NCBI GenBank assembly: GCA_002269645.1
Contig: NIVC01003537.1
Location: forward strand, 1-64,000
Reading direction: 5' to 3'
Source of the DNA: Macrostomum lignano
Taxonomy: Eukaryota
Length of the DNA: 64,000 nucleotides
Shown: positions 1 to 64,000 of the stretch, piece by piece
How the letters are laid out: the number at the start of each line of letters is the position of its first letter
Position numbering within the stretch: the stretch's first letter is position 1
Made by a program: the position numbers and the translations under genes
Notes under the pieces: generated by a model
Told to the model about the DNA's origin: nothing
The model's input: the letters and a program-made list of their open reading frames with translations, nothing else
Databases searched by the model: none

Positions 1-1676
1 GAGTCACAAATTTAATTAACTAAGTAGACCACGTAAACTAATAACTAATAATATATTATTCCTTCAAAATTTGTTATACTATCGTTATACTAAGACCTAG
101 TTTTACTAGGTCTCGGTCTTTGAGCTTTTAGTGTGTGAAATGTTTTTTATACTTTTTTAGACACTTACAATGGATAAAATGCTTAGTATGATGCAATGTT
201 TATCAGAATAAGAATTCAGTCAGCCAGTTTTTTTCTATAATTCTTACTATGCATTTCTCGTGAAAGGGCTACTTGACCTTTGCAGAAAAGTACTTTTTCT
301 TTTAGCTTTTAGCTTTTTTAGCATTGACCCATTTCTTAGCCACGATACATGTACCCTCACGGAAAAATTTCTGATCTAATGGTGCAAGTTTGAAGAAAAT
401 CGGTTCACACAATGTCAAGTTAAGCCAAAGTTCGTATAGATACATAGGTCGGTATATAGCTTTATTTTTAGTATAACTGAATGAATGATGATAATTAGTC
501 ACTTGGTTTGTATTTTTTTGCTTTCAGATGTCAAATTTTACTTTTACATCGGCCGCCGATGGCGGGGCCTGCCAGTGGAGGCGGTTGCGGCCGCGGCGAT
601 GGCGGCCATCCGGTGGCAGCTGTCTGTATGTCTGTCTGTCTGTCTGTATGTCTTAGTGTCTATCTGTATGTCTTAGTGTCTGTCTGTCTGAGCCCGAATG
701 GAAGTTACGACAGAAGCAGCAGTTCCAGCTGAACCTACCGGACCTTCCAACGCTTTTCGTGATGAGAAGAAGCTGAGACGGTCAATCCAGGAGAGAGCAA
801 CGACTGCTTTCAAGAGAGCTGAAAACAGAGGCCCGATTCCATGGAAGCAAATGGAGAGTGACAAGCAAAACAAAACCAGATTTGCACGCGGAAGATTTTA
901 TCTTGATTTCAAGTCACCCATCATTTAAACAGGGCGGAATGTGTTCAGTTGGCCGAAAAGTTGGAAAATACGGATTTGGTATTTGTCAACTACCAACATT
1001 CTGACCTTGTTGCAGGTGCAGTGCATTCGGCCAGCCGGCCCCAGAGACGGCCCAGCCGACACCAGCACGGCCGCTGCAACAATAGCACGAGTGCTAAAAT
1101 GAACATCCCGGCAGACAAACCTGATGAGTTTGATAACTACGAGCTTGGATCTAGAACCAGCGCTTATCGAGAATTTTTTCACAAATACCAAAGCAGTGCA
1201 ACAGTGCCAGCGCAGCCGCAGGGAGCTGCTACTGTACTGACTAACACCAGCGTCGCAGGTGTTAACAGTAATCAAACAGGCATGTCTCATTCAGCTTTAG
1301 AGACGAGAGCCAATCCGACCACTATCAGTTTATTCGGCCGCTCGGCTGCTTTCGCTATAGTTAAGCATGTATTTATTCGAATTAAGAGCCAAAAAAACTT
1401 ACTGATTTTATACTCAGTAAAGCAATCCTCAGTCTCTTTGCAAGACTGGCCGCTTTGCAGAAAATGCTGTGGCAGAAGATCTGGTTCACTGCTGTGATTT
1501 TGCCCACTTTGCAATTCAATTCTGTATACTTTGCTGTGGTAATTATTGTCACTTTGCATACATCCAGATCCCCACTCCTGCGTTGTGATGACCTCTACGT
1601 GGTGCAGGAGAGACAACAACCCTGTTTACAAAAACACGGTTGGCTAACAATCACAGTTAGTATATAGCTAGTTAAA

Positions 1677-1800
1677 TCCCAGATCTCCCAGATTTCAGAT
1701 CTCAGATTTCATATATCAGATCTCAGATCCCAGATCTCAGATCCCAGATTTCAGATCTCAGATCCCAGTCTCAGATTTCAGATCCCAGATCCCGGGATTC
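1677..1800. repeat. CAGATC(T/C)-based short satellite
   Basis: Degenerate 7-bp units cagatct/cagattt/cagatcc. Confidence 0.85.
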
Positions 1801-2122
1801 TAAACTTTTAAATATACAAAATACAACAGTCATTACCTATATTGTGCATATATTCTTAATGTCTTTTTTCTCATGAAAATACCTGTGTATTAGAACTCCC
1901 ACGACTCCAACTCCCTCTTCTCTTCTCTGTCTCCTCTTTCTTTCTACTGACTCCCTCCTCTATCGTGTATCATCTCTCTTCCATCTCCCAATGCACCCCA
2001 GCTCTCACTTCTCTCCCATTTTTCCCTGTTCACCCTATCTGTCACTTCTTCCATTTCTCCCATATTTAGTATATAAAAATACAAATTTCGAAAGGTAATA
2101 GAATTTCTGTAATCATTTGCAG

Positions 2123-2409
2123 CAATGGCGAAAAAGAACAAAAAAGGGCCCCAAAAAGGGCCCCCGCAGCCCAGCCTGACCCTCCAGCGGCGGAGGCAGC
2201 TCCAGCGGCGGAGGCAGCTCCGGCGGCAGCTCCAGCGGCGGAGGCAGCTCCGGAGGCAGCTCCAGCGGCGGAGGCAGCTCCAGCGGCGGAGGCAGCTCCG
2301 GAGGCAGCTCCGGCGGCGGCGGAGGCGTTGGCAGCTCAAGCGGCGGAGGCGGCTGCTAGACGGCGGCGGGCCGCCGCTGGGCACGGCGTCCGCAAGAGGG
2401 AAACTTTGA
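2123..2409 (+). CDS. Candidate GC-rich low-complexity exon (Arg/Gln-rich in the ATG frame, Pro/Ala/Glu-rich in another frame)
   Basis: Acceptor-like tttgcag immediately before caATGGCG. Open 94-aa ORF MAKKNKKGPQKGPP...(QRRRQL)n built from 12-18 bp internal repeats. No strong donor site seen. Confidence 0.25.
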
Positions 2410-2454
2410 TACGTGCATTTGCTGCCTAAATCATTTCTATATATATCTTTGCTA

Positions 2455-4570
2455 TCTAGATCTCAGATCTTAGATCTCAGATTCCAGATCCCAGATCTCA
2501 GATTCCAGTTTTCAGGTTCCAGATCCCAGATCTCAGATTCCAGATTTCAGGTTCCAGATCTCAGATTCCAGATCCCAGATCTCAGATTCCAGATCCAGAT
2601 CTCAGATTCCAGATCCCAGATCTCAGATCTTAAATCTCAGATTCCAGATCCCAGATCTCAGATTCCAGATCTCAGATTCCAGATTCCAGATCTCAGATCT
2701 TAAATCTCAGATCTTAGATCTCAGATCTTAGATCTCAGATCTTAGATCTCAGATTCCAGATCACAGATTCCAGTTTTCAGGTTCCAGATCCAGATCTCAG
2801 ATTCCAGATTTCAGGTTCCAGATCTCAGATTCCGGATCCCAGATCTCAGATTTTAAATCTCAGATTCCAGATCCCTGATCTCAGATTCTAGATCCCAGAT
2901 CTCAGATCTTAAATCTCAGATTCTAGATCCCAGATCTCAGATTTTAGATCTCAGATTCCAGATTACAGATTCCAGATCTCACATTCCAGATCCCAGATCT
3001 CAGATTCCAGATCCCAGATCTCAGATTCCAGTTTTCAGGTTCCAGATCTCAGATTCCAGATCTCAGATCTTAAATCTCAGATTCCAGATCCCAGATCTCA
3101 GATTCCAGATCCCAGATCTCAGATTCAAGATCCCAGATCTCAGATCTTAAATCTCAGATTCCAGATCCCAGATCTCAGATCTTAAATCTTAAATTTTAGA
3201 TCCCAGATTTTAGATCTTAAATCTCAGATTCTAGATCCCAGATCTCAGATCTTAAATCTCAGATTTTAGTTCTCAGATCCTAGATACCATATTCCAGATC
3301 TCAGATTCCAGATTCCAGATCCCAGATTTCAGATCTTTAATCTCAGATCTTAGATCTCAGATTCCAGATCTCAGATTCCAGATCTCAGATTCCAGTTTTC
3401 AGGTTCCAGATCCCAGATCTCAGATTCCAGATTTCAGGTTCCAGATCTCAGATTCCAGATCCCAGATCTCAGATCTTAAATCTCAGATTCCAGATCCCAG
3501 ATCTCAGATTCTAGATCCCAGATCTCAGATCTTAAATCTCTGATTCCAGATTTCTGATCTCAGATACTAGATCCCAGATCTCAGATCTTAAATCTCAGAT
3601 TCTAGATCCCAGATCTCAGATCTTAAATCTCAGATTTTAGATCTCAGATCCCAGATTCCAGATCTCAGATTCCAGATCTCAGATTCCAGATTTCAGATCC
3701 CAAATCTCAGATCTTAAATCTCAGATCTTAGATCTCAGATTCCAGTTTTCAGGTTCCAGATCCCAGATCTCAGATTCCAGTTTTCAGGTTCCAGATCCCA
3801 GATCTGATTCCAGATTTCAGGTTCCAGATCTCAGATTCCAGATCCCAGATCTCAGATCTTAAATCTCAGATTCCAGATCCCAGATCTCAGATTCTAGATC
3901 CCAGATCTCAGATCTTAAATCTCTGATTCCAGATTTCTGATCTCAGATACTAGATCCCAGATCTCAGATCTTAAATCTCAGATTCTAGATCCCAGATCTC
4001 AGATCTTAAATCTCAGATTTTAGATCTCAGATCCCAGATTCCAGATCTCAGATTCCAGATCTCAGATTCCAGATTTCAGATCCCAAATCTCAGATCTTAA
4101 ATCTCAGATCTTAGATCTCAGATTCCAGTTTTCAGGTTCCAGATCCCAGATCTCAGATTCCAGTTTTCAGGTTCCAGATCCCAGATCTGATTCCAGATTT
4201 CAGGTTCCAGATCTCAGATTCCAGATCCCAGATCTCAGATCTTAAATCTCAGATTCCAGACCCCTGATCTCAGATTCTAGATCCCAGATCTCAGATCCTA
4301 AATCTCAGATTCTAGATCCCAGATCTCAGATCTTAAATCTCAGATTTTAGATCTCAGATCCAGATTCCAGATCTCAGATTCCAGATCCCAGATCTCAGAT
4401 CTTAAATCTCAGATCTTAGATCTCAGATTCCAGATCCCAGATCTCAGATTCCAGTTTTCAGGTTGCAGATCCCAGATCCCAGATTCCAGATCTCAGATTC
4501 CAGATCCAAGATCTCAGATCTCAGATTCCAGATTTCAGGTTCCAGATCTAACATTCTAGATCTCAGATCT
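2455..4570. repeat. CAGAT(CT/TC/CC) 7-bp satellite array with a higher-order repeat of about 380 bp
   Basis: Continuous 7-bp variant units. The diagnostic variant tgattccagatttctgatctcagatactag recurs at 3541 and 3924. Confidence 0.95.
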
Positions 4571-4696
4571 CAGACACAGTCTCAAGTTAGAATAAGCTTT
4601 ACTGAGCTTTCAGATTGATGGTCAGGCACTAGGACATTACATTACACAGAATTAAATTCAGCAAGCTTATTTGTGTAAATATTAATTTATTTCCAG

Positions 4697-7600
4697 ATGC
4701 AAACCGTCGCCCGCCTGCAGCTGCTCCAAGCCCAGCTGCTGGGCCAGCTGGCTGGGTAAGATATTCTTCAAGTATTGAATGCTAAATTGTATACTCCTAA
4801 ATATGCAGTCTAATTTCTTTTTATTTACGATTTAAATCGTAACTAGATCGGCTTCGTCTCGGCCCATCAACACAGTCCTCAGTCTTGTATGTGGTCCAGA
4901 TAAATCAGTCCATGGGGTGATACCTTATACATATGCAGGCTAGCAAAAGAAGGCTATAGGGCTGCAGGGATCAAAAGTGAAGCTGCTGGCAGATCGTAGG
5001 AGATTTCAGATTTTCAGGTGTAAAATCCCTCCCCCTCTATGCTTAAGACCTCATTAATTCTCAGCACTGTCAAACACCTTTTAGAGGCCCAGCAGTTCCT
5101 TCAGTGGCTGCACTGGCTGGTCCCTCAGGTCCTTCAGTGGGTGCCCCCTCAGATCCTTCAGTGGATGCCCCTTTAGAACCCAAAATCTAAAATCGAAAAT
5201 CGACACATTTCGTAGCTGTCTACTTGGTCAGAGAAGGCATCCCCGAATCTCCAGATTTCCTGATTCTCACATCCTTTTCCCTGAATGTCATATCTTCCTA
5301 TCTGATTTCCTCATGTTCATCTCAGAATAGCCTCATACACAACACAACTATAGTTTATGTATAACGTCTCTGTGCATCAAAAACTGAGCAGTTTAGAGTT
5401 AATAAGCAATTTACTATAAATGAAATAAACAACAGTTCTCAGAGTAAAACTTACACTTGTTCTCTGGTTCTAATGTTCTCGCTATCAGAGACCTTATTCA
5501 CGTCCATCCCCGCCCCACCCGAAATATCTTGATAGAACAAATTGCGCGCCTCTCAAAAAAACTTAGATTGCGACTTTTGAACTTTACAGAAATACTGGCT
5601 TCGGCTTAAGGGCCGAAGGGCGAGGCGGAGGGCGAGGCGGAGGGCGAGGCGGGGCGAGGGCGAGGCCGAGGCGGCCAGCCTGTCCATCATTGGTAAGTTG
5701 CCATAGGACACCATTTGTTTTTCAACACACAAAATTTAATTTTTTGGACACATACATGTACAGTCCAGACACCTGTACAGACACACAGAGAGACAGAAAA
5801 ACATCGAGAAGGACAGATAAACGGGCAGACAGACAGGTGATAAATGTGAGGGAAAATCAACGAGAGAAGAATCCGAGGGACGTGAGAGAGGCAGAGGCCA
5901 GAGTTTGCCAATACATGTTCTTGAGTCAGACAGACATTTCCTGACATTCTGCGCAGCACCCCAGCCATTTTAACTATTGACAAGTTTTTGTTGGAATATG
6001 ACTTCAGATTTTGGAAAACATGCAAAAGTAGTTTGGGGGATTGGAATTCCACGGTTTCAATATACGCGGTTTTCAGTAGCTTGTGCTAAGCGGGTCTATG
6101 AACTCTGCCGAAATCTGCTAGCGAGAATCCAAACAAAACCGGCAAGCAGCAATTTGGCTAGCCGAACTCAGGAAGTTTTAATTCGGTAGAGACAATTTGC
6201 TTAGTCAAGTTTCGCAAGAATTTCACTAAATCCTCTATAGCGTCGCTCCACTTTTACCAATCCTCTTCAAATTGGACACAATCCAATTTTCAACTATTTT
6301 GACACAATCGTATAAAGTTTCGAGTCTCGAAGTTAATTCTGAACGGCACTGTGTACTTTTAAAGTTAGTCTGCTTTCCGTCAGCGAGACAGCCACCCCAA
6401 CCTCCGTCTCTCTCCTTCCTGGCCACTAGAGAGATGTGTGAAAGGGGTTTAAAATTGACTAACTTTCAGCTGACACAAGTTTGCTCCACGTATACAGCGA
6501 TTGACTTTAAACTTTATACAATTCTTCATTGACTCATTCTCTGTCTAAATATAAAGTCTCAACTTTGTACTTCAGTTAGAAAAGAAACTGTAGGCATGTG
6601 AAGTTTGTCTGCTTTTTGTTGTTTGTGCTACTGCACTCACTCATTCCCCCAGACAAGGATCAGGTGATAGGGATAACTGTGAGGGAAAGTTGAAATAATT
6701 TTTTATAGCCTTCTCTGGTAACGTTAAGCCATGACAGTACAGTAAGGAATTCAACTACTGTCCTACTACGAGCTATCTGATTGCGACTTGAGAGTATTCT
6801 GTCCCCCCACAATGACAAACTGACCTTCCAAGCACTTGAACTGATGAGCCAGCAGATTTGTCTGTCTTGTGTGTCTGACCATACGCTCGTATATATTCTA
6901 TATGTACTAATATACATTATAAATTCTAATTCTAAATTCTAGTATATTATATATAGTCAAATAGTTTTCCCATAAAAGTTTGAACTCTGGCTTGCAAGCA
7001 GCCTACTAGGAGTTATCGTACATTGAGAGAGGGCCACCGTTCTACACCCACCCCAAAACTGAGCACGCGGGCCAATGAGAATTCTCCACGGTGAGTTAGG
7101 CAAGCCAACCCCTCCCTTTGATTAATGAGCCTCTCGCTTTTTGATTCAACGACGGCCACCACCCACGGTGTAAGTTAATTTGTGGCTTTATTCACCAGTA
7201 TCAAGGAGCTTATATAAAGAGCTGGAAAGAAAAGGCTATCCTTGTCTCATTTTAAGCATAGGCCTGCATAGAGTATAAATATTTGAGCGCAAGCCTAACG
7301 GCTATACTTGGTTATTTTTAATTTGTCTTTAAATACAGGTAAGTTCAAGGAATCGAATAATTTTAAAGCGAAAATGCCACTGTTTGAATAATTCTTAGTA
7401 AAATTCAGTTTTGCTGCAAGCGCACGATATCAAGTTTTTTCAATGGAATATATTAGATTAATCTTTTAACGAGCGTCATAAGACTTGGCGCCACGTTTTT
7501 TTGATTGTGATTTTTGCTTGCACAAATTGTAGATGGCATTTTGAACTTTAAAATTGTTCGACTTCCTAGAGTCTTACTTTGATAATACGCTTCATAATAA

Positions 7601-8436
7601 CCAATATTTGCTTAGTTATAAGCATATATAGTGAGTTTTAAGCTATGCGCATTTAGTTATAACAGACTTAGACATTTATTATAGGTGGATATTTACAGTT
7701 CATAATAAGCTATATATATATATTTAGTAATAAGCTATATATAGTTATTTCTGTCATATCTGTTATCTATCCTAGTGTCTATCTTAGTGTCTGTCCCAAT
7801 GTCTTTCTTAGTGTCTGTCTTACTCCACTTCTCTCCCGTTGTCTCTCCTCTGCTCTCTCTCCCGTCTTCTTTCCTCTCTTAGTACTCTCATGGCTGTTCT
7901 CATGCTTTGATCATGTCTTCTTTCTTGCCAATTTGCAGTCCTGAAAGGAATTTGTGTATTTTCATCTCCACTGCAGTCTGCAGCAGTTTAACAACAAAGG
8001 AAATACGCATTTCTTAGGAGGAAATTTAAAATTCAAAGTACTTTTAAGAGAAACCTAAAATTTCCATGGTGTGACTAATTTAGTAGGGTTGTATTGCATT
8101 GCATCGCCTTTTCATAAATCTTTCGCTTTTACAAACCATGCTGGATTCCCACCGTTTCTAGTGCTCCCAAAGCACACAAATTTTTCCTATACACAAGCAA
8201 TATACTGAACACAGACCTTTAAATCCAGGAGGTTCACCCTGAGTATCTGAGTGACCTGCGAGACAACTAGGAAGAGTAGGCTACTAAAATTAGTATGAGG
8301 AGGACATGTGCACTATGGTTTCTAGACATACACTAGCATCATGTTTTAAGTGACGCAATTCATCATTATGGTTTCAAGATGGCGCGAAAAATGGTTTTTT
8401 TCACTCAACTCTGGTTTCTTTTCCAGATGTATCTAG

Positions 8437-8473
<37 letters not shown>

Positions 8474-8549
8474 ACCACCGCCGCCGCTGCCTCAGCGCCG
8501 CATTCGGCGCCGGATCCGGCGCCTACGAAGCAGCGGCCTACGGCTTTAG
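4697..8549 (+). CDS. Candidate 3-exon low-complexity microprotein (exons 4697-4755, 5590-5692, 8427-8549): RGG-like, poly-Pro, Arg-rich tail
   Basis: Canonical sites ttccag|ATG...GG|gtaag, ttacag|A...TTG|gtaag and ttttccag|ATG. The joined exons give an open 94-aa frame ending at TAG 8547-8549. No recognisable domain. Confidence 0.3.
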
Positions 8550-8689
8550 CCTTTGCCTTAGCCTTAGCCTTTAGCTTAGCCTTTAGCTTTAGCCTTAGCT
8601 TCGAACTTTAACTGAGCTGGGCGGGCTGGGTTATCCGACTGTGGGGAAAGTTTTCGGAATTTTTTAACATTTTTAAATGGACAGACATT

Positions 8690-8875
8690 TTTAGACAGAC
8701 AGACAGGCCGAGAGACAGACAGACATACAGAATGACAGACAGACAGACAGACATACATACAGAATGACAGACAGACCGATACAGACAGACATACAGAAGG
8801 ACAGACAGACTGACAGGCAGGCGAACCGATACAGACATACATACAGACACACAGAAGGACAGACAGACAGACAAT
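8690..8875. repeat. (AGAC)n-type microsatellite
   Basis: Degenerate agacagac runs. Confidence 0.85.
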
Positions 8876-10261
8876 TCCGAGAACTTTCCCTACAATCAGA
8901 TATGAACCCTCGGGGCGAAATGGTTTGCTGTGTATTATCTGTGTATTCTCTGTAGATTATGTATTGTATTTAAATAAAAATGGTTCGCCCCGAGGGTTCT
9001 TACCCAGCCCCCTTTTTGGATTAAAAATCTTTGCCTTCAATTTCTTCCTTATTTATTGATCATACCATAGTATAAGCTTGGCAAGTTGTAATCAGTAAAA
9101 AAGCATTGCACACTGTTACGATTTACATTTAAAAAAATATTACTTAGGACTGCTGTTCAATGCAACCAATTAAGTTCAATTCCAGCACCCCAGCAGCCTT
9201 GGTTTGGCCACTCGGCTACGTTCTGATACTTGGCGGCACTGCATCCTACCATCCTACGAGTTATTGCATCCTACTACAACAGATAAGTACATTCCATCCA
9301 CAATTGACTCGTTCGTCTTAAGCAAATACCCTCCAGAATCCACCCTGGGTCTTCAGCAATATGTAACGAAGACAAAACTAACCAGTTAAAAACATTTTGC
9401 ACTCTCATTCAGATTCTGCCCGATCGCTACGAGGGCTTCGAGCGCGCTCTGCCGTTGCCGGAGCTCTGGGCTGCCGGCTTTTTAATCTAGCCGGACCTGG
9501 GGCCCAGGATATTCAACGCCTATGGCCTGGCCGCTGCGATGCCATAGGGGCACCACAAATCTGCACCTGGATACCTGGATACTTTTGTCACCATAGCAAG
9601 ACGAGTTGAAAGTGAGAAGCATATGAATGCTTATTTTAAACCAGTTTAATTATTGGTTTAGTAACTTTAGTTCAGTGAAAACGGAATTAACTGACTAACA
9701 TTGACAATTTTAATATCTTCGCTATAGCTACCATAAAGCTCTCTAGTCATGCTACGCTATAAATTTACACTGAATGTTGACTGTTTACATACGTTACCAA
9801 TTAATGAGCAATTAACTGATATCCACAGTCACTTATTACTCTGTATCCATGACAATACCTGTAAACTATTTTTTACTACTTAAATCCATCACAATAGTAA
9901 TCAATATTTTATTGCCTAATAAGTGAGATATCTTTTAATTCCATAATGTCAAATCCTATTTTACAATTCAATACATATCAGTTTTCAAATATCAATTCTC
10001 TACTTTTATTCGATTTATTTTATACTGTACTTCGATTTATTTATATTGATGCACTGCTTTATTACTCGCACACCATTATATACAAACTGTAACCAATACT
10101 GTAAAAATATTTGAAATATAATAATACATAGTGGCGTAAGAGCCGGCCAAGCTGAAGCGCCGGGCATCCTATATATCCTAAAAATGAGTTGTCTGTATCT
10201 TATATAATAAAAATGAGTTGCCTGTCGGTATTCTTTTCTAAGGCCCAAATACCAGTGCTTA

Positions 10262-11200
10262 CTTTTAGTGCTAAAATAAGTGCCTGCGGTGCTAAAATGA
10301 GTGCCTGCGGTGCTAAAATGAGTGCCTGCGGCGCTAAAATGAGCTTGCCTGCGGTGCTAAAATGAGTGACTGCGGCGCTAAAATGAGTGACTGCGGTGCT
10401 AAAATGAGTGCCTGCGGTGCTAAAATGAGTGACTGCGGCGCTAAAATGAGTGCCTGCGGTGCTAAAATGAGTGCCTGTGGTGCTAAAATGAGTGCCTGCG
10501 GTGCTAAAATGAGTGCCTGTGGTGCTAAAATGAGTGCCTGCGGTGCTAAAATGAGTGCCTGTGGTGCTAAAAGGAGTGCCTGTGGTGCTAAAATGAGTGC
10601 CTGCGGTGCTAAAATGAGTGCCTGCGGTGCTAAAATGAGTGCCTGCGGTGCTAAAATGAGTGCCTGTGGTGCTAAAAGGAGTGCCTGTGGTGCTAAAATG
10701 AGTGCCTGCGGTGCTAAAATGAGTGCCTGCGGTGCTAAAATGAGTGCCTGCGGTGCTAAAATGAGTGACTGCGGCGCTAAAATGAGTGCCTGCGGTGCTA
10801 AAATGAGTGCCTGTGGTGCTAAAATGAGTGCCTGCGGTGCTAAAATGAGTGCCTGCGGTGCTAAAATGAGTGCCTGTGGTGCTAAAAGGAGTGCCTGTGG
10901 TGCTAAAATGAGTGACTGCGGCGCTAAAATGAGTGCCTGCGGTGCTAAAATGAGTGCCTGTGGTGCTAAAATGAGTGCCTGCGGTGCTAAAATGAGTGCC
11001 TGCGGTGCTAAAATGAGTGCCTGCGGTGCTAAAATGAGTGCCTGTGGTGCTAAAATGAGTGCCTGCGGTGCTAAAATGAGTGCCTGCGGTGCTAAAATGA
11101 GTGCCTGCGGTGCTAAAATGAGTGCCTGCGGCGCTAAAATGAGTGCCTGCGGTGCTAAAATGAGTGACTGCGGCGCTAAAATGAGTGCCTGTGGCGCTAA
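10262..11200. repeat. 21-bp minisatellite GCTAAAATGAGTGCCTGCGGT (about 44 copies)
   Basis: Highly homogeneous tandem array. It explains the periodic ORFs 10334-11272 and 10362-11360. Confidence 0.97.
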
Positions 11201-13864
11201 AACTGATTTTGTTGCATTCGGGAATACAACAAATGGCATACTGAAAACATTAAAAAACCTTGCTGCAGTCACTTACATGTACTTACCTAACGATGGCTGT
11301 AGTAACTGTATACCACCTGACTGGGACAGAACTTCAGAACATACCGGATTGGGGAATTAGAGATATGCGCAGTCTAGATGTATCTACAATTTGTAAAACC
11401 TTGCTACGTACTTGTACTTCAGGAATACTAACGTACTCATTCCTTGCCGCCGTTATTTAGACTAGCATGCCTTTGCAATAAACAACACAGTCTAGACGGA
11501 CTGCAGAAAGTGCATAAATACTTAAATTGGTTTTCCGTTAAACTTGTTGCTTTCGAGTTTATCGAGTTTATTCGAGTTCAAAATGGTTTTCGAGGTTGTG
11601 AAATTTCGAGTTTATGAAAATAACTGGTTTCGATGTGAAATTTCGAGCTTGTGAAAGTGTAGTGACCTTCGCGAAAGTTCGATGCATTTGAATTATTTAA
11701 TTTCTAGAAATTTCCCCGTAGAGTACAAATTAAATTCTCGAAATTTCTCTCACAGTAACTAATTTCAATACTCGCATTTATAATTATTCAATGTATAATT
11801 TATTACAGTAAAGCAGTACTACAATCGATACAAATCTAATAGGAATCAACAATTAATATTTGTTTTGTTATAATGCTTAAAGTTTTCTAGAAGTTTCCGG
11901 CGATGCTCCTGATGGCTATAAATATACGGTGCCCACAGCGGATAATCTTTACTTCTTCCTTACTTCTTACTCCGCTGTCTTTTAAACAAATATAATACGA
12001 ACCACCGCCTAGCTCTTTCCTTTTCTTTTATTTACTTTAAACACTTACAAAAGCAACCCACGATACATTGATCTGTGAATACAATCAATACATTAAATAA
12101 AAGCAGTCAGATTCAGAGATCCTGTAATTGTTTTAGAGGATGATTTCCGTGAAAATACACTGGAGAATATATCATTAACAAAATATATTACCCAAAGCAT
12201 TTCATTCTGAAGGATGAAGACTACCATTATTTTAATATAGCGTGCACAACATGTTACTCTACTTTATTTTATATGCTAATAGTTGCGCGTTAATAAGTTT
12301 CATCATCCTAGTTTTCATTTTTAATACACTTATGAATTTTTTTACTGTTGTGTCCCTTCTTCACACTTTATATGCTACATTATATATACTTGTTTCAAGA
12401 CAAAGCAAAACAAAATATTTCGGCTACTGATACTAATGTCACTAGTGAGTATTTATAACCTTTGGCTTGTAAAAATCTAAAAAAGAATTATATCTAAATT
12501 ATATTCAGATTAAATCTAAATATAATCTATATTAAACAAAAACTTTTTAAACCCAACAGGCAACATACATGTATAAAATACAACAGACTGACATGCTTTG
12601 CATCCTAAATTAAAAGAATGGTAGTCTTCATTAACCGAGATCAAATGCTATCGCTTGATTTTGTGATGCAAAAATGACGCTTTTCCTGTCTCCGCATCCG
12701 CACTGTTATTTTTGATGGATATTAGCCTCCAAAAATTATAAAATTGCACGGCGAATGCCGCGAATGTACTGCCTGAGGTCTTGAGAAAGTTTCTGAATAA
12801 TTTTACTTTACTCTAGAACTGTATTAAATGCATGACAATTTATAATAACAATTAGGCTGCATTCTCATATGAACTTTAAAAATCATAAATTTACGATACA
12901 TTAAATAAAAAGTAACTGAGTTCTTGTTGTCAACAGCTACGGAAAACATTAACAAAACTGAACTTACCTATCGATTTTTTTACTCGTCCATGATAAAAGC
13001 AGGGGAGTTTTTAAGTTTTATTACAATACATAAAACATTTAAAACTTTTTTACCAGAAAAAATGTATCTAAGGTGGCACAACAGTTAAACTTTCAAATAT
13101 AGATTCTTTTTTAATAATTACGATACGTCGAAACGGTACCGGTATAATTGATATTCGACTTCAATGACAATAAATATGACAGGAACTAAATGTGCTTCAC
13201 CCGAAGTGTTACAAAAGATTACTAAGTGTTCAATATTAGCACTGCTAGACTCAAACCGTGCCAAAACAAAAACAAACCAAAAAAAACACAGACCATGAGT
13301 GATGAGTGCATGACTTCATGAGAGTTACTTAACTTTAGGCCTGCAACTGCCACATTAATGGACTGCCACATCGCTAACTTGCAGGCGGTTGAGCTTGCTG
13401 CTGATATTGGCAGCTGTGTGAGCTGTGAGCGCGTGCATGCAAGGAGCCTACCTGTGCTGTGCATCTTAGTATTAAGGCTATTGGCTAACCCGATAATAAA
13501 TCAATTTGGCTTATGAGTGGCTCTCCAATGCATTATCACCAGCTTAATCACTTAAATTCTACAAACCCAAAATGAGCTACTGATTTAAAGTACTATGATT
13601 ACAGACGAAGTATGAATGCTAATACTAAATTTCAAAAAATCATTTCCACCGTTTTTATTTATGTTCGAATAAATAATACTTTTTACTCTTTCAATACTAC
13701 TTTTCTAATCCGCGTATTTTCATCGCTTAAACTTAATAATCCTCTAATTTTAATAGTAATAATCCTTACCATAATTTAATGTTGTTCACTTAAATTCTAA
13801 TTTTTGGTCTTCTGCCTGTTCTGCTTTTTTTACACCCACAATACTTACATCAAGAAAATATTTT

Positions 13865-13932
13865 GTCTAGCAAGATTCGAACCTCAAACCTTCCAATTTC
13901 AAGTCAGGCGCACTGGCCACTCGACCAATTTT
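13865..13932 (-). ncRNA. tRNA-derived sequence (SINE head or tRNA pseudogene)
   Basis: Minus strand shows an A-box TGGTCGAGTGG and a B-box GGTTCGAATC at tRNA spacing. Anticodon and acceptor stems pair poorly. Confidence 0.55.
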
Positions 13933-14571
13933 TAGCGGTGTCTATTTTTAGCACTCAGAATTCCCAGACTTCTCATTCCCGTCCGCGGGTGCACTCGACC
14001 CCAGCCTACACGGACCAATAGCAGCGTTCCTTGGCATATCTAGCGTACTATCACTGTGCGCACTGTGTGGACTCTCTAGGCTAGCCTGTGTGGGTCCACA
14101 CGTGGACTCACTGGCTAGCCAGGTATTTTTTGTGTAGTGGATTGTCTGGCTAGCCCACGGCCGTTAGGTGCCTCCTGCGTCCGAGCCTCTCCCCATGCAT
14201 CATTCTATTTTTTGACTGAGGGTTTCGCGGACCCCGTGTCCCGAGCCGAACCCTCCCTCACGTGCAGCCTTGTACGCACAAGCCACAAAATTTGGCATGC
14301 CATTGTCACTGGTGGGTTGAGGTGACTGTCGGCGCTTCATACAAGCTACTTTCTCCCCCCCATGTTTAATCAATATCTGTTGTGCATCATTATCCGCACT
14401 TTTCGGCTGCAGTTCCATGGTCAAGCCACGGAAACGCTCCACCCTCCGCGTTCTATATTAACGAATGCAGGCCCGTCTGTCTGAATTTTTTCCTCAGAAC
14501 CGCCTCGTGAGGACTTGTGGAGAGCTTTCTCCAAGTCTAGCACCTCAACGCTGGTTAACAGCGAAGCAAAG

Positions 14572-14700
14572 CTCCTGAGCAGGTCTTGGTAGAGCAAAGC
14601 ATCGCTAAGAAGCAGCCGCAAGCTCCTGAGCAGGTCTTGGTAGAGCATTGCAGCGCTCAAGCAGAAGGCACGCTCCTGAGCAGGTCTTGGTAGAGCATTG
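14572..14700. repeat. Three copies of GCTCCTGAGCAGGTCTTGGTAGAGCA
   Basis: Direct repeats with short variable spacers, about 50-bp period. Confidence 0.8.
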
Positions 14701-16144
14701 CTAGTGCTATAGCTCTGATTTTCCAGCCTACCTTATTTGGCAGGAAATCAGTTGGCTGAAGCCATTCTGCTGTAGTCTAATTTGCGACACAGGCGCGAAT
14801 AAGAGTGAGAGTGAGTGTGCAGTCGCAGCACTCGTGCGCGATTTTAAGAAATAGCTAAGAGCTTAGTTTACGTGAGTCTATTGCTGCTTCAGGCGCATAG
14901 ACCTATTCCTTGCCGCCCATCTGCGCGAGGCATAACTATTAGGTTAGTAGGAGTTAGGGGTCCTCTGAGAGCTAAACTCAGACACGCTCAAGCGCGGACA
15001 TTGTCAGTGCCAGGACTGTGCCGCTTAGGCCATTTGCTACCATTGAGTCCTGTCACTTGGACATTGAAATATCTGAGACTAGTTGTTTTAGCATTATTTA
15101 TTTGCGTGGAACCCAAACAGACCCCCTCATTGCGGATCCTACAGTTCCCACGCTGGTGGCAGCACTACCCTTAATTTTAGATTTCTCCCCAGTCTCAGCA
15201 CCCATAAGTATACTCAGCAAGGTTGCTTTGGGTAATAGCAGTCCACCCCGCCACAGAAACCAGAAAGCCAAGCACTACACTGGTGATAGCAGTGGGATAT
15301 CAAAACCTGCCAAACCACCCCAACAACTGAAATATAACACTGGTGATAGCGGTAGGATTCCAAGATCCTCAGACCTAGATCCGAGCAACCAAAAGCTCAA
15401 GTATATCAAGATCAAAATGATAAATGATATTGCAAATTATTATTAGCTGAAAGTTACGATGGCGTGGGTGCTTGGCAAAATTATCTATTTGTTAGAAATT
15501 TATCAAAAGCCTAAATTTCAAAACACCTACAATCAAAAATGCAGCATCTTTACATTGCCTAAATTTCATAACACCTAAAACTGAATGTTAAAGAAAGTGC
15601 AGAGAATCAATGAAAAATTTGATCTGGAAGTGGGGTCAATTGCTTTCAATGCTTGAATTTTGAATTTGAATGGCCTTATGGGGGGGCTTAATGAGCTAGT
15701 TTATTCTATTTGGCCAACATCTGTACTTTTGACCCAATTGATGCCAAGGACTACCAAGAGATAAATAATTATCAGTGCCAATGCTGTTTATAAGAATTGA
15801 ATATTACGTAACCACTACTAAGAAATGCTACATCAAAAAAGATAGATTAGGCTTAGCACTATAGCAGCATTGAAAAATCAAAAAGTCATATAACGTTCGA
15901 TATGATTATTCAAGTCAACATTATTTATACAATCTGGTATTTTGGTGCATTTTGCATGTAATTAATTTTTACTTAAAAATAGTCAACTAACAACTATATT
16001 TTTAGTCAAATATACAAATTTGTATTATCTTCTTCAACCAAAGATTTAAGTTACAAATCCCTATTTTTTCAAGAATCTTAATATCGGAGAAATTTTCCCT
16101 GATTTTCAGACTACACTAATATACTACACAACACTATTATACCA

Positions 16145-16693
16145 TAATTAAGCATTGATTACTGCAGAGAGCAAAGGGAATTGCTTATTCACTGTAGTCA
16201 CTACAAGTTTCTGTCATTTATTCCGTTGGATACTTTAAGCATTGATCCGTGCTGAGAGAGCAGGAAGTTCATCCTGTCAGTAATTCCATCAATAATTCCG
16301 TCACTTATTCTGTTGGATAATTTAAGCATTGCTTGGTGCAGAAAGCAGGAGGTTCTACCCGTCAGTAATTCTGTCACTTATTCCATCGGATAATTTGTGC
16401 AAATTGATCTGTGCCAACAGCAGTACCTGCAGTACATGTACATATATATTTATTCTATCAGTAATTCTGTCAGTAACTCTGTCACTTATTCCGTTAGATA
16501 ATTTAAGCATTGCTCAGTGCAGAGAGCAGGAGGTTCATTTCGTCAGTAATTCCGTCAGTAATTCTGTTACTTATTCTGTTGGTTAATTTAAGCATTGCTT
16601 GGTGCAGAGAGCAGGAGGTTCATCCCATCAATAATTCCCTCAATAATTCTGTCACTTATTCTATCGGATAATTTAAGAATTGCTTGGCGCAGG
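16145..16693. repeat. ~100-bp satellite (AATTTAAGCATTGCTTGGTGCAGAGAGCAGGAGG...TCACTTATTC), left part
   Basis: About six diverged units. The array continues at 21037 after the hAT insertion. Confidence 0.85.
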
Positions 16694-17388
16694 CAAGCGC
16701 CGCGGAACAGGGGGGGGGCAGAGGGGGCAGCTGCCCCCCTGACATTGAGTTGAGGGGGCAATGCCCCCCCTCAAATACCGTTCAACAGCATAATTTTTCT
16801 TACATTTAAAATTGTTTAAATTTACTGAACTTGTCTACATCACGCAGCAGCACGCAAGACAGGGTAGGGCAGAGCCGTGCTGGGGCCAGGGGGTCTCGTT
16901 CATACCGTAGAAGCCCAAACTTTGTACCCTAAACTGTACAAGCGCCAGGCGCCCACCTCCCTCCGGCTCTGATTTGCTAGCTGGGGCTGGGCTCTGATAA
17001 GTAAAACGTTTTTGGGGTGGCGTGTGGGGTCTGGGATGCAAGCAGTAGTACACTCGTACCGGTCACACGACGGGGGGTCGGTGTTTTTATTTCCTGATTT
17101 CTGAACCTACACGGTATGTACATTTAAAGAAAGGCCTCTTTGTTGTTAAAGATTTATCTAGAGCTGTAGAGCTAATATAATTAATGCCTCAATATCCAGT
17201 TCCCACTCCCACATCAAATTCTATTTTTAATTCTTCAGCGTTACATTACAGCAACTAGCTATAGCAAACAGAGTTTGATCGCTATAAAACTTCTGGCCAA
17301 GTAGCTCGTAGATATTACTTTTTCATTAATTTTTAATATATTATCTACAATAATATATGTGGATGACTAATTGATAAATAATACTACT

Positions 17389-20155
17389 ATGAGCAATCCA
17401 CCGCCAACCAAGCGATTCAAGCAGACAAGACTATGTTTTTTGCCAAGTACTACTAGCTCTGCATCAGCCACTGACACTTCTGTGTCTACATGTGTTTCTG
17501 GGGCTGGGACTGCAGGGACCGATCCAGTCAATGACAATGCTTTGGCGTCAATAGCTGAAAATGCCGAGTCTACAGCAAATCAGCAGGCATTCAGTGAGCT
17601 TCCTGAACCAGTTCGAACAATGCTTCCAGATGCGACACCGTCAATGAGTAACAAATCTTATATCACTGACACTGTCACGCAATCGCAACAGACGGGTGCA
17701 AAAGGCAGCTGTACATCTCTGCCTGAACAGCCTTTTCAACCGAAGCAATTTGTTTTTCCAACCAAAACCATAAGTGGCTCATAAAGAAGCTTTCAACTAT
17801 CCTGGTTTGAAAAGCACCCTTGGATGCACTACGTTACATCGAATGATAGTGTGCAATGCTTTTCTTGCCTAACTGCTCACAAGCGAGGCTTGTTTCTGCC
17901 AGGTACAAAAGTCGAGATGGCTTTTATTGATGGCTTCTCAAACTGGAAAAAGCCAGAAAAGTTTTCGTTGCATGAAAGAAGTGAACAACACCGACAGGCT
18001 GCGAGATTGCTCTTGGGTCAGAGAGATGCGTCGATTTGTGAGCAGCTTCAGACATGCCACCATGCTCAGCAAGAGCAACACTTTGTGGCATTGCAGACAA
18101 TGTTTGACACTGCTGGCTTTCTGCTTTCACAGGGTCTAGCATTCCAGGGCCATGAGTCCAGCAATGGAAATTACATCGAACTTCTACATTTGCGATCAAA
18201 GGAAATACCCGCATTGAAAAGTTGGCTTATTCGTCGTGACAATTGGCTATCGCACGATGTGCAGAATGAGATAATCTCTATTATTGCAAGCGCTGTTACG
18301 AAGGTAGTGACGACCGGTATTCAAAGAGCAAGTTTTTTTTCTGTTCTCGCTGATTCAACCCAGGATATTAGTGGCTCTGAACAACTAAGCATCGTTTTCC
18401 GTGCTGTTGACGATAGCTTCACTGTTCATGACACGTTTGTTGGGTTCTACTGCCTACCCGATGCAAAAGGTTCGACTATGGCCAATGCACTGATGGATGT
18501 CTGTATTCGTCTGCAAATCAACCTAGGAAATTGTCGTAGATTTGGGTTTGATGGAGCCAGCAACATGAGTGGAGCAATTAAAGGTGCACGAGCTATTTTG
18601 CAGGAAAAGCACCCAAGTGCACTCTATTATCATTGCGCCAACCATGCCCTAGATCTGTGCATCCAAGAGGCCTGCAAGGAGGAGCGAGTGATCTATGATG
18701 CTTTAGAGCATGTAAAGTGCATGGCCAACTTCATCCGCGAGTCAGGAAAAAGACTTAGCATTTATTCCGACGTTAAGGCAGCGCTGCAAGTTGAATATGA
18801 GGACTCAGCTGAGTCAAATGAAAGCAGCAGCTTCTCGAAAATTCTTTCGTTTTGCCCTACTCGGTGGACAGTGCGAGTGCGTGCACTCAAGTGCTGGTTG
18901 CAAAACTGGCAAGTGCTCAAGCACTCCATTGAGTCAATAATTGAAGATAAGTCATTCACGCCGGATGTCCGGGCCAAAGCAAGAGGCCTGTTGAAAGACA
19001 TGCAGAAGCATCGAGTCTTCTTTGGCGTTCACGCCTCCATTGATCTCTTCAAAGGAGCGGAAAATTTTGCGACAATGCTGCAAGGTTCCAACTCCGCAGC
19101 AATGAACATAACAACTGGTCTCGACACTTTGACTGCTCTAGTGGCTGCTATGCGAGAAGATGAGACCTATCATGCTTTCTGGAATGAATTCCAGCAAGAT
19201 GCCGAACAAAAGGGAATCACGCCGAGCACTAGTAGGCCCAGAAGTTTGTCCTCTAGGATGGATAGCAATCGAAAAACGCAGTACAACTTTTCGCCAGAGG
19301 AGGCACTTCGAGTGGAATTCTTTGCCGCTGTTGACAGGCTATTGCAATGCATCAATGATCGGTAAGTTACAGTAGCTTGAATTAACATGATGAGTATATA
19401 ATTAGTTGCATGGCAGTAGTTATATATAGTTAATCTTAGTCAGTTAAGGAGAAGTTTTTTAATGGATAGACTACGAATCAAATGTATGCCTATAGATGTA
19501 CCAGATATGCTTTGAGTAATGCTGCTCAAATTTTGCTGTTGCTGATGAGATCTGTAAAATCTGAAATTTACTTTTGTAAAATTGTAACTATTCAACCAAA
19601 TATTTGATTTTAGGTTCAACCAGCCTGGAATCAGGATTGCAAGGCAGATGGAAACCCTCCTTCTGCAAGCTGCAAAGGGCAATTATCCTGATCCTAATGA
19701 GGGAATTCTGGCCAATGCTAACAATTTGCAAGTCTACTCGGAAGACTTTTGTCTCGATGACCTCAATTCTGAGCTTCGTTCATTGCTTCTAATCGTTGTA
19801 CGACAGACAGGACAACAGCAGGTCGAGAGCTTCAGCGATGTCGTTGCTATTTTTCGAACGGCCAGCCCGTCGGCTTTGGAATTTGTTCCTCAATCGGTGA
19901 AGCTTCTCAAGCTAATCTTGTCTCTGCCTTATTCAGTAGCAGCAGTTGAGGACATTTAGTGCTCTTCATAGAATTAAGACTTGGATGCGATCAACAATGA
20001 CACAGCGTCGACTCTCTGATGTATCAGTAAGTCACATGCATAGAGATGTTGTAAAGGGCTTGGATTTTCTGGCTCTTTCCCGGACCTTCGCTGATTGTAC
20101 ATCTGAGCGCCGCGCCGTCTTTGGAGTGCAAGCCGAAGCACGAAAGCAATTATAA
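17389..20155 (+). pseudogene. hAT transposase (TTF-type zinc finger, DUF4371-like region, DDE core, hAT dimerisation domain), disrupted
   Basis: Motifs WFEKHPWMHY..C..C, FSVLADSTQDISG, FGFDGASNM, YHCANHALDL, CPTRW and FSALHRIKTWMRSTMTQRRL. In-frame TAA at 17782-17784. GT-AG intron 19362-19613 restores NDRFNQ. 1-bp frameshift near 19950 at the catalytic-Glu motif. Confidence 0.92.
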
Positions 20156-20258
20156 ACACACAAGTTGTTGCTATAGTTACATCTGATTGAATGCACTGCT
20201 TGCGTCATAAAAGTAATATCTTAACTTTTCATTTATACTAATTCTGCTTTTTCTAAAT

Positions 20259-20565
20259 CAGCTAGGGGTTGGTGAACTTATCTTATTAAGGGCCAGTCAG
20301 ATAATCTAGCGCATGACTGCTGGCCAGAGGAGGAGAGATAGGAGAGGGTCAGAGGGAATAGACAAGAGAAATAGGGGAATGAAAGGCAAAGGATCATAAA
20401 GGAGAGGAGACAATAGGAGAGGAGAAAGAAGAGGAGATAAGAGGAGAGGACAGGAAAGGAGAGGAGATGAGCGGGCTGGATTGCTATTTTGAAGTTTCAA
20501 AGGACCCCAAGGCTGGATAGAGAGGCTTTGCGGGTTGTATGTGGGCCGGAGTTTGCTGACCCCTG
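20259..20565. mobile_element. Charlie-like hAT MITE nested inside the hAT element
   Basis: Right end reverse complement CAGGGGTCAGCAAACT; left end CA(gcta)GGGGTTGGTGAACT. Perfect 8-bp TSD TTCTAAAT (20251-20258 and 20566-20573). Confidence 0.8.
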
Positions 20566-21036
20566 TTCTAAATCTAAGTGTATACATACAAATGCCTTAA
20601 ATTATGTCATCAGCGCTATCCTTAATCTACAAGTGGCACTCTACTGTTCACTCTACTGAGTACCGTTCACTCTATACCGTTCACTCTGCACATTAAATTA
20701 CACTTAGCTAACTTTAATTTTTCACTCTAGGCCTATTGTTCACTCTACTGTTCATTTGTTAACAAATATCCTAAACCCGAGGAGGACAACCTTTTACACA
20801 TTATGAGTCAGTGACAGTAAGTGATTTTAAAATATAAATAAACGATGCAAAATTAATACTCAAGTAGAATTTGCTGTGCCTATATCTAAAAGGCGGAACC
20901 CCCTTTTCTGTAAGCAGAAAACGTTAAGTTTAGGTCTTTTGCTCAAATTTTTGGTCACTGTCCAAGACAGGGTCTGGGCTTGAGTTTCGGGAACTTGATC
21001 TTGCCCCCCTGGCAAAAACTCGTTCCGCGGCGCCTG

Positions 21037-21260
21037 GGTGCAGAGAGCAGGAGGTTTATTCTGTTAGTAATTCTCTCACTTATTCTGTTAGATAATTTAA
21101 GCATTGCTTAGTGCAGAGAGCAAGAGGTTTATCCCGTCAGTAATTCTGTCACTTATTCCATGGGGTAATTTAAGCATTGCTTGGTGCAAAGAGCAAGAGG
21201 TTTATTTTATCAATAATTCCATCAATAATTCTATCACTTATTCTATTGGATAATGTTTTT
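21037..21260. repeat. ~100-bp satellite, right part
   Basis: Same unit as 16145-16693. Confidence 0.85.
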
Positions 21261-21759
21261 ATATATCTCAGAAAGTCTCGTAGATTGCTGCATATTATTC
21301 GACGGAATATCTGACAGAATTATATGGCGGAATATCAGATAGAAAAAGTCACACACATGGTAAAAAATTTAAAATTTTGGTATACACAACTAAGTCACAT
21401 TTTAATTTTTGGCACACTTGGCATATACCTAAAATTTTGGGTGTATAGTATCAAAATTAAAATTCAAATCAATTTTTTTAAATAAATAAGGTTTGCAATT
21501 TGGAATATGCCTATTGACTTATCAAAATTGAAATCAAATTTCAAAGCAAAAATGTTTTGAAATTGGAAATATTAAAATTGAAATCAAGTTTTGATTGATC
21601 TATCATCATCATCAAAAGAAACATAGATAAAAATGCAAACTAAGTTAGAAATTAGCACTTTGTCCTTGTCAATATTTTTATATAAAATTCTAGCTACGCC
21701 TATGCCTAAAATTATGATCTTGTAAAATAAAAGCCAGAACTGTTTATTAGGCCTATGCC

Positions 21760-21922
21760 CAGTGGCGCAACCAGGGGGGAGGGGGGCGGAGACCCCAAAA
21801 AATCAAAGGGGGGACCAAGCAAATTTTTGCCAAAAACAGAACCACCCCTCGGCCCCCCCCCCCTCCTGGGACTTTACCCTCCAGAATCCACCCCCCTCAA
21901 AAAATTTCTGGTTGCACTACTG
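21760..21922. mobile_element. 163-bp hAT-type MITE
   Basis: TIRs CAGTGGCGCAACCAG and CTGGTTGCACTACTG. Perfect 8-bp TSD CCTATGCC on both sides. Confidence 0.9.
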
Positions 21923-23050
21923 CCTATGCCTACAATAAACTAAACTTGAAAAATGAAGAACCTACTTTCATTGTTTAAGCTATAACTACATTTGAAAATA
22001 AAATTAAATTGAAAATACACCTTTAACATGTTGTCAAAAGTGGTAGCAAACAAACACAACTCAAAGTTGATTAACTGTTGATTGATTCTTACCTTGTATG
22101 TTGTAATGCTGATATAAATGAAGCTACCTCACAAGAAGAGTGGGATGGCTAGTATCAGTACGCTCGTATGTAGCTTGTAAGTTTTCTACTTATCTTCGGT
22201 TATGTGTTTTGTGGTAGTGGGGGTGGTACCAGGTGCCACGACGACGAGGTCGAGAAACTTGAAAATCACTGGTGGCGGTGGGTAGGCCTGCGTTTGAGTT
22301 CGCGCCTTTTACAACCGGAAAAAACTTGCGCAGTGAAACTCGTTAATTCCGAAAGGGCTTCAATTCGGGTGAAGGGTAACCAAGGTCGTGACAGAGAATC
22401 CTCTTTGGTTGCTTCGCTTCCCCAGGAAGCGACACTCACTCTGCCCCACCCCCTCCGCTGTACAAAGTTAGTCTCGTTTTTCGAGCTGTGTGGGACGAAG
22501 GGTCCAGTTGAATGACTGCAGAGTGCACGCTGGCTATCTTACTTTTTAACTTGTGCACAGTCATCGCTTTGTTTGCCCATTCATGCCTAGATGATAGCAA
22601 ACCCAGAGGAAAGGAGAGGCCCTGCTAATAAAATTCTCTAAATCACTGGTCACTGAATCTTTCTAATCTAGAAAAGACAAATGTGAAACATGCAGCCAAT
22701 ATTTTAGTGAGTCCAGAGTAGAAGCAGCAAAATTCTACAGCAGCAACGGGTCGCATCAACTTTCTGGAGCTGATAATTAGCAATCTGGAAAAATCTGGAT
22801 AATCTGGAACATAAAGACCTGGCCACACGCGCAAGGCAAAAGAGAAGCGACTTTCCTGAGGCTGCTCCGCTGCATGGTTCCCAAATGACAGCAGGATAAA
22901 AGATTTCCCGTGTTGCGAGCTTCTTTCACAGGTGGGAGGAATCCAAACTTGCTGGTTTGACAGCACCAAAATTCATGGTTGTAAGATCTTGTTGCCATGC
23001 TCTAGCAGACCTGACAAAGCACTAGCTGGAAACAACAAATGTACATGTAC

Positions 23051-23150
23051 CTCCCATCTTAGAAGATCCTGCAAGAACTGAGCAGATTGAGAAGATGTGC
23101 TAAGAATGGCAAAGCAGACAAGATCTGCTAAGTTTTAGAAACAGAATGTC
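23051..23150 (+). repeat. Left arm of an inverted repeat pair (partner at 33430-33538)
   Basis: ctcccatcttagaagatcctgcaagaactgagcagattgagaagatgtgctaagaat...gaaacagaatgt matches the reverse complement of 33430-33538. Confidence 0.8.
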
Positions 23151-24156
23151 CTCTAGGGCGGGGAAGAGGAAATTTATGACGAAATTGACATCATTTGGGG
23201 GCCTTATGTGGCCCATTTGTCCCGGAAATGGCTGGCACGCTAAACTGGTTGCTGTTGAGATGCATGTGCTTTGGTCGCTTTTCAACGGCCGCGTCCTTAA
23301 GGCCCAGTGACGGCCGGAATCCACCCCTCCTGGAGATGGCCAGCCTCCCAGGGGGAGTCCCAGTACGCAATGGCCAGGAAGTAGCGCCAAGACTGTTCGA
23401 GGTCGAGGCCGTCCTCGTCCCTGTTGTAGGGCTGCTCGCCCACTGTCCGCCGATTTTTACCAATTGTACGCGGCCTCTCTGCGCTTCCTCGGGCGCTTGG
23501 TGCAATCATATCCTGGCCGGTGACAGGCCCGACGCGGTGGCCCTTAGTACACCCGCTTCAGGAGCCTCGGGTTCAAGCCAGGTTGCCGCCGTTGGTTCCT
23601 TGGGTCGTTGGACATTTTAACTCGCAGGGTAAAAAGGACAACAAAATAAATAATGGAAGAATTAATGGCATAGGAAGTAACAACAGTCAGCGAGATTACA
23701 GTACCAAGGATGGAGATTTATAAGAGTCCATGCAGTGGTTACGTTTCGTTTTTTATACTCCTCCGGCTGTCCATCCAATGTCCGACAAATAGGTCCAATC
23801 CCTGACGGTGACGGAATGAAGAGTGTTCCCACAGTGGACGCAGCCCATATCAAATACGAGCTATGAAATCGATAAGAAGTGATTGTTTAATGTACAAAGA
23901 CCTATTTTTATATGCACATTCAGGAGGTTGAAACATGCTGTATAATTTTATTCACATGGACTGTTGGGGAATGGGGATGAACGTTATAGTGCCCCTCAGC
24001 CCTTTTCTAGCCTTGCAAAAAGGACACACAAAGGACACTGCACAAGTGTACGGTCAGAAAGCCTATGCTCTTGAGAAAACCCCACTGCTTGAAAGTATAA
24101 GACCGCTTGTTCAGGGTTGTGATTCAAGAAAGATTCTTTCTCTGAGAATTGTAAGC

Positions 24157-26951
24157 ATGGGCTACAAATATGCTGCAATCAACTGCCATTCTGGCTATAT
24201 ACATCGAAAAAACTTCACATAGAATCCTGAACCGGACAGCAAAATTTCATTTTTCGAATTTCCTTTACACGATCCACTGCTTCTCTTAGAATGGCTGCGG
24301 TGTATTCGCAGAGAAAATTACAGCGCTACAAAACAATCGAGACTGCGTGCTCCTCGCACTTTAAGGACGATGACTTCATCGTCACGTCCCAGGACATCAA
24401 TCCTCGTCGCAAGCGCAAGAGAGATGGTGAAGTTCTAGTTAAACGTCTACTATCAGATAAAAAGTAACTCTGTTCCGACTGTATTTTCTCAACTTCCTGA
24501 ACGACTGCAGCCGTAAGCTACCCAATGTCGAACGGAGAGAACAACGGCAGAGAGGAGGCACCAACCATAACGAGCAAGACCGAATGAAAAGTGCAGCTGC
24601 GGAGTTCCTCAGCCAGGATGAAATTGCCTCGCTTGCCGACATCAAAGTGCAGCTTGAGTGCAACCTGATGCCCGCCGACTTTGTTGTTGTGGCAAAAACA
24701 GCCAGCATTACATTTCTTCTTGTTTGTGTAGACAGTGGTGATGTCCCTGAGATACTCTGCTCTCTGCAAATTCGCGACGACGACTTGACCGTTTCTGCAG
24801 GCGTCAAAGGACTGCCTGTGCAGCAGAAGAGATTGGTTCAATTTTTGGACAACGGTCAAGTTCGGCCATTTTCGCAAATTCAAAATCTGCCTGCCCAAAT
24901 TAAAGCTTGGACGACTTCGGATACAACCGATCGAGTTGAAGACAATAATTTAATTGAGGACGCAATTGATTGGCTTAACAAATGGACAGAAGTGTGCGAG
25001 GACACCTCCGAGCCGCTTCATCAACGGATTCAATTTCTTATCGAACAACTGGCAAAGCTGTCTTACGTCAAGAAGCCTTCATTGCGGTACTCTCCTTCCT
25101 GATTTGATCGTCTTCGCTATGATTCTCAAGTCCACAAGCACGGCATGCTATCAGTTGTTGTTGGACCAAGAGGTGCTGATTCTACCATCGGTGCAGCGAC
25201 TAACAGCAATTGCCAATCCGCTTTCAGTTACTGCCGGTGTTTCCGATGAACAAATGATGATGCTCAGCGCAGCGTACCTTCATCTTAGAACTCAAGATCT
25301 CTCGATCATGGAATCCAACGTAAATTAAATTATTGGTGAAAGTCATCTGAACAGAAGAATTGAATATTCTGCCGGAAATATCGTCGGCATGCAGGAGAGT
25401 ACCACAGCGTCAACTGTGCTCTGCATCATGGTGAAGCCGATTGCTGGCAAGTTCCGTGACGTTGTTGCGCTCTTTTCTCTGAGCAAGCTGACAGCAGATA
25501 TTCTGTATGCGCATTACCAGAGCGTCATGCATGGAAATGCTCAGCGCACCAATCTCAACGTTGTCACTGTCCTAGTCGACAACCATTCGGCTAATCAAGC
25601 TTTTTACATCCACAAGCTTTGTGGCGGCATTCTCCGAACGTGGATTACTCATCCTTACGACGTGGACAAGAAGATATTTCTGCTATTCGATCCAACTCAC
25701 ACAATTAAAAACAACTATAACAACTTTCAAAAAAGGAAAAGTCTTGAGCCTCCCCTCCTGGAGAGCCAGTTCTTTGTCTCTCCAGGGACCATGGCGACAT
25801 CATTTTAGCTGAATTCGCGAGTATCCGAGAGCTGTTCGGATGGGAAAAGGAAAAGCCACTAAAGCTGGCACCAAAGCTTATTAACTCAAGCGTCATGGAT
25901 CCGAAGACTATCCAGAAGACCTCAACAAAACTTTCACTAGCCGTATTTTCGGGTCTACTGCTAGCGCATTGCTGTACTATACCAGACACCAGGGTCAGCA
26001 GTGAAACGACACTGCAACTTTCGATATGGCGGTCACGCAGCTCTGGCAGGTGTTGAATGTAAAAACGACAATCGGCAAGCACAAGAGGAATTGCAGCAGA
26101 GATCCCACTACGTCGGACACCGATTGGAAGCTAAAATATTTGTCTGGCGTCGCAGACTAAGCCACACTCTCTCTGCTTTGGTTAAGGTGTCTCTGTACTG
26201 CTGTCCAATCTGATGTTTCAGTATGTCCTCCTTGGAGCGCTGCAATCGGATCCACTAGAAGGACTATTTGGGTGGTATCGGCACCGCAAAGGATTTGAAC
26301 TACTATGTGGTCCTGCAAGGACGTTATGGATGCTCAGAAAGCTATCCGATCAGTAGCTCGTATCATTACTGCAGTTCAGCGGTGTCCGGCCACTGGCCAT
26401 TCGAGCCCTGTCCGCCGACGCAAGCGTTGAGAGCCGGGCGATGGAGGCTGAAGAGATTGCCAGTCAGCTGATCCTGGGTGAACCAATTGAAGATGCAGAT
26501 GCTAATGTTGTCTACTACGTTGCAGGCAGGTAGGTTTGTTAGAGCCATCACTGTTCAAAGAAGTTGTACGTCATGTAATGAGCTGCTATTGTCTGTTCCA
26601 ACGGATACAGCAATCGATGGATCGTCCACTTTTCTGCAACAACAAGTAAATCGTGGCGGGTTGACTGAACCTTCAGAGCTTGCTTTTTCCTCCTGCAAGG
26701 CAGCCTTGGGGATCATCTCTCAGTTACAGACCTGCCAGCAGTTTCTGAATTCTTGGCATCAACATGTTGCATTATTTGAAACAATCAGTTCAGTGGTCTT
26801 GGAGCGCCTTCCATTAATTTACGCTTCCAAACACACTGCGAGTTCCAGCACCGAATTCTGCAGCCACTGTTCCGGAAGATGTTCAATGCTGCCGCAAAGA
26901 ACTGGACCGACAGATGCCGCGTCAGGTCGAAAAGCAGCCAAGTTTAATTAA
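24157..26951 (+). pseudogene. P-element/THAP9-like transposase remnant (THAP domain plus P-type DDE core), multiply frameshifted
   Basis: Degenerate THAP: MGYKY..NCHSGY, FFEFP..D..L..EW, SHF, SVPTVF. Transposase motifs LRYSP, LILPSVQRL, VLCIMVK, VLVDNHSAN and the D(2)H motif FLLFDPTHTIKN. Termini not identified. Confidence 0.85.
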
Positions 26952-28103
26952 TGAACAATCAAGTAAACCGTGAGTTTTCCTATATGATTTTTTTACGCCG
27001 TTTTCTTTTGTTTTTGGATATAATTCTCAATTCAGAAAATTGAATGCTTTCAGTGAATACTGAGTTGTAATTTACAATGCATATAAGACTGACATTTGGC
27101 TCTAATTACCGCAAAATCCGATAAAGCGTAACAATTTATGCGAAAATCAATTGAAAGAAACGTTTTTTAAATCGAATTCGCCATTCAGAATGATATAATT
27201 AGGCAATTCTATCTCGGCCCGGTTATGTACGCCTAGAAAAAAGCCTTTACTTCCAGTTTAATACGCTCGTATCTAAAATTCTATGATCAGTCTTTATTTG
27301 GACAGAGATTTCTCTGCACTCTACCCTCTCAGCTTACTATACAACTGGAACCCCTTCTCTATCGTTCCTTCCTCTTTTTTCGAGTTGCTTTGCTTAAAGC
27401 CCCTAAAATAAAAATGTTATTCCTCTTTGCCCTCTCTTTCTCAAAAAGTTATCGGCCTGGGTTGGACCTGTCTGTAGGGGTCACGCCCGGAGGTGGGGTG
27501 GGGATAATGAAATCAAGAAGTAACAAAGGACACAGAAGCAAAAGGGCACTGGGAGTAGAACAGGACTATACCAATACCATAGACCTTCTGAGGGCAGAAA
27601 GAGGGTTTATGGTATAGCTATTCCCTCCCGCTTTGCTACCGGCGCTCGCTAGACAATCGTTGTCACGCACTGCGACCGCTGATTCTTTGCATTGTTTTTC
27701 TGTTTGACGATCCTACAGACAATGCATTGTTTGTAGTAATGGATTGTTCTGCATTAAAAATGTGAATAATGATCGTCAAATTGCTAAACAATGGCGGGCA
27801 GAAACGTCATTTCTCTGCCCAAGAGCTTAAATTCATTAAACCCAGTGTGAAAGGGACGCGAGACTCGTTTCTCGGCCCACTACATAAGAAATAGTCTATG
27901 GCCAAAAGTGAATTTAAGAATTAAAGGAAAGAGGCAACCTCTGTCCGTTTAAGTTTCGGTATTTCACTGCAGAGCTTGTCTGAAGCCAAATAACATCATG
28001 TGTCTACTCGATCTGAATTGTATTCAAGGTGGTGATATCAGTGGCCTGCTTCGCGAAGAGATGGACCTTTTAACTTTCTTTGCTGGCAAAAAAGGCAGAC
28101 TAG

Positions 28104-28828
28104 TTGACCAAATGGACAGGACTACCTGTTCCTGGTGTTGGAAGCAGCTACGCTTTGGATCCTGAGTTGGACACTTTGCTGGAAGAGCTTGTTGATCTCG
28201 GAGCTGAAATAACGGCTGAGCACGAGTATCGTGAACTCAACGATACTGAGCTCGGTGGTATTCAGGATATGGAGAAGTCGGCTCGAACCCAGTCAACGGA
28301 TGCAAAGACTAAACAGCACGTTGCTCTGCTGAAGCAGTTTTTGCGCTCCAATGGTCTACCCGAAAACATCGAAGACATGCCAGTGCGCTACCTGGTGCAA
28401 TACCTGAGGCTCTGGTTTGTTTCACTCAAGCGGAAGGATGGTAACGTCTATAGTGTCAACAGTCTGGTAGGATTTCGTGCCAGCATTCATTGCTATCTGA
28501 AACAGGAGCGGGACGTTGACATGATTGGGAATGAGCTGTTTAATGCTTTTGAGCGTACGTATAAGGCGATGCTAACTGCTTCTGTGAAAGCTGCACGTAT
28601 TCTCGAAGAAGCGACTGGCTCCCGCCAGATTTAAGATTCCGACTTAAAGAAGCTTTCTTCGTACTTCGACCGCAGTGATCCTATAATTTCTTTCTGATTG
28701 CTTGGCATTTTGGTTTTCGAGGCCGTGAGTGGGTTCGAGAGCTGGCCCCTGATGCCATCATTTTCGGCACCGATGGCGGTCGTGAATGCATCGCTCTCAA
28801 GATTGACCGGCAAAGAGAAAAATGCTGA
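28104..28828 (+). pseudogene. Crypton-type tyrosine recombinase fragment (DUF3504/KCTD1-ZMYM-like), truncated
   Basis: YLRLWFVSLKRKDGNVYSVNSL..FRASIHCYL followed, after frameshifts, by WHFGFRGREWVREL (codons at 28703-28729), which carries the first catalytic Arg. Confidence 0.8.
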
Positions 28829-29329
28829 TAAAATATATCCGCTGCCTATGGTTCAGTTGTCTACAAGCAAAAGATTGATGATTTCTATGAAATTTCTGCC
28901 CGGCAGAACGGGTGGGAATAAAAAATACTTTTAGCACGTTAAGCGAGTGCGGAGAATGAAAATAAGTAAATAAGTTTAGGATGCAATTCGCAATTTCGAC
29001 AACAGTAACGCACCTAAAAACTGATAGTTAATTACTCTAAAGCGCACTGTAAATTCGCGGTTAATTACAGTGTACCTTAAATTTCGATCTCGCCTCCGAT
29101 CTCAGTCAGATCTGGATCTCCTTCGGGCAGAATTTCCGGAAGTCTCAGGCTCGGCTCGAGCAGCTGGCTGCCTTGCAGGTCAGGCTAAGCTGCTGTCGGC
29201 TGTTCCGGAGCTGGCTGCTCCGCTGGTTCCAAATCGCTGTCTTCGGTAGACTCGTGGGGCAACATCCGCGCGGCCTCTCAGTAGGGCGCGGTGGTTCCTG
29301 CGGTCTCTCAGCCATCATCTGCGGCACCT

Positions 29330-30110
29330 TGATGATGTTGTTGCGATGTACGAGCATCTCTGCTGGGCGTCCTCACTGCGTTGTTGATGTCTTGATCCAG
29401 TACGCCACTTCTACTTTCTTGACGAACTAGTGCATGCTTTTTAGGGCCGATGGAACTTGGGCAGCTCTTGGGCAGAGCTTCAGGTGGGCTAAGCAGACGA
29501 GATCTCCTAGCTGCAGTTCCATTGGCTTTGGCCTATTCTCGTAGTATTCCTCTCGGCGCTGAATCTCCGCATGTAGCCGCGTGTAGGTCGGCAGCTACAT
29601 CCAGTCCCAGTCGGTCTAGGTTGTTTCAATGGGATACCGATAGGGCACACCGTAGACTACGTTAGTGCAGCGAGAACCCGGTAGTCCGGTTGACGCTTGA
29701 TATTAGGGCTGTCAATAGAGCTGGCAGCATCTTTTCCCATTGCTGATGGTTTTCTAGGAGACAGTTGAGAACTTTCTTGATAACTTTTATTGCACGACGT
29801 ACTCGGCTTGTCTGCTAGCCCAAAGCGCGTATATGGCGGTATTGTAGTCTTTCGGATGTCATAGACTTCGCAGAAATGCCAAAACTCGTGTCCCGTGTGA
29901 ACTACATTGTTTTCCTTGATCAGAGTAGATCCTGGCCGAGATTCCAGTGATCGGGAATACTTGCTCCTACAGGAGAGTGATGATCGTCTTGGCCCGCTGA
30001 TTCTTCATGGCGAAAGGGTACTTCAACGTGGTGTCGACAAGTCAGGATACAAACATAACATAATTTTACGCAAACATAATTTGAATTTTTCGCTGACCAA
30101 GAGACGAGAC
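29330..30110 (-). pseudogene. Ty3/gypsy integrase remnant
   Basis: Minus strand LVDTTLKYPFAMKNQRAKTI, VFPITGISARIYSDQG, RAIKVIKKVL..WEKMLPALL..SVNRTTGFS, and terminal VHRN. Many stops and frameshifts. Confidence 0.8.
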
Positions 30111-30929
30111 CGAACTTGGTTGGGGCCTGGAGAAGCCGTTGACGTTGATTCTTTTTACTGCTATATTTTGGCGTCAGGGTCTCCATCCAGCAATCCGAAG
30201 TTTCCGACGTTAGTCGACGTCCCGACATGTCTATCGACATCTACATGCACATGTATGTCAGGACTTTTACTTTTCTTCGTCGATTTCTTCAACAGCCACC
30301 CACTGATACCTCTTGTCAATCAGTGATATTTTGCATTTTTAATTCTAACGTAGATAAAAAATTGAGTATTTGTGTTGTGACGGCTTGAGTTCTTACATCG
30401 CTTTAGTGCTCCGTCGTTTTCAAGTCTTTGGTGAGAAATAATTGGCATTTAAATATTTTTTCTACTTAAGTTTATATCTCTGTACGTACTGGTTGACCTG
30501 TCAATCAAAATAGTTTATCGATTTTTTTGTTTCAATTTTAATCTTTAAGTTTCTAAAAACGACTATAAAAACGTTTTGAATTTCCCTCCAAGCTGCATGT
30601 TGTCTGGTTTGTCAACCGATCGTCTCTCTTGGCTTGTGCTGGCTCTATTTACCATACATGTAGTCACAATGCCTCTATATCCAGTACAACCATGGCATCG
30701 AAGGGACTTAATTAACACCACGAAGTGGCTGGCACCGAAATGTCTGGCCACCAAAAAAGTGTCTGCAGCACCAATTTGTCTGGCACTGAAGTGTCTGGTA
30801 TTAATTAAAAAATTCACTCGCCAGACTCAATTCTGAGAGAAACACTTCGTGATCCCCGACAGCAATACGACGTCGGCGTTTGATCATTCAGCGGAGAGGA
30901 TGTTCATTCAGATGGTCTTCCAATGTGGA

Positions 30930-33390
30930 TGTTGGCCGGTCTCGCGTGTGGGATTGGGCGTGCGCGCTTTTACTCCGTTCGTGATTTCAACTCCGTACGT
31001 GCGGGTGCTCATCACACTCTGCACGTCTCCTGCTCCATGATCATAGGTTTGACGGACATTGTACACCATTGGTGTTTTAGTCCCGTGGATTCGGATGGCT
31101 GCAATTGAATCTCACGTCTGTAAGAAATTGTCTCGTAAGAAATCGTTGTTGTCAGTGCGCTTGGCACTTCGTCTCTCCTCGCATACTCTTTGCGATCTCG
31201 GCTTGCTCTTTTAACATTTTGGCATCGCGAACAGGATATCATATTGAATGTCCATAAAGCTGCGGGACCCATCTGAGTTGCGAGCATGGATCAAAGTTTT
31301 TGATACCCAGGCGCTGGTCAAAAGGAGTGAAGGACACTGATCGCACTGATGACACAGCTGGCAATCTGGTGCCTTCCTTGGCTGTCTTGGTATGGCACAG
31401 CTCATCAGGCACCAGCTGGTTGCGCCCAAACCGCTCTCGCAGATGAAGTGGACGGAAATCAAGGAGTGCCTCGTGAGGTTTCTGGAACCCAAGAAGAGGC
31501 TGCTTGATTGCCGTGAGAGCAGCCTTCATTTCCATGCGCCAGTTAGAGGGCGGGACGATTGCCGGCTTCGCTGCCCGACTTCAAGAGCAAGTGGTGTTCT
31601 GCGAATTCGAGAAGCTGAAGGGCGAGAATGTTAATCCAGCTGAGCAGCTGATCAATACCACTTTTGTCAGCAGTTTCCCGCGCCCTCTTGAGCTAGCTTT
31701 TGACTGCCGCTGGTCGTAATAACTGGAAGTTAACGAGAAACCGCTCCCGCTATCCCGCTACCCCACACTGCAAGCCCGGAAGGATATCCTGACGAGGCGT
31801 GCACCCCTGCGAGCTGTCAAATCTGCACAGAGTTCTGAGTTCCCACGTCTCGTTTATTTGCTCAACCGGGAGTCTCCCTCATCAAAGGCCAAGCCCCAAG
31901 CTGGTGGCAGCAACTACGAGCGTATATTGCCAAAGCTACTAGAAGGCTTCCAAGAATCAGCAGGAAACCTAAGGTAGATTACTTAAGTGCTGAAATCAAG
32001 CGGGAAACCCCTGTACTACAAAAGTCTTGGCAGAGTTCTTTGTGAGCCAGATCACTGAGAGTACATGTACATGTACAGCAACTTCAGATGGTGAGCAAAT
32101 TTTCGGTGGAAGACGGTCTGGTGATCCACGGAACCAAAATTGTGCCTCCGGTTGTCTCCGCAGGCGCATCCTGGAGGTGGCACACGACGAGATTCACGAC
32201 GACAACCACCAAGGCGCACGCACATCTCCAAAGAGTTCTGGTGGGCTGGGTTTCTATCGCGATGTCCGCAGCTTTGTGTGAAGCTGCCAGCAGTACTCAG
32301 AACTCTGAGGTGCTCAGGACTCCTACTCGGGGTGGCCTGAGGTGATCCAGGTGCCAGACTGAACTGCGGGTTTTAAGAGCGCGTTGTTCACCAGGAACGG
32401 AGTGCCTCCTCGGACGCTGGCTGGGATTTAATTCGGAGAAAGTTTCCCAATGGCTGCGCAGCATCGGGTGCCAGGAGCCGCACACTCCACCGTACCATCC
32501 GGCCTCGAACGGTCAGGCAGAAAGGCTGGTGAGGATCATCAAGGATGGACTCAAGGCGTGGACGAAGATAGTGCCGTTCAACCACTTCTTGCAGAAAGTG
32601 CTGCTGACGATGAGGACCAGCCGACCCAGTAAAAATCTTTGCCACCAGTTAACGATGACTGCATGAGCAGGTGGTCGACTCAATCTGGCTGAGGATGCTC
32701 GCCGGGGTTCCGGCCATGCAATTTCGTGGTGCAGCACGGCCAGAACACGGCTCCGGTAGTCAGTGCTCTGGCCGGCCAAGAGCGTTTGAGTCGCTTTTGA
32801 GGGGGCCGAACCTGAGGCGGATCGTTGCCCGATAGCAGTTTCCTACGCCATGCAGGGTCGAGCAGTCGATCACACTAGTCTTTATAGCAGCTGACGGGCT
32901 GGGGCGCTGGATTAAACTGGTACACAGCTAGTCACGGGTGACTCAGATACATGTAGCTCAGAATCAGGGAGTTAACTCTTGTGACTTAACTCTTTGAATT
33001 TTTTTGCTGTTGTTTGGTTGGTGTCTTAATTTTTTTTTGCGAGGGCAGTATTGGGTCGCGTGTTAGGGGTTGGGCATTCGCTTTTACTCCGTAAGTTATA
33101 CTGTATTTTTCGTCCTGATTTTAACTCCGTGCGTGTGCTCATTGTCTATTGCTCACGCTCTTTTGCACGGGTCTCTGCTGTAAATTTATGTACATTCACA
33201 TGTACAATGCAAGTTACGAGAGTACGTGTAATATTGGTGTTCAGCCCTGGGTTAGGGTGGCTGCAATTATGAATCTCGCCTATAAATCGTCTCGCTGTTT
33301 GTCAGTGCACTTGGCACAATTTTGTCTTTCATCACGTACGTCGCTTTGCCTACGATTTATACTAATTCCTCGCCTCTGATCTACTGAACA
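30930..33390 (+). mobile_element. Internally deleted, degenerate gypsy (Mag-like) LTR retrotransposon
   Basis: Diverged direct LTRs at about 30930-31216 and 33049-33390, both ending AACA. PBS follows the 5' LTR. Gag LEPKKRL..F...Q..G.TIAGFAARL. Integrase pieces FSVEDGLVIHG and QAERLVRIIKDGLK. Purine tract before the 3' LTR. RT/RNase H absent; TSD not found. Confidence 0.8.
31220..31237 (+). promoter_or_regulatory. Primer-binding site TGGCATCGCGAACAGGAT
   Basis: TGG-initiated, 3 nt after the LTR-terminal CA. Complementary to a tRNA 3' end (Ser type from recollection, unverified). Confidence 0.7.
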
Positions 33391-33429
33391 CTGTGATTTA
33401 ATGGTTTTTTTAGGGGGCGACAACCCTTA

Positions 33430-33538
33430 CATTCTGTTTCTCAAACTTGACAAGACCAAGACAAGCAGATCTTGTCGTGTCATTCTTAGCAGATCTTCTC
33501 AATCTGCTCGGTTTTTGCAGGATCTTCTAAGAAGGGAG
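33430..33538 (-). repeat. Right arm of an inverted repeat pair (partner at 23051-23150)
   Basis: Reverse-complement match to 23051-23150. Confidence 0.8.
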
Positions 33539-34298
33539 ATAAATTTGTTTTGTTATTCATTTTGCTGAAGTGTTCTAGCTGAATTATATTTTATGACACT
33601 ATGGGACAATAAATTTAAGAAAATACTATACATGTATGCAATTCGAAGCTATAATAAAATATATAAAAGTTAAGATATTGTACCATATGTAGCAAGTCCC
33701 CCAGATCTGGTAAGTTTACCCAAGTATTATAATAGCAAAGATCTTGCATGTTCTTGCAAGTACTTGCGCAGTAATCCAAGAAGATTTAGATAAGATCTGT
33801 TAAGAATCAACAAGTCAGGGAAGTTCACTGTTGTTTCAAAGAGATGAGCAAAAATCGAAAAACTTTATTGAACTTCGCAGGAAAAATATTGTAAGCAAAG
33901 TTATTATTCCTTTGGTAATGTGCACGTATTCATGCAAATTGCAAATGTAACAGCAACACGTACACAGCTATACTTTGCAGATATAAATTAGCAGCAGATA
34001 GTTGTGCTTTCAATCTAAAAGTAAATCTTATATTTGCGCTTTGATAAATTGAAATATTTTAATAGATTTTTTGCATCGCAAAGAATACATCTTATCCTAC
34101 CATACTCATTGGCTACAATCTACTTTGTTGAATCTTGTGCAGACGCAAAGCAATTTTTAATTTTAGAAGTATTGAACACTTTATTTAAAGCCAATTTGTG
34201 TCAATTAAATTTAGTTAAGTTAGTCATCAGTGAAAGCGTCATTAATTTCTGCCTCTCCATTTTGGTTTACTTCCTGAGAAAACATTTATTTTGTGATT

Positions 34299-36689
34299 AT
34301 GGATCGAATCAAAGGATACTGGAACACAATTCTTTCCGAATTATCAAGTCCGCTAAATCTTGCCCTCGTTGGTATTTGTGCTTTTCTGACCTATAAGATT
34401 TTCTTTGGTCGCTCAAAACCAGAGCTTCCACCGCCCAAGTCAAATCGTTTGCCTAAGATGAAGAAACGTGACTTTACTCGACAAGAGCTTGCGCGTTATA
34501 ACGGTGTTGACAATGATGAAAAGCGGATTTTGATTGCCATTCGAGGGACAGTCTTTGATGTGAGCAATCGAGGCCGCGATTTCTATGGCCCTGGTAAGTT
34601 TATACTTTATATTAAGGAGTAAGGAATATACTTAATACTTATTCTAATACTCAAACCAATGCTAAGACTTATGCTCAGAGGTGAACTGTAATCTATCATA
34701 GCTAGTAACAGCTGTTCTGTAGAATTAGTTTCAGAGGGTAAGAACTTTGCCCCAGAACAGCTTGTTGGCTTAACAGTGCAATTTTAATATTCCAAGCATT
34801 GCCATTAGGTCTAGAACACACTGAAATAAATTTTTAGAAGTTAGGCCTAATTTAGAGGCTATCTATAATATAGATCTATAATATATGCATTATTTCTAAC
34901 CATGATTGACTATAAAAAGTATATTACAACTAATAAATTTAAATTTTTATTAAATTAGGCCTAACAAATAAGCAGTGCTTATTTCCATGGTACCATATAT
35001 AAGAATAATTTTTGTCTTATTCCTAAAGTACCATGGGAATGATTTTCTGCTTATTTGCATAGTAGTGTAACGATGTTGATATTTATATTTTAAAAAATAA
35101 TAATTTAGTATTATTAATGTCTCTTTAGTATTTTATTAATTTATTTACTATTCATTAGCAAATCTTAAAGTTATTCAATATTTACACTTAAAATTTGTTT
35201 TACTGTATCCTTCATAGAAATAAGAGTATTACATTATTTTAAAGGTGGTTATATCGCGTTTTTGCGCTCTAGGCTTCCTCTCTTGCTCTGGTCTCGTTTC
35301 GTGCATGTTTTTGGTTGGTGCCTGTTACTATAGCTTACTAACAATAATTAAACGTCAATAGTTTAAATCCTGCCTGTTCAAATTATTAATACAACAAAAT
35401 AAAATCAGTCAAAGTTCAACATAGGACTATTCAACTCGATTCGGCCACAAGACTCTGACTCTCCTACTATGAAGACTCAGTTTACTATTGATCGTGCAGC
35501 CGTCAGCAACTTTAGCCATTAAGCACCGAACAAAGAGGGGTCGCGTCACATTAGCTGTCCTATTTTCTTTACATATACCATTGCCATAGAAATAATTTCT
35601 ATATTATCTGCATAGCACACTGACAAGATAGTTATCTTATATTCCCATAGATACTATAAGGAATAATGTAAATTTAAATTAAATAATTAAATTAAATAAT
35701 TAATTAAATAATAAGTAATTTAATATTTTTAAACTCATCTTTTTATGCCATTAACTATAAAACATAGATAAAATTAATATTGGTAGACTGTCTTAATCTA
35801 TTTGCATGAAAAAATAATTTTTTATATTGAAGATATGGAGCTTTTAGCTTCTTAAAGAATTCAAATTTAGGCAAGTTTTTCCTATTTTCATTAGTGATAG
35901 AGTTTCTAGCAAAATCGGAGTCAATTTGAATAAAACTATAGTAATGTATGTGTGTGCAACTTATCTTTGATCTACTTTAATTTACATGAATCAGATCAGC
36001 TGGCATTTGCACATACATATTACAGAAATACATTTCTCATTTTGCACTTTTCCAAAATGTTTGACTGTAATTTTAGTGTCACCTTATAGTCACAGTGCAA
36101 AATAAAAGCTTTCTAAATTATCTTACAAGAATTTTTGTAGTTAATATGCATGTTTAGGCACCTATTTTACTGTAGTTTCCATAGTATTACATAGCCATAT
36201 CCTAAGTATTAAAAACAATTTTTTAATGACTATTATTTAATTATCCAATATGAATTCTAAAAGTTTCTGCACTAGTTCACACTGCACAGAGTAAGAAGAT
36301 GGTTATTAAAATATTTTTTAACTTCAGGTGGTCCCTACGAGGACCTGGCTGGCCGCGATGCCTCTCGGGCCCTGGCCACCTTCTCCCTGAACAAGGACGC
36401 CTTCAAGGATGAGGTGGACGATCTAAGCGACTTGGACAGCTTTCAAGTTGAGAGCCTGGACAACTGGGAGCAGCAGTTCAAAGGTAGGGTGGCTTGAGTT
36501 AAGCACCGGATTTGCGTACACACCCAGCATCCAGCTGATACCATCCCATTATTGATCAATAAACGTTTATAACATTTATTTTCAGAAAAGTACGACACTG
36601 TAGGCAAACTGCTCAAGCCGGGCGAGCAGCCAACTGAATATCCGGACTCTGATGGTGACGGAGCTGAAGGTCACGCTAAAAATAATTAA
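34299..36689 (+). CDS. PGRMC1: Membrane-associated progesterone receptor component (MAPR, cytochrome b5-like heme/steroid-binding); exons 34299-34593, 36328-36483, 36586-36689
   Basis: N-terminal TM segment, then DFT..EL..Y.G, FDVS.GRDFYGPGGPY..LAGRDASRALATF, L..WEQQF.EKY..VGKLLKPGEQPTEY. All introns are GT-AG and phase-compatible. Confidence 0.95.
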
Positions 36690-37169
36690 ATTGATTTGGA
36701 TTTTCAACTTAATCTATTTATTTTGACTGCAAACTACTTTTTGCACCGTTGCTTATTTAAGTAGTATGTGTTGATTTTTTAAGACGCAAGTTTGTTAATT
36801 TTTTTATATTGAAACTGTCATTCAGTCTTTTAAGTAATTATTTTTAGTATATAGGATTTTTGTGTGCAAAAAATAATGAAAAAAATATACTAGCTGTTCG
36901 GTAGAAGCTGCTGATTTTTATTGCCTTGAGTAGATCATTAAAACCTGAAGAATTTGTGTCATTTACTCGTACTTTGCTTAGCAGCCTCCTTGGGACCAGC
37001 AATCATTGGTCCCTCACTCTAGCAAGGCATCGGAGGAATAAAAATTGAAGTTCACATTTAAAATAACTTGCATGCTTATAAGATACTTTGTTAGTTTTGT
37101 ACCAATAACGATGTTTAAAAAATAAAGGCATTACCATTGGCATCGGGCTTTCCAGCATCCATATCCTTG

Positions 37170-40100
37170 AGCATGGAATCTCAGCAACTCCCCATTGAGC
37201 CATGAAATCTCAGCAACTCCCCATTGAGCCATGGCATCTCAGCAACTCCCCTTGAGCCATGGCATCTCAGCAACTCCCCATTGAGCCATGGCATCTCAGC
37301 AACTCCCCTTAAGCTTTGTCATCTCAGCAACTCCCCCTTAAGCATTGTCATCTCAGCAACTCCCCTTGAGCCATGGCATCTCAGCAACTCCCCTTAAGCC
37401 TTGTCATCTCAGCAACTCCCCTTAAGCCTTGTCATCTCAGCATCTCCGCTTAAGCCATGTCATCTCAGCAACTCCCCTTGAGCCATGGCATCTCAGCAAC
37501 TCCCCATTGAGCCATGGCATCTCAGCAACTCCCCTTAAGCTTTGTCATCTCAGCAACTCCCCATTGAGCCATGGCATCTCAGCAACTCCCCTTGAGCCAT
37601 GGCATCTCAGCAACTCCCCATTGAGCCATGGCATCTCAGCAACTCCCCTTAAGCTTTGTCATCTCAGCAACTCCCCATTGAGCCATGGCATCTCAGCAAC
37701 TCCCCTTAAGCCTTGTCATCTCAGCAACTCCCCCATTGAGCCATGGCATCTCAGCAACTACCCCATTGAGCCATGGCATCTCAGCAACTCCCCATTGAGC
37801 CATGGCATCTCAGCAACTCCCCATTGAGCCATGGCATCTCAGCAACTCCCCTTAAGCCTTGTCATCTCAGCAACTCCCCATTGAGCCATGGCATCTCAGC
37901 AACTCCCCTTGAGCCATGGCATCTCAGCAACTCCCCATTGAGCCATGGCATCTCAGCAACTCCCCTTAAGCTTTGTCATCTCAGCAACTCCCCTTAAGCC
38001 TAGTCATCTCAGCAACTACCCTTGAGCCATGACATCGATCAGCAACTCCCCTTAAGCTTTGTCATCTCAGCAACTCCCCATTGAGCCATGGCATCTCAGC
38101 AACTCCCCTTAAGCCTTGTCATCTCAGCAACTCCCCATTGAGCCATGGCATCTCAGCAACTACCCCATTGAGCCATGGCATCTCAGCAACTCCCCATTGA
38201 GCCATGGCATCTCAGCAACTCCCCTTAAGCTTTGTCATCTCAGCAACTCCCCATTGAGCCATGGCATCAGCAACTCCCCTTAAGCATTGTCATCTCAGCA
38301 ACTCCCCTTGAGCCATGGCATCTCAGCAACTCCCCTTAAGCCTTGTCATCTCAGCAACTCCCCTTAAGCCTTGTCATCTCAGCATCTCCCCTTAAGCCAT
38401 GTCATCTCAGCAACTCCCCTTAAGCCATGTCATCTCAGCAACTCCCCATTGAGCCATGGCATCTCAGCAACTCCCCTTAAGCCTTGTCATCTCAGCAACT
38501 CCCCTTAAGCCATGTCATCTCAGCAACTCCCCTTGAGCCATGGCATCTCAGCAACTCCCCCATTGAGCCAAGGCATCTCAGAAACTCCCCATTGAGCCAT
38601 GGCATCTCAGCAACTCCCCATTGAGCCATGGCATCTCAGCAACTCCCCATTGAGCCATGGCATCTCAGCAACTCCCCATTGAGCCATGGCATCTCAGCAA
38701 CTCCCCTTAAGCCTATAGTCATCTCAGCAACTACCCTTGAGCCATGGCATCTCAGCAACTCCCCTTAAGCATTGTCATCTCAGCAACTCCCCTTGAGCCA
38801 TGGCATCTCAGCAACTCCCCTTAAGCCTTGTCATCTCAGCAACTCCCCTTAAGCCTTGTCATCTCAGCATCTCCCCTTAAGCCATGTCATCGCAGCAACT
38901 CCGCTTAAGCCTTGTCATCTCAGCAACTCACCTTAAGCCTTGTCATCTCAGCAACTCCCCTTAAGCCATGTCATCTCAGCAACTCCCCTTAAGCCTTGTC
39001 ATCTCAGCAACTCCCCTTAAGCCATGTCATCTCAGCAACTCCCCCTTGAGCCATGGCATCTCAGCAACTCCCCCATTGAGCCAAGGCATCTCAGAAACTC
39101 CCCATTGAGCCATGGCATCTCAGCAACTCCCCATTGAGCCATGGCATCTCAGCAACTCCCCATTGAGCCATGGCATCTCAGCAACTCCCCATTGAGCCAT
39201 GGCATCTCAGCAACTCCCCTTAAGCCTATAGTCATCTCAGCAACTACCCTTGATCCATGGCATCTCAGCAACTCCCCATTGAGCCATGGCATCTCAGCAA
39301 CTCCCCTTAAGCCTATAGTCATCTCAGCAACTACCCTTGAGCCATGGCATCTCAGCAACTCCCCTTAAGCATTGTCATCTCAGCAACTCCCCTTGAGCCA
39401 TGGCATCTCAGCAACTCCCCTTAAGCCTTGTCATCTCAGCAACTCCCCTTAAGCCTTGTCATCTCAGCATCTCCCCTTAAGCCATGTCATCTCAGCAACT
39501 CCCCTTAAGCCATGGCATCTCAGCAACTCCCCATTGAGCCATGGCATCTCAGCAACTCCCCTTAAGCCTTGTCATCTCAGCAACTCCCCTTAAGACATGT
39601 CATCTCAGCAACTCCCCCTTGAGCCATGGCATCTCATCAACTCCCCCATTGAGCCAAGGCATCTCAGCAACTCCCCATTGAGCCATGGCATCTCAGCAAC
39701 TACCCTTGATCCATGGCATCTCAGCAACTCCCCATTGAGCCATGGCATCTCAGCAACTCCCCTTAAGCCTATAGTCATCTCAGCAACTACCCTTGAGCCA
39801 TGGCATCTCAGCAACTCCCCTTAAGCATTGTCATCTCAGCAACTCCCCTTGAGCCATGGCATCTCAGCAACTCCCCTTAAGCCTTGTCATCTCAGCAACT
39901 CCCCTTAAGCCTTGTCATCTCAGCATCTCCCCTTAAGCCATGTCATCTCAGCAACTCCCCTTAAGCCATGGCATCTCAGCAACTCCCCATTGAGCCATGG
40001 CATCTCAGCAACTCCCCTTAAGCCTTGTCATCTCAGCAACTCCCCTTAAGACATGTCATCTCAGCAACTCCCCCTTGAGCCATGGCATCTCATCAACTCC

Positions 40101-40280
40101 CCCATTGAGCCAAGGCATCTCAGCAACTCCCCATTGAGCCATGGCATCTCAGAAACTCCCCATTGAGCCATGGCATCTCAGCAACTCCCCATTGAGCCAT
40201 GGCATCTCAGCAACTCCCCATTGAGCCATGGCATCTCAGCAACTCCCCCATTGAGCCATGGCATCTCAGCAACTCCCCCA
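37170..40280 (+). repeat. 26-28-bp satellite (GAGCCATGGCATCTCAGCAACTCCCC(A/C)TT / AAGCCTTGTCATCTCAGCAACTCCCC), about 3.1 kb
   Basis: Continuous tandem array with two main unit variants and block duplications. Confidence 0.97.
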
Positions 40281-40763
40281 TGGCATCCCAGCTTTGAGTA
40301 AAAACCACTTCCTTTATGTAAATATACACGTACATATACATGTCGATGCTGCAGAAACTCATGTGTGTAGTTCTACGAGTATTTACTAGAATCTCTTGTA
40401 CTGCCAAGCACGTGACGTTCAGCTCCAAAACTTCCCGTGAGAAAGCAGCAGGCCTGAGATCTGTGAGCCGCTTCTCACTGCTGCCACTACTGAGGGCTCT
40501 GCGGCCTCACTCTGGCGGCCTCAGCAACTCGGCTGCTGTCACGATCGCAGCTCCACAGTGAAACGTGACTCGGACAGCCACATCGGACCTGCAACTGCAG
40601 CAGAGCCTCAGCTGAGGCCGCGCCACTCAATCTGGCGAGATCCCACGCCCTCCACGCATTCCAGCAGCAGCTCGGGTGGATAAATGCCGACTCGCAATGC
40701 CTGCTCAAATTTGCAACTCAAAGTGGCCGCTCCAATCAGCGACTCCCATTGGCGACTCAGCAA

Positions 40764-41558
40764 ATGCAGCACCGCCAGCTACTCGCTGCCTGCCTCGCCG
40801 CAGCCACTGCAGCTCTGGTGCTCACCGGCGCCTCTGCTCAGTGTCCCGGACACGGCTCTGCACCTGACAGAGGCGTCACCCCACCTGTGGACGGCCTCGT
40901 GGCTGCGTTCGATTTCAGGAGGGGCCTGCACAACCTGGTGGACCCGCGCGCCTTTGCCATCGAGGACCAGTTTGGCGTGGAGAGGTCGGCAGAGGACGGG
41001 GCCTGCTTCAAGCAGAATTCAAGTGCCAGATACAGGGAGTTCTACAATGTCGGAGCTCCCATGGCATTCAATGAGTCGATCTGGAACTCAGCAGAGTGGA
41101 CCATGTACTTCAGGCTGACTCGGAGCAGCGGCAGCTGGGTTCGTTTTCTGTCGGTTCCGAGCGACCATTTGCGCCCGGATGGGGTGCTAAACGTTTATGC
41201 TGTCATTGATCAATATTCTAGAAACAGGTTTAGATTTTATGTTGGGCAACATGACCTTCGAAGCCGGCATTATAACGAGCACCACTTCTACGGATCGGGC
41301 TGTGCTGGCAGCTGGTGCGACATTCGGCTGGCAATGAAGAATCACATTTTGGATTCTCCTGCCATCGGATGGCCGCTGAGTTCTGATTATCAGAAGTTTA
41401 CTGATTTTGTTAATGAACTGGGACTGCAGCAGCTGCAGATTGGAAATCTTTATCCATCTTCTGGTTCCCAGCGGCTCTGCGTGAGGTGCTTCGGGGTCGC
41501 CCGCAGGCAGCTGAGCGCCCATGAGGTGCGGCAGGCGATGTCGGCTTTCTGCCCCTGA
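40764..41558 (+). CDS. Secreted protein, lectin-cluster copy A: signal peptide plus ConA/LamG-like domain only (intronless)
   Basis: Open ORF. Hydrophobic leader MQHRQLLAACLAAATAALVLTGASAQ. Clear paralogue of 49295-50968, lacking both C-type lectin domains in frame. The ConA/LamG-like fold is inferred from GLVAAFDF and WTMYFRL only. Confidence 0.8.
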   Translation: MQHRQLLAACLAAATAALVLTGASAQCPGHGSAPDRGVTPPVDGLVAAFDFRRGLHNLVDPRAFAIEDQFGVERSAEDGACFKQNSSARYREFYNVGAPMAFNESIWNSAEWTMYFRLTRSSGSWVRFLSVPSDHLRPDGVLNVYAVIDQYSRNRFRFYVGQHDLRSRHYNEHHFYGSGCAGSWCDIRLAMKNHILDSPAIGWPLSSDYQKFTDFVNELGLQQLQIGNLYPSSGSQRLCVRCFGVARRQLSAHEVRQAMSAFCP

Positions 41559-42229
41559 GACTGCGGCTGCAAGCAGTGGGCCTGGCCACTAAAATGCATT
41601 ACGTAGTCGTTTTGTCTTCTTCCGAAAGTCTGTCGGTTTGTCTGTCTGTCCAGTCTGGTTTCTGTCTGTTTATCTTGACAAATTAAATGGTGCCTCAGAG
41701 CCAAGTTGGTGACGCTCTTCCTGAGTGTCCCGAATGTACGAAATTACAATATACGATCTTAGCTGCATATACAGCATTGCAAAAACTTTGATTGCCCTCA
41801 GCAATGATACCGGTGTAGCTGATGAAGTTCAAGGAAGCTAGGCACACTTGTGACCTTGGCCATTGTTCAAAATGTCTATGGTAATTACGATAAGGTAATG
41901 ACATTCAAGCAATGACCGGAAAACGAACGCTGAGATTAAAAAAGTAGTCTATGTTTGTAAGTGTGGACTTCGCCCCCACACCCCATTCGCCCTTGCCACT
42001 CGGATCCTGATGGTCAAATTGAATAATGAAGCTAGCTGGAAGTGGCGATAGCCGCTCATGTCTATGGCCATTACCATGAATTCTCACTTCCTGACAACCC
42101 CCCATTAACTTAAACCCTCGCTTCGTATTACATGTAGCTGCATTAATTGAATTGTCTAAGGCCGAAACAGACGGAAATGTAAATGACGATGCTTACACTT
42201 CATGTCAATGGCCAGTCCCATAGAATGCA

Positions 42230-42425
42230 TTGGTCAATCAGTTGTCTATGGCTAAAATTGGCGGCCACTGGCCATTTTTCGCCCAGATGAGGTGCTGCCA
42301 CCAAATTAATACCTTTATGCTGGCATTAATAAAACTTCTGGGGACAGGTTTGAATTTTATGTTGGGGAACATGACCTTGCGATCCAACATTATAACGAGC
42401 ACTACTTCGATGAATTTGGCTGTGA
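42230..42425 (+). pseudogene. Lectin-cluster relic C (middle of the C-terminal domain)
   Basis: DRFEFYVGEHDLAIQHYNEHYFDEFGC aligns to copy A NRFRFYVGQHDLRSRHYNEHHFYGSGC. In-frame stop upstream; truncated at about 42425. Confidence 0.75.
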
Positions 42426-42919
42426 CGCTTCCGACTGGCGCGCAGGGTCCGCCCTCTTGTGGGATGTCGGCTCCTCCGCGGGATTGAGTTGCCAGCACTC
42501 TCCAGAGGCGGCAGAAGGGGCGGCTTTCGCACTCCTGGCCGTTCCTCCGCTTTGCGCTTGAGAAAAGCTTTGTAGCGAGCAATGCTACGGGCCTTCTTTT
42601 TAGAGGTCTGAGGTCCGCCGTCCTGTTGTCCAGCCACTTCGGTATTGTCCTGAGTGGCGACAGAAGCTGACTAAGAGTCACCGGAGGTCCCGGTGTTGCG
42701 AATGTCCGGCTGGGCGGCGATACCAACCGCAGTTGGCGCTCCAGCAGCCTCGGACGTGTTGCAAGTAAATGAATACTCCATGAGTCGCTGAAAGGTGAAT
42801 GGGGACTAGAGGTGAGAAGCTGCTGGGCCGAAACCCCAAACCCAACAGCCAGCCAAAATATAGCGACCCGGGGTGCTTAGGCCCTTACCGGCCCGACCGC
42901 TAGCAACCGAGAAACTACC

Positions 42920-44560
42920 CGGCTAAGAGCCCGGCTTGGAGAGACCATACGCTCGTAGGCCGAACCAAAGGAACATCAGCGCGGTACTACACTGGTAGGC
43001 TGTCCGCATCCTGTTAAGGTCAGAGGGTGATACCTGTTCTTCAGAGCCGTGGCCAGAGGTACCTGATACGCACAGGTTCACTTCCGGACGGAGCCCGTAC
43101 CCAAATCGGCCAAGACAGAAGCCAAGGCCACGGATGGGGTGCAGGTGTAGGATACAATTCCGATAATTCTGTGCTGTGGTCGGTCTGCACTTTGCGGCCG
43201 ATCTGGTCTGATGGCGTTGGTTGCTCTTTGTGGCAAAGTCATCCAGTTCATGCCAGGTCTTCATGTTTGGATTTTCCAGCTTTTTGCTTTCTTCTGATTG
43301 AAGAACGAGCTTAGCCAGACCATATTCAAGCTCTCTTGCCATGTTCGAAGTTACTCACCTTGTTAGTTTGTCCAGCCGATACCATGTTGGCCTGCGCTCG
43401 TGAAGAGGGTCGCTGCTCCTCGAACGATGTTTGAGGTCCAGTCACCTTGCACCCGAAATCACACATTGGAAAGCGCGCGTTTCTGTGGGTGCATTTTTAT
43501 GCCTCCTGTGTTCCACAGGTGCCATGCAGTCTCATTTAGTAAGATTAGTAGGTTTCCTTATTCTCATGGTGAAACACTGATGCCGGTGCCTTGCAAGGTC
43601 ACATCCCAGCTCGATGACGCTTTCTTTACTATCTGTCCGAGTCTCGCTGAGCCCAGGTTTGCCCGCTGCACGTTCCACATCGCGATTCTCACTTTCTTCT
43701 GGTTCCAGATTCTTTGCGCAGCTTCTAAACGTTGTTTGTTCCTTTATTTTACGGTGTTTCTCTCTCTCTTCGCGTTTCGACGCCTGTTCCTTGCCCTTCT
43801 CTGCTCACTGGTTCCCGGTCCAGGTTTGCAATTTGGTTCGTATTCGCGATCCGCTAACTCTTCCGCTAACTCTTCCGCTAACTCTTCCGCTAACTCTTCC
43901 GCTAACTCTTCCGCTAACTCTTCCGCTAACTCTTCCGCTAACTCTTCCGCTAACTCTTCCGCTAACTCTTCCGCTAACTCTTCCGCTAACTCTTCCGCTA
44001 ACTCTTCCGCTAACTCTTCCGCTAACTCTTCCGCTAACTCTTCCGCTAACTCTTCCGCTAACTCTTCCGCTAACTCTTCCGCTAACTCTTCCGCTAACTC
44101 TTCCGCTAACTCTTCCGCTAACTCTTCCGCTAACTCTTCCGCTAACTCTTCAGTCTTCCGTGTGCCGCGTCGCTGCCACCCGATAGGCTTTCCTCTAACC
44201 CTAAGCCGTCGGTCATATCGTCCTCTGATGTCGGTGTGTCGTCTTCGCCAGAAGGGGCTCTGTGGCTATCGTCCAGCTGGTCGTTAAGTACTTCTCTTCT
44301 TCTGTGTGAGTTGATCGGTCTTCCAGGACAATGTCAGAAATTTCGTTAATCCTGTCCTGTCCCGTCCTTGATAGCGTCTCTGCCTTTCGCACAAATTTTC
44401 CAGTTCTCTTATTAGACTTCGACAGACAATTTCGCGCGGTAGCTAATAAGTGAGCAGATTCAGCAGGTATCAAGTAGGTTGAGCAATGGCTAGAGTTACG
44501 ATCATGCGCTTCCGGCAGGTTGCAGTGATGAGCCATTGTACAATAATTCTTAATAAGCAA
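42920..44560 (-). mobile_element. Degenerate APE-type non-LTR retrotransposon (RTE-like) 5' part, without RT
   Basis: Minus strand KVRIAMWNVQRANL (about 43660-43700) is the APE endonuclease first motif. Downstream DDFATK and GRFGYG resemble RTE GDFNAK and GKFGLG. Stops and frameshifts present. Confidence 0.6.
43850..44149. repeat. Perfect 12-bp tandem repeat (TCCGCTAACTCT)25
   Basis: 300 bp with no variant units. Reads (EELA)n on the minus strand. Confidence 0.97.
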
Positions 44561-45537
44561 TAAAATTCTACTCTTCCGGCTAAAGCAATTTCAATAATAT
44601 CAGTCGGCACATATGGCTGGATTTGACAGGCCTTTTTGCCTCAATTTTAGCGGACAGCACCTGGGATCAAGTCAACAGGTCATTTGCTGTGCCACATGAC
44701 AAGGCTGGTTCCAATAGCCAAGCCACAACGTCTCAAACATCTGGTTCTGTTGACGCCAGCACCCTACTAGCATTGCGTGATGCTTTCTAGTCCGCTCTCT
44801 GTCACGCTGTAGGCTCGTATGACTGCCTAGCAGACATCGCAGTCCAGAGTTTTCATCGTGGACTCCGTCTGACGAGGCAACCAGACAGCGGTTAAAATCA
44901 ATATCGCCTGCATATGCACCGATCCGTCTAGCTTAACTACGCGGTTTATTATTTCTATTTTTATAAATATTTTTATAGCTAGTAAATTAACGAACACAAT
45001 AATCAACACATTGCACTGCAACTCAGCCTTCCGCCACACGTCGTCCTCCAGCTCTGGTTCTTAGCCGCTCATGTCTTCTTGGCTAGATGGTTGGAAGACA
45101 CTGCCGATCTTCCATGAAATCCTTCCTGAGACTCCGGAAAGTCAGGGAACCAGTATAGGCCACAAACAAGTGCGCTGTTCCGAATTACCAATAGGTCTTG
45201 TGTAACTTTAAAACTCTTCTGTTCGACCACAAGTTTGTTCGTCCGCCAGCTGGAAATTTGTTCTTCTTTTTACCCGTTTATATTTATATTGTAAAAACTG
45301 TCTCCTGCACAATGAACTCCTGCTGAACTCCATGGTCTTGCTGTCCTTGGGCTGATCGGCTGATTGTTGATGTGGGTACTGTTGTGATCGTTGATGCAGC
45401 TGCTGGTGGTGGGGTGTGCCTAGCTACGTCGGGTGCCTTGGACAAAGGCTAGCGTCCACAACGTTGGGGCCTACTAAACTTTGGTCCCCTCGCTCCAGGC
45501 TCACATTGGGTCCTCTCGTTGCCGTCCAGCCTCGTCC

Positions 45538-45650
45538 AGGTGACACGACCAAGTGACACGACCAGGTACGACACGACCAGGTGACACGACCAGGTACGAC
45601 ACGACCAAGTGACGCGACCAGGTACGACACGACCAGGTGATACGACCTAG
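45538..45650. repeat. GACACGACCA(G/A)GT short tandem repeat
   Basis: About eight 13-15 bp units. Confidence 0.8.
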
Positions 45651-46548
45651 CCTATCCCCGTTCCTATACTTATGAGCAATTTCTTATGGCTCATAATTTA
45701 TATTGAGATCGAATAGTAGACACGTTATTTCAGTTTCAAGTTTTGTAACTAAATTGAACTTATAGTATCGATACTTTCTAAAACAAAAAAAACTTTTTCA
45801 ACCTTTTTTAAAACTCTTCAACTAGTAAAAGTTTCGAAAAAAATTAACTGCAAGAATTTCAAAATGCTTTTCAAGCCAAAGAGCTGCAGATAATTGAAAA
45901 TTAAGGTTTTATGTATCGAAGTTACGAGCTATTTTCTATTTTATTTTTTAACTAAATTAATTCAGTGGAGAAAAGCCCTGGTCGGTTAAACTGATTGATT
46001 GAACTGATGGTTGTATTAAAGTTGTACTTTTGTGCCCAATTTTTAACTGATTGCAATGAGCAATTTAACTGAGGGATAGGATGCCCCTCAGCCCAATGAA
46101 GCCCAATGATCATGGGATCTCGTGCTTGGGTTTCAAAAATAGCTGAAGTATAATTGCAAAAATTTAAATTAAACTCACAACAATTATTACAAACAATTTG
46201 TCATTGGTTAGTTGTCTATATGATTTCTACCTATATGATTCTATATGATATTGAACGAAGCTTAGTTTACTTATACATGTAGGACTTTATAACGGCATTT
46301 TCTATGCCTGAAGCCCTCCCGCTTGGAAAATGTTGTGCCGATGCCTTTTACTCGTAGTTAAAACCATCCCAGAAGTCGGAAAAAATTAGTTAAATTGAAA
46401 TTTACGAGTTATACCCGAATTTGTCTACTGCTGCAGTAGCGCGCAAAGATTTTTTAGCAGTAGTGTGACCCAAGTAGGAAATTCGAGATTTAGGAATTTA
46501 GTAAGATTCAGTAAGTTACGAGCATAGTTTATTTTTTAATTATAAATA

Positions 46549-47467
46549 CGTTTATTAATTTCCCGGAAAAGTTCACTTCTGGTGGTTGCATCTGCACGAA
46601 ATTTTACCTGCAGCAACTGCAGTCTGTAATCACTTCTCAACATAACTTCCTGTGGCGCCTTGCTGCAGCGCTGCGTCGGAGGAAAATGGCCGCCATCATT
46701 TTGCCGATGCTGCGATTGCGACGAAACTTGAGAGGAGCATCTTCGTCGTTGATAACCCACTGCCGACTCTGCTCCTTGGTCTCATGGGTCGTAGAAGTAG
46801 ACCGAAGGTTCTTTGCCAGTGAGGATGTTATCCACCAACTTTCAGCGGCCTCCGTCAAACCTTGGCCGCCATGAGGTCGGCGAGCTCAACGCGGGCTTGC
46901 ATCTGGTCAGGGCTGAGCTGGTGGGGCACCCAGCGAGCGGACAGCTTCGTCATTTCAAGGTGCTGGTGCAGGATCTTAATGATGGTGGAATCCGACACCC
47001 CGACGAGCTGCTCCAACCAGCCAATCGCCACTCACCGATCTTCGTCTAAATGGCGTCGAACAGCAGCAACGACTCCGTCGGACACAGTCGAACTCGGCCG
47101 CCAATCACGAGGATCGTCGTCCAGAGTGGCCGAGCCGCAGCGGAAGCGTGCAAACCACTCATACAGCATCGACTGGGATGGCGCTTGATCCTGAAGAGCC
47201 TCACGCAGCGTCTGGAGTCATGTGGCTGCAGAGCTGCCCAGCCGAAACTGGACCGGGATTGCCACTCGCCTGTCGCGGTCAGTCATCTGTGGCAGCAGGG
47301 CGGCACGTTTTCGGCCAAACTTTGGACATTGCAGCGCATCGTTGCGACCGATTGAGTTGAAATTTTACAAGCGAACGTTGAACATCCAACTCCAACTGCT
47401 GGTTAAGTTTCGTTTGATTTTCGCATTTTTAAGCTGCATTTTCCGGGAACTTAATAAGCACCGCTCG
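46549..47467 (-). mobile_element. Internally deleted mariner (Tc1/mariner) element
   Basis: TA flanks. TIR core TTATTAA(G/T)TTCCCGGAAAA at both ends (left TIR has a small deletion). Transposase motifs YEWFARFR.G, KLSARWVPHQL, YFYDP.TKEQSRQW, IGKMMAAIF. C-terminal half missing. Confidence 0.9.
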
Positions 47468-47520
47468 TAGCCTTAGAAAGAGTCGGAATACAGAATAGAA
47501 TTATCTTTCCTTTCCTTTCC

Positions 47521-47800
47521 TTGCATTTCCTTAATCATATCAACAAGCACGACTCCAACGGCAGCTGGTCCGACATTCAACTGGCAATAAAGAACCGCAT
47601 TTTGGATTCTCCTGCCATCGGACGGTCGCTGGGCGTTCAATATCGGAACTGGACTGATGGGACTCATGAAGTGGGACTGCAGCAGCTGCAGCTCGGAAAT
47701 TATTATTTACTTCTGTGTGAGCTGCTTCGGAGTCACCCGCAGGCAGCTGAGCGCCGATGAGGTGCGGCAAGCGATGTCGGCCTTCTGCCCCCGAGTATAA
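47521..47800 (+). pseudogene. Lectin-cluster relic D (3' half of the C-terminal domain)
   Basis: GSWSDIQLAIKNRILDSPAIG...GLQQLQLG...FGVTRRQLSADEVRQAMSAFCP with small frameshifts. 5' part lost next to the mariner. Confidence 0.8.
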
Positions 47801-48032
47801 GGCTAGAATTTGCGTCACTGAGCATCCGGATCCAGCACCGGCTGCAACCGCGATAACAGCATCCGGTTGAGCAGCCTCGCAGCGCAGGACTGAAGGCAGA
47901 GGCCTCTGTGCTCATTCAGGATTGTGGTAGCTACCCGGCTTCTTTGGAACGTGACGACCCATACCAATGGGAAACTTGGCGGTTTATGCCGCTATACACT
48001 GTGCACCTTGTGTGAGCGTGTGTACGAGCACA

Positions 48033-48300
48033 GGGGTTATAGCCTAATGGTTCGAGCGTTGGAATCACGACTGAAAGGTCGGGGGTTCGATTCTCGACAC
48101 ACTCGGAACAATTTGTGTCCTCGAGCAAGACACTTAACTTTGCATTGCTTCTATGAAAGAACGCATTTTCACAGTCCAGCTGTAAAATGCGTGCCAGCAT
48201 TAGCTGGGGTTATTGAGGCTGAGTGTGGCGACCCCCCCCCTCCCCTCAGTCCTTGGACTGAACAGCCGTACGCAGCTTTCAGATGCGCTGTGCAATAGCT
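48033..48300 (+). mobile_element. tRNA-derived SINE with a CORE/V-like central domain
   Basis: A-box TAGCCTAATGG, B-box GGTTCGATTC, then TGTGTCCTCGAGCAAGACACTTAAC and CCAGCTGTAAAATG, which resemble conserved SINE core domains. Confidence 0.75.
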
Positions 48301-49294
48301 GCGGCTGAGCTGTCGGTTGCACAACTGCCTAGCAATGCCCACATTTGCATATGTGGTCCACCTGTGTACGAGTACCCTGCAACCGACTGCTCCGCTCTCC
48401 TGGTGTTATGACGCTCTGGCAAAGAAGGAACTATTTACGCCTTGCCTTAGCCTAACAAGTTTCCCATAAAGAATTACTTAAGCGGGCGGCTTACCAGAGG
48501 GGGGCAGAAGGCCCTACTGGCTAAGCCCTCAACCAAGCCACAGGGCCAGCCAATCAAAACCCCGCCCGGGGCAGGGTGCAGCACCCGGCACGCACGCCAA
48601 CCCCCCCCCCAGCCACCCCCAAAGTGCACCGAGCCCTGCCATACCAAGGGCACATGCACTACACCTGTATGCAGCTAGTAAGATTAAGCAACAGTCAAAA
48701 GTTCCAACCCTCCAAGCGAAATAAAAAATTCCTCACTTATTGCGACAACTTTTCACCCACAATTCAACTCTCAAGTTACGCAACTGAGTCACCGCGAGGA
48801 AGGGAAAATTAATAGAATCAATAGCTCGTACTAGTGATGAACGTCAGTCGCACAAAATCATAACGCGCTTAGTAACGCGTGTGGGATCCTCTCGCACGCA
48901 GAAAGTCCTAGGGAAGCTGCTGCCAAGCGTTTCAATGGCATGACGGAGCTCCGCAACATGCTGTGGTGGATTCTCTTATCGAATGCTGCGTTTTAGGAAG
49001 TCCCAGACATGCTCGATGGGATTCATGTGTGGGGACCATTAAGCAGACCCAAGCCGACCCCAGTGGCAGTAAGCTTTGCGCCTGCCGTAAGTTGCGTCAC
49101 TCGCAATAAGTGAAGCTTATGACAGTTGCTGGCAATACATTGTATTTGATTAATCGATAACTGATTGGGTACATTCAAAGACTTTGGAGAAACACCACCA
49201 AGGCATGATAGCCATATAACCACCATCAAACTGAACTGATTCGTCAAGCCATACCGTAAGAATGCGTCAAAATCTTCAGCATAGCCGCAGCTCT

Positions 49295-50968
49295 TTAGGG
49301 GCAGAAGGTCGACATCGCCTGACGCACTTCGTCGGAGCTCAGCCGCCTGCGGGCGACTCCGAAGCACCTCAGGCAGATTTTCCGAGCTTCAGAATAAAAC
49401 GGCGACCCGAATCCAACACGGAGCTGCTGCAGTCCCAATACATCCGCATCGAATGTCGAGTTCCAATATTGAACTCTCAGCGGCTCTCTGATGGCAGGAG
49501 AATCCAAAATGCCATCCTTGATTGCCAGCCGAATGTCGCACCAGTTGCCAGCACAGCCCGATCCGTTGAACTCGTGGTTGTTGTTATGCACGGTGAAATG
49601 CGTTGAGTTCCCGAGGTCGCGTTGCAGAACGTTTAAAACGAACTGCTCAGCACTGGAGGAATAGAGCTCAGCACGGAGGCTTGAGTACGAATTCGGATCG
49701 GAGTGCTCGCTGCGCACAGACAGAAACTCGACGCCACTTTTATTGCCTACGGTAAGCCTAAAGTACATTGTGTACTCTGATGTACTGAGAATCGACTCAT
49801 TGAATGCCACGGGAGCTCCGACATTGTAGAACTCCCTGTATCTGGCACTTGAATTCGCCTTGAAGCAGGCCCCGTCCTCTGCCGACCTCTCCACGCCAAA
49901 CTGGTCCTCGATGGCGAAGGTGCGCGGGTCCAACAGGTTGTGCAGGCCCCTCCTGAAATCGAACGCAGCCACGAGGCCGTCCACCTGCGGCGGCGGCGAC
50001 GCAGACGGCGGTGGCGGGGAGTTGCCGTCCGACGCCTCCGTCTTGCACACGAACCTGTGCCTGCTGTGGCACCTGTCGCTGCGCAGTCGACCAGCTGACA
50101 GCGTGACGCAGTTCACAGTCCAGTCCGCACTGTCCGGGTGTCCAGTCTCCCATGCGGGCAGCTTGTTGTCGTGTTTCCCTGAGAAATCCGTCCACTGGTA
50201 GCAGAGCTCGCGACCCGCACTGTCAGGGAAGCAGGGGTTCAGCTTGATGAGGCCGAGCCACACCGAGTCGAGCAGCTCTGCCGACTCGCAGCTGTCGATT
50301 CCGAAGCTGAGCTTGTTCACAAAGTCCAGCTCAGACTGGGTGAGCACCGACGCCAGCTGCGACGAGTTTCGCTGGCAGTAGAAGTTGGCCTCGTTGAAGT
50401 TGGCCTCAAACTGCGGCATCACGTAGCACTGCTTGTCGTGCAGCCACCAGCCGCTGGGACATCGGCCCTTCGACCGCCACCACAAGTCGACGAGACTGCT
50501 GGAGTTGGCGCTCAACTTGCACACAAACGGGTGCCGCTCGTGATACAGCGAGTTGAGCCACCACTCACCGTCACTTCGGATCAGAGGCTTGTGAACGCTG
50601 TCCAGCTGAGAGAAGTTGTGTCTCTCGAAGCTACCTACGCCGCCGCCGTCCGTCCACCTGTAGCTTGTAGGGTCGGCCAGACGGTCGAGGTCGGTGCCGA
50701 ACAAACCGATCCAGGCGTCTCTGCAGTGAGACAGTCGGCCTACCAGTCGGTTCTCTTGCTCACTTTGGATGGACGCGAGCTGAGCCCGGTGAGACAGACA
50801 CGTCTGCTCGGCCTGAAACCAGTAGTTCGGCTCACTGAACCACTTGTAGCATGAGTGAGCTCGGTGTGTCCAGCCGTGTCCGGGACACTGAGCAGAGGCG
50901 GCGCCGGTGAGCAGCAGAGCTGCAGTGGCTGCGGCGAGGGAGGCAGCGAGTAGCTGGCGGTGCTGCAT
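49295..50968 (-). CDS. Secreted lectin, copy B: signal peptide, two C-type lectin domains, Pro-rich linker, ConA/LamG-like domain (intronless)
   Basis: 562-aa open ORF. CTLD hallmarks CP.GW...CY, W..A...C....QLASI, WIGL/WLGL, WTD and FVCK occur twice. Linker SPPPPSASPPP. Confidence 0.9.
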   Translation of the reverse strand: MQHRQLLAASLAAATAALLLTGAASAQCPGHGWTHRAHSCYKWFSEPNYWFQAEQTCLSHRAQLASIQSEQENRLVGRLSHCRDAWIGLFGTDLDRLADPTSYRWTDGGGVGSFERHNFSQLDSVHKPLIRSDGEWWLNSLYHERHPFVCKLSANSSSLVDLWWRSKGRCPSGWWLHDKQCYVMPQFEANFNEANFYCQRNSSQLASVLTQSELDFVNKLSFGIDSCESAELLDSVWLGLIKLNPCFPDSAGRELCYQWTDFSGKHDNKLPAWETGHPDSADWTVNCVTLSAGRLRSDRCHSRHRFVCKTEASDGNSPPPPSASPPPQVDGLVAAFDFRRGLHNLLDPRTFAIEDQFGVERSAEDGACFKANSSARYREFYNVGAPVAFNESILSTSEYTMYFRLTVGNKSGVEFLSVRSEHSDPNSYSSLRAELYSSSAEQFVLNVLQRDLGNSTHFTVHNNNHEFNGSGCAGNWCDIRLAIKDGILDSPAIREPLRVQYWNSTFDADVLGLQQLRVGFGSPFYSEARKICLRCFGVARRRLSSDEVRQAMSTFCP

Positions 50969-51439
50969 TTGCTGAGTCGCCAATGGGAGTCGCTGATTGG
51001 AGCGGCCACTTTGAGTTGCAAATTTGAGCAGGCATTGCGAGTCGGCATTTATCCACTCGAGCTGCTGCTGGAATGCGTGGAGGGCGTGGAATCTCGCCAG
51101 ATTGAGTGGCGCGGCCTCAGCTGAGGCTCTGCTGCAGTTGCAGGTCCGATGTGGCTGTCCGAGTCACGTTTCACTGTGGAGCTGCGATCGTGACAGCAGC
51201 CGAGTTGCTGAGGCCGCCAGAGTGAGGCCGCAGAGCCCTCAGTAGTGGCAGCCGTGTGAGAAGCGGCTCACAGATCTCAGGTCTGCTGCTTTCTCACGGG
51301 AAGTTTTGGAGCGAAACGTCACGGGCTTGAGAGTGCAGGAGATTCAAGTACATAAAGCTACACAGGTTTCCTTTTACGTGCCAGTTTTTTGCTGCATCAA
51401 CATGTACGAGCGTATAAAGACTGCGGCCTCTATGCAAAG

Positions 51440-51848
51440 CTGAGATGCCAAGGCTCAATGGGGGAATTGCTGAGATGCCCAATGGCTCAATGGGGGAGTT
51501 GCTGAGATGCCATGGCTCAATGGGGGAGTTGCTGAGATGCCATGGCTCAATGGGGGAGTTGCTGAGATGCCATGGCTCAATGGGGGAGTTGCTGAGATGC
51601 CATGGCTCAATGGGGGGGAGTTGCTGAGATGCCAAGGCTCAATGGGGGAGTTGCTGAGATGCCAAGGCTCAATGGGGGGGAGTTGCTGAGATGCCAAGGC
51701 TCAATGGGGGAGTTGCTGAGATGCCATGGCTCAATGGGGGGGAGTTGCTGAGATGCCAAGGCTCAATGGGGGAGTTGCTGAGATGCCAAGGCTCAATGGG
51801 GGAGTTGCTGAGATGCCATGGCTCAATGGGGGAGTTGCTGAGATGCCA
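51440..51848 (-). repeat. Same 26-28-bp satellite as 37170-40280, inverted, about 0.4 kb
   Basis: gagttgctgagatgccatggctcaatgggg units are the reverse complement of the upstream array. Confidence 0.95.
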
Positions 51849-51865
51849 GTTGGCCAGGTCAGGCC

Positions 51866-51940
51866 AGGTCAGTCCAGGCGTCTCTGCAGTGAGACAGTTG
51901 GCCTACCAATCGGTTCTCTGGCTCACTTTGGATTGACTCG
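51866..51940 (-). pseudogene. Lectin-cluster relic E (duplicated piece of CTLD1)
   Basis: ccaggcgtctctgcagtgagacagttggcctaccaatcggttctc nearly matches 50712-50770. Confidence 0.75.
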
Positions 51941-52489
51941 GAAGAGAGATTCAAAAGTAATCTTTTCAGCGATTTTTTTGTTAACGACCTATTCAGAACA
52001 TGTAGTAATCAAGTAAACTTTTCTTTGCCTGCGCTGCAGCTGATAAAGACAAGCCAGCGTCAGGGGCCTCTGTTCCTACCTGGACTGGGCAACAAAATCC
52101 GGATGCAGAACAGCACAAAAAGTGTCCTTGGCTTAGTTTCAACTTTTCATCCAATTTTTTATGACAGGCAATAGAGAAAGTGGCGCAGCTGAGGGTGGGG
52201 GGCATGCGGTGTCTCGGAAATGTCATCGAGAGCTGCTTTGCAGTCTGCAGGCGAAATCTTGGCTTCGGCACGGGAACACGCGGCTTTAGAGAAATTTCGA
52301 ATTTGAAATGGCAAGCGGCCGGTGCGAGTCCCGCCGCGCACTCGATCCGGGCTGGCTGAGGAAGAAGCGAAGAGGCTGGCCGCCCCCGCATGGAAGTTGG
52401 GCCGAGGAGCACTAATTATAGCTGCGATTTGGACTGCCCGCCTCTCCTTCAGCTAATGAGTTATTTTAATAAAATTTCTGAGCCAATAA

Positions 52490-52720
52490 GCCTCCCAGAG
52501 CCCCAGTTACTGGGCCACGAGCCTCCCAAATTCTCTGTTGCTGAGCCACCAGCCTCCCAGATCCTCAGTTGCTGGGCCACCAGTCTCCCAGATCCTCAGT
52601 TGCTGAGCCAGTCTCCCAGATCCTCAGTTGCTGAGCCAGTCTCCCAGATCCTCAGTTGCTGAGCCAGTCTCCCAGATCCTCAGTTGCTGGGCCACCAGCC
52701 TCCCAGATCCTCACTTGCTG
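52490..52720. repeat. CCCAGATCCTCAGTTGCTG(A/G)GCCA tandem repeat
   Basis: About six 29-36 bp units. Confidence 0.8.
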
Positions 52721-53013
52721 GGACTTTATGAGTCAGCTTCCACTCCAGATTCTGCCACATCATAGCTCGCCTTGGCCCCATCGATTTGACGCCCGCAATC
52801 CAGCAGCAGCTGTTCCGCCGTCAGCCAATCCGGATGAAATCCGAGCCGCGAAGCAGCCACTCGTCGGATTAATGTCTTCTGAGCCGCGGATAAAGGTTGG
52901 CGCAACAGACCGGGAGCTGCCGGATCCTCGATTGCTTTCGACTGGCAGACAGCGGCGGATCAGCACAGGACGCGACTTCTATTTCGAGTTGGTAGCAAAA
53001 CAGTTACCTTGCA

Positions 53014-54650
<1,637 letters not shown>

Positions 54651-55046
54651 TTCTTGGAAAGTTCGGAAACGGGCAACACCGGAGACTGCCATATTTTATA
54701 GCGTTTTATACTTCGTTATTTCGATTTTACCTTTGGCCAATAATCTTTTCCTACTTTATCAAATTTGTTGACTGCTTCTTGAGGAACTACATGTACGAGC
54801 TGTATTAACGACCGATTTCTTGGAAATCAAACCCGGAAAAACTGGAATTAGGTCAAGCTTTACTTGACTAAATGCAGAACAACTTTCAAACTTAGGGTGA
54901 AGACCAAAGAATGTTTAGGCTAATGGACTGATTGATCAAGACAAACCTGCTTTTAACAAAATTATGCACTCTCTAAAAAAAACTTTACCCCCGGCTGCCG
55001 ATGCGCAGTTTCTTAATCCGCAATTCGTGTTTTTTAACAGGTCTTA

Positions 55047-55436
<390 letters not shown>

Positions 55437-55825
55437 CATCTATCCCTACCCGACAAAGATTATTTATGCCTTGGCGACAACCTGGACGGCAGGCTCGGAT
55501 AATCAAATCAGCCGTCTTGTGGTCACCGGCCAGCCAGGCAGAGTGCAGCAGTGGCAAGATGAGGCCGCTCAGCATCCTCGCACAGGCTATTAATTTCATC
55601 CTCCGGCCCTCTGAGCCTGACTCGATCCCAATTTTCTATCACACGCTGTCATCGAGTTTGAGTCAAGTTTGTTATGGGTGCATCTGCCGTGCAGCAAACG
55701 TTTGCCTTTGCTCAAAGCAGTGGCCTTTCACTGCGTGCACAAGTGAATAATTAGACTTGAAAATTCATTTTCAAATTTAACCTGTAGAACTTGCCTTTAT
55801 GAGGGTATCAAGATCTCAAGAATTG

Positions 55826-56232
55826 CGTCAGGATATCTATAGTTGGGTTTCAGGATGTCTATAGTTGGGTGTCAGGATGTCTATATTGAGTGTCATGATG
55901 TCTATAGTTGAGTGTCAGGATGTCTATAGTTGAGTGTCAGGATGTCTATAGTTGGGTTTCAGGATGTCTATAGTTGAGTGTCAGGATGTCTATATTGAGT
56001 GTCAGGATGTCTATAGTTGAGTGTCAGGATGTCTATAGTTGAGTGTCAGGATGTCTATAGTTGAGTGTCAGAATGTCTATATTGAGTGTCAGGATGTCTA
56101 TAGTTGACTGTCAGGATGTCTATAGTTGAGTGTCAGGATGTCTATAGTTGAGTGTCAGCATGTCTATAGTTGAGTGTCAGGATATCTATAGTTGAGTGTC
56201 AGGATGTCTATATTGAGTGTCAGGATGTCTAT
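55826..56232. repeat. 22-bp minisatellite GAGTGTCAGGATGTCTATAGTT
   Basis: About 18 units. Confidence 0.95.
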
Positions 56233-56826
56233 AAATGTATATCTAGGAGATTGAAATTGAGAGCTACCTGAAAACATCAGTATGGGACATGCATATTGAG
56301 TTGCATATCTATTGGCCGGTTGCAGTCATTGGCCAATGAAATATTGATTAAAATAGCCTTACATCTGCATGTATAGATAAAGTATTCATAGTGGCACGGG
56401 TGACACTGCATCAGTAAAGCGGCACTATTCAGCCATTTGAAACTCAAATCATAACTAATAAAACCGATGGCTATGCAAGAAGTGGCACTCATGATGGAGC
56501 CGCTGGAATATTGGACCAACAGGCGACTGAAGGGCACCGCATCAGCCAGCGACAACAGCGATGACTACGCGGCAGGTGCTTCATCATCGGTGCCAATCGA
56601 TGCTCAAGGATGCTGCAGAGATGACAGGAGCGGCAGAAGGATCGTCTGCTCAGCTCTGGTGCTGCTGCTCCTGCTCACTCTGCTGCTGCTGTTGCTGCTG
56701 CAGAGGTCAGTAGAGGCCCGAATTAGCGGCGGCAACATCAAAGGAGGAGAAGGAACAGCGACTGTGCCGATGAGTGCTTGCAATGAGACTGCGGACTGCG
56801 CTTGACCTGGGAATGGGGCCAGCTGA

Positions 56827-57530
56827 GGTCACTGGATTAGAATGAAGGTCATTTGAGGTCACTGGACTAGAATGAAGGTCAGTTGAGGTCATTGGATTAG
56901 AATGAAGGTCACTTGAGGTCACTGGATTAGAATGAAGGTCAGTTGAAGTCATTGGATTAGAATGAAGGTCATTTGAGGTCATTGGATTAGGATGAAGGTC
57001 AGTTGAAGTCATTGGATTAGAATGAGGGTCATCTGAGGTCATTGGATTAGAATGAGGGTCATCTGAGGTCATTGGATTAGAATGAGGGTCATCTGAGGTC
57101 ATTGGATTAGAATGAAGGTCAGTTGAAGTCATTGGATTAGAATGAAGGTCATCAGAGGTCATTGGATTAGGATGAAGGTCATCAGAGGTCATTGGACTAG
57201 AATGAAGGTCACTTGAGGTCATTGGGTTAGAATGAAGGTTATCAGAGGTCACTAAATTAGAATGAGGGTCATCTGAGGTCACTGGACTAGAATGAGGGTC
57301 ACCTGAGGTCTTTGGATTAAAATGAAGTTCACCTGAGGTCATATGATCAGGATTAGAGACACTTAAGGTCATTGTATGAGGGTGAGAATGAGGGTCACCT
57401 GAGGTCATTGGATTAAAATGAGGGTCGCCAAGATCATAAGATCAGAATTAGGGTCACCTGAGGTCATATGATTGCAAAGAGGGTCATCTGAAGTCATTGG
57501 ATTAGAATAGGCGGTCATCTGAGGTCATGG
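56827..57530. repeat. 30-bp minisatellite (GAATGA(A/G)GGTCATCTGAGGTCATTGGATTA) carrying a DR4 motif
   Basis: About 20 units, degenerating towards the 3' end. Confidence 0.92.
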
Positions 57531-58319
57531 CAGACTCAGTCATTAGATATTTTAGTGCATGCACCTCTAAAAAGGCCTCAGAAGAGTGGACAGTATCTTG
57601 AGTCTAAATCGGTGCAGATGTCCAACGATATGTATAATAAAGGACAAATTGTCATATCAATCATTAATTGTTCAAGTAATAAATTTCGAAAAAAGTATTG
57701 ATTAATTTCAATCACAAATATAATGATTGATTATGAATTGTTGTTTGTCCGATAAATGACCGTGACTAGAATTTAAATTTAATAATAAATTAATATGTAT
57801 ATTTAATAACACGTACTACTGAATAAGCATATATATAAGTAGTTGCACAGCATGAAAGCATTAAAAAAGAAAATTAACTAAAAATAAAAATACTACTGGT
57901 GTAAAAGCGGGTTGGTAAATACTTGAAACAGAAGCTTTTAAGGCTAATTAATAATAGTAGCAAGGCAGCGCAGAAGCAGTTAAAGGAAATAAATAAATAT
58001 TACTATAATTTCTAAAATAAACATTATAAAACATTCATGGAAGCTGAGCCATGAAAATTGTCGCTATTATTTAAAAATTCTGTGGATAAGTCAATAGAAA
58101 AGCATACTGCACTACTTTTTATTCGTGTGAGTAGAATACTTAGCGAATTGCAAGCGGTTTATTAAAAAAATAACAAAATTAATCGATATGCACTTAACAT
58201 ACTGCTAACAATATCAGCGCTCACATTCGAAAAAAACTGATTGCAAATGCCATATTAAAGAACAAAAAACCACAATTTCTGGATATTTTTGCAAACTTAA
58301 CTTAAACAAGATTTTTCAA

Positions 58320-58450
58320 ATCTCACTATGAGATTTCGAATCTCACTACGAGATATCTAATCTCACTATGAAATTTCTAATCTCACAATGAGATTTCTAG
58401 GCTCAAAATGAGATTTCTAATCTCACTATTAGATTTCTAGTGTTACCATG
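58320..58450. repeat. 20-bp repeat TCTCACTATGAGATTTCTAA
   Basis: About six units. Confidence 0.8.
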
Positions 58451-58635
58451 AGATTGCAGCACTCAATAAAGTGATTTTAAATTAGCAGAGGAAAGCAAAA
58501 TAATTTGGAGCTGCAAAAATCAATAAAACAAAATATAGTTATGACGACACAAAAATATTATTTTTCTGAACCAGAAAATATGAACAAACTTTCGAAAAGT
58601 GCTCTGACAGTTAATGACATTTGAGGGTCAGCCGG

Positions 58636-61600
58636 TCACACCTTGGAATTCCGCCGCCAAATGGAAGTGAACATGGACACGAAACTGGGCATCACGAAAG
58701 ACTGAAAAAGTGCAAAGGAGAGAGTAATGGATTACTAATGGCCCAGTTGTTACAGAATTACAGAAATTAAAAATAGAGTACAGATAGGCCACCCCAGATT
58801 ACAGAAACCCAAAACCAGATTACAGAATCGCCAATCCAGATTACAGAATCGCCACTCCAGATTACAGAATCGCCAATCCAGATTACAGAATCGCCACTCC
58901 AGATTACAGAATCGCCAATCCAGATTACAGAAACCCAAAACCAGATTACAGAATCGCCAATCCAGATTACAGAATCGCCACTCCAGATTACAGAATCGCC
59001 ACTCCAGATTACAGAATCGCCAATCCAGATTACAGAATCGTCACTCCAGATTACAGAATCGCCACTCCAGATTACAGAATCGTCACTCCAGATTACAGAA
59101 TCGTCACTCTAGATTACAGAATCGTCACTCCAGATTACAGAATCGTCACTACAGATTACAAAATCGTCACTCCAGATTACAGAATCGCCACTCCAGATTA
59201 CAGAATCGTCCCTACAGATTACAGAATCGTCACTTCAGATTACAGAATCGTCACTCTAGATTACAGAATCGTCACTTCAGATTACAGAATCGTCACTTCA
59301 GATTACAGAATCGTCACTTCAGATTACAGAATCGTCACTCCAGATTACAGAATCGTCACTACAGATTACAGAATCGTCACTCCAGATTACAGAATCGTCA
59401 CTACAGATTACAAAATCGTCACTCCAGATTACAGAATCGTCACTCCAGATTACAGAATCGCCACTCCAGATTACAGAATCGTCCCTACAGATTACAGAAT
59501 CGTCACTTCAGATTACAGAATCGTCACTCTAGATTACAGAATCGTCACTTCAGATTACAGAATCGTCACTTCAGATTACAGAATCGTCACTTCAGATTAC
59601 AGAATCGTCACTCCAGATTACAGAATCGCCAATCCAGATTACAGAATCGTCACTACAGATTACAGAATCGTCACTTCAGATTACAGAATAGTCACTTCAG
59701 ATTACAGAATCGTCACTTTAGATTACAGAATCGTCACTTCAGATTACAGAATCGCCACTCCAGGTTACAGAATCGGCACTCCAGGTTACAGAATCGTCAC
59801 TCCAGATTACAGAATCGTCACTCCAGATTACAGAATCGTCACTACAGGTTACAGAATCGCCAATCCAGATTACAGAATCGTCACTCCAGGTTACAGAATC
59901 GTCACTTCAGATTACAGAATCGTCACTCCAGATTACAGAATCGTCACTACAGGTTACAGAATCGCCAATCCAGATTACAGAATCGTCACTCCAGGTTACA
60001 GAATCGTCACTTCAGATTACAGAATCGTCACTTCAGATTACAGAATCGCCACTCCAGGTTACAGAATCGCCACTCCAGGTTATAGAATCGTCACTCCAGG
60101 TTACAGAATCTTCCATCCAGGTTACAGAAACGCCACCGCAGACTAAGCTACAAACTCTCACCGTTCTATTGTGGCCCTCAGTCTCCGTGGCCTCATCAGC
60201 AGTCGCAGCCTCAGTCCTGGCCGCAGCAGTCCGGGAGTCCAGGCATTTCTGATAGCGCAGGTTGCAGGCAGCCTGCACAGTCTTGCACAGAGCACCGCAG
60301 TCGGGTTCGCACCGGCACAGGTGACATTCGGAACAGCCGGCGGCATTTTGAAACACCAGCCCAGCCAGCTGCACAGAGCGCCTGCTGACGCCCATGAATC
60401 TTAGGAATCGAACCCGGAACTCCACCCGAGCGGGCAGACAGTCGTTAATCACGATGCTGATAGTCGATGGCGAGGCCATCAATACAGCAGACTCGGCGGA
60501 TTTCAACAGGACAATTGAGTCAATAGCCGAGTTGAGCTGGTCAATATCAATGCTAGAGGAGTTGGCATTGTGCCTGTGTTGGTCCATGAGACACGAGCCC
60601 AGGTACTGGCAGGGCACACATTTCTGAGGCTCAGCTTGCGGCGTGGGGAACAGGGCGAGGCTGAGGGGACGGCGCCTACTAGAGCTGGTAGAATTTGAAT
60701 TAACCGATCCAGGCTCCGGTGATGAGGCTGGAGAAGCTGAGGAATTTGACGCGCTCATCATCATCATGAGCAGTTTGCAGCGGTGGCACAGGGCATTGGC
60801 CAGATTTGCGGCTGCGCTGGTGTCCGGCTGGCAGTGGAACACGTGACAAACAAATGCCCGATTCGAACCCGGGCCCCCCACCTGTTCGCGGCTTACGTAG
60901 GCAAAATTCGGGCCAGAAGCGCCCCAGAGTCGGATGGAGAGCAGAGGCTGAGGCCGGGGAGAGTCCTTGGCCAGTGACTGGCCAGGACAGTACGTGAGCA
61001 GTTTCCAGTCCAGCTGCAGATAGCTGTCAAGGACTCCCGCATCGGTTGGACTGCCTGGTGCTGCTGCGGACACAGCTCGAATGCACTGATTGACAGCTCG
61101 GCTGGATCGGTTTGAGCAGACAATATCTGAGTTGTCAACCCGGCGCCAGCCCAAGTAGTGAGCGCTAAACTGCAGTGACTCGGGTGACTCGGCAACGGAG
61201 GCTGCGACAGTGGCTGATGAGCTCGAGGCCTCAGGTGATGCAGCTCGGGTTGAGCTGCTGGGCGCTGAGTCGGGTGGAGGGCTCTGCACCGGTGATGGGA
61301 TGATGGCCGCTGCGTGAGGGTGGGGGAGGCAGTCAGCAGGGACGATAAGTCTGTTATAAACCAGCGCATTTTAAGCTTATCCACTCGTGACCCAGTGACC
61401 TCAGATGACCCATCGGATTCAACAGAGACTACATAGTTACTGACCTCAGTTGACCCAAGACTACATGGTTACTGACCTCAGTTGACCCAAGACTACATGG
61501 TTACTGACCTCAGTTGACCCAAGACTACATAGTTACTGACCTCAGTTGACCCAAGACTACATGGTTACTGACCTCAGTTGACCCAAGACTACATAGTTAC

Positions 61601-63571
61601 TGACCTCAGTTGACCCAAGACTACATAGTTACTGACCTCAGTTGACCCAAGACTACATAGTTAATGACTTCAGTTGACCCAAGACTACATAGTTACTGAC
61701 CTCAGTTGACCCAAGACTACATAGTTACTGACTTCAGTTGACCCAAGACTACATAGTTACTGACCTCAGTTGACCCAAGACTACATGGTTACTGACCTCA
61801 GTTGACCCAAGACTACATAGTTACTGACTTCAGTTGACCCAAGACTACATAGTTACTGACCTCAGTTGACCCAAGACTACATAGTTACTGACCTCAGTTG
61901 ACCCAAGACTACATAGTTACTGACCTCAGTTGACCCAAGAATACATTGTTACTGACCTCAGTTGACCCAAGACTACATAGTTACTGACTTCAGTTGACCC
62001 AAGACTACATAGTTACTGACCTCAGTTGACCCAAGACTACATAGTTACTGACCTCAGTTGACCCAAGACTACATAGTTACTGACCTCAGTTGACCCAAGA
62101 CTACATAGTTACTGACCTCAGTTGACCCAAGACTACATAGTTACTGACTTCAGTTGACCCAAGACTACATAGCTACTGACCTCAGTTGACCCAAGACTAC
62201 ATAGCTACTGACTTCAGTTGACCCAAGACTACATAGCTGACCTCAGTTGACCCAAGACTACATAGCTGACCTCAGTTGACCCAAGACTACATAGTTACTG
62301 ACCTCAGTTGACCCAAGACTACATAGCTACTGCCCTCAGTTGACCCAAGACTACATAGCTGACCTCAGTTGACCCAAGACTACATAGCTGACCTCAGTTG
62401 ACCCAAGACTACATAGCTGACCTCAGTTGACCCAAGACTACATAGTTACTGACCTCAGTCGACCCAAGACTACATAGATACTGACCTCAGTTGACCCAAG
62501 ACTACATAGTTACTGACCTCAGTTGACCCAAGACTACAGTTACTGACCTCAGTTGACCCAAGACTACATGGTTACTGACCTCAGTTGACCCAAGACTACA
62601 TAGCTGACCTCAGTTGACCCAAGACTACATAGTTACTGACCTCAGTCGACCCAAGACTACATAGATACTGACCTCAGTTGACCCAAGACTACATGGTTAC
62701 TGACCTCAGTTGACCCAAGACTACATAGTTACTGACCTCAGTTGACCCAAGACTACATGGTTACTGACCTCAGTTGACCCAAGACTACATGGTTACTGAC
62801 TTCAGTTGACCCAAGACTACATGGTTACTGACCTCAGTTGACCCAAGACTGCATAGTTACTGACCTCAGTTGACCCAAGACTACATAGTTACTGACCTCA
62901 GTTGACCCAAGACTACATGGTTACTGACCTCAGTTGACCCAAGACTACATAGTTACTGACCTCAGTTGACCCAAGACTGACCTCAGTTGACCCAAGACTA
63001 CATAGTTACTGACCTCAGTTGACCCAAGACTACATAGTTACTGACCTCAGTTGACCCAAGACTGACCTCAGTTGACCCAATACTACATAGTTACTGACCT
63101 CAGTTGACCCAAGACTACATAGTTACTGACCTCAGTTGACCCAAGAATACATTGTTACTGACCTCAGTTGACCCAAGACTACATAGTTACTGACCTCAGT
63201 TGACCCAAGACTACATAGTTACTGACCTCACATGGCCTAGGACCTACCAGCCGAGCCTCGCAATAAGAAGTCCCAACAAGAGTTCGAATGCTCACCTCCC
63301 CCGCCGCTGAAGTAGAAGCTCCTGGGCCTGCTGGGCTGGTCCCCGGGAGCGGGCGGATCCCGCTGAATCGTACCGGAAGGCACATGCCAGTAGTAGTCGC
63401 CAATATCGTCTTCGTGTCGCTCCCATCCGGTGGGCAGTCGCAGGCAGTAGCTGGAGGTCGGGCAGCTGCTCACCCCGCTGTCCGGAGAGCTCACCCGAGC
63501 TGGCTTGGCCTGTGCTCGCTGGGACTTTGCCAATTCGGTGTCCGAGTTTAGACTCGGGCTTGAGGCGGAGG
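58636..63571 (-). CDS. APBB: Fe65/APBB family adaptor (WW-PTB-PTB), 5'-incomplete; exons 63571-63296, 61309-60162, 58701-58636 (last exon may end at 58642 and splice on)
   Basis: WW domain LPTGWERHED..GDYYWHVPSGTIQRDPP. PID1 F..HYLGW, AVNQCIR, IRLWG, FAYVSRE, FVCHVFHC. PID2 YLGS, RVRFLRFMGV, CHL.RCEPD.GAL.KTVQAAC.LRYQKCLD. AG/GT sites are phase-compatible. Confidence 0.92.
58790..60125. repeat. 21-bp minisatellite CCAGATTACAGAATCGTCACT in an APBB intron
   Basis: About 63 units. Confidence 0.97.
61425..63230. repeat. 31-bp minisatellite GTTACTGACCTCAGTTGACCCAAGACTACATA in an APBB intron, carrying a DR4 motif
   Basis: About 57 units filling most of intron 61310-63295. Confidence 0.97.
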
Positions 63572-63619
63572 CTGACAATGGAAGAAAATATGAGCTTATT
63601 CGTATGCGGATGGAGCAGA

Positions 63620-64000
63620 TAGTGTCTAGGGTCATCCAAGGTCAGTGCAAGTAGTGTCTAGGGTCATCCAAGGTTAGTGGAAGTAGTGTCTAGGGTCATC
63701 CAAGGTCAGTGCAAGTAGTGTCTAGGGTCATCCAAGGTCAGTGCAAGTAGTGTCTAGGGTCATCCGAGGTCAGTAAGTAGTGTCTAGGGTCATCCGAGAT
63801 CAGCAAGTAGTGTCTAGGGTCATCCGAGGTCAGCAAGTAGTGTCTAGGGTCATCCGAGGTCAGTAAGTAGTGTCTAGGGTCATCCGAGATCAGCAAGTAG
63901 TGTCTAGGGTCATCCGAGGTCAGCAAGTAGTGTCTATGGGTCATCGGAGGTCAGTGCAAGTAGTGTCTAGGGTCATCCGAGATCAGCAAGTAGTGTCTAG
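63620..64000. repeat. ~30-bp minisatellite AGTAGTGTCTAGGGTCATCCGAGGTCAG(C/T)A in an APBB intron, carrying a DR4 motif
   Basis: At least 12 units; runs off the window end. Confidence 0.95.

Follow-up and report, generated by a model that had tools for sequence, protein, structure and literature searches.

The window (64,000 nucleotides of Macrostomum lignano contig NIVC01003537.1) carries two genes of what is, with a probability of roughly 0.6, an M. lignano-specific intronless multigene family of secreted glycoproteins, which combine a constant 5′ module with a variable jelly-roll 3′ domain and would act as extracellular two-headed binders. The full-length protein is predicted to feature a cleavable signal peptide, two non-canonical lectin-type domains (CTLDs), a Thr/Ser/Pro linker, and a six-cysteine C-terminal domain. 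All relatives that were found are M. lignano proteins. The sequence-only reading had placed this architecture outside described families, in agreement with Pfam, PDB, and 1.84 billion representative proteins, none of which yielded a family having it.

The locus is an inverted duplication of satellite, promoter, and gene, accompanied by three dead fragments. Gene A (40764–41558, + strand, 264 aa) and gene B (49295–50968, − strand, 557 aa) are arranged tail to tail with a gap of 7.7 kb, and the open reading frames first proposed for them are exact. Both are preceded, as claimed, by a common 5′ region and the same satellite, the former measuring ~385 bp rather than ~350 bp. The 5′ flank and 5′ UTR of gene A (40380–40763, +) match those of gene B (50969–51354, −) at 95.9% identity; the entire alignment (40380–40857 against 51354–50872) spans 483 nt at the same identity and has a core of 360 nt at 98%. 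Over its last ~100–175 nt, the A flank additionally matches the paralogous loci L001, L003, and L005 at 96% identity. The satellite has a unit of 28–30 nt with the consensus CCTTGAGCCATGGCATCTCAGCAACTCC and forms two minisatellites as judged by TRF and a motif scan: ~109 copies of a 28-nt unit upstream of A (37165–40278, +) and ~13 copies of a 30-nt unit in reverse complement upstream of B (51439–51848, −). These arrays are the only ones in the window (95 motif matches vs 0 expected by chance), and a scan of the four paralogous loci L001, L003, L004, and L005 found no satellite motif. The contrast in gene structure noted from the letters holds as well: B is a single-exon gene (gene model P0001), whereas the neighboring EF-hand gene (53014–54650) has at least four exons.

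The three fragments, previously called relics C, D, and E, are recovered by tblastn; the first two are pieces of the terminal domain, the third one of CTLD1. Relic C (42277–42432, +) corresponds to residues 136–183 of A with 52% amino acid identity and is 79% identical to 41191–41304 at the nucleotide level. Relic D (47518–47791, +) comprises the 3′ third of the C-terminal domain, covers residues 455–557 of B with an internal gap, and is nearest to the L005 type (83.6% nucleotide identity). Relic E (51865–51940, −) lies just past the satellite and preserves 68–72 nt of CTLD1, matching residues 66–89 of B (tblastn 51936–51865) and, with 93% nucleotide identity, positions 50710–50777.

Gene B encodes, all on the − strand, a signal peptide (50968–50891; identified by inspection and ending in the AXA motif ASA/QC), CTLD1 (50890–50516), CTLD2 (50464–50042), a Pro-rich linker (50041–49985), and a C-terminal six-cysteine domain of 229 aa (49984–49298) followed by the stop codon (49297–49295). 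The earlier description as signal–CTLD–CTLD–linker–ConA/LamG-like stands for the signal peptide and the two CTLDs, while the ConA/LamG part appears only in low-confidence models. Pfam detects two Lectin_C (PF00059) stretches with 70.3 bits against a curated cut-off of 22.6, and the paralogues P0002 and P0005 give a result like that of B. Both domains carry the CPxxGW...CY hairpin of the long form, the terminal FVCK, the C1–C4 disulfide cysteines, and a WIGL-type core motif (AWIGLF in CTLD1, VWLGLI in CTLD2); the C2–C3 cysteine pair is missing from CTLD1. The Ca2+ site 2 motifs EPN/QPD and WND are absent from both. At the positions aligned to CTLD2 of DEC-205, CTLD2 of B features GHPD, NCV, and RSD (HPD...N...SD where EPN/QPD...E...WND is canonical); no counterpart of this pattern occurs in CTLD1. 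Because these canonical motifs are absent, carbohydrate binding by the CTLDs is not established, and B does not classify as a Ca2+-dependent true C-type lectin.

The best PDB matches are tandem CTLDs of the mannose receptor family (FcRY, DEC-205/Ly75, PLA2R; E 2e-19 to 5e-12). The spacing of the two B domains is that of a pair in FcRY, DEC-205, and PLA2R, and most CTLDs of DEC-205 and PLA2R likewise lack the canonical sugar-binding residues. However, members of this family, including Endo180, possess 8–10 CTLDs, ricin-B and FNII domains, and a transmembrane segment, whereas B has two CTLDs and none of the others; its gene is intronless and its product is predicted to be secreted. With only two CTLDs in Pfam and no further hydrophobic segment downstream of the signal peptide, B is not assigned to the mannose receptor family, whose definition also includes a cytoplasmic tail. 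Mlig-ap1, a very large adhesive protein of M. lignano, contains vWD–C8–TIL and 17 EGF modules, with Lys/Arg-rich regions as flanks (PMC6410801). It is secreted, as B is predicted to be, and has a C-type lectin domain that precedes these modules (PMC6410801; PMC8621496), but vWD–C8–TIL, EGF, and Lys/Arg-rich parts are absent from A and B as judged by Pfam, and an adhesive protein of this type was rejected. The proposal of modular combinations is borne out twice. P0005/P0013 (BOX15_Mlig018359g1, Mlig004171g1) feature a signal peptide and a two-CTLD module with 47% identity to B and carry an acidic, Ser/Thr/Pro/Glu-rich repetitive tail where B has the putative jelly-roll domain; gene A has the terminal domain without CTLDs.

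The C-terminal domain comprises 223–231 residues across the family, with six cysteines invariant in all copies, and combines two hypervariable segments with conserved framework stretches. Searches with four paralogous domains against Pfam (E up to 10) returned no match, nor did PDB sequences or HMMs at the thresholds used; among the 1.84 billion representatives, the matches are to M. lignano, plus two weak ones. Convincing sequence relatives of the domain are thus confined to M. lignano. Two independent AF2 models, whose low confidence is given by pLDDT values of 48.9 and 43.7, show all-beta sandwiches of ~12 strands with predicted N-terminal and C-terminal helices. Foldseek with both models retrieves members of the ConA-like superfamily exclusively (BoNT Hc-N, GH16, LamG of Gas6, perlecan, neurexin, and agrin, and legume-lectin-like folds), with TM scores of 0.3–0.5. 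The structure prediction proposed earlier yields jelly-roll-type matches only, at low confidence, while a sequence match to ConA/LamG failed to appear: no Laminin_G, pentraxin, legume-lectin, GH16, or related profile is found at E up to 10, and membership by sequence was rejected. A ConA/LamG-type jelly roll is the probable fold, though a weak call at the confidence of these models. At ~225 residues, the domain has a fitting size for this superfamily (whose LamG/LNS domains include those of Gas6 and perlecan LG3), from which the six invariant cysteines and the predicted terminal helices set it apart. As a lead only, two strand motifs (TMYFRL, WCDIRLA) and the terminal sequence FGVARRxLSxxEV resemble LamG-type patterns.

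Gene A consists, on the + strand, of a signal peptide (40764–40838), the stub QCPGHG (40839–40856), which represents the first six residues of CTLD1, a single linker unit SAPDRGVTPP (40857–40886), and the C-terminal domain (40887–41555; stop codon 41556–41558). It has no Pfam match. Its last 223 aa are shared with B at 63% identity. The junction QCPGHG/SAPDRGVTPP/VDGLVAAF had been read correctly, but its attribution to domain shuffling is replaced by another event: DNA alignment shows that gene A lost both CTLDs by an internal, in-frame genomic deletion of 996 bp in an L005/L007b-like paralogue, with no splicing involved. Compared with L001-type copies, 996 nt comprising both CTLDs and most linker repeats are gone; the joint (40856/40857, from blastn coordinates) carries a 2-nt CT microhomology, lacks GT..AG, and is exactly in frame. 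The C-terminal domain of A is 84% identical to L005/L007b in nucleotides and 74–79% in amino acids, and descent from this subtype follows from the one TSAPDGGV-type linker unit that A keeps and B lacks. Mature A has an odd number of cysteines, seven, as the deletion removed the partner of the QC cysteine. A processed retrogene was rejected, since there is no A-run, inter-locus similarity stops ~10–20 nt past the stop codon, and the deletion in A has no GT..AG borders.

Beyond the window, the assembly holds at least nine full-length copies, of which six are intact (B, its counterpart B′ on L006, L001, L005, L007a, and L007b) and three (L003, L008, and L009) have premature in-frame stops. The birth-and-death family that the sequence-only reading had postulated is thus seen in a census: three relics here and three stop-bearing paralogues elsewhere. 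The dominant process had been overlooked, namely that the 5′ half is homogenized across copies and the 3′ domain is an old mosaic. Across all copies, the promoter, the signal peptide, and the CTLD pair are near-identical, with a dS of 0.01–0.03—a similarity that polishing of the three-copy genome assembly could slightly inflate—compared with 0.12–2.0 for the C-terminal domain. This corresponds to 4 synonymous differences per ~205 sites in the 5′ cassette vs 48–103 per ~150 in the C-terminal domain (Fisher p 1e-16 to 5e-49). Between the two halves, the Thr/Ser/Pro linker repeats an 8-residue unit, TSAPDGGV, from 0 to at least 15 times depending on the paralogue. Within the C-terminal domain, tracts with pS = 0 alternate between different partner pairs. 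Its framework has a pN/pS of 0.22–0.43; the hypervariable segments, which were delimited after variability had been inspected, reach 1.05–1.74, with a maximum of 4.5 in HV2, although this non-synonymous excess lacks significance in individual pairs. Together, these data support birth and death in combination with concerted evolution. Duplication, decay, and sequence exchange between copies are a familiar kind of evolution; the 5′/3′ mosaic is the new result.

The inverted arrangement itself might be an assembly artefact, as the sequence-only reading had allowed for, whether through collapsed paralogues or through a long-read join that was chimeric or palindromic. The M. lignano genome is indeed hard to assemble, having three subgenome copies and a high repeat content (PMC10733133), and a 3-kb satellite could mislead an assembler. 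This explanation is very improbable: contig NIVC01001483.1 (L006) is collinear with NIVC01003537.1 over the PID and EF-hand genes, B′, D, C, A′, and the satellite, in the same order and orientation and at 94–99.9% identity, and the three subgenome copies make such a twin expected (PMC10733133). Furthermore, the arms are no perfect palindrome, since 996 bp are missing from A, one satellite array is eight times as long as the other, and the C-terminal domains of A and B share only 76% DNA identity. Alternatively, the cluster may consist of decaying duplication debris, in which only the B-type full-length genes work and A is a promoter-bearing pseudogene whose frame is open by chance, and the modular combination would then have no function. 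This is possible though doubtful. No gene model covers gene A and the protein collection lacks it, its mature product would carry an unpaired cysteine, three dead fragments adjoin it, and pairs including A show the highest overall dN/dS of the family (0.57–1.04); with ~40 substitutions on the A branch, an open frame of 264 codons would survive neutrally with a probability of ~0.15 by our rough estimate. Yet the framework pN/pS of the A branch is 0.25 (Fisher p 0.004), like that of the intact L005 (0.28) and L007b (0.19), the deletion is precisely in frame, the 5′ region is 96–98% conserved, and the copy of A on L006 is identical.

For the mosaic, a recent spread of a promoter–signal–CTLD–CTLD–linker cassette onto older genes composed of signal peptide and jelly roll, with A resembling the ancestor, would explain the sharp age difference between the halves, its boundary at the repeat linker, the existence of the CTLD-less form A, and the CTLD pair on a different tail in the distant paralogue P0005/P0013. 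We regard it as quite unlikely, since the linker unit, the QCPGHG of CTLD1, and the microhomology at the joint mark A as a deletion product and no ancestral state; in addition, the 5′ region of A is as young as those of the other copies, conversion-like tracts with pS = 0 also occur inside the C-terminal domain, and such a spread would need non-allelic recombination anyway. In the favored reading, ectopic gene conversion would keep the 5′ module constant and reshuffle the old, variable 3′ module, with the repeat linker as the boundary. The constant CTLD pair may then engage a common partner and the diversified jelly-roll domain variable ligands; such a two-headed binder would fit a role in mucus, surface, or innate-defense recognition, and A, if expressed, would supply the variable domain free of the CTLD pair. 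Reproductive secretions also typically contain secreted, lineage-restricted, rapidly diversifying proteins, and the family could instead act in seminal fluid, eggshell, or cement-gland secretion, its fast domain reflecting sexual conflict. Nothing in the sequence contradicts this, but the 16 papers mentioning both M. lignano and C-type lectins describe no such protein, the genes are not named in the literature, and we consider a reproductive role unlikely.

A bolder version of the two-headed binder, which we consider quite unlikely, is a flatworm-specific recognition system of constant-plus-variable type. Here, a homogenized CTLD pair and a glycosylated stalk would carry an orphan jelly-roll head, its hypervariable segments diversified by positive selection and reshuffled through gene conversion among ~10 loci, with pseudogene pieces like relics C and D as possible donors. 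If true, an animal that lacks adaptive immunity would thereby have a repertoire of secreted opsonins or agglutinins, and the CTLD-less gene A would be a source of the free variable head. Snail FREPs, amphioxus VCBPs, and nematode clec genes are lineage-specific families of secreted proteins in which a conserved part is joined to a diversified binding domain; they evolve through duplication, loss, and non-allelic recombination. The M. lignano family resembles them in being lineage-specific, secreted by prediction, composed of conserved and diversified parts, and in this mode of evolution. It differs in that IgSF, fibrinogen, and chitin-binding domains are absent and in that the orphan domain varies and the lectin-type domains stay constant.

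The intronless ORFs A and B are oriented tail to tail on contig NIVC01003537.1 of assembly GCA_002269645.1, which encodes the exact B product and in which window and record coordinates coincide. ORF A runs on the + strand from the ATG at 40764 to the stop at 41558 (264 aa), and ORF B on the − strand from the ATG at 50968 to the stop at 49295 (557 aa; a single-exon gene model). Homology between their 5′ flanks covers 483 nt (40380–40857 versus 51354–50872, 95.9% identity), including a core of 360 nt at 98%. Both are preceded by the same minisatellite: upstream of A (37165–40278, +) its 28-nt unit is repeated 109 times, and upstream of B (51439–51848) 13 copies stand in reverse complement. The 22-nt core of this satellite occurs 95 times in the window against 0 expected and is confined to the two arrays; a motif scan of four paralogous loci gave no occurrence. 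Three relics of the family were mapped by tblastn: C at 42277–42432, D at 47518–47791, and E at 51936–51865. The neighbor of B is an EF-hand gene, myosin regulatory light chain-like, at 53014–54650 (+) with at least four exons; its intron 1 carries an (ATCT)x108 microsatellite at 53033–53464. The sequence-only reading had described the two ORFs, their order, the common 5′ region and satellite, the relics, the junction peptide of A, and the contrast between these intronless copies and intron-bearing neighbors; coordinates, alignments, and the checked sequence confirm this observation in every particular.

A palindromic assembly artifact as the source of the inverted arrangement is rejected by the asymmetry of the arms and by a twin contig. 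The A arm lacks 996 bp, the C-terminal domains of A and B share 76% DNA identity, and the arrays differ eightfold in length. The twin, NIVC01001483.1 (locus L006), is arranged collinearly with the window, in the order PID and EF-hand genes, satellite, B′, D, C, A′, and second satellite. Its identity to the window is 99.94% over 39233–44103 (21731–16863 of the twin), 97.9% over 43898–51789, and 94–96% beyond. A′ is identical in sequence to A, and B′ differs from B by 19 nucleotides, which change 7 codons synonymously and 11 non-synonymously. Collinear twins are expected, since the M. lignano reference contains three subgenome copies with ~2% SNP divergence (PMC10733133). The inverted arrangement is thus seen twice, but both contigs stem from one read set. 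Around A, the twins diverge by well under the ~2% usual for subgenome copies, with neighboring segments at 94–98% identity; this closeness could stem from recent conversion between copies or from an assembly effect.

B starts with a typical signal peptide, read from the sequence as MQHRQLLAASLAAATAALLLTGAASA/QC, and continues with two Lectin_C stretches (Pfam), a Pro-rich linker, and a 229-residue six-cysteine domain, the six cysteines of which are invariant across all paralogues; nine NxS/T sites are present. The best matches of the CTLD pair are the tandem CTLD1–CTLD2 of FcRY, DEC-205, and PLA2R. In an alignment to tandem CTLDs, CTLD2 features HPD, N, and SD in place of the sugar-binding EPN/QPD, E, and WND, and CTLD1 has no counterpart of these motifs. 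The B domains are true CTLDs, for which lectin activity cannot be assumed, and the module is unexceptional within the CTLD superfamily. It is similar to the tandems of the mannose-receptor family, yet lies outside that family. Identity with the adhesive proteins of M. lignano is rejected on architecture: That of Mlig-ap1, an adhesive protein and the sole characterized CTLD protein of the species, is quite unlike that of this family.

The C-terminal domain has no Pfam match up to E 10 and no PDB sequence match in a profile search. A filter-only HMMER profile search against a set of 1.84 billion protein representatives retrieved M. lignano proteins and two weak matches only. One of these, P0007, is a tandem-repeat artifact. 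The other, P0006, is a bacterial-looking giant of 2629 aa, in which an unannotated ~215-aa domain recurs eight times in tandem and cadherin-like and Big_9 domains come after it. The P0006 repeat is itself without Pfam or PDB match, and its weak similarity to the flatworm domain lies around the TMYFRL strand of the latter. P0006 is set aside as evidence for homology, as hhalign gives 51% probability over 56 columns only. AlphaFold models of the B and A domains are both ~12-strand β-sandwiches of low confidence (pLDDT 48.9 and 43.7, respectively), staying below 50 because only four sequences were admissible for the alignment. In Foldseek, both retrieve solely members of the ConA-like lectin/glucanase superfamily at TM 0.3–0.5: BoNT Hc-N, the trans-sialidase lectin domain, GH16 enzymes, legume-lectin-like domains, and the LamG domains of Gas6, perlecan, neurexin, and agrin. 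The designation of the domain as ConA/LamG-like is therefore weakly favored at the fold level by two low-confidence models and finds no counterpart at the sequence level in Pfam or the PDB. As judged by these searches and models, the terminal domain is an orphan, probably with a fold of the ConA/LamG type.

A census of the cluster members and their loci in GCA_002269645.1 yields nine full-length copies. B, B′, L001 (600 aa), L005 (647 aa), L007a (666 aa), and L007b (630 aa) are intact, the L numbers denoting other M. lignano loci of the family. L003 (TAG near the end, 11171), L008 (codon 263, ORF start 6034), and L009 (inside the C-terminal domain, ORF start 6037) each contain a single in-frame stop past which homology carries on; these copies are either recent pseudogenes or products of sequencing error. 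The copies adjoin different genes—kinesin and an MFS transporter, an ASC channel, DUF3730, EF-hand—and are hence dispersed rather than arranged in one array. The number of linker repeat units differs between copies, with 0 at the low end and at least 15 at the high end. With three stop-bearing copies, varying linkers, and relics C, D, and E, the genome census clearly bears out the birth-and-death evolution proposed from the sequence. The genes are annotated merely as hypothetical proteins; their identifiers gave no literature match, and no paper describing them was found. Several gene models of the family are wrong, likely because of the identical 5′ cassette, that is, the signal-CTLD-CTLD part. 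Among them, P0008 cuts the intact single-exon ORF of 647 aa at L005 10121–12064 down to 239 aa, and P0012 is a chimera spanning 22.7 kb in which the 5′ end of one tandem copy (L007 10136–12136) is fused to the 3′ end of the following one (30826–32718).

The two halves of these genes differ sharply in age. Over the signal-CTLD-CTLD part (313 codons), dS is 0.010–0.030 for all 21 full-length pairs; over the C-terminal domain, it is 0.12–2.0, with the twin pair B/B′ (0.019) as the exception. In six pairs tested, 4 synonymous differences in ~205 sites of the 5′ part stand against 48–103 in ~150 sites of the C-terminal domain (Fisher p 1e-16 to 5e-49). Near-identity between copies extends from 100–175 nt upstream of the ATG to the linker. 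Within the C-terminal domain, 20-codon windows reveal tracts of zero synonymous differences that switch partners, with saturated stretches in between: A matches B, without synonymous difference, at residues 329–378 and 459–498, and matches L003 and L005 at 379–408. This mosaic is the signature of non-allelic gene conversion acting over old divergence; selection at the amino-acid level alone would not yield it. Pervasive positive selection behind the diverged 3′ domain is rejected, since synonymous divergence is also high; whole-domain dN/dS is 0.24–0.69 outside the youngest pairs. Within the youngest subgroup, formed by A, L005, L007a, and L007b, framework pN/pS is 0.22–0.43, and the two hypervariable segments (B residues 405–468 and 496–530) reach 1.05–1.74, the second up to 4.5. 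Because this excess is not significant pairwise and the segments were chosen after their variability was seen, diversifying selection there is a lead, not a finding.

Gene A still has the six residues that open CTLD1, QCPGHG, and one unit, SAPDRGVTPP, of the 8-residue repeat TSAPDGGV, which forms the linker in L001, L003, L005, L007a/b, and L009 and is absent from B. The DNA alignment places its breakpoints at CACGGCT/GGACAC and GTCACCT/CTGCACC, which have only the bases CT in common and enclose 996 missing nt. These borders are not GT..AG, by which an origin by splicing is rejected; retroposition is rejected as well, with no poly(A) remnant and a similarity that stops just past the stop codon. 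The C-terminal domain of A is nearest to those of L005 and L007b (78–79% aa, 84% nt). Taken together, linker unit, breakpoints, and this closeness mark A as an internal-deletion derivative of another subtype. Its upstream region and satellite are B-like, and A is itself a mosaic. A is without a gene model and absent from the protein collection, and its mature product would contain seven cysteines, one of them unpaired. On the branch of A, framework codons have a pN/pS of 0.25 (8/305 non-synonymous versus 9/85 synonymous sites changed, p 0.004), the same as in intact paralogues, which shows that the domain was under constraint for most of the separate history of A.

The family encodes secreted, cysteine-rich, N-glycosylation-site-rich proteins with a constant two-CTLD module, a mucin-like stalk of variable length, and a variable β-sandwich head; duplication, deletion, decay by nonsense mutation, and gene conversion have all formed it. 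Outside the cell, for instance in mucus, on the body surface, or in the gut, the constant module may bind one shared partner while the variable head would take up diverse ligands; a role in reproduction is an equally hypothetical alternative. The repeat linker could set the boundary of the conversion tracts. In the laboratory, M. lignano serves as a model of regeneration, adhesion, and sexual selection. CTLD expansions confined to one lineage are common, and the evolutionary mode is familiar from other invertebrates with expanded lectin families. Undescribed, as far as the searches show, are the domain combination and the sharp split between constant 5′ and variable 3′ parts. The family is a compact intronless case in which, within a recently polyploid genome, one gene half undergoes concerted evolution and the other diversifies over the long term. 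Its C-terminal domain is cysteine-stabilized and without convincing relatives outside the genus, and in A a natural truncation has parted this domain from the lectin-like CTLD pair. Should the variable domain prove to be a diversified ligand-binding head, it would be a new domain type among invertebrate recognition repertoires.

Elsewhere in the window, a 513-aa ORF at 17824–19365 (+) matches Pfam DUF4371 (E 9e-18) and resembles a hAT-type transposase. Three downstream ORFs of 157–176 aa (24584–25102, 26478–26951, and 28104–28634, +) have no Pfam match and may be part of a mobile element. An Rfam scan of the window gave no match. Long minisatellites with 12–32-nt units are unusually many (10334–11360, 43850–44151, 55827–56233, 56823–57528, 58790–60136, and 61426–63230); an array between relics C and D comprises 25 perfect 12-nt copies, and others comprise 64 and 57 copies. 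A ~275-nt dispersed repeat at 48036–48312, between relic D and gene B, is also found twice near the distant paralogue P0005, a CTLD pair with another tail (L004 4202–4308 and 8624–8875, 82–86% identity).

What the first reader, a model, noticed from the sequence alone, without database searches (positions are those of the whole stretch)
40895..41558. Hypervariable segments on a conserved scaffold, next to near-identical 5' DNA
Seen: A and B are almost identical in the 5' flank, signal peptide and first ~65 aa of the terminal domain (VDGLVAAF...AFNESI). They then diverge sharply, with length changes, between fixed blocks (TMYFRLT, GSGCAG.WCDIRLA, ILDSPAI, LGLQQL, C.RCFGVARR.LS..EVRQAMS.FCP). 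Relics C and D vary in the same intervals. Inference: diversifying selection on binding loops and/or gene conversion homogenising the 5' half across the inverted repeat, a pattern typical of immune or allorecognition receptors.
Basis: partly seen in the sequence, partly recalled or inferred. Interest (0 to 1): 0.72.

Follow-up and report, generated by a model that had tools for sequence, protein, structure and literature searches.

The report
Mosaic flatworm lectin gene family
Two neighbouring genes of the flatworm Macrostomum lignano, and their copies elsewhere in the genome, have almost identical front halves and very old, scrambled rear halves because the copies keep overwriting parts of each other; this is an ordinary way for gene families to evolve, here seen in an undescribed secreted lectin family.

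Summary
The window is Macrostomum lignano contig NIVC01003537.1. A (40764-41558, +) and B (49295-50968, -) are convergent, intronless paralogues of a secreted family. B has a signal peptide, two C-type lectin domains, a linker and a ~225-aa Cys-rich terminal domain (TD). A lost both lectin domains by an in-frame deletion.

The 5' flank, signal peptide and first 66 TD codons are 96-100% identical, with synonymous difference pS 0-0.05. Beyond that pS is 0.6-1.0, with indels, between short conserved islands.

Six further full-length copies on four other contigs (A', B', E, F, F', H) and two relics (C, D) show the same gradient. The SP+lectin halves of copies at unrelated loci differ by pS ~0.03, while the TD cores are saturated and the 3' flanks cannot be aligned.

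Several results point to ectopic gene conversion or recombination:
- the heterogeneity of pS along the gene
- a significant PHI test
- a shared indel in a mosaic copy (H)
- amino-acid variants shared between paralogues
- high GC3 in the homogenised tracts

Positive selection is not shown. pN/pS is below 1 where it can be measured, F/F' is under purifying selection, and there are only non-significant hints elsewhere. The TD has no relatives by sequence. Low-confidence models suggest a ConA-like jelly roll. An immune or allorecognition role is untested.

The parts
37165..40278 (.). 28-nt satellite array (about 109 copies) upstream of gene A; outer part of the inverted duplication
   Evidence: Tandem Repeats Finder; matches the inverted array upstream of B at 95-100%
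40380..40763 (+). 5' flank, putative core promoter and 5' UTR of A. It is 90-98% identical to the flank of B. The last ~100 nt, including a TATA-like ATAAAT at 40680-40685, are nearly identical in A, B, E and F
   Evidence: Inverted repeats I1/I4; four-way alignment of upstream regions. The promoter function is inferred
40764..40838 (+). Signal peptide of A (MQHRQLLAACLAAATAALVLTGASA)
   Evidence: Read from the sequence; aligned with B, E and F. The cleavage site is inferred
40839..40886 (+). Junction left by an in-frame deletion of both C-type lectin domains: QCPGHG joined to the last linker repeat SAPDRGVTPP
   Evidence: Four-way protein alignment
40887..41084 (+). Terminal domain, homogenised 5' third (66 codons). 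A-B pS is 0.03-0.05 and GC3 is 0.78
41085..41291 (+). Terminal domain, main variable core (IWNSAEW...HYNEHHFY). pS is saturated, indels are present and nucleotide identity to B is 38-62%. It contains the small conserved motif TMYFRLT
41292..41369 (+). Conserved island GSGCAGSWCDIRLAMKNHILDSPAIG. There are 0 synonymous differences to B, so this is an internal conversion tract
   Evidence: inverted repeat I3
41370..41474 (+). Second and third variable segments on either side of LGLQQL. They include the 19-codon stretch with pN/pS about 10 between A and E (chosen after the fact)
41475..41558 (+). C-terminal conserved island C.RCFGVARR.LS..EVRQAMS.FCP plus the stop codon. GC3 is 0.92. Homology to all paralogues ends about 10 nt after the stop
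   Evidence: (I6)
42277..42432 (+). Relic C: a fragment of the TD core, of the A type (76-81% nucleotide identity to A)
   Evidence: tblastn; alignment
47518..47797 (+). Relic D: the 3' third of a TD, with a frameshift, a ~29-nt deletion and no stop codon
   Evidence: tblastn in two frames; sequence; alignment
49295..49984 (-). Terminal domain of B (229 codons plus stop)
49985..50038 (-). Pro-rich linker of B (…DGNSPPPPSASPPPQ). It is unlike the TSAPDGGV repeats of E, F and H
50039..50872 (-). Two C-type lectin-like domains of B (about aa 38-157 and 173-315)
   Evidence: Pfam PF00059 E=2.8e-19, two stretches; PDB sequence matches to multi-CTLD receptors
50873..50968 (-). Signal peptide and the first mature residues of B
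50969..51354 (-). 5' flank of B, the inverted copy of the flank of A
51439..51848 (.). 30-nt satellite (about 13 copies), the inverted counterpart of the array upstream of A
51865..51940 (-). Relic of the first lectin domain of a further copy (68 nt, 93% identical to B 50710-50777)
   Evidence: (D11)

Best explanation
The interval is the C-terminal domain of gene A. A belongs to a small multigene family, found so far only in Macrostomum lignano, of intronless genes for secreted proteins. The full architecture is signal peptide, two C-type lectin-like domains, a repeat linker and a ~225-residue terminal domain (TD) with six conserved cysteines.

The paralogues are old. Their TD cores are saturated at synonymous sites and their 3' flanks cannot be aligned. 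They nevertheless keep exchanging sequence by ectopic gene conversion or non-allelic recombination. Exchange is efficient wherever identity is still high: the core promoter, signal peptide, lectin domains, first ~30-85 TD codons and two short TD islands. Those parts therefore stay about 97-100% identical and GC3-rich. Tracts end inside the TD, at different points in different pairs. Occasional exchange of whole variable segments produces mosaics such as H.

Copies are also born and die. Both happen here: there is an inverted duplication in the window and segmental duplicates elsewhere, alongside relics C and D and stops or frameshifts in E, H and F'.

Shown: the mosaic history and the family architecture.
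Inferred: that the TD is a ligand-binding beta-sandwich whose diverged segments give the paralogues different specificities, and that divergence is kept up by selection and/or by loss of the homology that conversion needs.
For: Identity of the genome: the only homologues among 5.8e9 and 1.8e9 searched proteins are M. lignano hypothetical proteins. B is the called gene on NIVC01003537.1.

Architecture: Pfam Lectin_C twice in B. Six invariant Cys in the TD of A, B, E and F.

Gradient of synonymous difference: among B, E and F at unrelated loci pS is 0.023-0.032 over 325 codons, against 0.59-0.83 in the TD rest (Fisher p down to 1e-52). For A-B the values are 0.046 vs 0.43 (p=7e-7).

Non-coding DNA shows the same asymmetry: the 5' flank is 96-99% identical and the 3' flank cannot be aligned.

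Mosaicism:
- Informative sites switch from AB|EF to AE|BF to AF|BE along the TD.
- The longest run of same-topology sites gives P=0.002 counting sites, and P=0.05-0.07 when sites are collapsed to one per codon.
- PHI test P=0.0004-0.003.
- H is A-like over alignment columns 136-360, then carries B's 15-nt insertion.
- Relic C is of the A type.

Conversion signature: GC3 is 0.78-0.92 in homogenised blocks against 0.42-0.64 in variable ones. The last block has GC3 0.88-0.92 in A, B and E but 0.52 in F, which is not homogenised there.

Variants shared between paralogues in the N-terminal half: Q/H66, L/W166 and K/E183, with all four combinations present for 66x183.

No local hypermutation: in the TD core pS is 0.009 for B-B' and 0.051 for F-F'.

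Birth and death: premature stops or frameshifts in E, H and F', and fragments C and D.

Fold hint: both AlphaFold2 models are all-beta with a C-terminal helix, and their Foldseek neighbours are ConA-like jelly rolls.
Against: - Only seven distinct full-length sequences were available (A' is identical to A), from one assembly, and no genome-wide census of copies was possible.
- In the saturated core the alignment is partly uncertain, so pS and the informative-site splits there are noisy.
- Gene conversion cannot be told apart from unequal crossing-over or chimeric duplication with these data.
- The stops and frameshifts in E, H and F' might be long-read assembly errors.
- The structural assignment rests on models with pLDDT 46-48. 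No Pfam or PDB sequence match supports it.
- Nothing is known about expression or ligand.
Confidence: 0.75

Rival explanations
1. Diversifying (positive) selection on binding loops is the main cause of the pattern. The copies are young throughout, and amino-acid change has been driven in the variable segments, as in immune or allorecognition receptors.
For: - Variable segments sit between conserved Cys/Gly/aromatic blocks, and N-glycosylation sites differ between copies.
- B vs B' has 6 nonsynonymous and 1 synonymous difference in the TD core (pN/pS 1.8, not significant).
- One 19-codon segment has pN/pS about 10 between A and E (uncorrected p=0.01).
- A-B has 6 nonsynonymous and 0 synonymous differences in the GSGCAG...ILDSP island.
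Against: - Synonymous sites are saturated in the variable segments (pS 0.6-1.0) and pN/pS is 0.4-0.8 there.
- The 3' non-coding flanks are as diverged as the core, which selection on protein cannot explain.
- F vs F' shows purifying selection in the TD (pN/pS 0.14).
- All signals with pN above pS are small, chosen after the fact and not significant after correction.
- Selection may still help maintain the divergence, but it does not create the contrast between the 5' and 3' halves.
Confidence: 0.12
2. Recent whole-gene duplications were followed by a targeted, locally raised mutation rate (hypermutation or error-prone repair) in the 3' two-thirds of the TD.
For: - The change from about 97% to about 45% nucleotide identity happens within some 50 nt.
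- The variable core is AT-richer than the rest of the gene.
Against: - The young pairs show no excess of substitutions in the core. B-B' has pS 0.009 in the core against 0.018 in the N-terminal half. F-F' has 0.051 against 0.019, with pN only 0.007.
- Variable-core types are shared between copies: A with C and H, and B with H including a shared indel.
- Breakpoints differ between pairs.
Confidence: 0.04
3. The pattern reflects only different functional constraint (conserved lectin module, relaxed C-terminal tail), or it is an assembly artefact of a repeat-rich polyploid genome.
For: - M. lignano assemblies are repeat-rich and contain duplicated haplotypes or homeologues (own knowledge). L004 duplicates the window locus.
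- Several copies carry stops or frameshifts.
Against: - Constraint cannot explain identity at synonymous sites and in the 5' non-coding flank.
- Two independent contigs give the same A/B structure.
- The TD keeps six invariant Cys and open frames in A, B, B' and F, and F/F' is under purifying selection.
Confidence: 0.05

Closest known systems
Multi-CTLD secreted or receptor lectins (Pfam PF00059; for example mannose-receptor-family proteins, and the M. lignano two-CTLD protein BOX15_Mlig018359g1 = P0006)
   Same: B, E, F and H carry two tandem C-type lectin-like domains after a signal peptide. P0006 is 47% identical over the two-CTLD part.
   Different: P0006 and the other CTLD proteins lack the terminal domain. 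CTLD2 has HPD and LRS where the canonical sugar and Ca2+ motifs EPN/QPD and WND would sit (read from the sequence). A has no CTLD at all.
Concanavalin A-like lectin/glucanase fold (LamG-like domains, GH16 glucanases, galectins, and the N-terminal jelly-roll subdomain of the receptor-binding part of clostridial neurotoxins)
   Same: Both TD models are beta-sandwiches ending in a helix. Their Foldseek neighbours are almost all of this fold (best E 2e-6, TM 0.47-0.49). The order of motifs recalls LamG-type domains (a resemblance from memory, so a lead and not a test).
   Different: There is no Pfam hit at E<=10 and no PDB sequence hit. The models have pLDDT 46-48. The resemblance is to a generic carbohydrate- or protein-binding scaffold and says nothing about toxicity.
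Diversified invertebrate recognition families that evolve by gene conversion and recombination: Biomphalaria FREPs/CREPs and sea-urchin Sp185/333 (PMC12074976, PMC1988830)
   Same: Clustered and dispersed secreted paralogues, built from conserved and highly variable blocks, with evidence of recombination or gene conversion between members.
   Different: The domains are different: there is no IgSF, fibrinogen or 185/333 element. Immune induction and somatic diversification are unknown here. The family seen is small (seven distinct full-length sequences, eight counting A', plus relics).
Concerted evolution with a polarity boundary in multigene families (for example palindrome arms, or MHC/KIR and plant R-gene clusters with homogenised and diverged modules)
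   Same: Homogenised tracts include non-coding flank and are GC3-rich. Breakpoints lie inside the gene. Birth-and-death relics lie nearby.
   Different: Homogenisation here also links loci on different contigs whose flanks are unrelated, not only the local inverted repeat.

Membership tests
C-type lectin-like domain superfamily (PF00059) | Significant match to the CTLD profile | tested here: met
   B: Lectin_C E=2.8e-19, two stretches. F and P0006 likewise. A itself has none, because both domains are deleted.
C-type lectin-like domain superfamily (PF00059) | Canonical Ca2+/carbohydrate motifs (EPN or QPD, plus WND) for sugar binding | tested here: not met
   By reading B against the canonical motif positions, CTLD2 has ...WETGHPD... 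and ...GRLRSDRC... (HPD and LRS), and CTLD1 has neither motif (sequence). Sugar binding therefore cannot be assumed.
ConA-like lectin/glucanase (LamG-like) domains | Sequence match to a family of the clan | tested here: not met
   No Pfam family at E<=10 for any of four TDs. A PDB profile search gave nothing relevant. The only distant hit is a local 56-column match to an uncharacterised repeat of a bacterial protein (hhalign probability 52%).
ConA-like lectin/glucanase (LamG-like) domains | Jelly-roll beta-sandwich fold | tested here: inconclusive
   Two AlphaFold2 models (pLDDT 45.7 and 47.5, pTM 0.47) are all-beta. Foldseek neighbours are ConA-like folds: E 2e-6 for model 1 and only 5e-4 to 1e-2 for model 2.
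Paralogues under ectopic gene conversion (concerted evolution) | Synonymous divergence that differs strongly along the gene, and identity that extends into non-coding flank | tested here: met
   pS 0.02-0.05 vs 0.43-0.83, Fisher p 7e-7 to 1e-52. The 5' flank is 96-99% identical and the 3' flank cannot be aligned.
Paralogues under ectopic gene conversion (concerted evolution) | Phylogenetic incongruence or recombination signal between segments | tested here: met
   The supported topology changes along the TD. PHI P=0.0004-0.003. H is a mosaic with a shared indel. All four variant combinations occur for N-terminal sites 66x183.
Paralogues under ectopic gene conversion (concerted evolution) | GC enrichment of converted tracts (biased gene conversion) | tested here: met
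   GC3 is 0.78-0.92 in homogenised blocks vs 0.42-0.64 in variable blocks. In F the last block, which is not homogenised, has GC3 0.52. This is a correlation, not proof.
Genes under diversifying selection (immune or allorecognition type) | dN/dS significantly above 1 at a subset of sites | tested here: inconclusive
   pS is saturated in the variable core with pN/pS 0.4-0.8. Among young pairs B/B' gives 1.8 (not significant) and F/F' gives 0.14. One window chosen after the fact reaches p=0.01. There are too few sequences for site models.
Genes under diversifying selection (immune or allorecognition type) | Variable residues cluster on one surface of the fold | not testable with these tools
   The models are too poor (pLDDT below 50 over most of the variable core).
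Diversified invertebrate immune families (FREP, CREP, Sp185/333) | Family-defining domains (IgSF plus fibrinogen, IgSF plus CTLD, or 185/333 elements) | tested here: not met
   Pfam finds only Lectin_C, with no IgSF or fibrinogen domain.
Diversified invertebrate immune families (FREP, CREP, Sp185/333) | Expression induced by infection, or diversity beyond the germline | not testable with these tools
   No expression data could be reached. The gene identifiers are absent from the searchable literature.

The most novel reading that the evidence does not exclude
The family is a flatworm-specific recognition system, either humoral immune lectins or mating/self-recognition proteins. In it a previously unclassified jelly-roll-like domain carries the specificity. 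Gene conversion both keeps the lectin 'handle' uniform and shuffles old variable cassettes between loci to make new specificities, in functional analogy to snail FREPs or sea-urchin Sp185/333. The lectin-less copy A would act as a decoy or as a free recognition module.
Probability: 0.15. Interest if true: 0.65.

Novelty: new member of a known kind. Interest (0 to 1): 0.36.

Why it matters
The case is a clean, small example of one mechanism producing two opposite outcomes. Ectopic gene conversion keeps one module of a gene family nearly identical across unlinked loci, and another module stays anciently diverged and mosaic. It also flags an undescribed secreted lectin family in a regeneration and ageing model flatworm, with a domain that no sequence library recognises.

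For annotation, gene A, the relics and the stop-containing copies are currently missed or truncated in the public gene set.

For evolutionary inference, the case is a warning. 'Hypervariable segments on a conserved scaffold' can arise from mosaic history alone and should not be read as positive selection without looking at dS.

Tried and rejected
- **Pfam on the TD.** No family matched A or B at E<=1, nor four TDs at E<=10.
- **PDB sequence searches.** B, a TD profile and a profile of the bacterial repeat were searched. Only the CTLDs matched.
- **Word-indexed protein searches.** Three searches and one exhaustive profile search of 1.84e9 representatives found only M. lignano copies plus one weak hit. 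That hit is P0004, an Anaerolineae MAG protein (E=3e-4). hhalign gives only a local 56-column match at 52% probability, so I do not rely on it.
- **Structure prediction.** Two AlphaFold2 runs with 4-sequence alignments gave pLDDT 46-48. They support a fold-class hint only, not mapping of the variable residues.
- **Exact-sequence look-ups of A and B as read from the TTG.** They failed because the called model of B starts further upstream and A is not annotated.
- **Literature.** A search for the locus tags found nothing. Searches on Macrostomum with lectin or gene conversion found nothing on this family.
- **C and D as two halves of one gene split by an insertion.** Rejected, because both contain the ...HYNEH... 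segment and therefore overlap.
- **Retrocopies.** The genes are intronless and their 5' homology ends are nested at -84, -160 and beyond -450. This remains possible as the way the copies were born, but it cannot explain the gradient of dS inside the gene.
- **L006.** The locus was not available to scripts, so its TD was pasted in.
Full report
**What is in the window.**
ORF listing shows two long open frames of the same family in convergent orientation. A is at 40749-41558 (+, 269 codons from a TTG; the real ATG is at 40764). B is at 49295-50983 (-, 562 codons). BLASTP aligns residues 47-269 of A with residues 334-562 of B at 63% identity, and the two signal peptides at 68%. Pfam finds two C-type lectin domains in B (E=2.8e-19) and nothing in A. 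The last ~225 residues of both, the terminal domain (TD), match no Pfam family even at E<=10 and no PDB sequence.

tblastn of A and B against the window finds two further TD fragments. Relic C is at 42277-42432 (+) and relic D at 47518-47791 (+, in two frames). A 24-residue fragment of the first lectin domain lies at 51865-51936 (-).

The repeat scan shows that A and B sit in an inverted duplication. The 5' flanks match at 98% (40473-40832 vs 50900-51259) and 90% (40380-40478 vs 51256-51354). Beyond these flanks lie 28-30-nt satellite arrays in inverted orientation, at 37165-40278 and 51439-51848.

**Where the window comes from.**
The only homologues of the TD among 5.8 billion clustered proteins are hypothetical proteins of the free-living flatworm Macrostomum lignano. 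B is the gene called on contig NIVC01003537.1 of assembly GCA_002269645.1, and window coordinates equal contig coordinates. An exhaustive profile search of 1.84 billion representatives adds nothing except one weak bacterial hit (E=3e-4). Profile-profile comparison supports that hit only locally, at 52% probability. The TD is therefore a lineage-restricted domain as far as these libraries can show.

In a protein-guided codon alignment of A and B, 62 of the first 66 TD residues are identical. Nucleotide identity in 45-nt windows runs 100, 93, 96, 100, then 73, 58, 52, 38, 62, 80, 89, 73, 62, 48, 87, 82%.

The decisive point is that synonymous sites follow the same profile. For A-B, pS is 0.03 and 0.00 in TD codons 1-66, then 0.63-0.78 in codons 67-140. 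It is 0.00 in the island GSGCAG...ILDSP and 0.3-0.5 afterwards. Synonymous differences in the first 67 TD alignment columns against the rest are 2/44 vs 47/108 (Fisher p=7e-7).

**The same pattern links unlinked loci.**
Exact-sequence look-ups gave four more contig regions of the same assembly:
- **E** (L001:9434-11293). It has an in-frame stop about 45 codons before the end.
- **F** (L002:10022-11839).
- **F'** (L005:10019-11815). It has a stop in the second lectin domain and lies next to a duplicated kinesin gene on the same contig as F.
- **H** (L006:10022-12122). Its TD has a stop and a 1-nt deletion.
- **L004**, a second copy of the whole window locus. It carries A' (protein identical to A) and B' (98% identical to B).

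The flanks of the E, F and H loci are unrelated to the window.

Among B, E and F, pS over the 325 codons of signal peptide plus lectin domains is only 0.023-0.032. That is about the same as between the two copies of the same locus, B and B' (0.018). In the TD beyond its first third pS is 0.59-0.83 (Fisher p 3e-31 to 1e-52).

The non-coding DNA agrees. About 100 nt upstream of the ATG, including a TATA-like ATAAAT, are nearly identical in A, B, E and F. Homology starts at nested points (-84 in E, -160 in F, beyond -450 in A/B) and stops about 10 nt after the stop codon in every pair. Protein-level constraint cannot make synonymous sites and a 5' flank identical while leaving the 3' flank unalignable. 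The two parts of the gene therefore have different histories.

**Evidence that the history is recombinational.**
1. Breakpoints differ between pairs. A stays close to B up to about TD nt 180, close to E up to about nt 255, and close to H up to about nt 360. F departs after about nt 135.
2. Four-taxon informative sites switch from AB|EF (TD codons 9-41) to AE|BF (67-84) to AF|BE (93-119). The longest run of like sites gives P=0.002 counting sites, or 0.05-0.07 when collapsed to one per codon.
3. A pairwise-homoplasy (PHI) test that I implemented, on 90 informative sites of A, B, E, H and F, gives P=0.0004-0.003.
4. H is a visible mosaic. Its core is of the A type (71-97% identity), but it carries the 15-nt insertion and adjacent sequence of B. 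Relic C is also of the A type. Variable-core types are thus old, and they are shared and re-assorted between copies.
5. In the lectin half the same amino-acid variants recur in different paralogues: Q/H66, L/W166 and K/E183. All four combinations occur for sites 66 and 183.
6. GC3 is 0.78-0.92 in the homogenised blocks and 0.42-0.64 in the variable ones. The last block has GC3 0.88-0.92 in A, B and E, which are similar there, but 0.52 in F, which is not. GC-biased gene conversion would produce this.

**Selection.**
In the variable core pS is saturated and pN is 0.3-0.6, so dN/dS cannot be estimated and is nominally below 1. The young pairs are more informative, but they are small and they disagree:
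- B vs B': 6 nonsynonymous and 1 synonymous difference in the TD beyond codon 66 (pN/pS 1.8, p=1.0), against pN/pS 0.29 in the N-terminal half.
- F vs F': pS 0.051 and pN 0.007 in the TD, which is clear purifying selection.
- The 19 codons after ILDSPAIG: pN/pS about 10 between A and E (uncorrected p=0.01, window chosen after looking).

These pairs also show no excess of substitutions in the core, which argues against local hypermutation. The named 'fixed blocks' are only partly structural. F changes most of them and keeps the six cysteines and a few Gly and aromatic positions. Their identity among A, B, E and H includes synonymous sites, so it reflects conversion as well as constraint.

**What the protein probably is.**
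All copies begin with a plausible signal peptide, and by eye I saw no hydrophobic stretch long enough for a membrane anchor. The products are therefore probably secreted. This is inferred from the sequence, with no predictor run.

The lectin domains lack the canonical EPN/QPD and WND motifs, so sugar binding is not assured.

Two AlphaFold2 models of the TD, built from 4-sequence alignments, have pLDDT 45.7 and 47.5 and pTM 0.47. Both are all-beta with a C-terminal helix. Their Foldseek neighbours in the PDB are nearly all concanavalin-A-like jelly rolls:
- the N-terminal jelly-roll subdomain of clostridial neurotoxin binding domains
- GH16 glucanases
- galectin-8
- a legume lectin

I read this as a weak hint of a generic lectin-like beta-sandwich, nothing more. 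The variable residues could not be mapped on a surface.

Gene A lost both lectin domains through an in-frame deletion that joins ...QCPGHG to the last linker repeat. It is intact and identical in both contigs.

**Verdict.**
The conversion is family-wide, however, not a property of the inverted repeat. The selection and immune-receptor parts remain conjecture. The phenomenon, concerted evolution of one module with ancient mosaic divergence of another plus birth and death of copies, is well known from other multigene families. What is new is the family itself and its unclassified domain in a flatworm. No step had to be referred.

Noticed in passing
window 37165-40278 and 51439-51848: Large 28-30-nt satellite arrays (109 and 13 copies) lie in inverted orientation immediately upstream of A and B. 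They form the outer part of the inverted duplication. E and F have no such array upstream.
   Followed up: partly
window 43850-44151; L004 around 16863-17116: There is a perfect 12-nt microsatellite (25 copies). Identity between the window and the second contig of the same locus (L004) switches here from 97.9% on the B side to 99.94% on the A side. This could be a haplotype recombination point or an assembly join.
   Followed up: partly
window 40839-40886: Gene A lacks both lectin domains through an exact in-frame deletion between the signal-peptide end (QCPGHG) and the last linker repeat. The frame stays open and is identical in the second contig. A is not in the public gene set.
   Followed up: partly
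L001:11171-11173; L006:11825-11827 and ~11918; L005 (stop in second lectin domain): Three paralogues (E, H, F') carry premature stops or a frameshift while their 5' halves remain homogenised. They are either pseudogenes still acting as conversion partners, or long-read assembly errors.
   Followed up: no
L001, L002, L005, L006 linkers; window 49985-50038: The linker is a variable-number TSAPDGGV repeat, with roughly 6 to 22 copies in F', F, E and H. B and B' instead have an unrelated Pro-rich linker, flanked on both sides by homogenised sequence.
   Followed up: no
window 17824-19365 (+): A 513-aa ORF with a DUF4371 domain (E=9e-18), typical of hAT/ZBED-type transposase-derived proteins. Neighbouring ORFs at 24584-28634 have no Pfam match and may belong to a mobile element.
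   Followed up: partly
window 60033-61289 (-), 53014-54650 (-), 34293-34622 (+): Ordinary host genes or fragments lie around the locus: a PTB/PID-domain protein, an EF-hand (AIF-1-like) gene, and a cytochrome-b5-like fragment. The first two also flank B' in L004.
   Followed up: partly
window 10334-11360, 53014-53571, 54985-55750, 56707-57408: Several tandem-repeat tracts read as long open frames on both strands. They are likely non-coding satellites, not genes.
   Followed up: no
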